From the NCBI RefSeq assembly GCF_963921235.1, contig NC_086102.1:161324001-161388000 (forward strand): a DNA stretch of 64,000 bases. The letters are read 5' to 3'. The stretch comes from Mobula hypostoma (taxonomy: Eukaryota). Below are positions 1-64,000 of this stretch, piece by piece (the stretch's first letter is position 1; every line of letters begins with the position of its first letter). The translations under genes and the position numbers were made by a program. Under the pieces are notes generated by a model. It saw only the letters and a list, made by a program, of their open reading frames with translations, did no database searches and was not told where the DNA came from.

Positions 1-189
1 CATGGAAAGCATCTGCAGCCATTTGAGCTTTCTTTTCTCATCTTCTAGCCTTCCGTTTTGGTTTACAACTTGCATTTAAATTTTTTGGTTCTATTTGTAA
101 ACTGGTCGCCCAGTTACAGTTTTGTTTTCCATGTTATCCGCATTTTACCACATCAGCACATTGAGTTTGTACAAGGGAAAAGCAGTAAC

Positions 190-540
190 AGAACGAAGAA
201 TAGGGTAAATGCAAGCAGGCTTTCCCACTGAAATTGGGTGAGACTAGAAAGAGAGGTCATAATTAAGGGTGAAAGGTGAAATATGTAAAGGAACCTGAGG
301 GGTTGTTCAATGAACATTCTTCACTCAGAAGGTGGGGAGAATGGAATGAGCTACCAGAGGAAGTGGCGAATGCAGGTTTGATTTCAACATTTAAGAGAAG
401 TTTGGATAGGTACATAAATGGGAGGGGTATGGAAGTCCAGATACATTTTGATGGTACAAGGCGGAATAACAGTTCAGCATGGATTAGATGGGCCGACGGG
501 TCTGTTTCTGTGCTGTAGTGTTCTGTGACTCAATGACTCT
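190..540 (+). mobile_element. CR1-like LINE 3' fragment
   Basis: WNELPEEVANAGLISTFKRSLDRY motif and a GACTCT-type tail. Confidence 0.75.
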
Positions 541-633
541 AATAAGGTAACTTACACTAAATGTTGGGGGAACTCAGCATGCCAGGCAGCATCTATGCTG
601 CAAAATAAATAGTCGATGTTTCGGGCCGAGACC

Positions 634-1240
634 TGTCCTGATGAGCCAGCAACAAGTATGGAGAGAGTCAAAGGAGAGGAAGCTGGTTTCCATAATGTGT
701 TGAGCTGTGTCTTCAACTTTCTGTGGTTCCTTGTGGTCACAGGAAAAGTAATTGCTGTGCCAAACCATGATGCTTTCTGTGGTGCATTGATAAAATTTGG
801 TGAGGGTCAAAAGGGTCATGCTAAAATTTTTAGCCTCCGAAGGAAGTAGAGGCGCTGGTGAGCATTTTTGGTTGTGGCATCTATGTGGTGGGACTAGAAC
901 AAGCTGTTGGTGATGTTCACTCCTAGGAACTTGAAGCTGTCAACCCTTGCTACCCCAGCATCACTCATATATGTAGAAGTAGGTGCACTGTTTCCCCTTC
1001 GTGAAGTTAAACCTTTTGCTTTGATGACATTGAAGGAAAGGTTGGTGTCATAACACCATGCTGCTAGGTTCTTTTCCTGTAGTAAGACTTATCAGTTTTT
1101 GAGATTCAGCCCACTAGGGTGGTGTCATGTGTAAACTTGTAAATGGAGTTAGAATAGTATTTGGCCACGCAGTTGTCAGTGTTTTGGAAGTAAAGTAGGG
1201 ACTGTAGATGAAGCCTTATAGGGTACCAGTGTCGAAGATA
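634..1240 (-). mobile_element. Rex1/L2-type LINE RT C-terminal fragment
   Basis: LTKFYQCTTESIMVW...QKVEDTAQHI in ORF 574-819. Confidence 0.6.
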
Positions 1241-4200
1241 ATCATGGCAAAGATGTTGATGTTTTAAACATCTTGAGAGCAAATACCATGGGAAACTCTT
1301 GAGCAAATAAAACCTGTTTGGCATGATAACTCCTTGGGCAAATAAAACCTGCCCTGAATCTCCACAGATGAACCTCAAACTGCCAAGCGTTTGTAACCAT
1401 TTCTTTCAAAATTGCATTCTAAACTTTCAGTCTAAAACTCATTCTCATCTAACCCACGATATCCACTCCATGAACTCTTTCCTCTTTACTTCTTTACAGC
1501 TAAACTTTGGTAAGAATAAATTCATTCCAAAAAGGTCAATAAAAGTGAAGTAGAGTTACCATGTTATGTTATCTCTGAAACCTAGGCACTGATAGACCAA
1601 GGGACTGCTGCACTATAAAAGAAGTTGTTTTAGAACTGATGTAAGATCTTCATCCTGAAACATTCACTCTAGTTTCTTCTTCAACACATGCTTCATGACT
1701 TATTATTTCCTGAATTTTCTGTTTTTATTTCATATATCTAACAATGTATCTGTTTCGCCAATTATTCTACCTTCCCCAACAACTGCACCAAGTAAAGGAA
1801 AATTACACAACCTTGTCACAGCTCTGAACTGTTTAACTAAGGATATTTTCCAAAACCCTCCACTGTAGCTTCTACATCTTTCCACTACCACTTAGACCAA
1901 ATTATATCAATCAAACTGTTGCTTTTTCTGAACTCCCAAGTAAAGTTCCTGAACTTTCACACAATCACAGCTGTGGCTTCAACCACCTGGACCAAAAGTC
2001 TCTCTGAGTCTTGAACTCCCTCACCTCATTTAAGACTCTTCTCAAAGCCAAACCTTCACCCTTTCAAAATGTTTCTCCTTCAATTGATTTTTTTTTCTCT
2101 CTAGTTGCGCATTTTTTAGTACACAAAAAAAAGTGTCATTGAATGTTTGGTTAATACTTAGACAATAAAGACTATAGGGATACAATATTAAATGGTAGCT
2201 AAAGCCCGGAGACTCATTATGCTGCATAATATATTTGTCCTCTAAGTTGTGTTAGCATCATACAAGATCAATAGCCAAAATGCTAGCAAACCCCACTTTA
2301 TCAGCATTCGGATTACATAATTTGCCCTTATAGATATCCAAAACAAAATTCACTCTTTATATAGGGGAAAATTAAATAAATAAATGCAAAATGAAGAAGA
2401 AGAAAAACAAACTTTAACTACTTTTATTTTTTCTAACTCATTTCTTGATGCATGCACAGACAATGTGGCAGGTTTTTCGGCACAATAATTTGTGGTACAT
2501 CTTTTGAGAGAGACAGGGAAATATCATTTCAGGACAATAACCTGTTATCAGAATTATCTCGGATTCATTTAGAACATCTATAGGTCACCATTCTCTCACC
2601 ATATCTCAGTTCCCATTTCTAACATTAATGCAACAAGGACTTTGCAGGAGGAATTCCGTGGGTCAAGCAGCTTCTGTTAGGAGAAAGGAATTATCGACTT
2701 CGTGTCAAACACTTGCAGCAGGACTGAGAGTGAGAGGGGAAATAGCCAGCATAAAGAGGAGAAGGGGTGTTGTGATATAGAGGCCAGAAGAAATTGGTAA
2801 ACTGATGGGAGGGCAGGAGAGTGACAGAGTGTTGAAGGATATCAGTTGCATCGAACCAATTAGGAGAGAGAGGTGCTCCCTATAGATGCTGCTTGAACCA
2901 CTGAGATCCTCTAATAGATTCATTGTTGCTCTAGTTTCCAACTTCTGCAGCCTCTTTTCAATCGAATATGCACTAAATGCTGACTACAATTTTGATATCT
3001 TCCTGATAATGGCTATTCGAAAATTGCATTCAAATCTACAACAATAGCCTAACCAATGTTCTGCATGAATTTGTTACTCATTGTTCTTGTGCTATGTACT
3101 CCAATGTACATCATCAAATTACTGTAGTTTTAATTTTGTCTTTAATACTTATTTGAATTCACTCTATTAAGGAATTAAGTAAGCTTCTGTTTTCCTCCGT
3201 ATACTTCTGCTTCTGTCTTATGTATGGTCTCATTTGATTTGCGGAAATTGATGTCATTAAATGGCTTCAAAGAGGAGGTGAAAGGTTTACTGTCCTATTT
3301 ATTCTGACATGCTGCCTTTACAAGGGCTTACCTGTGAGTGGCCTAACTACCTGCACGTTTCAGGTGCTTGACAGTATTTAACATTCAATTCTAGTCTTTG
3401 TCAGTTTGTAGATCCTTCAGTTGCCATTCCAAAGACAAAACTTGTAGCAGCCTACAGATTTCATGTTCTAACCTATTTTACCATGAAGAGATTTGAAGGA
3501 GTCCCAGAATGTTAACTGAACAATTTCTTTGGGTAACCAAGAGGAATGCTCCAATGCATAATCTTACCTTCCACAATTGCAATGCATCCCTGTAAACTGC
3601 TTTACTACCGGCCAGGCATACCTTATGAAAACCATTGTTGATTTACTTTAAGTCTGGCAAACTGCATCAGGATATTTGGAAAGGCAACCTTTTATTTCCA
3701 TTTGAAGTCCGGATCTCAAAATGGCTTGGTCTCTCTGTTGGAAATTGCATTCTATTGTTGCAAGCTAGTCACATAACAATTCAAATAAACCCTGTGTATC
3801 ATTTCTCCCAATATGTATGACAGTTTATTGTACAGTTGTGTTTTATGACTACTATCATACATCCTTTTCGCTAACCTTCTTCATTTTTTGTCAAACTCTC
3901 TACTTTTATGTTGTTAATTCGCAATCGTCCATACGGTAAATCTCTGAATGATTTATTGTAGGATTATTTGGAAATCCTAATAGTTTGGTAGTAGGCTCAC
4001 TGCAGCATTGTTTTACAGTCTCTTTAAACTCATTGTGTCCACTGGGAACGTTAATATAGCAGTGCATAATTTTATTTATTGTACTTCTGAACAACATCTA
4101 AAATGTGAATTAAAGATAGACAGGAGTATTGATATGAATGATGTTCAATAGTCTATTGGGATTGACCACCACTAAAGTCCCGAGAATACTGAATTATCAT

Positions 4201-4599
4201 GGACTCATTGTATTGATCAACAGCAAAATTATAATTGGGAGTACTATTTCCAACTCTTCTTGGTTCCAAGATGACCAACAGCCTTTCACTAACTTCGTCC
4301 TTGTCTTTCTAATTTATGCTGCTGACTTTCCTTGTTTTCTCAATTTTTCTCTCAATTTTTCTCACAATTTTTGAGTAAAATCTTCATCAAAATGCTTCTG
4401 AAAATCTGTATGGATACTGTACTCTTTTTATCACATCAATATATTCAAATTATTTCTCGTTGTTCTGTTTAGATTCCATGTGTATTTTAATATACTTATG
4501 TAACTGTTAGTTAAATAATTGCTAGTTTATTTTGCATGTTTGTCATATTTTAGCCTATGGCTTAACATCAGTTGAAATTAATACTATTCATGTTTTTAG

Positions 4600-4830
4600 G
4601 AGTACCACATTTCTTCATTTGAAGAAAGACTTATCAAAGAAATTGAATTCCGAATCATTAGAATTACTTTGGAAGAGCTTCTAGAGGAAGATGGTGAAGA
4701 AATGGTATTAGATATTCCAGCTGAGGAATCCATTGAACCAGGATTTGATTCAACAGTGAAAAGTTATAGAATTCTTGATGGAATGGGTGTAACCTTCTTT
4801 TGTAAAGTATCTGGTTATCCATTGCCTAAG
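4600..4830 (+). CDS. TTN: Titin exon (human exon ~23 homolog), Z-disc edge unique sequence plus start of an Ig domain
   Basis: AG at 4598-4599, GT at 4831. Translates EYHISSFEERLIKEIEFRIIRITLEELLEEDGEE...MGVTFFCKVSGYPLPK, recognisably titin. Confidence 0.93.
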
Positions 4831-4991
4831 GTAAACAATATTTGCATTACAGACCAAACATGCCTACAATATAAGATCAGAATATTTGGATGAAATGTAT
4901 TTTTAACAATTTGAAAAGCTTAGGTAAACTGTTTAATTTATGTAAACATATTTAATTTATCTTGATGGTATGCATTTTGTATTTTCTTTAG

Positions 4992-5236
4992 ATTGTATGG
5001 TTCAAAGATGGTAAACGCCTGAAACAGGGAGATCACTATGTTATGGAGACTTCTCAGGATGGTAAAGCGGAATTACGGATTTCTGCAGTTTTGCCAGAGG
5101 ATGAAGGCATTTACACAGTGTTGGCCAGCAACATCAAAGGAAATGCCATTTGCTCTGGAAAATTGTTCATAGAGCCTGTTGGTGCTCCAGCAACCCAGAC
5201 TCATTTATCAACAACAGAAATTATGAGAAGAATGCG
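4992..5236 (+). CDS. TTN: Titin exon (~24), Ig domain second half
   Basis: AG|ATT GTA TGG TTC AAA GAT GGT (IVWFKDG)...[23 protein letters not shown]; donor CG|GTAAGA; 245 nt. Confidence 0.95.
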
Positions 5237-5360
5237 GTAAGACATTCTCTCTTTTCATTGTGTTTCATATTCTGTAGCAATTAGAACTTTGCCAAGTTAA
5301 TCAGTTTGTGATTTCCAAATGGAAATTTCAAAATTAAAATTGCTTATTCCCTTTTTCTAG

Positions 5361-5557
5361 CTCTGTGTCTCCACGATCTCCAAGTCGGTCACCAGCACGT
5401 AGGCTGGAAGATACAGATGAGACTCAACTTGAGAGATTGTACAAACCTGTTTTTGTTTTGAAACCTACATCATTTAAATGTTCTGAAGGACAAACTGCTA
5501 GATTTGACCTGAAAGTTGTTGGCAGGCCCATGCCAGAGACATTGTGGTTTCATAATG
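5361..5557 (+). CDS. TTN: Titin exon (~25), SP-rich linker plus Ig start
   Basis: RSVSPRSPSRSPARRLEDTDETQLERLYKPVFVLKP...PETLWFHN; flanked by TTCTAG and GTAAGA. Confidence 0.95.
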
Positions 5558-5638
5558 GTAAGAATGATATATTCTCATGCTAATGAATCCAAAAATAGAG
5601 TGAATTTCAGTAGTTAATATAATATGTATCTGATCTAG

Positions 5639-5803
5639 GAAATCAAATTGTGAATGACTATACTCACAAGATTGTGGTGAAAGAAGATGGAATTCAGTCA
5701 TTGATCATTGTTCCTGCATTGCCAATTGATTCTGGTGAATGGACTGTTGTAGCACAAAACCGAGCTGGCAAAACATCTGTCTCTATGACTTTATCTGTAG
5801 AAG
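5639..5803 (+). CDS. TTN: Titin exon (~26), Ig second half
   Basis: GNQIVNDYTHKIVVKEDG...DSGEWTVVAQNRAGK; AG at 5637-5638, GT at 5804; 165 nt. Confidence 0.95.
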
Positions 5804-5954
5804 GTAACATAAAATTTATTATATTAATTAATTAAAATATCTTAAATATATGTAAGCCAATCTTTTGTCAGAAATAATGCTTATTATTTCTTGCAAAAGA
5901 CAGATACAGAGTAATGATGAACAACAGCATCAGTAGTTGAGATTAGTTGATGCT

Positions 5955-6202
5955 TTTTTTTAGCGTGTTGCACCAGACAGTCAGCCATTCTTGTCTGGCG
6001 TGTGGTGTCAGGATTGGTCTCCTTTCGGAGTAACTAGGTCTCGATATGAACGTTCCTGACTCGACCCTTTTTTTTTTATGAGGCCGAGTGGCTAGCTCGA
6101 CACACAACCTGGCATGGATGGAAAGCATGTTCGGGGGGGGTGGCCCGACTTGGATTCGAACCTGGGAGCCTTTGCTCCAGAGTCCAGCACTGATGCCATT
6201 GC
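5955..6202 (-). mobile_element. tRNA-derived SINE with 11-bp TSD
   Basis: Minus-strand B-box GGTTCGAATCC near the 5' end; A-rich tail; TSD TAGTTGATGCT at 5944-5954 and 6203-6213. Confidence 0.75.
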
Positions 6203-6507
6203 TAGTTGATGCTAGTTACCTAATTAGTGGATAATACTGAGTTTCCACTATGTGCATTATTTTGAAAGCACTAAGGGACTATGGAATCATGGTAGAAGGA
6301 ATTCAATTCAATTTGAGAGAATTAGGCTGTTGAGTGAATATTAAATAAAAAAAAATAAGTAATAAGCCCCTGCTCCCTCCCTCTTCAGTCCTGACGAAGG
6401 GCCTTGGCCCAAAATGTTGACTGTGCGTTTCCACGGATGCTGCCCAACCTGCTGAGTTCCTCCAGCTTTTTGTGCGTGTTGCTTTGACTCCAGTATTTGC
6501 AGAGTAT

Positions 6508-6715
6508 CAAGCAACACACATCAAAGTTGCTGGTGAACACAGCAGGCCAGGCAGCATCTGTAGGAAGAGGTGCAGTCGACGTTTCAGGCCTGACGAAGGG
6601 TCTCGGCCTGAAACGTCGACTGCACCTCTTCCTACAGATGCTGCCTGGCCTGCTGCGTTCACCAGCAACTTTGATGTGTGTTGCTTGAATTTCCAGCATC
6701 TGCAGAATTCCTGTG
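6508..6715. mobile_element. Penelope-derived fold-back element with hammerhead motif
   Basis: ~80-bp inverted arms; TSD ATTTGCAGAGTAT at 6495-6507 and 6716-6728; inserted into a related short element starting ~6380. Confidence 0.8.
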
Positions 6716-6989
6716 ATTTGCAGAGTATTTTGTGTTTAAAATAAGTGTGCTAGTTGAAAAACATATTTTGTCCAGTTATGAACAGGATATATGTTGTGTT
6801 GCTCTGACAGCAGAACTGGAATGTCTGCTTTGTTTAATTAAAAAGGTTAACATTTTGTCAGACCTTATCTTCCAGTACTCACTATATCAGACAACAAATG
6901 ACTTTCTTGCTGCCTAGCTGGTTTAACTGGAGAATATTGACAGATTTAATTACAATAAAAAAGTTATGGCCTCGATGAGCCTTAGACAT

Positions 6990-7280
6990 GGAGAGGGTGT
7001 TTATGATAGTGGGGGGAGTCCGGGACCAGAGGTACAACCTCAGAATACCAGGTCATCCCTTTAGAACAGAGATGAGGAGAGATTTATTTAGCCAGAAGGT
7101 GGTGAATTCTGGGTATATTTAAAGCGAAGGTTGATAGGTTCTTGATTATTAAGTGTGTCAAAGGTTACAGAGAGAAGGCTGGAGAATGGAGTTGAGAGGG
7201 ATAGTAAATCAGCCATGATGGAATGGCAGAGTAGACTCGATGAGCTGAATGGCTCAATTCTGCTCCTTCTTCTTATGGTC
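6990..7280 (+). mobile_element. CR1-like LINE 3' fragment
   Basis: GESGTRGTNLRI...FRTEMRRDLFSQKVVN-like coding remnant and 3' UTR. Confidence 0.7.
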
Positions 7281-7366
7281 TTCTGGCCCAATGCCATTTT
7301 GTACAGAAACTCCGTATGCTCTATATTCCAACTGGCTACATTGATAGGAAAACAAAAAGAATAGAT

Positions 7367-7655
7367 TGTAGCGGTGTGCTACACACAGTGCTAAAATAAC
7401 AACACGTAGTCGGTGAGTTGCAGTTGCGAAAAAAAGAGGTTTATGCAAACTTTGTGGCCTCCTTTAAAGCCTTCCTGTTCCCGCCCTCCCCGGGCGGGAC
7501 TGCTGTGGGGAATGCATATTCGCAGACCCTTCCCGCGCGCGGGATTTTCCCTCTGCTGGTGAAGATGGCCTGGCGCCCTTTTTGGGGCCGGCCTCTCTGC
7601 CAGCGCGCGCTGTTTTGTGAGCCGGTTCGAGTGCGCTGGAAAGTGGGTCACCACA
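7367..7655 (-). repeat. 3' LTR of the Gypsy element
   Basis: 289 bp, TGTAG...CCACA; roughly 90% identical by eye to 11407-11694. Confidence 0.95.
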
Positions 7656-7671
7656 TAACCACCGCCCCCCC
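7656..7671 (-). other. Polypurine tract
   Basis: Minus strand GGGGGGGCGGTGGTTA immediately before the 3' LTR. Confidence 0.75.
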
Positions 7672-7749
7672 AGAACCGGCGATACATCCCCCAATGTCCA
7701 CAGTCTGGATCGGCCTCTGTTTGGGAGGTCTGCCTCTGCGCCCCGGTGC

Positions 7750-10700
7750 CTGAGCCCGGACCGGTTGCGCCAAGTCCACATGGGCCGGTTTGAGTCGGTC
7801 CACCGTGAAAACCTCCTCTCTCCCCCCAATGTCCAGCACGAACATGGACCCGTTGTTCCTGATCACCTTAAATGGCCCCTCGTAGGGCCGCCGTAGCGGT
7901 GCCCGGTATCCGCCCGGTCGTACAAAAAGAAACTTACAGTTCTGCAGGTCTTTGGGTACGCAGGTCGGGCTCTGTCCGTGCTGTGAAGTGGGTACGGGGG
8001 CCAGGTTACCGAGCCTCTCAAGTAGTCTGTCCAGGACTGCTGCGGGTTCCTCCTCTTGCCCCCTTGGGGCCGGTATGAACTCTACTGGGACTACCAGGGG
8101 TGCTCCGTACACCAACTCGGCCGACAAGGTGTGCAGATCCTCCTTGGGCACCGTGCGGACTCTGAGCAGGACCCAGGGAAGTTCGTCCACCCAGTTAGGC
8201 CCTTCCAGGCGGGCCATGAGAGCCGACTTCAGGTGACGGTGGAAACGCTACACTAGTCCGTTTGACTGTGGGTGGGAGGCAGTTGTGTGGTGTAGCTGTG
8301 TTCCTAAAAGGCTGGCCATAGCTGACCACAGGCTGGAGGTGAACTGGGCACCCCTGTCGGAGGTAATGTGGGCTGGTACCCCGAAGCGTTCTACCCAGGT
8401 TGCGATCGGTGCTCGGGCGCAGGATTTGGAGGTGGTGTCGTTGAGCGGGACCGCCTCTGGCCATCTGGTGAACCGGTCTACGATAGTTAGGAGGTACCGC
8501 GCTCCTCGTGACACTGGCAGGGGCCCCACGATATCCACATGAATGTGTTCGAACCTCCAGCGGGTGGGTTCAAACTGCTGCGTCAGAGCCTTGGTGTGCC
8601 GCTGCACCTTGGCCGTTTGGCACTGCATGCACGTTTTGGCCCATTCACTGACCTGTTTATGACGTCCATGCCAAACAAACCTGTTGGAGACCAGCCGGAC
8701 GGTTGTCCTGATGGAGGGGTGCGCTAAGTTGTGAATGGAGTTGAAAACTCGCCGGCGCCAGGCTGCCGGGACGATGGGGTGGAGTTGGCCGGTAGCTACG
8801 TCACACAGTAGAGTCCTCTCACCTGGGCCTACGGGGAGGTCTTGGAGCTGCAAACCGGAGATCTCAGTTCTGTAACTAGGGATCTCATCGTCTGCCTGCT
8901 GTGCTTCTGCCAGCGCTGTATAGTCCACCCCCGGGACAGGGCCTGTATGGTAGATCTGGATAGTGCGTCCGCCACGACATTGTCCTTTCCCGAGACATGC
9001 CGGATGTCCGTCATGTATTTGGAGATGTAGGACAGATGTCGCTGCTGGCGGGACGACCAGGGATCATACACCTTAGTGAATGCAAAGGTAAGCGGTTTGT
9101 GGTCTGTGAACGCGGTGAAGGGCCTACCTTCTAAGAAGTACCTGAAATGCTGGATTACCAGTTATAGTGCCAATAGCTCCCGGTCGAAAGCACTGTATTT
9201 GAGTTTGGGTGGTCGTAGGTGTTTGCTGAAGAATGCCAGGGGTTGCCAGCGATCCTCGATGAGTTGTTCCAGCACTCTACTGACTGCTGTGTTGGATGCG
9301 TCCACCGTGAGGGCAGTAGGAACATCCATTCTGGGGTGCACTAGCATCGCGGCGTTTGCCAAGGCTTCTTTGGTTTTAACGAAAGCGGCTGCGGCCTCTT
9401 CGTCCCAGGTAATGTCCTGCCCTTACCCGACATTAGAGTGAACAAAGGGGCACATGATTCGGGCTGCTGAGGGGAGGAAACGGTGGTAGAAATTCACCAT
9501 ACCCACAAATTCCTGAAGGCCTTTGATTGTGTTGGGTCGGGGGAAGTGGCGGACCGTGCCTACCTTGGCGGGCAGAAGGGTTACCCTGTCTTCAGTAATC
9601 CTGTGGCCCAGGAAGTCGATGGTGTCGAGTCCAAACTGGCATTTGGCCGGGTTGATTGCAAGACTAAATTCGCTCAGTCGGACGTAGAGTTGACGGAGGT
9701 GGGACAGATGTTCCTGATGACTATTGCTGGCTATGAGGATGTCGTCCAAATAGATGAATGCAAAGTCCAGGTCGCGTCCCACCGCGTCCATTAGCCGCTG
9801 GAATGTCTGTGTGGCATTCGGAGCGATTCGAAAAGGCCGAACGGGGTGGTGAGTGCTGTTTTGGGGATGTCGTCTGGATGTACCGGGATTTGATGGTATC
9901 CCCGGACGAGGTCTACCTTGGAAAAGATCCTTGCGCCGTGTAGGTTTGCTGCAAAGTCTTGAATGTGTGGCACAGGGTAGCTGTCTGGCGTTGTAGCCTC
10001 GTTCAGTCTGCGGTAGTCGCCGCATGGTCTCCAGCCCCCCGTTGCCTTGGGCACCATGTGCAGGTCCATGGGCTGTCGGACCGTCGTATGATCCCCAATT
10101 CCTCCATCTTCTTGAACTCCTCCTTCGCCAGTCGGAGCTTGTCCAGGGGAAGCCTTCGAGCACGGGCGTGGAGGGGTGGTCCCTGGGTCGGGATGTGGTG
10201 CTGTACTCCATGTCTGGGCATGGCTGCCGTGAACTGCGGTGTCAGTACTGATGGGAAATCCGCCAGGACCCTGGTGAATTCGTCGTCGGACAGCGTGATG
10301 GAGTCCAGGTGTGGGGCTGGCAACTTGGCTTCACCCAGGGAGAATGTTTGAAAAGTCTTGGCGTGGACTAGTCGCTTCCCTTGCATTTGACCAGCAGGCT
10401 GTGAGCTCGCAGAAAATCCGCCCCAAGGAGTGGTTGGGCCACGGCGGCCAGTGTGAAGTCCCACATGAACCGGCTGGAGCTGAACTGTAGCCGCACTGTG
10501 CGGGTGCCGTAGGTCTGTATTGTGCTGCCATTTGCGGCCCTCAGAGTGGGTCTCGGTTCTCTGTTGCAGGTTTCATAACTCATTGGAGGTAAAACGCTGA
10601 TCTCCGCTCCCGTGTCGACCAAAAAGCGGCGTCCCGACTGCTTGTGCCAGACATACAGGAGGCTGTCCTAATGGCCAGTCGCCGTAGCCATCAGCGGCCT

Positions 10701-11365
10701 GGCGTTTCCTGGGAATTTGCAGGGTGGTCTACAGCGGCGGTGGTAGAAGCACCATTGTTCATTGGGCTCCTCACTCCCGTCGCCGGGTTTTGTAGGCTCT
10801 GCTGCGGGGCCTGGTCTTGTCTGCCGTTGGACATGTGGCTTGGTGATCTGTGCGACGGACGCCCCTCTCTCCTTCTTGGCATTCCACAGCACATCTGCCT
10901 GGGCCACCACCTTCCGTTGTCGCTGAAATCTGCGTCGGACAGCAGCAGGCATATGTCCTCCGGCAGTTGCTCTAGGAACGCCTGCTCAAACAAGAGGCAG
11001 GGTTTGTGTCCTTCAGCCAGGGCCAGCATTTCGTTCATTAATGCCGACGGCGGCTTGTCTCCCAGACCATCCAGTTGCAGGTAAGCAGGCAGCTCGCTCG
11101 CACTGTGAGAGTCCAAAAGTCCTTATGAGCAGGGCTTTGAATGCTGTGTATTCGCCATCCTCCGAGGGCGACTGTATAACCTCCTTAATTTGTGCAGCTG
11201 TCTCCTGGTCGAGGGAGCTCACCACATAGTAGTAACGAGTGAAATCCAAGGTTATCTGTCGAATGTGGAATTGGGCTTCTGCTTGTTTGAACCATAGGCG
11301 AGGTCACAGCATCCAGAAGCTTGGCAGTTTTAACGAAACTGCGTGAACAGATGTGGCCTCGGTCA
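7750..11365 (-). pseudogene. Frameshifted gag-pol of the Gypsy element
   Basis: Domains split across ORFs 11013-11249, 10691-11116, 10368-10622, 9791-10069, 9423-10211, 9162-9362, 8248-8928, 7648-8217. Confidence 0.88.
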
Positions 11366-11390
11366 CCTCTGGTCCAAATATCGTTTGGGC

Positions 11391-11404
11391 CGTCGGGGTC
11401 ACCA
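11391..11404 (-). other. Primer-binding site, tRNA-Trp type
   Basis: Minus strand TGGTGACCCCGACG two nt after the LTR; equals the first 14 nt of the avian retrovirus tRNA-Trp PBS (TGGTGACCCCGACGTGAT) as recalled. Confidence 0.8.
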
Positions 11405-11406
11405 AA

Positions 11407-11694
11407 TGTAGTGGTGTGCTACACACAGCGCTAGAATAACGACACGTAGTTGGTGAGTTGTAGTTGCAAAAAAAGGAGGTTTATTCAATCTCGTGGCCTC
11501 CTTTAAAGCCTTCCCGTTCCCGCCCTTCGCTGGCGGGACTGCTGTGGGGAATGCATATTCGCAGACCCTTCCCATGCGTGGGTTTTTCCCCCTGCTGGTG
11601 AAGATGGCCTGGCGCCCTTTTTGGGGCTGGCCTCTCTGCTGGCGCGCGCTGTTTTGTGAGCCGGTTTGAGTGCGCTGGGAAGTGGGTCACCACA
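11407..11694 (-). repeat. 5' LTR of the Gypsy element
   Basis: 288 bp, TGTAG...CCACA; adjacent to the PBS. Confidence 0.95.
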
Positions 11695-12218
11695 AGATCA
11701 TTCATCTCCTCAGGTTTAGTTTCTCCATTAAGTGAGATAATGGTTACTTGGAGACTTAACTCCAATCGCTTTCTAAATGTTCGGTTAGCAGATTAATAGG
11801 TGCCAGTGGTTGCTTTATGAGATCTGTATTATACTACAATACCGGTGGAAAAATAAGACAAAACTAAACACAAAGTATTTCTAAACAAAGGTCAGGGGAC
11901 TCTATTATTTGCTATAATGGGAAGATATTGTCCTACTTCTAGATTTCTGTAGTATTTTGAGTCAATAGCTAATAAATGCACAACATAAAATGCATATGAA
12001 TTGTAAGTTATTTTACTTGATGGAAGGAAGCATTTTTAGCAGTAACATATGCATCCTTGAATGGTGTAGAAAGAATGGTATTTGCAATGTGGATCTTTAT
12101 CTCTGTTGCACAGCAAATGAAACACAGAATTACTAAAATTTATCTTCAAATTATACTGTATTTTGAGTATGCCTTACTGCAGATACAAATTTAAATTTCA
12201 AAACTCTTCTTTTAATAG

Positions 12219-12387
12219 CTAAAGAACATTTACTGAGACCCCAGTTTTTGGAAAAATTGAAAAATGTCAGTGTTAAAGAAGGTGACCCGATTGCAATGGG
12301 AGTAAAAGCTGTTGGAAACCCAAATCCTGATATTGTATGGCTGAAAAACAGTGATATTATTGCTCCACACAAGTATCCTCATATTAA
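12219..12387 (+). CDS. TTN: Titin exon (~27), Ig first half
   Basis: AKEHLLRPQFLEKLKNVSVKEGDPIAMGVKAVGNPNPDIVWLKNSDIIAPHKYPHI; TTTAATAG acceptor, GTAAGT donor; 169 nt. Not in the ORF track because it lacks a start codon. Confidence 0.93.
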
Positions 12388-12480
12388 GTAAGTATTTTGC
12401 AATTCTGATAATATTAATGTTAATGTGCATTTTACACGTTTTATTTGTCATATTATAATTTCTGCTTGCTTGTATTTTAG

Positions 12481-14174
12481 GGTTGAAGGTACGAAAGGAG
12501 AAGGTAAACTTAAAATTGATTCTGCAGCTAGTTATGATGCTGCATGGTATACTGCAACTGCTATAAACAAAGCTGGCCGTGACACCACAAGGTGTAAAGT
12601 CAATGTTGAGCTTGAATATGCTGAACCTGAACCAGAGAGAAAATTAATAATTCCGAAAGGAACATATAAGGCTAAGGAGATATCAGCTCCTGAATTAGAA
12701 CCTCTCCATCTGCGTTATGGTCAGGAACAGTGGGAGGAAGGTGATCTGTACGATAAAGAAAAACAGCAGAAACCTCATTTCAAAAAGAAGACCAGCTCTG
12801 TGAGGCTCAAGTGTTTTGGACCAGCACATTTTGAATGCAGACTAACACCAATTGGTGATCCAACAATGGTCGTTGAGTGGTTGCATGATAGTAAGCCCCT
12901 TGCTGCAGCCAATAGACTTCGCATGATTAATGAATTTGGATACTGTAGTCTTGACTTTGAAGTAGCATATCCTCGGGATAGTGGTATTATCACCTGTCGA
13001 GCTACAAACAAGTATGGTACTGATCAGACATCAGCTACTCTCATTGTGAAAGATGAAAAAAGCCTGGTTGAAGAATCACAGTTACCTGAAGGGAGAAGGG
13101 GAATGCAGCGAATTGAAGAACTTGAAAGGATAGCCCACGAAGGGGCAATTACAGGTCTTGTAGAAGACCTTATAAAAGAAAAAACAAAGCCTGAAATTGT
13201 CTTGTTTCCAGAACCAGCAAGAGCATTGGAAGGTGAAACGGCTCGTTTCCGGTGCCGTGTGGTCGGTTATCCTCAACCAAAGGTGAACTGGTATCTTAAT
13301 GGACAACTTATTCGCAAGAGCAAACGGTTTAGACTACGCTACGATGGTATCTATTATCTGGAAATTGTTGATTGTAAATCCTATGATTCAGGTATTGTCA
13401 AGGTTACAGCAGAAAATCCTGAGGGAGTAGTGGAACACACAGTGAAACTAGAAATCAATGAAAGAGAAGATTTCAGGTCTATCTTGCGGCGAGCTCCTGA
13501 ACAGAAAGTTGAAACTGGTGTTTTGGAACCAGCTAAGCCATTCTTTGAAGTTGTAAAAGTAGAAAGACCAACAGATGCTGCAGCTAAAGAAGTGGTGAAG
13601 CTCAAGAAGACTGAAAGAATTATTCATGAAAAATCAACGGAGGAAACTGAAGAATTGCGAAGTAAGTTTAAACGTAGAAAGGAAGAAGGTTATTATGAAG
13701 CCATTACAGCAGTTGAACTCAAAACCCGCAGACGGGATGAAGCTTATGAAGATATGCTGAGGAAAAGAAAGGAAGAACTTCTCCATTGGACCAAACAAGT
13801 ACCTGAGGAGGAGAAGAAATTGCCTCCTCCTGAAGGCACTGTCACCATTCCAACTTTTAAGCCTGATAAGATTCAATTATCGCCAAGTATGGAAGCTCCC
13901 AAAATTTTAGAGCGCATTCAGAGTCAGACTGTAGCCATTGGAGATGAAAGTCATTTCCATGTTAGAGTAGTAGGCAGACCAGACCCTGAATGTCAGTGGT
14001 TTAAGAACGGTGTGAAGCTTGAAAAAACTGAAAGGATCTACTGGTACTGGCCTGAAGACAATGTATGTGAACTTGTGATCAGAGATGTTGTACCTGAAGA
14101 TTCTGCCAGTATAATGGTAAAAGCAATCAACGTTGTTGGAGAAACCTCAAGCCATGCCTTTCTGCTTGTACAAG
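12481..14174 (+). CDS. TTN: Titin large exon (~28), several Ig domains and unique linkers at the Z/I junction
   Basis: ORF 12425-14182; e.g. [25 protein letters not shown] and [19 protein letters not shown]; AG at 12479-12480, GT at 14175; 1694 nt. Confidence 0.97.
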
Positions 14175-14253
14175 GTACTTAACTTTGTGGACTAAACAGT
14201 AGATTTTTGTTTATTAATCACTTGGTATTTACAGTTTTTATTTTGATTTTCAG

Positions 14254-14535
14254 CTAAACAAGTAATCACGTTTACTGAGGAGCTACATGATGTCAATGCA
14301 AAAGAGAAAGATACCATGGCAACTTTTGAGTGTGAATTATCAGAACCATTTATTAAAGTACAGTGGTTTAAGAATGATGTGCCAATTTCCTCTGGTGATA
14401 AATACCGAATGCATTCTGACCGGAAAGTTCACTTATTATCTGTATTGACCATTAATATGAATGATGCTGCAGAATATAGTTGTGCTGTTGCTGAAGACCC
14501 TTTTATAAAATCAACAGCTAATCTTATTGTTGAAG
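14254..14535 (+). CDS. TTN: Titin exon (~29), proximal I-band Ig
   Basis: AKQVITFTEELHDVNAKEKDTMATFEC...GDKYRMHSDRKVH; canonical splice sites; 282 nt. Confidence 0.95.
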
Positions 14536-15078
14536 GTGAGAAAGGGCTTAAGTTGCATACCAATATTCTAATTCCTTTTTCAAAACAGTCTACAAAGAGT
14601 GAGAGGAAGGAGAGCAGGTAGCCTGAACAATTTAGAAAGGGAATTCTAATGCTTGTGGTGTAGATAGTTAATGAGTTAGCAGTGATGTGGGTGGGGCTGG
14701 AGTTCTTAAAGGATTACACAAGTTTTGATTTGTCAAATGTCCTAATACTTCCTAATGTAGCCTAGTATTTAGCCCTATCCTAATGCTTCTGGGAAGTTAC
14801 ATGGAATATCTTACCAAGTTTAAGTTGCTAAATAAGTACCATACCCATTGCCATATTACTGACGTACAACATGTTCATGGATCACAGCTTATTTCAGACA
14901 GTTCCATTTAAAAGAATGGTGTGTTGAGAATTTATAATGTAATTTTGTACCTTATCACTTACTGATGTCTTATAAGCATTGTTTCCCATTGAGAAAATTG
15001 GATAATATTAGTTGGTATTATTAAAAAGTGCAATGAAGGAGTGACTTAAAAGTTATGCATTTTATTATTTGTACATAG

Positions 15079-15345
15079 GAACTGTCCTTGAATTCATTGA
15101 AGAGCTTGCAGATCTAGAAGTGCCAGAGTCATTCTCGGGTGAATTAGAATGTGCTGTTTCATGTGAAGATGCTGAAGGAAAATGGTATAAGGGAGACAAA
15201 GAGATTCATTCCAGTAGCAAGTACTCCATCACAGCTCGCCGTGGTCGTCATACTCTGACAGTTAAGGATGTTGCCAAGGAAGACCAGGGTTGCTATAGTT
15301 TTGTAGTACTTGATAAAAAGACAAGTTGCAATCTGAAAATGAAAC
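15079..15345 (+). CDS. TTN: Titin exon (~30), Ig
   Basis: GTVLEFIEELADLEVPESFSGELEC...RRGRHTLTVKDV; donor C|GTAAGT; 267 nt. Confidence 0.95.
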
Positions 15346-15501
15346 GTAAGTTAATTTCACATTGAAAATTACATTGGTGCACACTTTTTGTATTTTCTAA
15401 TATGTGGTTTAAAGAAAAGAATCTATTGTTTGTATGTTCATCAGGTTTAGTAATATTGCCCAGAATAATTTATTGATAAAAACAATCTTTGTTATTTGTA
15501 G

Positions 15502-15774
15502 CACGTGCAGTGGCTATCATTCAAGAACTTGGAGATCAGTCTGTTTGTGAAGGCGATATCGCCCAACTTGAAGTAAAGTTCTCTCAAGAAAACGTTGAAG
15601 GTGTCTGGCAGAAAGATGGCCAAGAAATCCAAGCTAATGAACGCATTCACATTGTTATAGATAAAACATCACACATGTTACTGATTGAGGATTCAACGAA
15701 AGAAGATGCTGGCAGATATTCATTTATTGCCACTGATTTGGACCTTGTAACATCTGGACATTTAACTGTACAAT
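15502..15774 (+). CDS. TTN: Titin exon (~31), Ig
   Basis: PRAVAIIQELGDQSVCEGDIAQLEVK...HIVIDKTSHMLLIED; donor T|GTAAGT; 273 nt. Confidence 0.95.
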
Positions 15775-15880
15775 GTAAGTATTCATTTATTTGTTTTTTA
15801 TATTATCTGTATAGTTTTTCATGAAGTAATATGGAACCTTCATAGCATCCAAGAATTTTCAAAAAAAATTTATTTTCCAG

Positions 15881-16144
15881 GTATTGATATAGTGATCCCT
15901 CTTAGAGATCAAACAACTCTTGAGGGAACAAAAGTGGTTTTAGAGTGCAAAGTTTCAGTTGCACATATTACTTCTGTGAAATGGTACTTCAATGATCAAC
16001 CAATTCAGTTTGGTGACCGGATACAAACTGTCGCAAAAGGGGCTAAACAGCGCTTGGTGATTAACAGATCATATGCTTCAGATGAAGGATGCTACAAACT
16101 TGTCATTGGCAAAACTGAAACAAGCTGTAACCTTACCATTGAAA
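15881..16144 (+). CDS. TTN: Titin exon (~32), Ig
   Basis: IDIVIPLRDQTTLEGTKVVLECKVS...KQRLVINRSYASDEG; TTTTCCAG acceptor; 264 nt. Confidence 0.95.
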
Positions 16145-16242
16145 GTACGTGCTGAATTATTATGAAGTTGTTTAAGAACTTACATTTTTGTTTGCCGAGT
16201 AACTTGTTTTCCTAAAGCCTGGATTTGTATCTTTTTATATAG

Positions 16243-16503
16243 GAATTCAAATTATTAGAGGACTTAACAACATGACATGCTCAGAGACCCAGGATGTTAC
16301 ATTTGAAGCAGAGTTGTCTCATACTGGAATTGATGTAGCTTGGATATTTAGGAACCAGGAGCTCCAAACAGGCCCTAAATGCAAGTTGGAAGCAAAAGGC
16401 AAAGTTTACAGATTAACTGTAATGAATGTAATGAAAGATGAAGAAGGAGAATATACATTTATGGCTGGTGAAAAAACATCAAAAGCAAATCTTACAGTTT
16501 CAG
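16243..16503 (+). CDS. TTN: Titin exon (~33), Ig
   Basis: IQIIRGLNNMTCSETQDVTFEAELSHTGIDV...MKDEEGEYTF; donor G|GTATGA; 261 nt. Confidence 0.95.
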
Positions 16504-18435
16504 GTATGAAGGTGTTATTGATACCATGTTGATTTAACCATGAGGAAAACAATAGTTTTGTTTGTATATTAAAAGTTCATACCACTTCTTCAGAGAAATA
16601 AATTGAAAGCATTTGAAATATTGCAGATTTCCAGATTACTCTATCTGATGGGGTTATTTGATGAAAATAGTCTGCATGCATTTTGCAGTACACATGTTTA
16701 TGGCATTCCCCAATTTGATTAGTTGAAAGCTAAAATGGATAATCACAGCTCTGGTAGACTTTGCTTAATTCTGATAAATACAATTAAGATAATAAACTAA
16801 ATTACTCATGTTTAAAAAGTTTTATAATCAAAATATCTAGCATAAAATATTAAGTGTTACATGTCACGGAAGTGTACTTTAAAACAATTTATTTGCTTTC
16901 TTTCATACATTTATTAACACTTGTTTTGATATCTTGCACTCCCAGCAGAAGCCTGGTACAGAGTTACTTTCTCTCTAAAATGAGAGCACAGCTATCTTTT
17001 CTTCTCGCAATCACTGATCACCTCAGTTGCTTACACTTTCAAATTTCTGCTTAAATATTTTCTTTTATAAGAAGGAAGCTTTTTATATTCTATTTGCTAT
17101 CCTTATGGATCATTAGTTTGACCTGTTTCTCAAAATTGATAATAAAAACACACTGCCAGCTTTATGGAAGACTTGACATATGGAAATTTGACTTTATATA
17201 AAGTTCTCTCATAATTTTAAAGCATTTTTCAAGACAGGAAGGTTATAGAAATGTTAAGATCTCCAGGAATTATGGAATATGGGTAGCAGCTAGTTTATTA
17301 AAAAGACAACCAGTCATTAAAAATTGTCCATAAGTAATCGTCCTAGAGTAATCAAACAGATAAATATTCCTGGAAGCACAGTTGCTAGTTTGCAGTGGAA
17401 GGCCAATTAAGGAATATGATTTAGAAACAGAAAAGGCAAATCTCTTCTATTGACACTTGTAGAATGCTTTATCAAGCAAAGTAACATTCATTGATACTTT
17501 AAGGCCATTGAAGTAGGATGTCTTGATCCTGTGCCTTTGTAACTACACAGGGGAAGACAATAAAACAAATGTTCATATTAATCAAACCTTGTTTGAAGTT
17601 TTCCGCTTCAAACGTTTGGAAAACTTTATTTACAGACTATTTTCAAGAATGGATCCCTTACATAACTGAAGGGCTTGCCTGTAGTTGGCCCCTATCATGG
17701 CATCCTGCAGTCATGTCTTTTGTCACTTTTCCATCTGAGAGGGTTGCAAATCACTCCCACAATGAAGAAATTCAAGTGCTAGTGGAACTTAGTAAAATCC
17801 ACAGATTAGCCCTCTCAATGTTTCCATTTCAGGGTTCTGTTTCCTTTCTCCTGAAATCTGTTCCCATCCTATATTCCTTTCACCACCACTAAATTTTTTC
17901 CTCAAACTCTAAGATACATTTTGAGCAAACCTGAAATACCTTTTGTATTTCTGATTTATGTATGATTAAGTTAGATGTTTTTTATTCTTCTAAGTCCCTG
18001 TTTTGTTACTTCTTGGAATAGAAATAACAGGTCATAGATACTGAATAATTCTCCATTTTCTACATTTCTTCCTTCCTTTTTAGACAATCTAACTTAAACT
18101 TTTATTCAATATATAAAAATGTTGTATGGCACAATGCAATCCATATTCCCAAAAAAAAGCAAATTTGTCAACAATGAAATCACTTTCTTAAGTCATATAT
18201 ACTTTATTTCACAATATATCTTAAAGCAAAATACACTTCAAAGGAAATTGTTAATTAACAACATATTTTTGGGAATCTAATTTTCAAGGCAATCTAACTT
18301 TTTCAAATTTGTTAAGATAAAATTCATTTCAACAGTGTAACTGTTAATGAATTGGAATTTTTAGTATTGACGAAGACAAGTATGCTTTCACATTCAGGTT
18401 AAAAGACAACAGAAAGAAAGTGAAAATATTTTTAG

Positions 18436-18606
18436 GCAACACACATCAAAGTTGCTGGTGAACGCAGCAGGCCAGGCAGCATCTCCAGGAAGAGGTACAG
18501 TCGACGTTACCTCTTCCTAGACATGCTGCCTGGTCCGCTGCGTTCACCAGCAACTTTGGTGTGTGTTGCTTGAATTTCCAGCATCTGCAGAATTCCTGTT
18601 GTTTGT
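18436..18606. mobile_element. Penelope-derived fold-back element, centre deleted
   Basis: Inverted arms; 16-bp TSD GTGAAAATATTTTTAG at 18420-18435 and 18607-18622. Confidence 0.8.
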
Positions 18607-19443
18607 GTGAAAATATTTTTAGTTTACAAAGTACTCCATTCTGCTTCTTTTTCTGGAAGTCTCTTAATAATTACATGCTTACCCATGGATTGTTCAACTG
18701 TTATGAATGTAGATCTAGACATGGAATTAAATGTAGTTATTGAGGGATAGAAAGCTATAAGGATTTTAAAATCAACGTTGATGACTGTGAAGCTAATTCA
18801 GCAAGCGAAACCAAAAGTAATGAGGAAAAATGCACTTATTATATGACAAGATATGAGAAATATTCAGTGAACTGTAAATTTCTGGGTGATAGAGAATGAG
18901 AACACAAGGCAGAAAGAAAAGTGTTGAAAAGGCATAAAAGCCACAGATTTCAGCATAAGTGCTGGGATTTAGATAGAGGCACATTCAATGCCAGTGGTCT
19001 TGGTTTTAACTGCAATATAAAATGAAACATCAAGATGGCAAATATTGTGCTTCAGTATTAACTGGGTAATGAATTGGAATCAGTGACAGAACTGTTGAGC
19101 TGGATTTACTTTCTCAGTATTAAGTTACAAAGAGTTGAAACTCATCAAAGAATTGACATTAGTAAGCACTCTGACAGGAGAGAATCAGAAGAGATGAGGA
19201 GAAATATTGGAGAAGTTGAGATAAACTGGTTTCCTTGATGACCAGCTTGGAGAAGAAAAGAAAAAGTAATGATATTAGTTCACTGGACGTTTTGAGAAGC
19301 CACTGCAATGGAAGATACTGAACCAAGCAAGGGGAGTTAATTTAGTCGTTTATTTTCTAAGAGCATTTGAGAAAAAGTAGTATCATTGTTTTTATTAAAA
19401 CCAGCGGAGTAATGACAAAATATCATTTTCAGTGAGGTTGCAG

Positions 19444-20830
19444 TAAGACATCAGAACAGAATTAGGCCATTCATCCCATTGAATCTGCTCCACCATTCCA
19501 TCATGGCTGATTTATTATCCTTCTCAACCCCATTTTCCTGCCTTCACCCCATAACCTTTCAGGTTAGTCAAGAACCTATCAACCTCTGCTTTAAATATAC
19601 CCAGTAACTTGACCTCCACAGCCGTCTGTGGTAATGAATTTCACAGATTCACTACCTGCTGGCTAAAGAAATTCCTTCTAACCTTAGTTCTAAATGGACA
19701 ACTCTCTATTCTGAGGCTGTGCTCCTGGCCGTAGACTTCCCCACGATAGAAAACATCCTCTCCACATCCACTCTATCTAAGCCTTTCCATATTCTATAGT
19801 TTTCAATGAAATCTCCCCTCATTCTTCTAAATTCTAGTGACTACAGGCTGAAACCAATCAAATGCTCCTCATATGTTAACCCTTTCATTCTCAGAATCAT
19901 TCTTGTGAACTTTCTCTGACTCTCTCCAATGCCAGCACATCCTTTATTAGGTAAGGGGTCCAAAACTGCTCATAATACTCCCAAGTGCGGTCTGGTGAAT
20001 GCCTCATAAAGCTGCAGCCATACATCCCTGATTTTATATTCTAGTCCTCTTGAAATGAATGCTAACATTTTATTTGCCTTCTTACCACCATTTCAACCTA
20101 CAAGTTAACCTTTAAGGAATCTTGCATGAGAACTCCCAAGTCCCTTTGCACTCTGACTTTTGAATTTTCTCCCATCTAGAAAATAGTCTATGCCTTTATT
20201 CCTTCTACCAAAATGCATGACCACACACTTCCATACACTGCATTCCATCTGCCACTTCTTTGCCCATTCTCCCAATCTGTCTAAGTCCTTCTGCAGACTA
20301 GCTGCTACCTCAACACTACCTGCCCCTTGTATCAGCCACATACTTGGTCACAAATTCATCAATGTGATCATCCAAATCAATGACATAACATGAAAAGAGC
20401 AGTCCCAATACCGACCCCTGGGGAGCACCACTAGTCACCAGCAGCCAACCAGAATAGCCCTTTTATTCCCACTCTTTGTCTCCTGCCAGACAGTCAATCT
20501 TTTATCCATCCTAGTATCTTTCCAATAATACCACGGACTCTTATTTTGTTAAGCAGCCTCATGTGCAGCACCTTGTCAAAGGCCTTCTAAAAATCCAAGT
20601 AAACAACTTCCACTGACTCTCCTTTGTCTTTCCTGCCTGTTATTTCCTCAAAGAATTCCAAAAAATTTGTCAGGCAAGATTTTCCCTTAAGGAAACCAAG
20701 CTGACTTTGGCCTATTTTATCATGTGCCTTCAAGTACCCAAAACATCATCCTTAATAATGGACTCTAACATCTTCCTAACTACTGAAGTCAGGCTAATTG
20801 GCCCATAATTTCCTTTCTTCTGCTACCCCC
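19444..20830 (-). mobile_element. CR1-like LINE, 5'-truncated, degenerate
   Basis: LQKDLDRLGEWAKKWQM...MHFGRRN (ORF 20105-20341) and a typical 3' UTR. Confidence 0.85.
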
Positions 20831-20984
20831 TCTTAAAGAGTGGAGTGAAATCATTTCTATCTGAATTTCTTTTTGTTAACTGTCATTGCAACAAGTATAA
20901 TTGTGTATGAATAATGGTTAAATTTTGGGAAATTTTGTTTGGCTTTCTTTGTTTAATTTTTTCCATAATTTTGAACATCTATAG

Positions 20985-21245
20985 GTGGTGCCATCAGCAG
21001 ACCACTTAAGGACCTCACAGTTGCTGAATCGCAGCAAGCTATTTTTGAGTGTGCAGTTGCTAATGAACTCTCTGAAGGCACATGGTTAAAAGATGGAAAA
21101 CCAATACACTTCAGTGATATCATCCGAAGTGAAGTAGATGGAGTCACTCGACGTCTCATTTTTGAAGTCACTAAATCAGAAGATGCAGCTGAATACTCAT
21201 ATCAAGTTGCAAGTTCTAAGACCGCTGCAAAACTTAAAGTCGAAG
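20985..21245 (+). CDS. TTN: Titin exon (~34), Ig
   Basis: Hand translation GGAISRPLKDLTVAESQQAIFECAVANELSEGTWLKDG...KTAAKLKVE; AG at 20983-20984, GT at 21246; 261 nt. Confidence 0.93.
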
Positions 21246-22316
21246 GTCAGGATTCTACCCCAATCATTCACATTTTAATTATATCTAATAATCATAAAAA
21301 GTAATGTAATTTGCATATAACATAATGGTTAATAGAAAATAAAGTTTGCCATTAGGAGAACTCACTAATTGAAAATTAGTGGTGAATTAGAGTTAAAAAT
21401 TTAATTATCTAATTTATATCACAAAATACATCAGCTAATGTAAAATTTAACTATGAAGTGTGTAGTTTTGGAGTACTGCAGATGTTAAATTGCTACAAAT
21501 GGTAATTAATGCAGGTGCATACATTTGAGACCTTAGCAATACTGGAGAATGTATCACTGAGGTTGTTGGCCCTCATAACTAATGCTCACAAGAAGAATGC
21601 AGCATATCTAACTCATGATCTCAGTCAGCACACAACAGTCATTTGGCTGTGTCTGCCATTTTAGAGAATGTGCTGGGTAATTAAATGTTGTACATTTGAG
21701 CAAGCATTCTGTAACATGAAATTGATCATGTTTAAAATAATTATCACTTTTAAATTAGTTACTATTTGATTTACCCTTGTTTTTTGTTGCCTTCAGAATT
21801 CTTTAAAGTTCTAAAAACTCTCTTTCTTAACAAGATATTATGTGGTAGGTGGTAGGTGTTACAAGCCTTTGTGTCAGTCAGATGTTCTGTAGAAATCACT
21901 TGCTCCCAGATGTAGATTGTTAGGCAGGATGTCCCTTTGAGATGATTGAGTATATAAAGAAGATCCATAAAGCAGGATGGGTTGCTAGGAGAAAGCAAAG
22001 AAGTACATTTAAAGGAAGTCTTTATTCCTCATTAATGTTAATTTTGGAGTATTGCCCTCTGAATATCTTTCATTTGAGTTCTTCCGGATTTCTTGTTTTG
22101 TGACTGTACACAGACGAATCTCAAGGTTGTATAATTGATATATACCTTGATAATAAATGTACTTTGAATATTCTGGGCTAATACTGGGCTGTTTGGTGCA
22201 TCTAAGCTTTAGTGAAGATGCCCTCTCCAAAATCAGTTTTCCCCCCTCCCCATAACTACAGTTACAATGGCTCCCAAGATGACTTTGGCCATGAAATGTT
22301 AAAGCCATTATCAGAT

Positions 22317-22481
22317 TGCTGGTGGAACTCAGTGGGTCAAGCAGCATCTGTGAAGACAAGGGATAGCTGAAGTTTTGGGTTGAGACAATGTATCAATCTT
22401 GATGGAGGATCTGGATTTGAAACATTTACTATCCCTTTTCCTCCACAGATGCTGGTAAACCTTCTGAGTTCCTCCAGCAAT
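22317..22481. mobile_element. Older, diverged fold-back element of the same type
   Basis: TGCTGGTGGAACTCAG...CTGAGTTCCTCCAGCA inverted arms with a degenerate GAAACAT core. Confidence 0.5.
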
Positions 22482-22764
22482 GACATCATCTCCAAATATT
22501 TATGTCTCCATGAAATTTAAGATATAGGTTTCTTGCATGCTGAAATTAGAGATGCTTGTGTAATGGAAGCCATTGATGTTCATTCAGTTTGCTGTGTCAG
22601 AGAGCATCTAACATCCAAATAAAAAATTATGTTGTGATCTGAAAGAGTAATCAGTCAAATTGGGCAATCAGTTACCCAATAGCTAAAAACCAAATTAAAC
22701 TGCAGTAAGAAAAAACACAGAAAATATTCAGTTAACATTAGTGGAAGGAGAAATAGAGTTAATT

Positions 22765-23520
22765 TAGAACATAAGAAATAGCAGCAGGAGTAGGCCATCT
22801 GGCCCATCGAGCCTGCCTTGCCATTCAATATGATCATGGCTGATCGGTCCGTAAACTCAGCTCCATCTACCTGCCTTTTCTCCATAACCCTTAATTCCCT
22901 TACTATGTAAAAACCTATCTAACTGTTTCTTAAATATATTTAGTGAAGAAGCCTCATCTGCTTCCCTGGGCAGAGAATTCCTCAGATTCACCAGTCTCTG
23001 GGAAAAACAGTTTCTCCTCATCTCCGACCTAAATCTTCTCCCCTGAATCTTGAGGCAATGTCCCCTAGATTTAGTCTCACCTACCAATGGAAACAACTTT
23101 CCTACTTCTATCTTATCTATCCCTTTCAAAAGTTTGTATGTTTCTATAAGATCCCCTCTCATTCTTCTGAACTCCAGAGAGTATAGTCCCAGGCGACTCA
23201 ATCTCTCCTCATAGGTTAACCCTTTCATCCCTGGAATCAACCTGATGAACCTCCTCTGCACTGCCTCCAAAGCCAGTGTATCCTTCCTCAAGTATGGAGA
23301 CCAGAACTGGAGACAGTACTCCAAGTGCGGCCTCACCAGTACCCTGTACAGTTGCTCTTGAATTCCCTGCTCTTGAATTCAATCCCTCTAGCAGTGAAGG
23401 CCAGCATTCCGTTTGCCTCTTAATAACTGTTGTACCTGCAAGCCAACTTTTTGCGATTCATGAACAAGCGCTCCCAGGTTCCTCTGCACAACATCATGCT
23501 GCAATCTTTCCCCATTTAAA
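22765..23520 (-). mobile_element. CR1-like LINE 3' fragment
   Basis: ORF 22857-23336: RPHLEYCLQFWSPYLRKD...LYSLEFRRMRGDLIE. Confidence 0.9.
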
Positions 23521-23889
23521 TAATAATCTGATAATCTATCAGGTGGCAGGCCTTTCATCAGAACAGGGAAAAATAGAAAATTAATTTTAAGTTGCAGGGA
23601 GGGATGCTTAGGATATATAGAATATCTATGATAAGGTGATGCAAAAGTTACCACAAGAATAAATTGTAGAAGCATCCTGTTCAAATGTATTAATGGGGAA
23701 GATGGAGGATGATATTATTAACAAAGAATCATGATGTTTTGCAAACAGCATGGCTGTGATCCAGCAGGACAGGCTGTGCTAATGGATAATGTATTATGGA
23801 TAATACTAAATGTGTGTTATTGATAAATCTAACATCAATGATCAGAGATGACTTCTAGCAGAAATAGTTCTGAAACAGATAAAGAACAT

Positions 23890-24300
23890 GAGCTACCTGA
23901 AGGTGGAGAATTTGATACCAAGTCTTGCAGGTTGCAATGTGCCCTATCAGAAGGTGAGGTGCTCTTCCTCAAGCTTGCATTTTGCCTTGTTATAACAGTA
24001 CAGGAGGCCACTGACTGTTTTTAGTTGCCAGATTGCTTTTAGTTGCCAAATTAATGTAGCAGGCAACAGGATGCTCATGGTTGCCTCTGTAGATTGAATG
24101 AAAAGGCTCTGCAAAGCTGTCAGCCAATCTGCATTTGGCTCTTCCAATGCAGAGTTGACCACATTACCAACACAGAATGCAGTACATTCGTACATTAGTA
24201 TGGAAGAAATGTAAGTGAATTGCTGCCCTGGATGGTGGGGAGGGTACAAGTGAAATAACAGATTTTGCATCTCCTATATGGTTACAAAGAAAAGTAAGAG
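23890..24300 (-). mobile_element. Penelope-like element GIY-YIG endonuclease remnant
   Basis: MYCILC..GQLCIG.AKCRLAD and LLYCYNKAKCKLEEEHLTF in broken frames. Confidence 0.65.
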
Positions 24301-24369
24301 AGTGCCTCGTGGGGATGGATGAGCAGAAAAGTAAGATGCCTAACAAATGAGAGGAAGATGTACAGTGTC

Positions 24370-24580
24370 ACAAGCAGAAGAAAATCTGCAGATGCTGGAA
24401 ATCCAAAACACTGGAGAAATTCAGCAGGCCAGGCAGCGTCTTTGGAAAAGTTCAAACTGTCATTGTTTCAGGCCCTTCACTGATGCAGGGTCTTGACCCG
24501 AAACGTCGACTGTTTACTGCTTTCCATAGATCTTGCTTGGACTCCTGAGTTCCTCCAGCATTTTGTGTATATTGCTGAAG
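24370..24580. mobile_element. Fold-back element with mutated hammerhead core
   Basis: CTGATGC-AGGGTCTTGACCC-GAAA-CGTC-GACTG at 24480 between inverted arms. Confidence 0.65.
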
Positions 24581-24839
24581 ATATGCAGTATATGGTTCTG
24601 GAATCACGTTGGAACAGTCAAAAATGATAAAGAATGATTGATAGAATGTGGAGGCTGGAGAGGTGGAAGGTAAGGATTAGAGGACCTTTGTTTTGCTCTG
24701 TTCAGGAGGTTAGGTATAAGGAAAGGTGTGAACTACAGTTGAGGTGTGGTTAAGCGTTCTCTTCTCAATGGCTGAGGGCTGAGGGGAAGCGATGCTTCAA
24801 GTAGAAGGTAGACAATTCAGAAGCACCAGTGTGGAACAC

Positions 24840-25085
24840 CAGTTGTTTTACTTCTTCACTTCCCATCACCCAGGAACCCAAACAGTCTTACCAAGTGAAG
24901 TACCAATTCACTTCCTCTTCTTCCAGTCTAATTTACTATATTCAGTTTCCATTATGTAATCTCGTTTACATTGGAGAATCAAAGTGCAGATTGGTTGACT
25001 GCTTTGTGGACCATCTGTGTTCACCCTCTAGGAGCAACCCCGAGCTTCCAGTTGCCTGCTACTTTAATTCTTCATGCCATTCCAT
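24840..25085 (+). mobile_element. Penelope-like GIY-YIG remnant; resumes at ~26870-27000 after CR1 and SINE insertions
   Basis: LIYYIQFPLCNLVYIGESKCRL...ELPVACYFNS in ORF 24829-25110. Confidence 0.75.
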
Positions 25086-25119
25086 GCTCACTTTTTTATT
25101 TATTTATTGATTAATTGAT

Positions 25120-26615
25120 TGAGATAGAACATAGAATAGTACAGCACAGTACAGGCCCTTTGGCCCACAATGTTGTGCTGACCCTTAAACCCTGCCTCCC
25201 ATATAACCCCCCACCTTTAATTCCTCCATATACCTGTCTAGTAGTCTCTTAAATTTCACTAGTGTATCTGCATCTGACTCAGGCAGTGCATTCCACACAC
25301 CAACCACTCTCTGAGTAAAAAACCTTCCACTAATATCCTCCTTGAACTTCCCACCCCTTTCCTTAAAGCCATGTCCTCTTGTATTGAGCAGTGGTGCCCT
25401 GGGGAAGAGGCGCTGGCTGTCCACTCTATCTATTCCTCTTATTATCTTGTATACCTCTATCATGTATCTTCTCATCCTCCTTCTCTCCAAAGAGTTAAGC
25501 CTTAGCTCCCTTAATCTCTGATCATAATCCATACTCTCTAAACCGGGCAGCATCCTGGTAAATCTCCTCTGTACCCTTTTCAATGCTTCCACATCCTTCC
25601 TATAGTGAGGCAACCAGAACTGGACACAGTACTCCAAGTGTGGCTTAACCAGAGTTTTACATCGCGACTCTTAAACTCTATCCCTCGACTTATGAAAGCT
25701 AACACCCCATAAGCTTTCTTAACTATGCTATCTACCTGTGAGGCAACTTTCAGGGAGCTGTGGACAGGTACCCCCAGATCTCTCTGCTCCTCCACACTAT
25801 CAAGTATCCTGCCATTTACTTAGTACTCTGCCTTGGAATTTGTCCTTCCAAAGTGTACCACCTCACACTTCTCCGGGTTGAACTCCATCTGCCACTTCTC
25901 AGCCCATTTCTGCATCCTATCAATGACTCTCCGCAATCTTCGACAATCCTCTACACCATCTACAACACCACCAACCTTTGTGTCATCTGCAAACTTGCCA
26001 ATCCACCCTTCTACCCCCACATCCAGGTCGTTAATAAAAATCATGAAAAGTAGAGGTCTCAGAACCGATCCTTGTAGGACACCACTAGTCACAACCCTCC
26101 AATCTGAATGTACTCCCTCCACCACGACCTTCTGCTTTCTGCAGGCAAGCCAATTCTGAATCCACCTGGCCAAACTCCCCTGGATCTCATGCTTTCTGAC
26201 TTCCTGAATAAGCCTACCACCTGGAACCTTGTCAAATGACTTACTAAAATCCATGTAGATCACATCCACTGCACTACCCTCATCTATAATGCCTGGCCAC
26301 CTCCTCAAAGAACTCTATCAGGCTTGTTAGACACGATCTGCCCTTCACAAAGCCATGCTGACTGTCTCTGATCAGACCATGATTCTCTAAATACCCATAG
26401 ATCCTATCTCTTAGAACCTTTTCCAACAGCTTTCCCACCACAGACGTAAAGCTCACTGGTCTATAATTACCCGGACTATCCCTACTACCTTTTGTGAACA
26501 AGGGGACAACATTCGCCTCCCTCCAATCCTCTGGTACCACTCCCATGGACAGCGAGGACATAAAGATCCCAGCCAGAGGCTCAGCAATCTCTTCCCTATA
26601 CAGCATGGAATAGGC
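25120..26615 (-). mobile_element. CR1-like LINE RT fragment, comparatively well preserved
   Basis: ORFs 26280-26639, 25820-26308, 25185-25637: NYRPVS, YMDFSKSFDKV, QGSVL, KFADDTK. Confidence 0.92.
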
Positions 26616-26619
26616 TGAG

Positions 26620-26860
26620 CCACACCACCCAGCAATCACCGATTTAACCTTAGACTAATCACGGGATGATTTACAGTGAGCAATTACCCTACCAACCACT
26701 ATGAATTTTGGACTGTGGGAAGAAACTGGAGCACTCGGAGAAAACACACAAATTCCAAGGGGATCAACTCCTTACAGAGGACCCTGGAATCAAATTCTGA
26801 ACTCTGATGCCCTGAGCTGTAATAGCATCGAGCTAACCATCACACTTCTGTGGCACCCAT
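26620..26860 (-). mobile_element. V-SINE/HE1-like SINE
   Basis: GGACTGTGGGAAGAAACTGGAGCAC..GGAGAAAAC-type conserved core; recognised by pattern only. Confidence 0.5.
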
Positions 26861-27977
26861 ATCTTTGTTCTGTCTCCTGTCTCTTACACTGTCATACTTA
26901 GGCCCAACATAAGCTTGAGCTTAATCTTCACTTTGGGCACGTAGCAGCCTTTCATGCGCTATATAGAATTCTCCATCTTCAGGTAACACTTCCTCCATGT
27001 ATATCAGAACTGTTCATTTCTCTTGTAAGTCATCCATTTATGTCTTTGGCTCAGTTTCTCTCTTTCAATTAGCATACTCTGTCCTGCTGGGCATGTCTCA
27101 CAGTCTTGAGATCTGCAACACATTAAGTATTATCCAACAACAGTCCCCATTAGCCAATTTGACCAGAATACTTCCTCAGGCTATCCCCTCACCCTATCAC
27201 AGATATTTCATTTGTCCTCTTTATCTCTCTCCACTTTCTCTACAATTTAAAACTAACTTACACTCTTCTGCACAATTCCCTGGAAACATAATGGACCTGA
27301 AATGATAACTGATGATAACTATATTTTTCTTTCGCAAATGCTTTCTAACCTCAGGGTGTTTTTAACATCTTTTGTTTCATTTAAATAGTAGCAATTGATC
27401 TTACTGAGATGGTAAAGGGTTAATTTGTTCTGCTGACATGTAAAAATTAGACTTCAAGCTAAGCTCTGCTGGCTTGTGAACCTGCAGAACAGGATGTGGT
27501 AATTCTGTCCAAAAAAATGTGGAACTACAGTTGAAAAATGAGGCACTATCTCATCCTACACATTGTCAGAGGTTGATGACCTTTGGCCTATTAAGGCAAC
27601 CAAGGGGTCTTTGTCTTAAAATACCACTGTTGCTGGGCATGTGACTTTGGGTGTAGCTAAAAATTTCCTGCTACGTGACAAAAAGGATATGAAAAGACTC
27701 TGTATCTGTGTGCAGGGAGAGAGACCACTGGTACGGGCCCTTGTGTGTGCCTAAGTGCTCTCTCTCCAGTAGCGAGCTACTAATAAAAAAAGCCGTTGCT
27801 TTATCTTCCGTAGTGTTGTGTGTTCTTGCATTGGATAATGGGTAATAATTAGAAGTAAGGTTTAACATTACAAAAGAATTTATTAACACTTCCTTCTCCT
27901 TTACAGTTACTCGTGGTCAATTAAGGGTTACTAAAGTTTTATTGTAAATAAGTATTTTCAAAATTTTCTTTATAAAG

Positions 27978-28241
27978 CCGTGAAGATAAAGAAGACCTTG
28001 AAAAATCTGACTGTCACAGAAACCCGTGAAGCAGTCTTTGCTTTGGAACTTACACATGCTAATGTTACTGGAGCCCAATGGATTAAAAATGGGGAAGAAA
28101 TCAAACCAAGTGACAAGTATGAGATTACTGTAGATGGGACTCTGCATACACTTAAAATCAAGAAGTGCATTGTTTCAGATGAATCTGTGTACAACTTCAA
28201 ACTTGGCAGAGTGTCAGCAAATGCCAGACTTCATGTAGAAG
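27978..28241 (+). CDS. TTN: Titin exon (~35), Ig
   Basis: AVKIKKTLKNLTVTETREAVF...DESVYNFKLGRVSANARLHVE; 264 nt; AAG acceptor. Confidence 0.94.
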
Positions 28242-28529
28242 GTGAATAATGAAATGTTATTTTCTTTCATGGCTTACTCATTCTTTTGAATCAAGCAATT
28301 ATTAAATGTTATAATTACAACAATATGCCTAAAGATGTTAGTGAATTCTCATATCATGTACCGTAAATATGTTTTGGGAGTCTTGCACAATAATATAGAT
28401 TTGCCAGGCATACTAAAGTCTTGGCTTGTTAATTAAAATGTACATACACAACCTATTGACGTAGCTTTGAGTATCAGCTCAACCATTTTTATATCATGGT
28501 ACTTTCTCTTAACTTGGGGTAACTCTCGC

Positions 28530-28815
28530 AGTGATTTCATCAGTCGCGTTTCTCTATTTACCTCCTGTGCATATTTTCTCACATGTTCATTGAAACGCCA
28601 CGAATGACCCTTTCACCCAGGTACACTAGAGGCAATTTACAGTAGCCAACTAACCTAACAACTGGCATGACTTTAGGATGTGAGAGGAAATGGCATTATC
28701 TAGGAAAAGTCCAAGTGATCTGCAAACTTCATATAGGCATTACCAGAGGTCAGGATCAAACCTAGTTCTTTGAGGCTGTGTGGAGGTGCATCATCTAGTG
28801 TGCTGAGGTGCTTCT
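28530..28815 (-). mobile_element. Diverged V-SINE-like element
   Basis: GGCAATTTACAGTAGCCAA...GGATGTGAGAGGAAA core similar to the copy at 26620. Confidence 0.4.
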
Positions 28816-28988
28816 CTAATGTGAATATTTAATTAAAATTGAAGATAATAGAATTATTTCTATTTACATTGCATATCTTAAGTTATTAAAATATACGTGA
28901 TTTTTGTTCATGTCAGTGTTTTGGTTGAATCTAAAACATTTATCTGAATGGGTAGACATTAAATAACACTCTGGTTTTGTTTTATTAG

Positions 28989-29249
28989 TTGTCAAGATCA
29001 TTAAGAAACCTAAAGATATTACCGCCATGGAAAATTCTACTGCTACTTTTGAATTGAGTGTGTCACATGACAATATGCCAGTAAAATGGATGTTCAACAA
29101 CGTCGAACTCAAGCCAAGTAACAAATGTAAAGTAGTTTCAGAGAGAAAAGTTCACAAACTAATATTGGAGAATATCACCCCAGCGCAAGTTGGCGAGTAC
29201 TCAGCCATTATTGGGCAACTGGAATGTAAAGCCAAACTTTATGTTGAAT
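28989..29249 (+). CDS. TTN: Titin exon (~36), Ig
   Basis: VVKIIKKPKDITAMENSTATFELSVSHD...VSERKVHKL...GQLECKAKLYVE; donor T|GTAAGT; 261 nt. Confidence 0.95.
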
Positions 29250-29373
29250 GTAAGTGTGCAAATATATTTTGTTAGATCACCAAAGAACAAATTGAATACA
29301 ACATTTTAAAATCCATAATTTCAAAAGATTCACTTATTTTTGTATGCTAATTTTCTTTTAAATTTATTTCAAG

Positions 29374-29634
29374 CTGTACATATCACCAAGACTATGAAGA
29401 GCATTGAGATCCCAGAGACAAAAACTGCAACTTTTCAATGTGAGGTGTCTCATTTCAATGTCCCAGCTACATGGTTGAAAAATGGTGTAGAAATAGAAAT
29501 GAGTGACAAGTTCAAAATAGTCGTGCAAGGCAAACTCCATCAGCTAATTATAATGAACACAAGCCATGAGGACTCTGCAGAGTATACCTTTATCTGTGGA
29601 AATGACAAAGTATCTGCTACTCTGACAGTCAAAC
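29374..29634 (+). CDS. TTN: Titin exon (~37), Ig
   Basis: VHITKTMKSIEIPETKTATFQCEVSHFNVP...KIVVQGKLHQLIIMNTS; 261 nt. Confidence 0.95.
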
Positions 29635-29792
29635 GTAAGATTTCCTCATTGAAGTCTGTGTATCCATTGTTCAGAGTTAATCTTGAATTATTGCATTTGT
29701 AAACTTTTAGATGTGTTCTAACTATTAAAATTGGTAATGATAATTAAAATGTCAAGTGAAATGCTATCTAACTCATGGTTTTCTTTTTTTAG

Positions 29793-30053
29793 CTATTTTA
29801 ATTACATCTATGTTGAAAGATATGAATGCACAAGAGAAAGATACAATTACTTTTGAAGTAACGGTGAATTTTGAAGGTATTACTTATAAGTGGCTCAAGA
29901 ATGGTAAAGAGATCAAATCAGCTGAGAGAACACAACTAAAGACCAAACAATCAACACACACACTTTCAATTCGAAATGTTCATTTTGGTGATGCAGCTGA
30001 ATACAGTTTTGTTGCTGGATCAGCATCATCTGCAGCGAATTTATATGTGACTG
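29793..30053 (+). CDS. TTN: Titin exon (~38), Ig
   Basis: PILITSMLKDMNAQEKDTITFEVTVN...IRNVHFGDAAEY; 261 nt. Confidence 0.95.
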
Positions 30054-30157
30054 GTAATAACTGATATCATTTGTTTATGATTCTGTTTTGATACTATATA
30101 AATTTGAAGCTGTTTAACCAACACCATACTGTATTAATTAGCATGTTTTCTCTGTAG

Positions 30158-30299
30158 CTCGGCAAATTGAATTTAGAAAACATATCAAAGACATCAAAAT
30201 CACTGAAAAGAAGAAAGCAGTCTTTGAGTGTGAAGTTTCAGAACCCAACGTTACCGTACAATGGCTGAAGAATGGAGAGGAAATACAGCCATCTGACAG
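30158..30299 (+). CDS. TTN: Titin exon (~39), Ig first half
   Basis: ARQIEFRKHIKDIKITEKKKAVFECEVSEPNVTVQWLKNGEEIQPSD; TGTAG acceptor, GTTAGT donor; 142 nt. Confidence 0.93.
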
Positions 30300-30589
30300 G
30301 TTAGTAAATAAATTATGGAAAAGTTTGTTTTGTTTTTTCAAAATTCAGCTATTCCAAGGTCCCCTGATGACCTCCTATTACTTCCCTCTGTAAACCTCAA
30401 ATCCATAACTTTTGTAAAACTTTGTTGTTCATCCTTCCTCACAATATTGCTGCTACAATGGCTCACCAACACTCTGTTCTCCCGGCTGCCAACCACCATC
30501 CTCAATTTAAATGACAATTACTCATGTAAATCCATTTCCTGGTCAGTAGCATTGATGTAATTTTCACATGTAGGAAGGAGACTGAAACA

Positions 30590-30665
30590 GAGGGAGAGAA
30601 AGAGAGAGACAGAGTGGAGGGGGGTAGGAAGAGAGAGAGAGAGACTGAGACAGACACAGAGAGGG
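30590..30665. repeat. Imperfect (GA)n / (GACA)n simple repeat
   Basis: GAGAGAAAGAGAGAGACAGAG...GAGAGAGAGAGACTGAGACAGACACAGAGAG. Confidence 0.8.
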
Positions 30666-33239
30666 AAGAAGACCTGCTTGCCACTGTTTGCACTTGTACA
30701 GTTTGCACATTCTCTTGCATGTACAATAATCTGTACAGATCTGTACAAGCAAACTGGGTTACACCTGAATATGTAGGCAACCAATATCCTCATCAGGTGG
30801 CTTGCTAAATAATGGCGAGTCTGATGGTCTAAAGTGTGTTTATTTCAACACCAGGAATATTCTCGGTAAGGAGTCTGGATTAGTACATGGAATTACAATG
30901 TTGTTGTCATTATTGAGATTAGGTGTCTAAAGTACAGGACTGGCTGCTCAGTGTTCCTGGGTTTCATTGTTTGATTCGTGATAGAAAAGGGGGATAAAAG
31001 AGGTGGGGGGTTTGCACTACTGGTAAGGGAGAATGTCACAACCTACTCGGAGGACCTACTGGAGGGCTCATCCATGAAGGCAATTTGGCTGGAGTTCAGA
31101 AATAGGATAGGTATAATTATGCTGATGGAATTGTATTATAGGCCTCCTAACAGAAGTGGAGGAATAGATGTGTAGACAGATTATGGAAAGGTGGAGAAAC
31201 AACAGGGTTGTCATACTGGGAGACTTTAACTTACCCTGTATTAATTGGAACTTCCTTAGTACAAAAAATTTAGATGGGATGGATTTCTTCAGTGCATCCA
31301 AGAGAAGTACTTGAAACAGGAACATACTGGACCTAGTGTTGCACAGTGAGCCAGGCCTGGTGACAGATCAGATAGTGGGTGGACATTTTGTGAAGAGTGA
31401 CCACAACTCATTATTTAAGATAGTTATGAGTAAAGATAAAATTGGATATTACTGGAAGGTACTAAATTGGAGAGGGCACATTTTGAGAGGACAGGGCACA
31501 AACTAAGAGGCATTGATATGGAGCAACTGCTAATAGATAAGTCCATGTCTGAGTTGCCTAAGGACCAGCTGATTAGAGATCAGGATTGCATGATCTGGTA
31601 AGGAGGAAGAACAAGGATGGTAAGGAAAAGGAAGCTTGGATGGCCCAAGAAATCCTAAATTTACTTTGAAAGGAAAAGGAAAATCAGGCTGTACAGGAAT
31701 GTGCTCAAGCAGATGACTAAGAAGACCAAAAGAGGCCATGTAATGTCCTTGGCAAGTAGGGTCAAGGATAATCCCAAGGCATCTTGTATTTAGATTAAGT
31801 AAAAGGGGAAATCTAAGAAGGGGCTAGGTCTACTGAAGGATAAAAGAAGGAATTGTGCTTTGAGTCTGAGCAGGTGGCTGAGGTACTGAGTGAATTAGTG
31901 AACTGACAGTATTTGCCTAGGAGAAGAAATTTGAGGATTGTGAAAACAGAGTGAGGCATGCTAATGTGCTGGGACTTTTTGAGATTAAGTAGGAGGTAAC
32001 GCTGAATTATCTGGAAAGCATTAAAATGGAAATGTCTCCAGAGCCTGATAACACTTTCCCAGAATAATGAAAGAAGTAAGGGAGGAGATTAATAGGTCAA
32101 TTGACAAGGATCTTTGTGTCCTCACCAGTGGCAAGTGAGGTCTCAGCAGGGTGGAGGACAGCAAATGTTGTGTTTTTGTTCAAAAAGAGAAATGACAACA
32201 TCAGTGTTAAAGAAGCTGCTATAGAGGATACTGAAGTGTAGGATTTATATGCATTTGGCAAGGCATAGCATACTCAGGGACAGACAGCATGGCTTTGCGC
32301 AGGCCAGATCATACCTTACAAACTTGACCAAGTTTTTTGAGGTGTCAAAGGTGCTTGATGAGGATAAATCGGTTGATGTTATGCATGGACTTTAAGGTAT
32401 TTGACAAGGTCCCTAATTGTAGGTTGATTCAGAAGATAATGATATACAAGATCAAGGGTGAATTGCAAGTTTGGATTCAGAACGAATTTGCCTTTAAAAG
32501 ACAAAGTAGGGGTGGAAGGCTGTTATTCTGGTTGGATGTCTGTGACAAGTGATGTTCCACAAGGATCAGTGCTGGGATTTCTGTTTAATGGTTGTGATAA
32601 AAGTGTAGATGGGTGTGTTAGCAAGTTTGTGGATGGCACCAAGATTGGTAAATTTGTGGCTGGTATAAAGGATTATCAAAGAATAGAATTAGATATAGAT
32701 CAATTATGGACATGAGCAGAAAAATGGCAGATGAAGTTTGATCCAAGCAAGTGTGAGGTATTGCACTTTGGGAGGTCAGATCATAGGGAGAACACTTAAT
32801 AGCTGGGATACAGAGGAATCTTGGGGTCCAGGCTTGTTATTCACTGAAAGTGATTACACAGTGGATAAAGTGGTAAAGAAGGTGTATGGAATACCGTGCT
32901 TGCCTTTTTTGGTAGGAGTATTGAATGTAAGAGTAAGTAAGTCATGGAGTAACTATATAAACCTTTAGTCAGACCACACTTGGATTGCACAGTTTTAGTC
33001 GCTCCATTATAGCAAGGATGGGGCAGTTGTAGAAAAGGCTTTAAGAAGCTTTACCTGGGTGCTGCCTGGGTTAGAGAGTATGAGCCATGAGGACAGGTTG
33101 GACAAACTTGGGTTGTTTTCCCTAGAATATCAGAGGTGGAGGGGAGACCTGATAGAGATTTTTTTAAATTATGAAAGGCATAGATAGGATAGATGATTAG
33201 AGTCTGTTCTCCAGGTTAGAAATATCAGACACTAGAGGG

Positions 33240-33523
33240 AACACACACAAAAGTTGCTGGTGAACGCAGCAGGCGAGGCAGCATCTCTAAGATGAGGTAC
33301 AGTCAACGTTTCGGGCCAAGACCCTTCGTCAGGACTAACTGAAGGAAGAGCTAGTACTCACTAGCTCTTCTTTCAGTTAGTCCTGACGAAGGGTCTTGGC
33401 CCGAAACGCGACTGTACCTCTTCCGAGAGATGCTGCCTCGCCTGCTGCGTTCACCAGCAACTTTTGTGTGTGTTGCTTGAAATTCCAGCATGTGCAGATT
33501 TCCTCGTGTTTACGTTTTTAAAA
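33240..33523. mobile_element. Fold-back element with two opposed hammerhead motifs
   Basis: ~115-bp near-perfect inverted arms around 33355; TSD ACACTAGAGGG at 33229-33239 and 33524-33534. Confidence 0.85.
33298..33340 (-). ncRNA. Minimal hammerhead motif with GUU cleavage triplet
   Basis: AGUUAGUC-CUGACGA-AGGGUCUUGGCCC-GAAA-CGUU-GACUGU. Confidence 0.6.
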
Positions 33524-34287
33524 ACACTAGAGGGCATGCTTTTAAGACTAGAGAGGAGGTGTTTCATGGTGGTGTGAGGGGCATGTTTTGATGCAGAGCT
33601 GCCGGTGCGTGGAATGGGTAATCATGGGTAGTGAATCAAGCAGTTTGGTAACATTTAAGAAGCTTTTAGATACACATGTGAATATGAAGGGAATGGAAGG
33701 ATGTGGCTGATAAACAGGAGGAGGGCATAATGGGCCAAATTACCTGTCCGGTGCTGTACTATTCTATATTCTAGGCATGGGATTTTTATACACTTTTGGT
33801 ACAGCATCTTTGTCAAATTACAGTTGTCATTTCTTAGCCAACACTAGAACAAGAAGCCCTTGATCAGTCGCTTCTGACGCCATCTTCGTGACATCCTGAC
33901 ATAATTATCAAATGGCCTATACGCTGTTGTGTTTAATTAGTGTTTGGTGATCTTATGGCTAAAGCATCCCTTTGTTCAGTTATCTAGATGATGGTACCAG
34001 CAGGAGGCCCATTATCACCAGTCACCTCAGTCCCCTAGAAGGCCTTTGTTTATCTTATCTTATGTTCCATAAATTAAGTATCCTCATCACCTGCACATAT
34101 TTGAGGCATTGAGAGTACAAAATTGCCTCCCAATATACTTTTACAGTATACTGTGCTTGTGCCCTATGTGCTATGTCAGTACATTCTAACGCAAACACGA
34201 GGAAATCTGCAGATGCTGGAAATTCAAGCAACACACACAAAATGCTGATGGAACGCAGCAGGCCAGACAGCATCTATAGGAAAAAGT

Positions 34288-34330
34288 ACAGTCGACGTTT
34301 CGGGCCGAGACCCTTCGTCAGGACTAACTG
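34288..34330 (-). ncRNA. Minimal type I hammerhead ribozyme motif, core intact
   Basis: CAGUUAGUC-CUGACGA-A-GGG(UCUCGG)CCC-GAAA-CG-UC-GACUGU: helix I UAGUC/GACUG, helix II GGG/CCC, palindromic ACGU in place of helix III, GUC cleavage triplet. Confidence 0.75.
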
Positions 34331-34796
34331 AAAGAAGGGATAGTGAGAGATTTGAAAGTGGGAGGGGGAAAGGGAGATCCGAAATGATAGACAAAGACAG
34401 GAGGGGGAGTGATGAAGCTAAGAGCTGGAAAGCTGATTGGCAAAAGGGATACAAGGCTGGAGAAGGGAGAGGATCATGAGACGGGAGGCCCAGGGAGAAA
34501 GAAAGGGGGAGGGGAGCTCCAGAGGAAGATGGAGAGCAGGCAAGGAGTTTCACTGAACACCTATGCTCTGTCCGCCAGCAAAAGCAGGATCTCCCGGTGG
34601 CCACGCATTTTAATTCCATGTCCCATACCCGTTCTGATATGTCTATCCATGGCATTCCTCTACTGTCAAGATGAAGCCACACTCAGGTTGGAGGAACAAT
34701 ACCTTATATTCCATCTGGGTAGCCTCCAACCCTGATGGCATGAATATTGACTTCTCTAAATTCTGTTAATGCCCCTCTTCCCCTTCTTACCCCATC

Positions 34797-34846
34797 CCTT
34801 ATTTATTTATTTATTTGTTTGTTTGTTTGTTTGTTTGTTTGTTTGT
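34797..34846. repeat. (TTTA)n/(TTTG)n microsatellite inside the Penelope-like element
   Basis: TTTATTTATTTATTTATTTGTTTGTTTGTTTG... seen directly. Confidence 0.85.
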
Positions 34847-35715
34847 TGTCTTTCCCCTTTTTTTCTCTCTGTCCCTCTCACAATAACTCCTTGCCTGCTC
34901 TCCATCTTCCTCTGGTGCTCCCCTCCCCCTTTCTTTCTCCCTAGGCCTCCCGTCCCATGATCCTCTCCCTTCTCCAGCCTTGTATCCCTTTTGCCAATCA
35001 ACTTCCCAGCTCTTAGCTGCATCCCTCCCCCTCCTGTCTTCTCCTATCATTTCAGATATCCCCCTCCCCCCCCTCCACTTCCAAATCTCTTACTGTCTCT
35101 TCTTTCAGTTAGTCTTGACGAAGGGTCTCGGTCCGAAACATCAACGTACTTCTTCCTATAGATGCTGCCTGGCCTGCTGTGTTTCACCAGCATTTTGTGT
35201 GTGTTGTCAGTACATTCTAACTCAGGTCTCTGGTTACATAGGAGGAATACTACACTGGAGATAGCTGTGCTGTCACAGCCTGGAAATAGCCCTGTTATCT
35301 CTGAATACACAAATACTAGGTTACATGGCTTCCTCTGGTGCAGTTCTCTAAGAGAACATTCTGTTGGGCTGCTTGTTTCTTAATTTGTCCAACTGAGAAT
35401 AAAGCAGATCCAGTTTGAGGCAGAAATGCACTTTTGTCTCACAATATGCTTTATAGTATATTATGCAAAATAGCTCTACATGCCATTTTTCCTACCTATA
35501 AATGTCCAACTTTATAAAATTCACACTCTTATTTATTTAATTCATCTCCTCCAATCTCCTTACACCATCCCAAAACTCCAAGCATTCCTCTTAATTGAGC
35601 TTCTACATCAGCTATTGACCTCGCCAACATTAGCTGTACTTTTAGTCACTTTAGTCTCAAGTTCTAAGCTAAGTCTAAAATGCTCAACTTACTATTTCAC
35701 TTTCATTTCTTACAG

Positions 35716-35884
35716 AATTAAGATTCATAAAGAAACATCTATCCATCGTCTCACCATTCCTGTTACTAAAATGTCTGATGCTGGCGAGTATTCAGCTGTA
35801 GCAGGTGGAAGTATTTCCACTGCTAAATTGTATGTGGAAGCACGACACATTTTGATTTCAAAACCTGTTTCCACGAATATTCAG
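35716..35884 (+). CDS. TTN: Titin exon (~40), Ig second half plus next Ig start
   Basis: RIKIHKETSIHRLTIPVTKMSDAGEYSAVAGGSISTAKLYVEARHILISKPVSTNIQ; TTACAG acceptor, GTATAA donor. Confidence 0.92.
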
Positions 35885-36008
35885 GTATAATGAGTTTCTT
35901 TTTACTTAGAATCCTCAGCCATAAGATGTAAAATAGTAACTGATAATGAGCATGCAGACAGACATTTATTTTACAATTAATCTTATCAAAATATTTCTTC
36001 ATAATTAG

Positions 36009-36240
36009 GTTGTTGAGAAAAAGCGAGCTGTAATCGAATTTGAAGTCAATGAAGATGATGTTGAGGCTCAGTGGCTCAAGGATGGAATTGAAATCAATTT
36101 TCAATTTGAAGAAAGATACAGATATATAATTCAAAGACGTGTGCATCGCATGACTATTACTGAAACAAGAGTTTCTGATTCTGGAGAATATGTCTTTGTT
36201 GCTGGAAAGAATCGAAGTACTGTGACACTGCATATTAATG
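36009..36240 (+). CDS. TTN: Titin exon (~41), Ig
   Basis: VVEKKRAVIEFEVNEDDVEAQWLKDGIEINFQFEER...DSGEYVFVAGKNRSTVTLHIN; 232 nt. Confidence 0.94.
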
Positions 36241-38122
36241 GTGCGTACAAACATACCAATAAGTTGTTGCTAAAATGCAGTAGCTTTCAACTCTATAAAG
36301 TGCTTTGAGATTACTTTAATCAGACATAGGAATATGTTAAACAGCCGGTCTTTCATTGATTTAGTTTATAAGGATAATCTAAAAATGATAGTAGGAAATG
36401 GAGATACTTAGAATTTCTGGAGGGAAACAGCAGAACTTTAATTGAAGTACATGGTGAGTGGATGGAGCTCAGGGGAATGGAGTTGAAGAATATTTGTGGT
36501 TTTGAAGTTGGTGGAAAGGATCAAAGGGGATTGTAATATCGTGTATGAAATGAAATAAAGAAATAAAAGTGGGAATATTAAGTTGGAGCTTTATAGAATA
36601 AGTGAGCCAATGTGGATCAGATATACAGGAGTGCTGTTATGTCTGGGTGTTTTTCAAAAGAAAGAGCACAGAGTTTTGTCAGAGATTTGGATTTAATGGT
36701 TTACGGAGATTAAAATGGGAACACAACGGGAGTGCATTGTATAGGTACATTTTGAATTTGTAAGCGAGTGGTTGAGGGTTTTGACAGCAAGTGAACAGAA
36801 CTAGAGGCATAGGCGGAAGCAGATGACATCAGTGAGATGGAATCCCAACATTGAGGATAATCCTGATAGATGAGAGAAAAGGTGAGGACAGAATATCAGA
36901 AATGGAAGAAGTCTCAGCAGATGAACTGGTGAAAAGTGAGGTAATTAACCTTTAAATTGCAAATGTAAGTAACCTGAGAGATTTTTTCCAGGCTTAGAAG
37001 GAAAGGGATAGTGTCCATGAAATGATAAAACACGCAACGATTTGGCAGCCATAATAGTTTTAAAGAAGTTGCACTGTATATGGATTAGAAAATTTATGTG
37101 GAAGAAAAGGTTGACGATAGAGAAGTAGAATTTATGAAAAAATTGAAATGGTAAGTTCAGACAGACAGAGGACAAAGAGTCAGTCAGTGCAGTTATCAAG
37201 GGTTGAAACAGACGATATTTTAGTAAGAAACAGGAAGTAGATTTCTTAGTTGGCAGAAAGTAATGTTGAGGCAGAAATGTGGAATTACAGTTATGCAAGA
37301 AGTTTTAAGTAAAAGGCAAGATGTTGCTAGCTGTGACATGAGGTTTTTGTCAAAAGAAGAATGTAATTTTAATTAATCATAATTACGATATATTGTGGTT
37401 TGCAATAGCCTTGCATGGAGTCTACTCTTATTCCTGAGGATAATATAATAGAATGGTATTTATTATTAATCTTCTGACAGAACCAAGATGTGTGGGACAG
37501 GAAAGAGTTGATGAGATTAGGTCTAAATATCAAGAATGTTTCTGTGGGACAATCATGATTGCTTCTCATTAGACAGAGCATAGTGCTTTTGTGATCCTTT
37601 TTAATATTATTGTAAAATCTGTGAGAAGTGTTTAAAGCATCCTCAGTTCCTTGATTCATCTTTGGCAAGAAAGGGTTGGTAAAATGGCTGTTAGTGAGTC
37701 TATTTATATTTGTTTGATGTTCCTATCCATTGATGCTTACAGAATGGGAAAATGTGTGGATAGTATAGTGGGCTATCCATTGCTTTTCCTGTTTTGTGCT
37801 CATGCCAAAATTGAGTTATAGGCCATTAATATCAGTGAATACTTTATTCAAGTAAATTTTAATTTGTTTTAGGAAATGCAAAAAAAATGGTTAACTGACG
37901 TTGAATATAAAGTATTAGTAGTAAACAAAACTATTCCCCGAAAGCATCTCTTCGTGTCAGTTTTTTCATTCACAGTTTTGTAAATTGATATTTTTAACAT
38001 AGCATTTACCATTTTCTATTTATGGCATGTGCTTCAGGCAGCATTGCATCTATGAAAGTAGACCATAAAAATGACTAATTTGTGGAAATAAAGTGCTTAT
38101 GTGTTGATCTTTTTCATTTTAG

Positions 38123-38407
38123 CTCTTGAACCACCAACCTTTACAGTGGAACTGGAACCTTGTGCTGTGAAAGCAGGGGAACCTGCTCGATTTTGTGGTA
38201 TAATAGTTGGCACACCAAAATTGGAAGTAACCTGGTACAAAGATGGTCAAAAGCTTTCCTCAGGGTTTAAACGCAAGATACTTCATGATGAGAACCAATA
38301 TACTTTGTTACTGATTGAAACATTCCCTGAAGATACTGGCACCTACACTTGTGAAGCAAAAAATGAAGCTGGAGTAGCTGTTAGTGGTGCTTCACTTGAT
38401 GTTGAAG
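38123..38407 (+). CDS. TTN: Titin exon (~42), Ig
   Basis: [25 protein letters not shown]...[20 protein letters not shown]; 285 nt. Confidence 0.95.
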
Positions 38408-38832
38408 GTATAACTAAAGTTTAATCAGCATATTTTCATGTCAGTACTATGGTACGTAGGAAATTGTTGTGATATAGACAATACATACTGCCTGTCCTGA
38501 GGAGCACACAGAAAGAGGAGATGAAATTGGTATTTAGCATGCATGATTAGTAGTAAACGTGGCAGTATATTTTGAGTAAAAAAGAAAGAAAATAGATTTT
38601 CTTGTTTAATACCTATTATGTGCTTTTATAGATGCCTAAATACCGTTCATATGTTTCTCTAAATAACAGCTTTGTATTTACATATTTATGTTTGTAATAG
38701 TTACCACTTCTCTTTTAAAATTTTTGATTCATACCTATGCTCTATTATAGTCTATGTACTTACCACTCTTAAGTCATTTTAAATAACCTTTCTTATAGAT
38801 TAATGTCAATTAATTTATTTATGTATTTTCAG

Positions 38833-38958
38833 TTCCAGAGGTAGTTTCCCCTGAGGTAGAAGTACCTGTTTATCCACCTGTCATTGTAAGTCCAATCCAA
38901 GATACTACTACCAGTGAAGGACATTCTGCTCAATTTCAGTGCCGTTTGACGGGAACAG
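38833..38958 (+). CDS. TTN: Titin exon (~43), linker plus Ig start
   Basis: VPEVVSPEVEVPVYPPVIVSPIQDTTTSEGHSAQFQCRLTGT; donor G|GTATGC; 126 nt. Confidence 0.94.
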
Positions 38959-41334
38959 GTATGCTGTAAATTCAGACTTTAGCATTATGTCTCACTTTAG
39001 TTTACCCCTTGCTTATTCTGAGTTGTTAATTTTTGCTGTGTTTGGTTTCCAAAGTGTTTTTTTACTTTTCTATTTGAATTTACATGTTCGAGCTAGATCA
39101 TTTTAATGTACTGATGATAACAACTAAGCTTTACCTGTGCTGACCCATCATCTATGCAGTGACATAGACTAAAGTGGTTTACTGGTTAATAATAGAGAGT
39201 CAAAATGTCTGTTTTCACTTCTTCTCGGACTAGAAGACCAAAGTTGATTGTAATCCCCAACTGCAGCTCTAAAATGATTATCGATCATATTTCAATGAAT
39301 GCCACTTAACTCCAAAGAAACAGCACTTTTGCCTACCATATTATGAAGTTTGCAATCTTTGTTAATGACTCAAATTTAATTCAAGTACATTGTTCTGGGT
39401 GACTTCATCCTTCATGCTTTGTGATACAAACCTAAAAGGTCTAGGAAGCACAGCCTACCAAGTGAGCAAATATAAAACATCTGGTACCTAGTCTAGGTTA
39501 GGTATTGACAATACAAAAGTGCAGGTGCCCCTCATCTCTCCTCTAGATTCTCCCATCTTTCCCTGCCATCTCTTCTCTGGAAGAATACATTAGTCAAGAA
39601 ACTTAACAATTGATATTTTTATTCCGGTTCAACAGGCATCTTCTATCTTTCTTTATTTTTCCCTTTAGCATACTGATTGTATGTTTTACTGTAGCACGAG
39701 TCTGTATTCTATCCCAGACTCATAGAGCAACACAATAGGAGATTTTTTACAAAAAGTTTATTGAAACTAAAACCACTGTGAAGTAAATATAACAAAACTA
39801 TTAGAAGAAAAAATGACGTGGGGTTATATTCCAAACATTAAAAAATGCCATACATTACTGCAGCCTTTCTGTGCTAATTGTCTAATACAGGTCTTGACAT
39901 TTAATTGTATTGTACTCTTTAATATGATTAATTCTAGTTCCAATTCGAAATCCAACATATTCAGTGGTCAAATAAAGTAACTGGATCACATCTGCAAAGG
40001 TTAATCAAACTGTTATTTTCATTTTATCAAAGTTTACCTCTAAACCACTTCTCCACGCCCAACGTCTATAATGTAAGAGAATCTTGTCTGTGTCTACTAT
40101 AGACACAAGCCTCTATATTTATCATTGCCCAGTCTGTTCATTATAAACATCAATCTTAATCGAACTAATACTGTTAATTCTGTGTCATTAATTTTATTAA
40201 CAAAGCTATTTTAGTAGGGAAGACGACTAAGTTTATTAGCACTTCAGGAAGTTTTTTTAACTCCGTGGAAATTCTACATTCGATCAGACTGTAGAGTTTC
40301 TTTGAAGTACAGCAGATAACTTTAATGATATCTTCGAGTTAATCTTGTTTGTGAAAGAAAATTACTCTTCTGGTAGCTTTCTTAGTTTACAGTGTCTATT
40401 TTTAAGAACTGCTTTGATAAGAGACATGGTTTCTTGTAACTCAGATATATGAGACAAGTTATAAACCCAACCTGTGGTTCATCAGAAGTTAATGCATTTC
40501 TTGCTGAAGGCAGCTGCCTCCAGAAATCAATCTCCAAATGACTGATGTTTTGATTCTTCATAGCATTAGCCACTTATAATCATCTTTTCCTGTTCTTACC
40601 TAGAAGAACCTTTTACATTAGCTTTTGAAATATTTTTTTCATTGTTTTACAGTCATTGTAAGATATAGTAAATGGATCACCATGATCAATTGAGCCATGA
40701 CCTTCACACATGAATTAAAATCTAATCCACAAATTAATTTTAATTATCATAACCAAATTTTCTAACACCTGCCACTGTGATAATTCTGATAATTTTGTAA
40801 TACATTCATTTCTTTTCCTAAGCGGAACGGTTGTAAGATGCTGTCTAAAAGGAACACTAAAATATTGGGTTTATAACTGGACTCATCAGGTCATTTCTGG
40901 ATTATTATCAGATATAAAAGATTTAACAGCTATGATTAAATATTTCATCTCGCTTCCCTTATAAACCAAACTGACAATTCAATAATTATTTGATATGGAG
41001 TCTAGACTATGTTCTCTGTCCAGGGAATCCATATACAGATCCTTTCTGATCTTGTAGTTTGCAGATTCAGATTACAGTTTTTCACATATTTGTGGGAAGC
41101 CACATACCTGTGCCTTTGCAGGATGTTGTAGGCTATGTAAGAGTATTATCTCGTGCTGTTATTAAATGTTGTGATATACACCCAATGCTTTCCAATAAAA
41201 GTAGGAGAGATCTGCAATGCATTGGAGTGATATTAAGAAACCTAAATGCGATCTAAAAGTTTAACCATTAGTGGGATTGTGATATGTGTGATATACCCTG
41301 TGAACTTTAACTAAACTAAATTTACTCCAGTTCA

Positions 41335-41545
41335 CACATCAAAGTTGCTGGTGAGTGCAGTAGGCCAGGTAGCATCTCTAGGAAGAGGTACAGTCGACGT
41401 TTCAGGCCGAGACCCTTCAGGACAAAGGGTCTCAGCCTGAAACGTCGACTGTACCTCTTCCTAGAGATGCTGCCTGGCCTACTGCGTTCACCAGCAACTT
41501 TGATGTGTGTTGCTTGAATTTCCAGCATCTGCAGAATTCCTGTTG
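41335..41545. mobile_element. Fold-back element with both hammerhead cores truncated
   Basis: Inverted arms; 14-bp TSD TTTACTCCAGTTCA at 41321-41334 and 41546-41559. Confidence 0.82.
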
Positions 41546-41704
41546 TTTACTCCAGTTCAGATCAGATGAAGTTTCATGATCTGTCAGTTGTGTTAAAGGT
41601 TCACTGTTAATCCATGTCAGAACATATCCCTATGCTAATCTTACTACCTTGTGGTGGGTTTATTTTATCAACTAATTCCCATATATTATACACATTTCAT
41701 TGTG

Positions 41705-42430
41705 GAATGCCTCAAAACCGGTATATCCACAGATGACTGCGGCAATGAATTCCACAGATTCACCACCCTCTGGCTAAAGACATTGCTTCTCATTTCTGTT
41801 CTAAAGGGAGCCCTTATATTCTGAGGCTGTACCCTCTGGTCCTAGGCTCTCCCACTATTGAAAACATCTTCACAATGTCCAACCTATCTTGGCCTTTCAA
41901 TATTTGATAGATTTCAATGAGATTCCCCCCTCATTAATCTAAACTCTGGCGAGTACAGGCCCAGAGCCATTAAACATTCCTCATTTGTTAAACCTTTTAT
42001 TCCTGGGCTCATTTTTGTGAACCTCCTTTGGACCATCTCCACTGCCAGCATATCCTTTGTTAAACAAAGTGCCCAAAACTGCTCACTGTACTCCAGATGT
42101 GGTCTGACCAATGCCTTATAAAGCCTCAGCATTACATCCTTACTTTTATATGGAGTCCTTTTGAAATGAATGCTAACATTGCATTTGCCTTCCTTACTGC
42201 TGGCTCAACCTGCAAGTTAACTTTTTGGCAGTTCTGCACTCGGATTCCCAAGTCCTTTGCAACTCAAATTTCTGAAATTTCTTCCTGTTTAGAACATAGT
42301 CTATGCCTTTTTTCCTTCTACCAAAGTGCATGAACATAAACTTCCCTACACTGTATTCCATCTGCCACTTCTTTGCTCATTCTCCTAATCTATCTAACTC
42401 CTTCTGCAGACTTCCTACTTCTTCAACTGT
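41705..42430 (-). mobile_element. CR1-like LINE 3' fragment
   Basis: MLRLYKALVRPHLEYSEQFW (ORF 41914-42132). Confidence 0.85.
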
Positions 42431-43509
42431 CCAAACTTCCCTTCTCAATGTTGACTTGTACATTTTGCAACTTGATTCATTCTGTTTTTTCTATCAGGCC
42501 TCTTGTTTGACACATAATACATGATGTGTGGAAATTTCCTCTAACTAAATAAGTCAAACCAATTTTCTTGAGTTATCATTACGGTACTGTTCCATGACCA
42601 TCAACACCCTCATTATTTGACTTGGTTTTACATTTATCCCCAAGATGACCTATTAATCATATATCTAGCTGCAGCATCATCAAAATCCCACATCTGGAAA
42701 ATCATCTGACTTTACCCACCCTCCAATACATTTGTTGTTGCAAGGCTCAACAAGTTTTCATCAGCTTAGAAATGGCAAACCATTAGTCAATAACATCCTC
42801 AGAACATTATTGCCTCTATTTCCAGGTTCCATTTGCCATCACCTGTTGACTTGCTAACCTATGTTGGGTTCAGTTTCAAAATTCCTACGTTTATTTTCAA
42901 ATCCATCCACATTTTCACTCTTTCCTCCTTGTGCCGTATGTGACTTCAGTTTTCTCCTCCAAATTTGAATACCTTATTTTCAGTTACCTTAAGATCTGAA
43001 ATTCCTGCTCAAAATCCCTCTGTCTTACCATTTCTCTTTACACAAAGATGCTTCTTAAAGGCTCTTTGACAAAGGTTTTAGTTTTCTTGTCCTGATGTTT
43101 CCTTTTGTGCTCCTGTACCAGTTTTGTTTTAATAATGCAAACACAACAAGAGGTTTTTATGACATTAATGGCACTATGTAACTACAATTGCCAATTGGAA
43201 AAAACTCATCCAGTTTTTCTTCAAACAAGTCTTTTATACTCACCACAAGCAGATAAGATTGTGCTTCATTGATACAGGGTTTCCTGTGCCAATGAAGCTG
43301 GGAAAAGCCGTGCTTCACCATTATTCCACAATGAAAGTATAGCAAAGTTAGGAGTTTACACTTTATATAAGTGCAGAATTTGATAAGAATGATCACCAGT
43401 TGAATTTCTAACTTTTTCTGTTATTATTTCAGATTTTCAGCTTCAACTTCTTTCTTTTTAATGGAAATTGAAACTTTGAATGTTGATCTTGCACTATCTA
43501 TTTAGAATA

Positions 43510-45530
43510 CAACAACTTGAGAAATAGGAGCAGGAGTAGGCCTTGTCACCTGCTGAGCCTGCACTGCCCACTGCCATTGAATCAGATCATAGCTGATCTG
43601 GCCATAATCAGCTCCACCTACCTACCTTTTCCCCATAACCCTTATTCCCCTGTTATGCAAAAATCTATCTAACTGTGTCGTAAATATATTTAATGAGGCA
43701 GTTTCAACTGCTTCCCTGGGCAGAGATTTCCACAGATTCGCTACTCTCTGGGAAAAGTAGTTTCCTCATCTCTGTCCCCCTGATTCTTGAAGCTATTGTT
43801 CCTAGTCTAATCTCATTTACCAGTGGAAACAACTTTCCTGCCTCTATCCTATCTACCCCTTTCATGTTTTTCTGTTTCTGTAAGATGTCCTCTCATTGTT
43901 CTGAATTTCAGTGAGCATAGTTCCATGCAACTCAATCAATCTTCATAGGTTAACACCCTCATCTCCAGAATCAACATAGTCAAAAATCCAGTATGCTTTT
44001 CCTCAGGTAAGGACACCAGAACTGCACATAGTACTCCAAGTACAGCCTCATCACTATCCTGCAGAGTTGCAGCATAAATTCCCTGCTCTTAAATTCAATC
44101 CCTCTAGTAATGATGGCCAACATTCCATTTGCTTTCTTGATAACCTGTTGCACCACCAAACCAACTTTTTGTGATATATGCTCTTCCAAGTCCCTCTGCA
44201 CCACAGCATGCTGCAAACTTTCACCATTTAAATAATAATCTGATCTTCTATTTTATCTTGCAAACTGGATGACCTGTGTTGTACTCTATCTGCCAGACTC
44301 TAGCCCAGTCACTTAATCCATCTATATCTCTCTGCATCCTCTGTACAATTTGCTTTGCCACTCATTTTAGTTTCATCAACAAACTTAGATATCCTACATA
44401 CAGTCCACTTTTCTAAATCTTTAATGTATATCGTGAACATTTGTTGGTTGAGCACCAACCCCTGTGGCATTCTGCTCATCATAGATTGTCAACCAGAGAA
44501 GTAGCCATTTATCCCAATTCTGTACCTTCTATTAGCTAACTAATCCTCTATCCATGCTACTACATTACCCCTAACTCCATGCATCCTTATCTTATGGATG
44601 TGTCTCATATGTGGGATCTTATTGAATTTCTTCTGGAAATTCAAGCATACAACATTCGCCTGTTGCCCTGTATGGACTGCATTTATTATAATCTCAAAGA
44701 ACTCCAATTAGTTTGTCATGGAGGACCTGCTCTCCATGAATTCATGTTGTGCTGCTTAATGTTACATTTCTACCCAGATGTCTTGTTATTCCTTCCTTCA
44801 AGCTTTATGATAGCTTCAATCATTTTCCTTTGTATAGACTTTAAACTAACAGGCCTATAGTTACTCACCTTTTACCTACATCCTTTTTTAAAACCATGAT
44901 GTGGCATTTACTGTCTTCAAATCTGCAGGACGTGTCCAGAGTCAAGAGATTTATCACAAACCCGTCTACTAAAACTTCCGCAGTTTCTTTCAGTATGCAT
45001 TCCATCAGTCTACCTTTATTCATTGGTTTGCTCATTACTACCTTTTTAGTGACTGCAATTGTATCAAGGTCCTCACCTCCCATCACATCATAACATATCT
45101 TTTTCGCACGTTAGACTTGTCCTTCACTGTGAAGACTGATGTAATATAGTCGTTCAAAGCCTCAACCGTTTCTGCACTACCCAATGTTAAGCCCTCCTTC
45201 TCATCTTCTAAATGACCTACGTTCACTTCAGCCACCTATTTCTATTTTATATAATTAAAAAGCTTTTTCTCTTTTTTGATTTCATCCCCTTTAATTCGCA
45301 GAGGGCATTTAAGTTCTATAACCAGTAATGAAATCTTCTTACAGCAGGTTATGAACTTAATGCCCATTGAATAATAATTTAACTATGGCTCTATTTCTTT
45401 GGATTCCCCTATGTCCACAGCAGATTGAGCTCACATTTTTGAGTTCTTCCTTCTATTAACTCAGCACCTAACCCATGGATTCCTGCAGCTCCTTAGTGAG
45501 TCCTGTCTTCTGTCCTCATACTTAAATATA
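43510..45530 (-). mobile_element. CR1-like LINE, degenerate
   Basis: VVQRDL...KKANGMLAII.RGIEFKS...LEYYVQFW (ORF 43980-44216) plus upstream RT remnants. Confidence 0.8.
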
Positions 45531-45719
45531 AACAGTTCATCTGCATAACTGGTTTTTCTAATGGAGTTCATTTCAATTTCAGCCTCATTGTATCAAATAT
45601 TAAGTATTATATAGTTGCATTATTTGACTTAATTATATCAACTTTGTTAATTGGGGTTTGGACCTTTGGTCAGCTTGTAACTATGTTGCTGATTAAATGG
45701 CATTTTTTTTGAAACGTAG

Positions 45720-45908
45720 ATCTAAAGGTTACCTGGTATAGTAACCAAAAGGAGATCAAACAGTCAAGATTCTTCAAGATGGTTCAGTTTGAAGACATTT
45801 ACCAACTGGAAATTGCTGAAGCCTACCCAGAAGATGAAGGAACATACAAATGTGTAGCATCCAACTCTGCTGGAGAAGTTTCATGTACTGCTGAGTTAAA
45901 ATTGGAAG
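45720..45908 (+). CDS. TTN: Titin exon (~44), last proximal Ig second half
   Basis: DLKVTWYSNQKEIKQSRFFKMVQFEDIYQLEIAEAYPEDEGTYKCVASN; 189 nt. Confidence 0.95.
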
Positions 45909-46599
45909 GTAATTCAAGATTATTTTGCTTTAATTTGCTACATCTTACATCATATTTACATTTCTGTTTTGCTGATGTGAATTTTGAAACTCTTTTCTGC
46001 CTGTGGTTGATTTCTTAGTTCAGTAATGTTTATCATTGCCTGCGGCATTCATTTCTACTTATCATCACAAGTGTTCACTTCTTGTGAAAGCATGTGTATT
46101 TGTGCTTGTATTGCCGAACACCATTCTACCTTATTTTAGTACCTACCATTTTTTTGAAGCTTTTTCATCAATTGTAGACTTCATCAAGCAACTCACCCAG
46201 CCACATTGTTTCCACATCTGTAGTACCTCTCATGGCCAGTTCTTCCATCCACTTCCAAGGTAAACAACAGAGGCCACCTGCTGTGCACACCATGGAATTC
46301 CACTATAACATCACTATGTTTTGGATATGCAGAATTTTTTTGTTGAAACAACTTAATATGTAATAACTGTTAAATATATACAGCAATAAAACATTGTTTT
46401 AATCATTTTGTTTGAACTTTCTTGAGTTAAAAGCTAGGTCTCCTCTTGTAGTAATTTGTTTTAATGCTATTAAACAAAATTGGATTAAAGGTTAACATTT
46501 TCATAATCCATGTCAAATGCACCTAAAATAACTTGAGCAAACAGAGCCAGAATTATTTTAAAGTTGGTATTTTGGCTCTTTATTATTAACATCAGTCAG

Positions 46600-46785
46600 C
46601 AGCTGGACATCATAATGGACCTATGACAGAGCCAAGAGAAGACGTAGAATTTGATAATTTTAGAAAAAATGTCACCAATGATAATCATTGATTTAGCAAT
46701 TTCTGCAAAGTATACTACATGCTGGACAGAATCCATACAAAGCAAATTAAAAAGATATTGGGAAAGCACCATCTATTGTTGTAAG
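46600..46785 (+). pseudogene. TTN: Candidate decayed novex-1 (exon 45) Ig remnant
   Basis: Located between exon 44 and novex-2. Broken frames give W..HNGPMTEPREDVEF (human novex-1 from memory WFHNQQLILPTKDVVF) and HAGQNPYKA (human HAGQYSCKA). Stops and frameshifts present. Confidence 0.4.
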
Positions 46786-47189
46786 GTCAAGCAAACAGCA
46801 TTTCCATGAATATATTTTATCACTATTTCCATTTTTGATTACACTCAACAGCACCTCATTATTCTAAAATGTTGATGATCTAAATACACCAGTAAGAACG
46901 CCTTTCATCTTGATACACAAACTTGCATTAATTCATCTGCATCTTGGATATTTGCAAGAGAAGAACTAAATCATCATTTTGTTCAAATGAATGCCATTTC
47001 CTCCCAAAGAATTTTGCAGATGCTTTGAGGAAAAGGACCATAGGTGTTTTCCTCAATCAAGTGAATTGCACTTCTTTAGCATGTGGCCAGCATGCTGGGA
47101 TGCCCGTTGGACAACATGAACTATTGCTTTCTTTATTTTGTCAGTCATGATTTAATATCATGAATAATATTTTGTCTTTTGTCACTCAG

Positions 47190-48068
47190 ATTACAAAGTG
47201 CAAAGCATAGATAGTCAGAGCATAACTTCTGGAAAAGCTGTAGCGGAATCCATCGCTTCAAAGACTTTTGAAGTATCAGAAATGCATATGGAGTCTCCTA
47301 TGACCATAAAGCATACAGAGAACTATACAAAGGAAATCACTTTACAGCAAGAACATACATACAATGTTCAGATGTTTGAAACTATCTCCGTAAGTTCATC
47401 TAGCAAGACTGTTTCTTCTGAAAGCTGGGAAGAGTCAGAAAAAGTGAGCAAGACTGAATCAATCAGAAGTGGTTCTCAAATTGCACCAAAATTCCTACAA
47501 GATATGGAAAGCAACGCAGTTATGTTAGGTGAAACAGCATCTCTAAAATGTCAAATTCTAGCACTCCCAAGACCTGAAATAACATGGTACAAAGAAGATA
47601 AAGAAGTTGTGGAAGCTAAAAGAATAAAAATTGTGACTATAACAGAAGCTGAAGCTTTAACTTCATCTGAGATAATTATACAAAAAGTCCATGAAGAGGA
47701 TACAGGAGTTTATAGATGTAAAGCTGTGAATCCTCATGGTGAGGCTAACTGTGAAGCAAAAGTAACTATTGCTACAGCCAAACCTTCCCTTGAAGCACCC
47801 ACAATTCTACTTGGACTTAGTGATCTGAGAGTCAAAGCTGGTCAGATGGCACAGTTCATCTGTTCTTTCCATGGAGAAACTTCAGAGATTATATGGGCTC
47901 ATAGAAGCAGAAGATTAGAAGAAGCAGAAAGACTGAAGATATCTCAGAATGGAAATGTAATGTGTCTCACAATCCTCAATGTGCACATAGAAGATCAGGG
48001 AGAGTATAGCTGTACTGCAAGAAATGAAAGTGGAGAAATGAAGACTTCTGCTGTACTTATTGTAGAAG
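47190..48068 (+). CDS. TTN: Titin novex-2-like cassette exon with two Ig domains
   Basis: CTCAG acceptor, 879 nt in frame, phase 1-1. N-terminus VQSIDSQS and C-terminal Ig (EEAERLKISQNGN...DQGEYSC...TSAVLIVEG) resemble human novex-2 as recalled. Confidence 0.85.
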
Positions 48069-48366
48069 GTGGTTGTTTATAATTTTATTTAAAGACAGCA
48101 TCTTGATTCATCCACTTCATTGTTTCTTTCCCAAAATAAGTTTAGTATCTGTTTAAGAAGATCCTGAATTTGACTATTAACAGTAAAATATTTTGCTTAA
48201 GATGTTAGCTAGTGAATTATACAAACTTTAAACCTAGACATTGCATCACACTAGTATGCATGAATTATTGAAAACATTTCTTTGGGCTGTTATAAATTTT
48301 TCAAGTATTTACTTTACTGAAATTGCCAAATCACTTAACATTTATCCTAATTTTATTCTTGCATAG

Positions 48367-48882
48367 CTGAAGAAACAAAACCCCAGACAGGTGCTAAAAT
48401 TCCCACTGATAGCAGTTCAGATATCTCTAAAATTGAACAAAGGCCTAATATCACATCTGATAGCAAATCAGAAGTTCTAAAGAAAACATCAAGTTCACCA
48501 CCTTCTTCAACCAAAAGACCAACTAGAACAGAGAAGCAAAGGAGCCGAGATTATTATCCGGATGTGGTGCCCAGTGACGAACTAATAGACGTTGGAGCGA
48601 TAGCACCGGCTTTCTTAGAAAAATTGCCTCCAGAAATCACTGTACAAGATGGAGAAGATGCTTTGATGCTTTGCATTGTAAAGGGTCTACCATCGCCTTG
48701 TGTACTTTGGCTGTTCAACCAACGCATAGTTGAAGAATCTTCATTGTGTTCCATAAAACATGATGGTTTGCTATGCAGTTTAAAGTTACAGAAAGTCAGC
48801 CAAAGGCACAGTGGTACTTATACATGCAAAGCGGTTAATTCTGCTGGAGAAACAGCGTGCAACACTCTACTTAGTGTGACAG
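48367..48882 (+). CDS. TTN: Additional titin cassette exon: S/T/P/K-rich linker plus Ig
   Basis: TTCTTGCATAG acceptor; open frame AEETKPQTGAKIPTDSSS...APAFLEKLPPEITVQDGED...HSGTYTCKAVNSAGETACNTLLSVT; donor G|GTTGGC; 516 nt. Confidence 0.8.
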
Positions 48883-49285
48883 GTTGGCAATTGCATGCTT
48901 TGATCCTTCCCCATGTGACTCAATCATGCATCTCACCACAGTTCATGGAAAGAATCTTTGTGGAATCAGTTTGTTTCGCTGTGGAGTATTGCATTTCCTT
49001 TTTACATTAAACTGATTAGGCATGTGAGGCATGTTTAATGTTTTGTTACAGAGCAAAACAGTTTTTTTTACAAAATCCTGGGTTGTCTGAATTAGATTTG
49101 TGATTCAATGAACCAATTGTTTGGTTGAAAATCCCAATCAACAGATATATTTTTACATTTTGCATGTATGTTTTGTATGTTTTTGCATATTCCATAAATC
49201 GATTTTCACTTTTGCATTTGTATTTATAAATTGGAAAAACATTTCTGAAATAATATTCAGGTTTATTAATTTTCATTTGCTGCAG

Positions 49286-49336
49286 ACAAAAAGCTTCAAG
49301 ACAAAATTGAACAACAGATCGAAATGGAAGTGAGAG
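49286..49336 (+). CDS. TTN: Titin short exon (exon 47 homolog)
   Basis: TGCAG|AC...DKKLQDKIEQQIEMEVR G|GTAATA; matches the human motif RIEQEIEMEMK as recalled; 51 nt. Confidence 0.88.
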
Positions 49337-50561
49337 GTAATATTTTTATTATTATTTGATGAATTTGCTAAATAGTTCTTGGAATACTTTGACCCAACTA
49401 TATTCATTTACTTCAGTATTTTGCCATCTGAATAAGCTATTTTACAGTTTGAAATGTCAAAATTGCATGTTGTTTGTTTCAATCTGATTTGTTTAAAAAT
49501 CAGATTTCTGTTTTTCATTCGGATTGTCGGATAAAAATTCATTAACATCAATATTTACTTTACAGGCATTATTTATTTACAGGAATTAACCATTGTTAAT
49601 TCCCCATTGTTAAGCTAAATTTCAGTGTAGAATTGCTTATTAAAATTGACAAAGCACAAATGAAATCTATGAGTATATCTGATAATGAAGGGTACAATGA
49701 AAAGTGTTTGAATGTACTGTCAACAATTTAATGTTTAATGACTGAATCCTAGAAGTGTACATATTAATATTTTATTTCCTAATTCTGTAGTTTCATCAGA
49801 ATTTTGTTCTTCTGAGTTCCTAATGAGCTCAACAAAAAGAATTGTACCTCATATTTTAGGAAATTGCAGCAATATTTTATTAAAGGATATTTAATTAGAA
49901 TAGCATCTATTCATATATTCATTTTCTTTCATTTAATCGACTCATACACTTACACTGGCTTGCAGATAGTAGTATGTATTCATGTATGCTGGCTTTTTTG
50001 CATAACGTTGTTAATCTAGCAACTGTATTAGTTCGAATAAACGCCTTCTCATGCAATTTATGAAGAATTATAAATGAATTTGTCTGTATTAAAATTCAAA
50101 TCTATGCTTGTCAAACTGGCTGAAAAGTGTATCTACTACCAAAAGGAGCAGAAAGGGCGTTTATTCTGCTGTCTGCAAGTCAGGTAAGAATTTGTAATAA
50201 TCTAGATATACCCAAATCATTACAGAGACTGATTTTACTTTTTGAAAAACCTCAATTTCGTCATGAGATCACTTTATGCTTTTTTCAAAATACACATTCT
50301 AATATGATTTTTGACAAGAAATTGCTACAGTCTGAAGAAAGAACAAAGAACGAGCGATTTTCCTGCTCAGAATCTTTAAACAGAAAATGGTCTTGCGTTT
50401 ATTCGAACAAATATGGTGAGTGCATTTTTTACAGTAATTGTGAATGCTGATGCATAAAGTTTGTCATTTCATGTTTCATATTTGTATTAAATTCAATTTT
50501 TAATAAGTTTTAAACTGATTTCGAAGAAACCACTCAATTCATTTTTTCTTTTTTTCTACAG

Positions 50562-53500
50562 AATTATTTTTTGATGATGGCAGTGGATGTCTGGAAAGCA
50601 GAGAAAACCTGCGAGATGCATTTTCTGATGCTGAAGATTATTTAGATCAGGGTCTTGTTTCTGCTAGACGTTGTGCAAGCAGAACCTCTTCTGTAGGTTC
50701 ATGGTCTGAAAATTTCAGGCCATCATTTACAGAAAAGTTGAAATTCAAATCTGTAATGGAAGGAGAGCAAACTACTTTTAAATGTAAAATGGTAGCCAGC
50801 CCAGTGCCAAAAGTAGCATGGTTTCATAACAACAGACCTATTCGTAAAGATTCAAGAAAGATTATTAAAACAGAAAGCACAATGCACATTCATAGTTCAA
50901 GTTTGGAAATCAATAACGTAGAAGAGAAAGATTCTGGAAGTTACAAAATATTTGCAATAAACTCAGAGGGATCGGCAGAATCAACTGCATCTTTACTTGT
51001 TGCACTTAAAGAGGAGCAAAATGAAAACTATCTGAGTTTTGTGAAAAGATCTGTGCTGGCTCACAGAAGTGTAGACTCCTTAGTTAAAAATCGAAATGCA
51101 AGACTTAAAGTTGATCTTAGACATGTCGGGTCTCCCTTTGATAAAAAACATGAGATTTATGGAGCTTTGCAAAAGAAGCCAAGTACTAGAAGCAGATTGG
51201 TGCGTACTATGTATTTTGAAAGTCCATTTACTGCAACTAAACATAAAGATCTTGCTGTTAGTAAGTCTGCTAAGGTATACTCACCTAGGTTATGTGGAAT
51301 GATTCTCGACAAAGAGAGCTTGATTGATGAAGACATTAGGATTAAACTGCATCTTTTACGTGAAGCTAAAAGGAAAAAGAGATTTTCTCTTGCACTGTCT
51401 GAAGCTTCATTTGACCTAGGAACAACAACTGAAGACTACAGCCATAGTTATTTAGACAGGGAGCGCAGCAGAAGTGTGGGAGACCTTGACTGCATGAATT
51501 GTGAACATGGTAAATCTTACTTAGTGCAAGAGCAGATACAGTCTTCTGGTGAATACGTCCAGAAGCAACCTCTTGAATTTCAACAAAAAATGGAACAGAT
51601 AATAGGACTTCCTGCAGGGAAAAGAGAATTAAAAAGTACCACTGGAGAATATATAATTGAAGAATCTTCTGGAACAATAGGTACAAACTCATTAAGAGAG
51701 CAATTCCTGAAAGGTGGTCCATCCCAAGAAACAGAAGAATTGCATGAAAATCAATATTGGTTGGAAGCAGAGGAATCTGGTGAATGTTATCTTCAGAAAG
51801 ACTATGTTACAAGAAAAGAAGCAAAGAGTCAACTTTGTGAAAAACCACATGTACCTACTGATCAACTGTTTGGAGAATATATTAGTGTGCAGAAGGATTT
51901 ACAATCAAAACATTTGAGAGAGACATGTGATGTTTTTATATCTGGAATCAATAAAGCACAGGCATTCAGGGAAACTGAGGTAATGAAACAAGCAGCACAA
52001 TTTGCAGATAGTGAGTGTGCAGAAATTTTATTGAAGGAAAAGGAGATTTCAACACCAGTAAAACAAACTCAGCTAGAGATAAAAGAATCTGAAAATAAAT
52101 ATAAGCTCAAGAAAAATATTGGTGTAATTTCCAATAAGAGGACTGAAAGTTTGCAGGCCTCACTTGCAAGGAAAACTGAATATTTTCATTCTCTGTTTGA
52201 CCACTCTAAAGCAACAGAAAAATATGAATCTAGTTTCACTGAAAAGGAAGACATTACAAGAGAGTATACACAAAATCTGATTCCTTCTTCCTTTCCAGAT
52301 AAAAACATTTCAGTCCTTGTCAGTACACCTTTGGATGCTAATGCTGTTGAAATAAATAAAACCTCAGGTAAATGTGAAACCAAAGAAAATCCTGCTATTA
52401 CTTATGACAAATTAACTGGAAGCATCTTCCTAAAGCAGATGTCTGGATTTGATTGCAGAACTGTTGACCAAACAAAATCTGCTTCCAAAGAAAATGAGGC
52501 AATAAGAATCATCGATATAAATGAAAATGTGCTGCAGAATGAAGGTAAAATTAACAATGATCCCCAGACACTTATGCCCTCTACTTTATCAGAGAAGAAA
52601 GAAATTTCAAGTTTTATTAGTTCCTTGATTAAAGATGCACCGGAAGATGTAAAACACATTCCATATAAAAGTCAGGAAATAAACTATGAAATAACTGTGG
52701 ATGCATGGCCTGAAAGATGCTTGAGAAATCAAAATGATTTACTAGTACAGAAACCAGGAGTTGCTCATGAAATATCTGATCACACTCCATCAGAGATGAT
52801 AGATTTTGATGATATCAATCAGAAAGAAACCCAATATGAAGAAGAGATTACAGATTCTACCCATTTAATGAGGCATTCTCCTTTGACAGCAAAGACAAGA
52901 GAAGCATCAGCCATTTTTAGGCCAGTGATAAAGCAATTTCCGGGGGAAATAAAGCACCCTCCAAAAGAGTCTGAGGTTCATGAAGAAGATGAGCCAGCAT
53001 CTGAACAAAGTTGCAGAAATTTTATTCACGTGGAAAAGTGCCGTCCAGAAGCAAGATCTGAAGATGGCCATGAAATTCAGATGGCTGATCAATCCAAGTT
53101 AGCAGTAAAACAAGTAGGTGTGATTGATGTGCCTGAAATTAGTCCAAATGAACAGTATGAAGGCAAGGTTAAAGATTTCACTTTAATTTTGGAACCTTCT
53201 GATTCACAGAACAAACATACATTCCTAAAAGAAACAGCAGCTGAAATGAGGGAACCTCCATATAAATCTGAAGTTAATGAAGGTGATACGAAACATCCTG
53301 ACCACTTTGCTGGTAGTTTTGTTAGTGCAATGAGAGAGCTTGTAACAGAAAAATCTGAAGAGGATATTGAAACATTCAGTATTTGCACCCCTGTGGTTAA
53401 AAGTGCATTCCAAATAATAAAGCCGTCTTTACCTGCTCGAAAAGACGTGTCAACTCCTTTAAATACACGTGAACCCACGGAAGACTATAATTCAGCTAAT

Positions 53501-54422
53501 ATGCAGCAGTGTGGAAATTTGTTCCAAGCACAAAGAGGATTTTTGCCAGGGAAACTTGATGAAAATCATCAAGTGTACTTCCAATCCTTAAAGGCAGGAA
53601 AAGAAGCTGAGGTGATTTATGAAGATAAAATAAGACAGAAAGAATCACAATCTGAAGCAGCAGTTCTAAATTCCACATGGATGGTGAAGACTTCCTCTTT
53701 ATCAGAGGACAAGGAAACTTCAGTTTGTACAAGCTCCTTGAAAAAACAATCACCAGTAGACACAAAAGATTCTCCTTGCAACTTTGAATTTGAGGAAGAC
53801 CACGTGAAAGCTTTGAAAAATTTTACCAGCATTGACAAAGAAGTTCCAGCGGAGAAACTGGAAGATGTCAAAATAATACCCCATAAATCGGCACTCACAG
53901 AGACAGCAATGATTAATAGATCTGAAATTGGTCAGAAACATCAATGGGAAATTGAAGGCCCATCTTATACTGTGAACCTCAACCAAACAGTGGAAACACC
54001 TAACTTAAAAGATCAAAAACAGGCTCTAGAATCATTCAGTTCATTGATAAAAGAGGCACCAGAAGAAGAGCAACATAATAAATGTATTGATCTGAAAGAA
54101 TCCCCAGAAGCAGAGACTCATTCCAATCAACTTGACAACCATTGTCCGCCAGTAATTGTTCACTATATTACATCTCCTAAAATAAAACAAGGAGCTCCTT
54201 GTGTGCTTGAATGTCAATTTCATGGGAACCCACAACCTACTGTAATTTGGTACAAGGATGAGCGTCCAATTCCACAAAATAGGGATTATGATATCTACTC
54301 CACAGAAAATAAATCCTTGTTGACTATTAGCTATACACGCAAAGAACATGAAGGAATTTATTCATGCGTGATATTCAACCAGTATGGTACTGCAACAACA
54401 ACTTGCGTCCTTACTTTACAAG
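50562..54422 (+). CDS. TTN: Titin novex-3, 5' part (Ig, ~1000-aa unique sequence, Ig)
   Basis: Poly-T/CTACAG acceptor; ELFFDDGSG...RDAFSDAED...KDSGSYKIFAINSEGSAESTASLLV matches novex-3 as recalled; 3861 nt with no stop; donor CAA G|GTAAAA. Confidence 0.92.
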
Positions 54423-54520
54423 GTAAAATTCATTATACTTCATTTTGTAATTATTTTTTTAAAGTATGTTGCAATAAGATAACTGAAGATCATAAATTAT
54501 TATTTTTTTTTACTTTTCAG

Positions 54521-57500
54521 ATACTGGACCATTTGAAGAACCTTTGAAAACATTTAATATGCATGTGATAGAAACACCAGAGGACTATGCTGAAAAAGAA
54601 TATCCGGACCATCAGGTTGAAAAGGAAGTTGAGTTTTATTTTCCACCAGCTCCACTAATAAAATCCACACTGCAAATACCAAATGTTTCAGTACCCCCAC
54701 CACGTCCAGTAAATTTGTCTACTCTATCATCTGTTGTTGAAATTAAAATAACTGCTCCAACTCCAACACCAGAGCGAGATGAAAAAAAGAGAGAATTATT
54801 TCAATTAGATGAGGTTGAATGGACAGGTTCACCTCAAGAACCCTCCTCTCAATCTACAAAACATAAATTTAAGTTTTCATTTGATGTAATTTGTGAACCT
54901 CCAGAAGTTGTAAAAGAGTTGGATAAGATTTGTTGTACAGAAGGAGAAACAGTGATGTTTGAATGTGTAATTTCTGGTGAGCCAGCACCTGTTGTTACGT
55001 GGATTCAAAATGATAGAGTTTTAACTTGTGATACAAGCAAACACCAATTTGAAGAGAGTGGAGGAACTTATAGATTGTATATTAATGATGTTTCAGAATC
55101 TGATGTGGGGAACTATACGTGCATAGCTAAAAATAAGGATGGGGAAGCACAGAGTACATCTAGTCTCACACTAGAACCTGTAATGCATAGTTTCATTTAC
55201 CATCTGAAAGATATTGAGTTATCTGAGGATGAAACAGAATCACCTGTTAGTAAAATGGGCCAGGGTGAAGATGTTGAGCAGCAATGTCAGAAGGAAAACA
55301 GCAATAATTCTCTTCCATTAAATTCAGAGAAACGAATCATTCATGTTGATTCTGAAGTTGGTGATTTTTCTCCAACCACTGCAGATGAATTTTCAAGCAT
55401 TGTTTCATCTTTAAAGGAAGAGAGCGGTGAAGTTGTATTGGACTCATTGAGTTCTTTTGATAATGAACTTTTAAGTAAAAGTTTACCTTTAAGAGAAGAA
55501 AGTAATGAAATAGTTGCAGAATCAGTGACTAATTTTGTTGATGATATTTCAAATAAATGTCCTTCTTTAGAAGTAATTAATACTACAATAATAAGAAATT
55601 CAGATGTGACAGGGTCAAAAGCAGAGAAAATAACAGAAGAAACCTGTTCTGTCAGCCAATATTTACGCGATCTTGATAAAAGTCGTAAGTTATCAGAAGG
55701 TCAGGAGATGAATAAAGAAATAGAAGTAAAAGACATCAAGTGTGCATTTTTAGAAGAAGTTCATGAAGATAGTTTACTTTCAGAAGGTGGAATTAAGCAA
55801 GTTGTTGAAAGTAATAAAGGAGAAGTAGAAAAAATTACCTCAGAGATGGAGTTAAGTCATTCAGTGTTTCAGAAAAATATTTGTGATATTGGTGAAGATT
55901 CAGTGGAAACATTTTCTAAGAAGGATGAGCCGAGTGAAAATATTTCCATTGCACAATATCTCCTTACTGCAAGAGAGGAAGAAGCACCAATTCATGATTG
56001 GGAAAACAATGAGGCCTTTCAGCATGATGAGTCTGGGATTACTTCAATGGAAGTTGAAGAAGTAACATTTTCTGCTGTTTATGACTATTATAATCAAAAT
56101 GAAGAATGGACACGGTCCCTTTCTCCTGAATCTGAAATGTCAATTGAAATTAGTAGCACAATTAGCGATGAAATAGCAGAGAATGAAAGATTTTATACAC
56201 CACCCTTGGCTTCAGAAAATTTTAGATCTGTTGTATCTGCAGAGTCATTTCATACACCACTTCAGTCACCTGGCTTTGTGACTCCAGAAGAAAGATTGCC
56301 ATCACTTAACGCTGTGGGTAGATCTCCTAATTATGAACTAGAAAGATTTTACACGCCATCAGACCATTTTAGATCACCAATAGATGAGGGTATTGAAACA
56401 ACACCTATTGAATGTTCAAGACTTTCTACTGAAGAGCAAAGATTGGAGGCATTTTCAACTCCTCCACAAGAAGCTGAAGCTAAAGGAAATGAAATGCCTC
56501 CAGCATTTATTAAACCCCTTACTAGGAAAAGGATTCATGAAGGAGGCTCACTTACATTTATTACAGAAGTAATTGGTTGCCCAATTCCAGATGTGAAGTG
56601 GTATAGAAGAAAATTGTTATTAGAGCGAAATCACAAAATTAGAGTAGAAAGAGAAGGAAATCTGTGCATTTTAGTGATCGATAACATGCAAAGAGAAGAT
56701 GAAGGAGAGTATATTTGCAATGCTGTTAACGTTGTAGGAGAAGCGAAAAGTATTGCTCAGGTGGATGTTTTAGCACAAGATGCAAAGTTAGTTGCATTGC
56801 CACCACCAGTGACACATCAACATGTGATAGAGTTTGATGTACAGCAAGAACAAACATCAAGATCTCCTTCACCTCAAGAAATTCTTCTGGAAGTTGAACT
56901 TGATGAACATGAAGTGAAGGAATTTGAAAAACAGATTAAAATTATTACAATTCCTGAATTCACTCCTGACAATAAAAATATGATCATCTCACTAGATGTC
57001 CTTCCTGTGATGATTGCTGATGAGTATAATGTAGGCTTGACAGCAAAAGAAAATGGAGATGTGAAAATTGATTTAGAAGTCACTGAAATGCCCCCACGGT
57101 TTACTAGTTATATTTTTGATCTTGATATTCCAGAAAACACTGATGCAGTATTTGAATGTTCTGTGACAGGTATTCCTCCTCCAGAAATAACATGGTTCAA
57201 AGATGATTTGCATATAACTGTGGATGGTACGAAATACATTAGAAAAGATAATTCAAATCATAGTCTTAAAATAACAAATGTTTGTCCTTCTGACAATGGC
57301 ATATACAGTTGCAAGTTAGTGAATAGTGTTGGAGAAGCAACATGTAGAGGATATCTTGCAGTAACAAACTCAAACATGGCACTAACAAAAGCAAGTGGTA
57401 GAGCTGTAGCTGCTTTATCACTGGCTGGTGCTCATGAACGTTCACAGGAATTAGATGTTGTTGTTGGTGATTCTTCGCCAGATGTCAATCATAGTTCAGA

Positions 57501-57999
57501 ATTTGAGGTTGAGTTTGAATTTGAGCAAGGCAGAGATGAATCTCAGAAATCCGTGAAACTTGTTGCTGTAACAGAGAAAGGAAATAAGGAAAAAGGAGAA
57601 AAATGTGTGAATATCAATTTTGATGTATTTGCTGAACCTGCCAAAGATGAGACAATTCAGTTTAAAGCAGAGGCTTCTGAAACATGTTCATTTGAATTTC
57701 AAGTAACAGAGATTCCACCCAAGTTTGTGATTTCACTTCTTGACTGCAACACAGCCATAGGGAACACAGCATCTTTTCAATGCTATGTAACTGGTACTCC
57801 AAAACCAAGTATAAATTGGTATTTCAATGACAGAATACTTGAAGGTACCAATTACCTAACTGGGGAAAAAGATTCTGGGCAACATTATCTGAACATTGTA
57901 GGTGTTACAGAAAGTGATGCTGGAGTCTACAAGTGCAAAGCCGTTAACAAAGCTGGAAATGCAGTTACATGTGCTGTTTTAAAAGTATTTTATGCATAA
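54521..57999 (+). CDS. TTN: Titin novex-3, 3' terminal part ending in a stop codon
   Basis: TTTTTTACTTTTCAG acceptor; contains novex-3 signatures ITSMEVEEVTF, EMPPAFIKPL, VALPPPVTHQHVIEFD; four Ig domains; TAA at 57997-57999. Confidence 0.92.
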
Positions 58000-58097
58000 A
58001 ATACTTCTGAATGTCCTTTACATACTTAGAATAATGAAGTATTTTGATATTTATCATATGTAGCATGTTTAGGGATGTGTTAATTTCTGACACAGTA

Positions 58098-58103
58098 ATT
58101 AAA
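58098..58103 (+). promoter_or_regulatory. Candidate polyadenylation signal (ATTAAA) for the novex-3 transcript
   Basis: First hexamer I found after the stop, followed by a T/GT-rich tract. AATAAA alternatives at 59066 and 59585. Confidence 0.3.
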
Positions 58104-61100
58104 TTGATTTTAACATTACAAATTTTATTTGGTATTGCTAAAATGTTGAAAAATTTACCCTGGAGTAGTGTATCAGTAGGAAAGCTGATATTTAGATGTT
58201 TAAAACATTAATCAAGTTAAAATACTGAACATTTTGGATTAAGGACATGAAAAGGTCTGGCTAGTGAGGCTAGTTTGTTGAAAATATTGATAACTCAAGA
58301 GATTTTGCATGAAGCAGCTAAACCATTAATGTTTAACCTCTTAAACTGTGATTATATTGCATCTGGTCACAATGAAGGTTACAGAATTACAGAACTTCCT
58401 TTACAATAACTGTAACAAAATTTTACTTTTATATACACTTGATCTTTTTTTCAATTTATGTTGTATATTCACCATCAGACGTAACTTCCTCCTTTTTAGT
58501 TCTTATAGTGTGAGTAAAATATAAAGACATACAGTTGCATTGATGCAAATTAGTTCTATCATTGCTCCTCTATTTCCTGTTCAATATTATGATGTATTTA
58601 AAAATACCAGGGCAAACTGAATAGGTTGATAGAAGCTTTATTGGGACATTGTAGTTTAGGATGAGTAGACATAATTTCAAAATCAGAACCAGGTTTTTCA
58701 AAAAATGAATATAGAAAGACTAATACAAGCAGACATTAATAGAAGTTTGGAATCCTCATCTACAGATGGCAATTACTGTTAAGTCATTAAGTATAATACT
58801 CATAGTTTCTGTTATTGAAATTAATTAGTATCTAAATGTCAGAACAGACTTAACGGACTATTGGTTAATTACAGTTATTTTGTTCCTTTTTTCATTTGGA
58901 CGTAAGTATTATTTGAAACATCTATCATTTTAAAAACTTAAATGATTTAGGTTAGTTATGCTGAACTTAATATGACATTCTTCTGACAATATTTTATATG
59001 GATCATGAACCTTATTTATTTTAATCCATCTAAAGTATAAATTATTGCTTTATAGGGAAATACCAAATAAATCATTTGCTAATGTCTTTCACAACTACAG
59101 AATAATATATAAAAATCTAGTATCCTTGAGCTACATGAAAGTGACCTCTCAAATATTGTGTGTTGCAATTGGGAGAAAGATAAACCAAATTAAATTTCTA
59201 AAAAGGGTGCTAACTATCATAAGGCATTCTGAGATGGTCAGATTTCGAGCAGGTCAGAATCCGTGCCTTAGGATGGAATATTATAGATGCTTAAACATGA
59301 TTGTTTTGGTGGCTTTTAAGTATCAATCTGAAAAGTCTAATTCCAATAATTAGAAATAATTAAATTTTATCTACTCTCTCCTCATCTTCTTTTACCTTCC
59401 TTCCCATTTCTTAGCTAAAGTAGAAAAGAATCTATTCCCAGATTTCTACTGCTAGAAAGTGAAGAGTCCATTTGACTCTGCTTCACTTTCCAGCCTTCTA
59501 ATAAAAAGGTGTTTACCATTTCTGTCTTATCCTGTTACCTTCATAAATGAGGCAGGAAATTTGTTGTTGTGGAATCGTACATTAAATAAACAAATCTTGC
59601 CATTCTGTGCTTTAGTTCATTTAAAAACATATAATATTTCTAATAATCTACATGTTTAAAATTAGATTTATTCATTGCTTTTTGTATTACTTTATTGTTT
59701 TTGTTAATACATTTGTCCTGTCTTTAGACATTAGCAAGGTTCAGAGTCAAAAATGTAAACTTTGGTTCAGACTGAACTAATGTTTGCTGTTGGAGGAAGT
59801 TTATTAAAGGTCATGATGGAGTTTCGTAGGTACTGGGGGAATTATTAGTCTGGCAGTCAGACAGTAAAATATTTGATGAGTCCAGAGATTTCAAAAATAA
59901 TTTAATAGAGATTATTTCAAAGTGGAAATCTCCTCTTTGATAATCTTGCAAATAATAAAATTGTTTCTGCATCTTTATGAGTCAGATCATTGCAGATCAT
60001 TTTAATATTTACTTTCTAATCAGTTAATCTTACATTTTAAATTAAGTTATTTCATTGCATTGAGTCATTTTTGCACAAACTATATAAAATATGTGATATT
60101 TTAAAATTAACAAGCTTTAGTGGTTTGGATTCCGAAAGTTCATGGCCAATTTATTGAAGTTGTAAATTTAGAAAGCAGGTACCTTTCGTGACATCAGCAT
60201 GAGTATTTTAATAAGCACACTTCTAATGATAATCTCAGTATGGTAATCTAGTTGCTTGAAAGCATACATTGTTTCCTGTTTTATATGGCACATTTGACAT
60301 GATATTAAAGTGTGATTATTATTGCACCTGTTGCGAGGAACTGTTGAATGCTACAACTATTCATTCCTTCTGCAGGTTTCTATTGTTAGTAATTGTAGTT
60401 ATGTTTTATTTTACTGTGAACACTTATGTGTACGCAGCTCCTGGCTCTGTTGTCATGTAAATATACAGCTGGTATGCAAGATATAGTCTCTTTTGATTAT
60501 CCCACCACTGCTTAAGACAGAAACTTATACTAAGTTCTGGTTCCAAGGGTGGTAGCAGCTTCCTCTCGTGCTCCTGAACTAAGTGCTTTGATGTTTGCTT
60601 GTTGGGATAAATAGTTTAATTGTAAGTCAATACAGTGAATGTAATCTTGCACTTAATAACTGCAAATACTCCCGTTATGGATTGTTTGAGATCAGCCTGC
60701 AACTGTTGGCTGTTTTCTTGTACTATAGCTTGGAATTACTGATATCAATTTTAACATTTCATTGCTGTCTAGGTAAGAGAAGTTAACCTAAATCAGAGAT
60801 TTATAGGTAGCTTTCAGCTGTTTTGTAGACAATCAAAATTACAGCATTGATTTTGCTATCACCAGGTGCAATATATTCTTACAATATCATAGGAATACAA
60901 TATCTCTTGATGTGACTTAACAATCAAATTTTGATATATTTGATGAGAAATATGTATTTCACTGAATGAATAAAGCTTATATTAGAAATTACTTTTAAGT
61001 CTGTTGAAAATTTGTAGCATGCACTACATTTTTGTGTGATAGTAACACTATCATGAATGCCCTGGGCAATGATTCTAGATTTACAGAATGCCAGCCACTA

Positions 61101-61549
61101 CTAACAAACTTCAATCTATGTAGTTTCTTTTTTCCACTTTTGAGTCAGACATGCAAATATTGATCACGTATTGGATATTTTAATACCCAAGATAATTACG
61201 TGAAGACACAAATTTTGAATCAGTGAATTTGAATAAATGGTATGTTAAAACAATTTTAACGAAGTATGTTTTTATTTAAACTACTGTGGTGTTGCTAAAA
61301 TTGTTTTTAGGAAAAGTAAAACTTCCTTAATTTTCTGAGCTGATTCTATATACAGTGACATGCCTAGTACATATCTAGATTGAAGATAAATATTTAAAGA
61401 AGATTTATAGAATTTTAACCTTTTGGAGCAAAAGAAGCTTTCCACGAAGTGACATAAATAATTCTGGTGATTTTTGTTTGCTTTTCAATATTTAGCAGTA
61501 CTCACAATCAACATGCCTTCTAAACTTAAACATTTTATTTCTTACACAG

Positions 61550-63633
61550 AATTTTCTAGTTCTGTATTTATTGCTGCTGAGGATAAGAGGGAAGGTTTCT
61601 ACTTGAGTGAACTTAAAACATTTGAACTCAGCACTGAAATTCCTGTTCCGTTGAACATATTGGACAAAAAAATGATGCTGAGCTTTTAAAATCTGTGCCA
61701 GTATTCATCAAATGTATTTCTAAGATGGAGGTGGTTGTGGGAGATATAACTAAATTTTCTGCCACTCTTAGTGGGTTATCTGAACCCTCTATTCAGTGGT
61801 TTTATAATGGTAAAAAATTGACTCCTTCATTGAATTACAAGTTTGTTTATGCTAAGGATGAATGTAGTCTAATTATTCCTTACACAAAATGTATGGATGA
61901 AGGAGAATATACCTGTACAGCTACTAATGTGCTTGGTGAGACTTCATGTAGTGCATACCTAAAAATCAAGCTAAAGGATTTGGGAAATCAACTGCAAGAC
62001 CTCCAATGGCAAAACTTCCAGAAAAAAAGAGGAGTAGAGGAGCTATGATAGTAAAACAAACAAAAGCTTTCTTTGTATCTGGGGGTGAGGCACCACAGTT
62101 TTATAAATAATTTAAATCTTTGCAGTGCCTTAAAGACGTGCCTGCTAGATTTGAGTTTTTAGTTACAGGAAAGCCAATGCCAGATGTGCTTTGGTATAAG
62201 GGATAGTACCAGATCAGTCAGTGTGTGCATTACAACCTGAGTTACAACTCCAGTGGTTCTGGTTCACTAACTATCCATAATGCGCAGAAGGAGGATAGTG
62301 GCTGGGACTCCTGCAAAGCATTTAACTCATTTGGAGATGCAACTTGCACTGCAGAGAAAATTGTGATTACCAAGTAAAGAAGCACACCCAGACCAAGCAG
62401 AACAAACTGAATCCTTTGAAATGAAAATTGACAACTTGCTTTCTGAAGTCAAAACTGATCCTCTGCCAGAAAAATATCTCCCGTCTGTAACTCTACCTAT
62501 ACAGAGAAAGTGTTTACAATTGAAGAAAAAGAGCAGTGTGCAGTAATAAGAGTCTGATAATACTTTCAAACAGTTCAGTACTACAACAGACTGCGCAATA
62601 GTTGAAGATGGTTCTTTTGTCATTTTCGAAGCCATAAATACAGCAGTTTGTGAAAATAAATATGAACCAAAACTAACTTCAACTTCTGTGCAAGTTAAAG
62701 AAAACACAATGTCTATAGAAAGTACTAATATGCTAGAGTCTGCAGAAGAAGATTTTGTAATAGGGATCCAGAGGGACAGTTAGCAAGATTTCCATTGTTG
62801 CTTCAAGAAAAACAAATTATTGAAGAAGAATGCTCTTCAGATTTTAAGCTAGGTACAGTTGCAAAGCCAGCTGATAGGCTAGAAAAATTAGGCATCAGTA
62901 TCACTCCTGCAAAAAGGGCAGTAGAAGCTGTCAACATTGATGAAAGTAATTTGGATATGGGGAAGGATAGGATGGGAAGAACTGAACTAAAAATACAGAC
63001 TGAAGAGTTATTGCAATCTACAGTTACCCAGCAGTACCCAAAGAAAGCAGCACCTAGTTATAAAGGAAAACAGCAGCCAGTAGTTTCAGCAGATAAATCA
63101 ACATCGGGTGTATCAACTGAGGCTATATATCAGGAAACACAATCTCAACAACGTGTAGCAATGGCTAAATCAGAGGGTTTTTCTCAAGAATTTAAATCTG
63201 TAGAGTCAATTGGAAAAATGGAAGTTGTGAGTCATGTAAAAGATATTAGAGATGCAATATTTAGCACTGGTGCCCCTTCGCTGTCTGTTCTCGTCAAACC
63301 CTTGTATTTCTAAAATGAAAATGCCAAGCAAAACACTAATAAAAGGTACTATAGTCAATCCAATTATTATTAAAGGCCTTATTGATATCATCGCAGATGA
63401 AGGCAGCCAAGTGACATTTAGCACGTTGATAAAAGGAGTGAGAAGTGTAAATTGGTATATCAATGGGAAGAAAATTACTTCAAAAATTAGTTCAAATGTT
63501 TTCAGGATTTCGATGCATATTCACATAATCAACAAAGTACAGAAAGAAGAACATCAAGGAGAATATGTCTTTGAGATACTGATTGAAGCAAGAATAGCAA
63601 CTACTTCTGCAAAACTTACTGTTGTAATAAGAG
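61550..63633 (+). pseudogene. TTN: Pseudogenised titin N2B (cardiac) exon
   Basis: Begins EFSSS after a CAG acceptor. Three N2B-type Ig domains and the unique-sequence motif ARFPLLLQEKQ are recognisable but lie in different frames. In-frame TAA 62108 and TAG 62204 inside the second Ig; donor AGA G|GTTGGA at 63634. Confidence 0.88.
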
Positions 63634-64000
63634 GTTGGATTATGGGGATAAAACTTTATGAATATGAAATTCACAATCTAATCCATTCAACTGACAAAAC
63701 AGTTAACTTTCGTTTTTATTTTACTCTAATAAATTAATATGACTCAATCTTTTGTCCCACCACCCTTTTCCTTCTTTCTTTCCCATAATATTTTAATGGT
63801 AAGGAAGTAATTGTGTTACCGACTTGATATCAAAATACAATGCTGTCAAAGCTTGTTAAAACCACATTCTTTTTCCCCCACGAAATATGCATTATAAATG
63901 TTAAATCTTGACAGTATTGTTTAAAAAAAAACTTAATGTGAATTTAATACCCTTTATGTGATCTTCATATGCTCTTACTAACAATAACAAAAAGCACTTA

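Follow-up and report, generated by a model that had tools for sequence, protein, structure and literature searches.

A probable two-exon novex-3 unit in the titin gene of a myliobatiform ray

In the titin gene of the myliobatiform ray Mobula hypostoma, the region at 50562-57999 is very probably the orthologue of mammalian TTN exon 48 (novex-3), with the difference that it consists of two exons instead of one. The window analyzed here is a stretch of 64,000 nucleotides (RefSeq assembly GCF_963921235.1, contig NC_086102.1, positions 161,324,001-161,388,000, forward strand), and all coordinates refer to it. The two exons, designated A and B, are separated by a 98-nt intron. Novex-3 in its split form is a gene-structure variant of long standing; nothing indicates that the first half acts as a replacement heart spring.

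Identity and gene context of the novex-3 unit

The features of the unit and its neighbors are given below with the evidence used to locate them.

49286-49336, + strand: exon 47 orthologue, 51 nt, phase 1/1, encoding (D)KKLQDKIEQQIEMEVR
50562-54422, + strand: novex-3 exon A, 3861 nt, phase 1/1 (translation and Pfam)
50720-51001, + strand: I18-like Ig domain within exon A
51002-54145, + strand: unique region of exon A, a conserved segment of ~165 residues and then a variable charged segment of ~880 residues
54146-54421, + strand: I19-like Ig domain within exon A
54423-54520, + strand: intron, 98 nt, GT-AG, phase 1, directly after the last strand of the I19-like Ig domain
54521-57999, + strand: novex-3 exon B, ending in TAA (translation and Pfam; colinear with vertebrate novex-3 proteins)
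about 54898-55170, 56443-56727, 57073-57357 and 57718-57996, + strand: Ig domains of exon B (Pfam)
57997-57999, + strand: stop codon TAA (translation)
58098-58103, + strand: candidate poly(A) signal ATTAAA, the sole candidate close to the stop
61498-63659, + strand: N2B exon remnant, context outside the novex-3 unit (tblastn with intact shark and chimaera N2B frames)

Exon 47 precedes the unit and the N2B remnant follows it; exons for the Z-disc and I-band parts of titin are also found upstream. Exons A and B together encode six Ig domains with unique inserts (Pfam I-set, 2 + 4), which matches the description of exon 48 as six Ig domains (I18-I23) plus inserts (PMC13649281). The combined translation is colinear with titin isoform X8 of the bat Rousettus, which is of the novex-3 type, and with many vertebrate novex-3 models, and the linker of exon B carries the conserved motifs VEIKITAPTPTPE and KHKFKFSFDV. 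Judged from these alignments, the homology of both exons to TTN exon 48 is firmly established, and the naming of the unit as novex-3 in the preliminary description is borne out by its colinearity, its six Ig domains and its position in the gene. Exon 47, which is bounded by cag|...|gtaata, was 80% identical in blastn to a 54-nt exon of Varanus (L005 3127-3180) and 91% identical to that of Callorhinchus, and its peptide matches the residues directly before exon 48 in the bat novex-3 isoform. In other vertebrates, exon 47 is the splice partner of novex-3. At the 3' end of the unit, AATAAA was not present on the + strand between the stop and 59066.

Exon A begins after the acceptor ctacag|AA and ends at the donor CAAG|gt, each of which splits a codon 1 + 2, giving phase 1 at both ends. 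In its translation, Pfam I-set Ig domains were found at residues 53-146 and 1195-1286, with ~1048 residues between them. Exon A shares 97% identity with the model of Mobula birostris and 63% with a second batoid, and dN/dS was 0.04 in the first Ig domain, 0.33 in the second and 0.59 in the variable segment. From the sequence comparisons, the Ig domains of exons A and B are under purifying selection.

The intron between exons A and B

The preliminary description had placed a 98-nt GT-AG intron with a T-tract acceptor exactly after the second Ig domain, and the splice sites, reading frames and Pfam domains all agree with this. The intron opens with GT (54423-54424) and closes with AG (54519-54520) behind a long tract rich in T, and the frames of exons A and B differ, so that they are joined in frame, through a GAT (Asp) codon, only by removing 54423-54520. 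In crude splice-site scores expressed in bits, the exon A donor (7.75 bits) was inside the range of neighboring titin donors, and the exon B acceptor (6.4 bits), 98 nt from that donor, was the strongest when set against 12 neighboring Ig-exon acceptors (0.7-4.4 bits).

A phase-1 intron at the same location was found in the DNA of four cartilaginous fishes, with lengths of 98 nt in this ray, 101 nt in the second batoid, 111 nt in the zebra shark (Stegostoma) and 100 nt in the elephant shark (Callorhinchus), a chimaera. Because three other species share it in place and phase, a chance arrangement or an assembly slip does not account for it, and the earlier view that novex-3 is split by a real intron stands. 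The opposite possibility, that there is no intron and that an assembly frameshift or a decaying novex-3 pseudo-exon mimics one, has the frame change itself in its favor and nothing more; four independent assemblies agree on the codon position of the GT-AG sites, and the two halves are open over 1287 and 1159 codons and under purifying selection. The cross-species comparison refutes this possibility, and we regard its probability as practically negligible.

In RefSeq, the models of Mobula (manta), Hemitrygon (stingray), Stegostoma and Callorhinchus each have A spliced to B; the manta gene spans 7695 nt against 7452 coding nt, a difference consistent, by span arithmetic only, with two small introns. 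The preliminary description had asked whether the intron exists in other fish novex-3 genes: it was found in all cartilaginous fishes examined and in no bony vertebrate examined. It was absent in arowana, Komodo monitor, one further fish contig and lamprey, and published tables list novex-3 as one exon in eight bony vertebrates. The novex-3-like unit of lamprey is a single 8526-nt open frame without the second Ig domain; the intron site itself is therefore missing there, and this outgroup gives no polarity between gain and loss. By its distribution, the intron is ancestral to cartilaginous fishes. An origin by tandem duplication of a splice junction was considered and rejected: the start of the intron is unlike the start of exon B, and the likeness of the intron's end to that of exon A, short and T-rich, was taken as chance.

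We also considered whether the intron of ~100 nt is a regulated retained intron, which would either truncate novex-3 just behind its second Ig domain or send the transcript to decay. Read-through meets an early stop after the junction in all four species, the size of the intron is kept near 100 nt, and its first ~11 nt are similar across lineages. However, the read-through tails vary in sequence and in length (9-41 codons, with 41 in this ray), so that no retained-intron peptide is conserved, the identity of the intron between deep lineages is only 55-61%, and efficient removal is usual for short introns with good sites. Regulated retention is thus, in our estimation, very unlikely.

Under the preferred reading, that of an ordinary short intron, exon 47 would be spliced to exon A in the novex-3 isoform, the intron after the second Ig domain would then be removed, and translation would carry on into exon B and stop at its TAA (57997-57999), with the transcript ending shortly after. 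The predicted product is the usual short titin, in which the part belonging to the Z-disc and the proximal I-band is followed by six Ig domains with unique inserts; the whole novex-3 unit would be skipped in full-length titin. In known systems, the novex-3 product is a short (~650-700 kDa) Z-disc/I-band titin with known binding partners, and the ray product probably has a corresponding function by homology with mammalian novex-3. The case for constitutive A-to-B splicing in this ray is likewise one of homology, because the annotation of its own genome holds no A+B model, only a 1146-residue protein that starts at Met13 of exon B. With the 200 residues up to 54421 as query, no short transcript-derived protein fragment spanning the junction turned up at E ≤ 1e-20 among proteins 110-350 residues long, and a regional search returned one orthologue, the rest being Dscam noise. 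Some minor alternative use of the donor at 54422 may occur.

Exon A and the N2B spring

The preliminary description had proposed that splicing from the donor at 54422 could avoid the half of novex-3 that bears the stop and so supply a substitute spring. In this account, the donor would now and then pass over exon B and the N2B remnant to reach a phase-1 Ig exon downstream, making exon A an extensible cassette in full-length titin, an idea to which we give very little credence. Several properties of exon A and the locus agree with it. As had been stated earlier, the 5' half formally qualifies as an in-frame unit: it has an acceptor and a donor, its length (3861 nt) is divisible by three, and its phase is 1/1. 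The unique region was described as low-complexity and charged. It is charged (31% D/E/K/R), but the attribution of low complexity did not hold, since its Shannon entropy over 20 residues was 3.40 bits vs 3.3-3.55 bits in Ig domains. In the charge-hydropathy comparison, the region lies marginally on the disordered side (mean hydropathy, 0.410 vs a boundary of 0.427), and AlphaFold gave pLDDT values < 50 over most of it and 64-83 over the second Ig domain in the same run, for which the alignment was shallow (six sequences). The N2B exon of this ray is broken, as had been noted; tblastn revealed at least five frame switches and about 470 missing residues. Furthermore, the genome's own annotation leaves A and B unjoined.

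Other observations point against it. Intact N2B exons, with 1321 and 1135 open codons and three Ig domains each, occur in the zebra shark and the elephant shark, and both species have the intron as well. In the elephant shark heart, N2B is expressed, and the variants reported from PCR across novex-I to N2B differed only in the presence or absence of these segments (PMC12241362). An ancestral intron in species with functional N2B and no alternative junction use had been named in advance as an observation that would speak against the bypass, and it has largely been made in these two species. By the same comparison, the intron is far older than the decay of N2B in this ray, and with an intron hundreds of millions of years older than the loss of N2B, the evolutionary rationale for the spring is gone. 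Exon A is not longer in rays than in the shark. BLASTP of its unique region against the intact Callorhinchus and Stegostoma N2B frames detected no homology to the unique sequence of N2B (best E = 1.9). The donor has a strong competing acceptor at a distance of only 98 nt, whereas the next usable exon is > 9 kb away. In mammals, the proximal unique region of novex-3 is rich in coiled coil and its binding at the Z-disc is lateral, which is not the behavior of a spring (PMC13649281), and all four RefSeq models join A to B.

The symmetry of exon A also carries little weight. Lengths divisible by three and phase 1/1 were found in 10 of the 12 neighboring Ig exons, and 311 of 363 exons of human TTN are symmetric (PMC9222585); phase 1/1 symmetry is the default of titin. 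Exon A has these phases because the intron coincides with an Ig-domain boundary, as nearly all titin introns do, and the symmetry is therefore no sign of a special cassette. Taken together, the ancestral intron, its coexistence with intact N2B, the RefSeq joining of A to B and the generic phase go against the proposed bypass. A narrower version, in which rays without N2B co-opted the ancient intron, so that a fraction of titin transcripts would join exon 47 to A and then 54422 to whichever intact exon comes first past the N2B remnant, putting an Ig-unfolded-Ig segment into full-length cardiac titin as a replacement spring, seems to us most improbable.

Exon 48', conserved blocks and comparison with known systems

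The intron between exon 47 and exon A contains a further exon and a set of conserved blocks.

49955-49975, + strand: block 0, conserved and intronic, complementary to the 3' half of block 2
50026-50050, + strand: block 1, with complementarity to block 2 (5' half) or else to block 3
50151-50183, + strand: block 2, followed by the donor-like CAG|GTAAG at 50184
50331-50415, + strand: exon 48' orthologue, 85 nt, an alternative poison exon, CTACAG|...ATATG|GTGAGT
50395-50413, + strand: block 3, within the last 21 nt of exon 48', complementary to block 1
50416-50561, + strand: intron from exon 48' to exon A, 146 nt, equal to the last part of intron 47 if exon 48' is skipped

An 85-nt alternative poison exon, exon 48', was described by Chen et al. 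2018 (PMC5852582), and the 85-nt exon of the ray matches it in size and position. Joined to exon 47, it reads G+TC and then TGA, that is, a frame shift and a stop. The exon is near-invariant in ray, shark, chimaera, lizard, teleost and lamprey, and its reading frame is not conserved; the acceptor tract of the 146-nt intron is conserved in lamprey too. A second acceptor 15 nt upstream of exon 48' has AG in shark and chimaera and AC in this ray. RefSeq models of three species start in the exon ending at 50415, and we considered it as a conserved coding first exon; this was rejected because the frame is broken in the second batoid and Stegostoma, and the size and position fit poison exon 48'.

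The blocks were characterized from inverted repeats, an eight-species alignment (654 columns) and pair tables computed by script. The minimum-energy fold has a hairpin of blocks 0/1 with block 2 (z = -2.9), and an Rfam scan of 49800-50700 matched no family. As predicted from these pairings, the blocks can form competing, mutually exclusive long-range RNA stems beside two donor sites.

The novex-3 structure is a presence/absence character for titin evolution, with two exons in cartilaginous fishes and one in bony vertebrates and lamprey. In the literature, we found no description of a two-exon novex-3 of cartilaginous fishes, and one study of cartilaginous-fish titin says only "Novex-III exon." The more useful lead is exon 48' and the blocks, which adjoin novex-3: the poison exon and three near-invariant flanking blocks, seen from lamprey to lizard, form a candidate mechanism setting the ratio of novex-3 to full-length titin, a ratio that recent work has linked to heart failure (PMC13649281).

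Compared with mammalian TTN exon 48 (Bang et al. 2001; PMC13649281; PMC5852582), the ray unit likewise lies after exon 47 and before the N2B exon, with the same colinear series of six Ig domains and unique inserts including both linker motifs, and the same in-frame stop closing the titin reading frame. Its total size is 7340 nt vs 6077-8039 nt in eight bony vertebrates. It differs in being split by the phase-1 intron of ~100 nt after the second, I19-like Ig domain, and in its insert between the first and second Ig domains, which has ~1050 residues vs roughly 350 in the bat isoform.

Exon A resembles the N2B element (exon 49; Ig-Ig-unique-Ig, the cardiac spring) in that folded Ig domains enclose a long unique sequence that is charged and may be unfolded; the two share their region of the gene and a phase-1 symmetric exon. 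The preliminary description called the two architectures the same; similar is accurate, but N2B has three Ig domains and exon A two, and there is no sequence similarity. Nothing indicates that exon A is ever placed in series in titin anchored at the A-band, and the first ~165 unique residues of exon A are conserved and correspond to the region reported to bind laterally at the Z-disc.

As in the description of TTN exon 48' (PMC5852582), the ray has an 85-nt exon in a highly conserved block between exons 47 and 48, with a shifted frame and a stop straight after exon 47. Here, exon 48' is traced back to cartilaginous fishes and lamprey, and flanking conserved complementary blocks are seen, which that description does not appear to mention. 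The blocks resemble docking/selector RNA pairings (e.g., those of Dscam1 and the human conserved complementary regions; PMC8052449), since one upstream site (block 1) can pair with two downstream sites, each just 5' of a donor, and the blocks are far more conserved than the adjoining coding sequence. In contrast to those systems, the pairing of the blocks is a prediction with only one compensatory pair, in lamprey, their near-invariance making covariation thin, and the controlled outcome would be the use of a poison exon, not the choice of a coding exon.

Structure and distribution of the split novex-3 unit

The novex-3 unit of this ray, the orthologue of mammalian TTN exon 48, consists of the following parts.

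50562–54422, + strand: exon A, which starts after ctacag, holds 1287 open codons and ends CAAG/gtaaaa
54423–54520, + strand: short intron of 98 nt, T-rich, ending in ttttcag
54521–57999, + strand: exon B, with 1159 open codons up to a TAA at 57997–57999

The preliminary description had claimed that this intron splits novex-3 after the second Ig and leaves exon A as an Ig–unique–Ig piece, and the splice sites, frames and Pfam results all bear this out. Exons A and B lie in different frames; excision of 54423–54520 fuses them via a GAT codon, and the unspliced sequence reaches a stop after 41 codons. Pfam placed I-set Ig domains at residues 53–146 and 1195–1286 of the exon A translation, and four more in exon B. 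The only candidate poly(A) signal found close to the exon B stop was ATTAAA at 58098–58103.

The unique region of exon A had been called low-complexity and charged; it is charged (31%), but its complexity is normal. It falls just inside the unfolded side of the charge–hydropathy boundary, and AlphaFold assigned it pLDDT < 50 nearly throughout (Ig2 within the same run, 64–83). The first ~165 unique residues are well conserved and the other ~880 poorly, with dN/dS values of 0.31 and 0.59, respectively, and 0.04 for Ig1. In mammalian novex-3, the proximal unique part has been described as coiled-coil-rich and as binding laterally at the Z-disc (PMC13649281). Among vertebrates, the insert between the first two novex-3 Ig domains shows a roughly six-fold length spread (proteins P0129, P0126, P0095, P0103 and P0246): ~350 residues in bat, ~400 in monitor lizard, ~1050 in this ray, ~1400 in zebra shark and ~2000 in pipefishes.

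A check of other fish, proposed in the same description, found the short intron in a second batoid, zebra shark and elephant shark, and not in arowana or a further fish-like genomic contig. The second batoid (a 9.2-kb genomic contig) shows ~80% nucleotide identity across 49868–58371 and has a homologous intron of 101 nt; RefSeq proteins mapped onto DNA gave introns of 111 nt in zebra shark and 100 nt in elephant shark. These three introns and that of this ray share GT-AG ends, phase 1, a GAx junction codon and a position directly after the last Ig strand. The Mobula gene span minus coding length is 243 nt, compatible with the short intron plus a 146-nt intron upstream. The novex-3 frame is unbroken in arowana, the fish-like contig and sea lamprey, and from residue 25 on in Komodo monitor. 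In sea lamprey (L010, 5001–13526), the novex-3-like terminal unit is a single 2841-codon frame with five Ig domains, not six; neither the second Ig (I19-like) nor the next linker's first half is present. Lacking this Ig, the lamprey is uninformative on intron gain in cartilaginous fishes versus loss in bony vertebrates. By inference only, we lean towards an old intron that was later lost in bony vertebrates: it occupies a canonical domain boundary and phase, and no other intron of the novex-3 transcript lies further 3', the end at which loss mediated by reverse transcripts is likeliest.

N2B decay and the proposed use of exon A

The cardiac spring exon N2B was taken to be dead in this ray, and this premise held: its remnant (61498–63659) has at least five frame switches and lacks ~470 residues relative to intact shark and chimaera exons. 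It had further been proposed that the donor at 54422 skips exon B, so that exon A serves full-length titin as an in-frame spring cassette replacing N2B. We consider this highly improbable, and the link between the intron and N2B loss fails for the following reasons. First, the same intron coexists with an intact N2B in zebra shark (L009, 23446–27408; 1321 open codons) and elephant shark (L008, 20833–24237; 1135 open codons), and both of these N2B exons carry three Ig domains. Second, the phase is generic: by a crude, unbiased scoring of splice sites, 10 of 12 neighbouring Ig exons were phase 1/1, and symmetric exons account for 311 of the 363 in human TTN (PMC9222585), so the symmetry of exon A, which the cassette reading invokes, is a titin rule. 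Third, the exon B acceptor, 98 nt from the donor, outscores every neighbouring Ig-exon acceptor, and the next usable exon is > 9 kb away. Fourth, exon A has no similarity to the N2B unique sequence. Furthermore, the N2B segment is expressed in the heart of the elephant shark, where published PCR across this region recorded no variants other than those with or without novex-I and N2B (PMC12241362). Exon A of rays is not longer than that of the shark, and nothing points to its use as a cassette.

Elsewhere in the titin introns, at 7400–11100 (mostly − strand) and 22850–26650 (− strand), there are G+C-rich retroelement remains whose open frames are of reverse-transcriptase and integrase-like type, together with fragments of LINE-type reverse transcriptase.

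Conserved blocks upstream of exon A

Two further exons precede exon A.

49286–49336: exon 47 orthologue, 51 nt, phase 1/1, encoding KKLQDKIEQQIEMEVR; conserved to lizard and chimaera
50331–50415: orthologue of the poison exon 48', 85 nt, with a consensus donor; size and place fit the exon described by Chen et al. (2018)

Within the intron before exon A, 49940–50430 shows ~70% identity among ray, lizard and teleost, and three short blocks inside it show 83–94% identity even to lamprey, compared with 66% between ray and lamprey for Ig1, the most constrained coding part. The blocks, at 49955–50416, are near-invariant from lamprey to lizard and flank exon 48'. Fusion of exon 48' to exon 47 gives an immediate stop, and its reading frame varies between species, indicating that the RNA and not the peptide is conserved.

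Block 1 (50026–50050; paired part 50026–50044) is complementary to block 3 (50395–50413), whose end lies 2 nt upstream of the donor of exon 48'. This pairing comprises 18 Watson–Crick pairs and one fixed mismatch in 8 of 8 species, with a compensatory change from C:G to T:A in lamprey, and no 19-mer inverted repeat of this quality arose in 200 dinucleotide shuffles. Block 1 is alternatively complementary to the 5' half of block 2 (50151–50166), and block 0 (49955–49975) to its 3' half (50163–50183), which adjoins a donor-like CAG/GTAAG at 50184; the minimum-energy fold of the region holds this block 0/1 with block 2 arrangement (z = −2.9). With so little variation among the blocks, covariation lends only thin support. 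The block region had no match in Rfam, and a literature search returned no paper tying titin or novex to long-range RNA pairing. As a lead rather than a result, these complementarities suggest that candidate competing RNA stems may set the entry of titin transcripts into the novex-3 unit.

Identity and probable working of the unit

A full-library search with exon B matched nested RefSeq models in Mobula birostris, Hemitrygon akajei, zebra shark, elephant shark, arowana, pipefishes, frogs and monitor lizard, together with a 5614-residue bat titin isoform whose C-terminal end corresponds to exon B. The M. birostris model shares 97% identity with exon A and 99% in the vicinity of the A/B junction, which places the source of the window among myliobatiform rays near Mobula. 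Across all jawed vertebrates, the second Ig, linker and third Ig form a colinear alignment in which two linker motifs are strongly conserved, and the unit is flanked by exon 47 upstream and the N2B remnant downstream.

Genome annotation pipelines often treat novex-3 as a nested gene of its own, under the names “unc-89-like,” “titin-like,” “obscurin,” or “uncharacterized.” The annotation of this genome holds only the exon B protein, 1146 residues from an internal Met (54559–57999), so exon A may be unannotated.

The unit very probably works as novex-3 with ordinary A-to-B splicing. Exon 47 would be spliced to exon A, the 98-nt intron would be spliced out by ordinary intron definition, translation would stop in exon B with polyadenylation soon after, and full-length titin would skip the unit as a whole. 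In the published account (PMC13649281), exon 48 has six Ig domains (I18–I23) with inserts and also carries a stop and a poly(A) signal, and the ray unit agrees with it in domain content and position.
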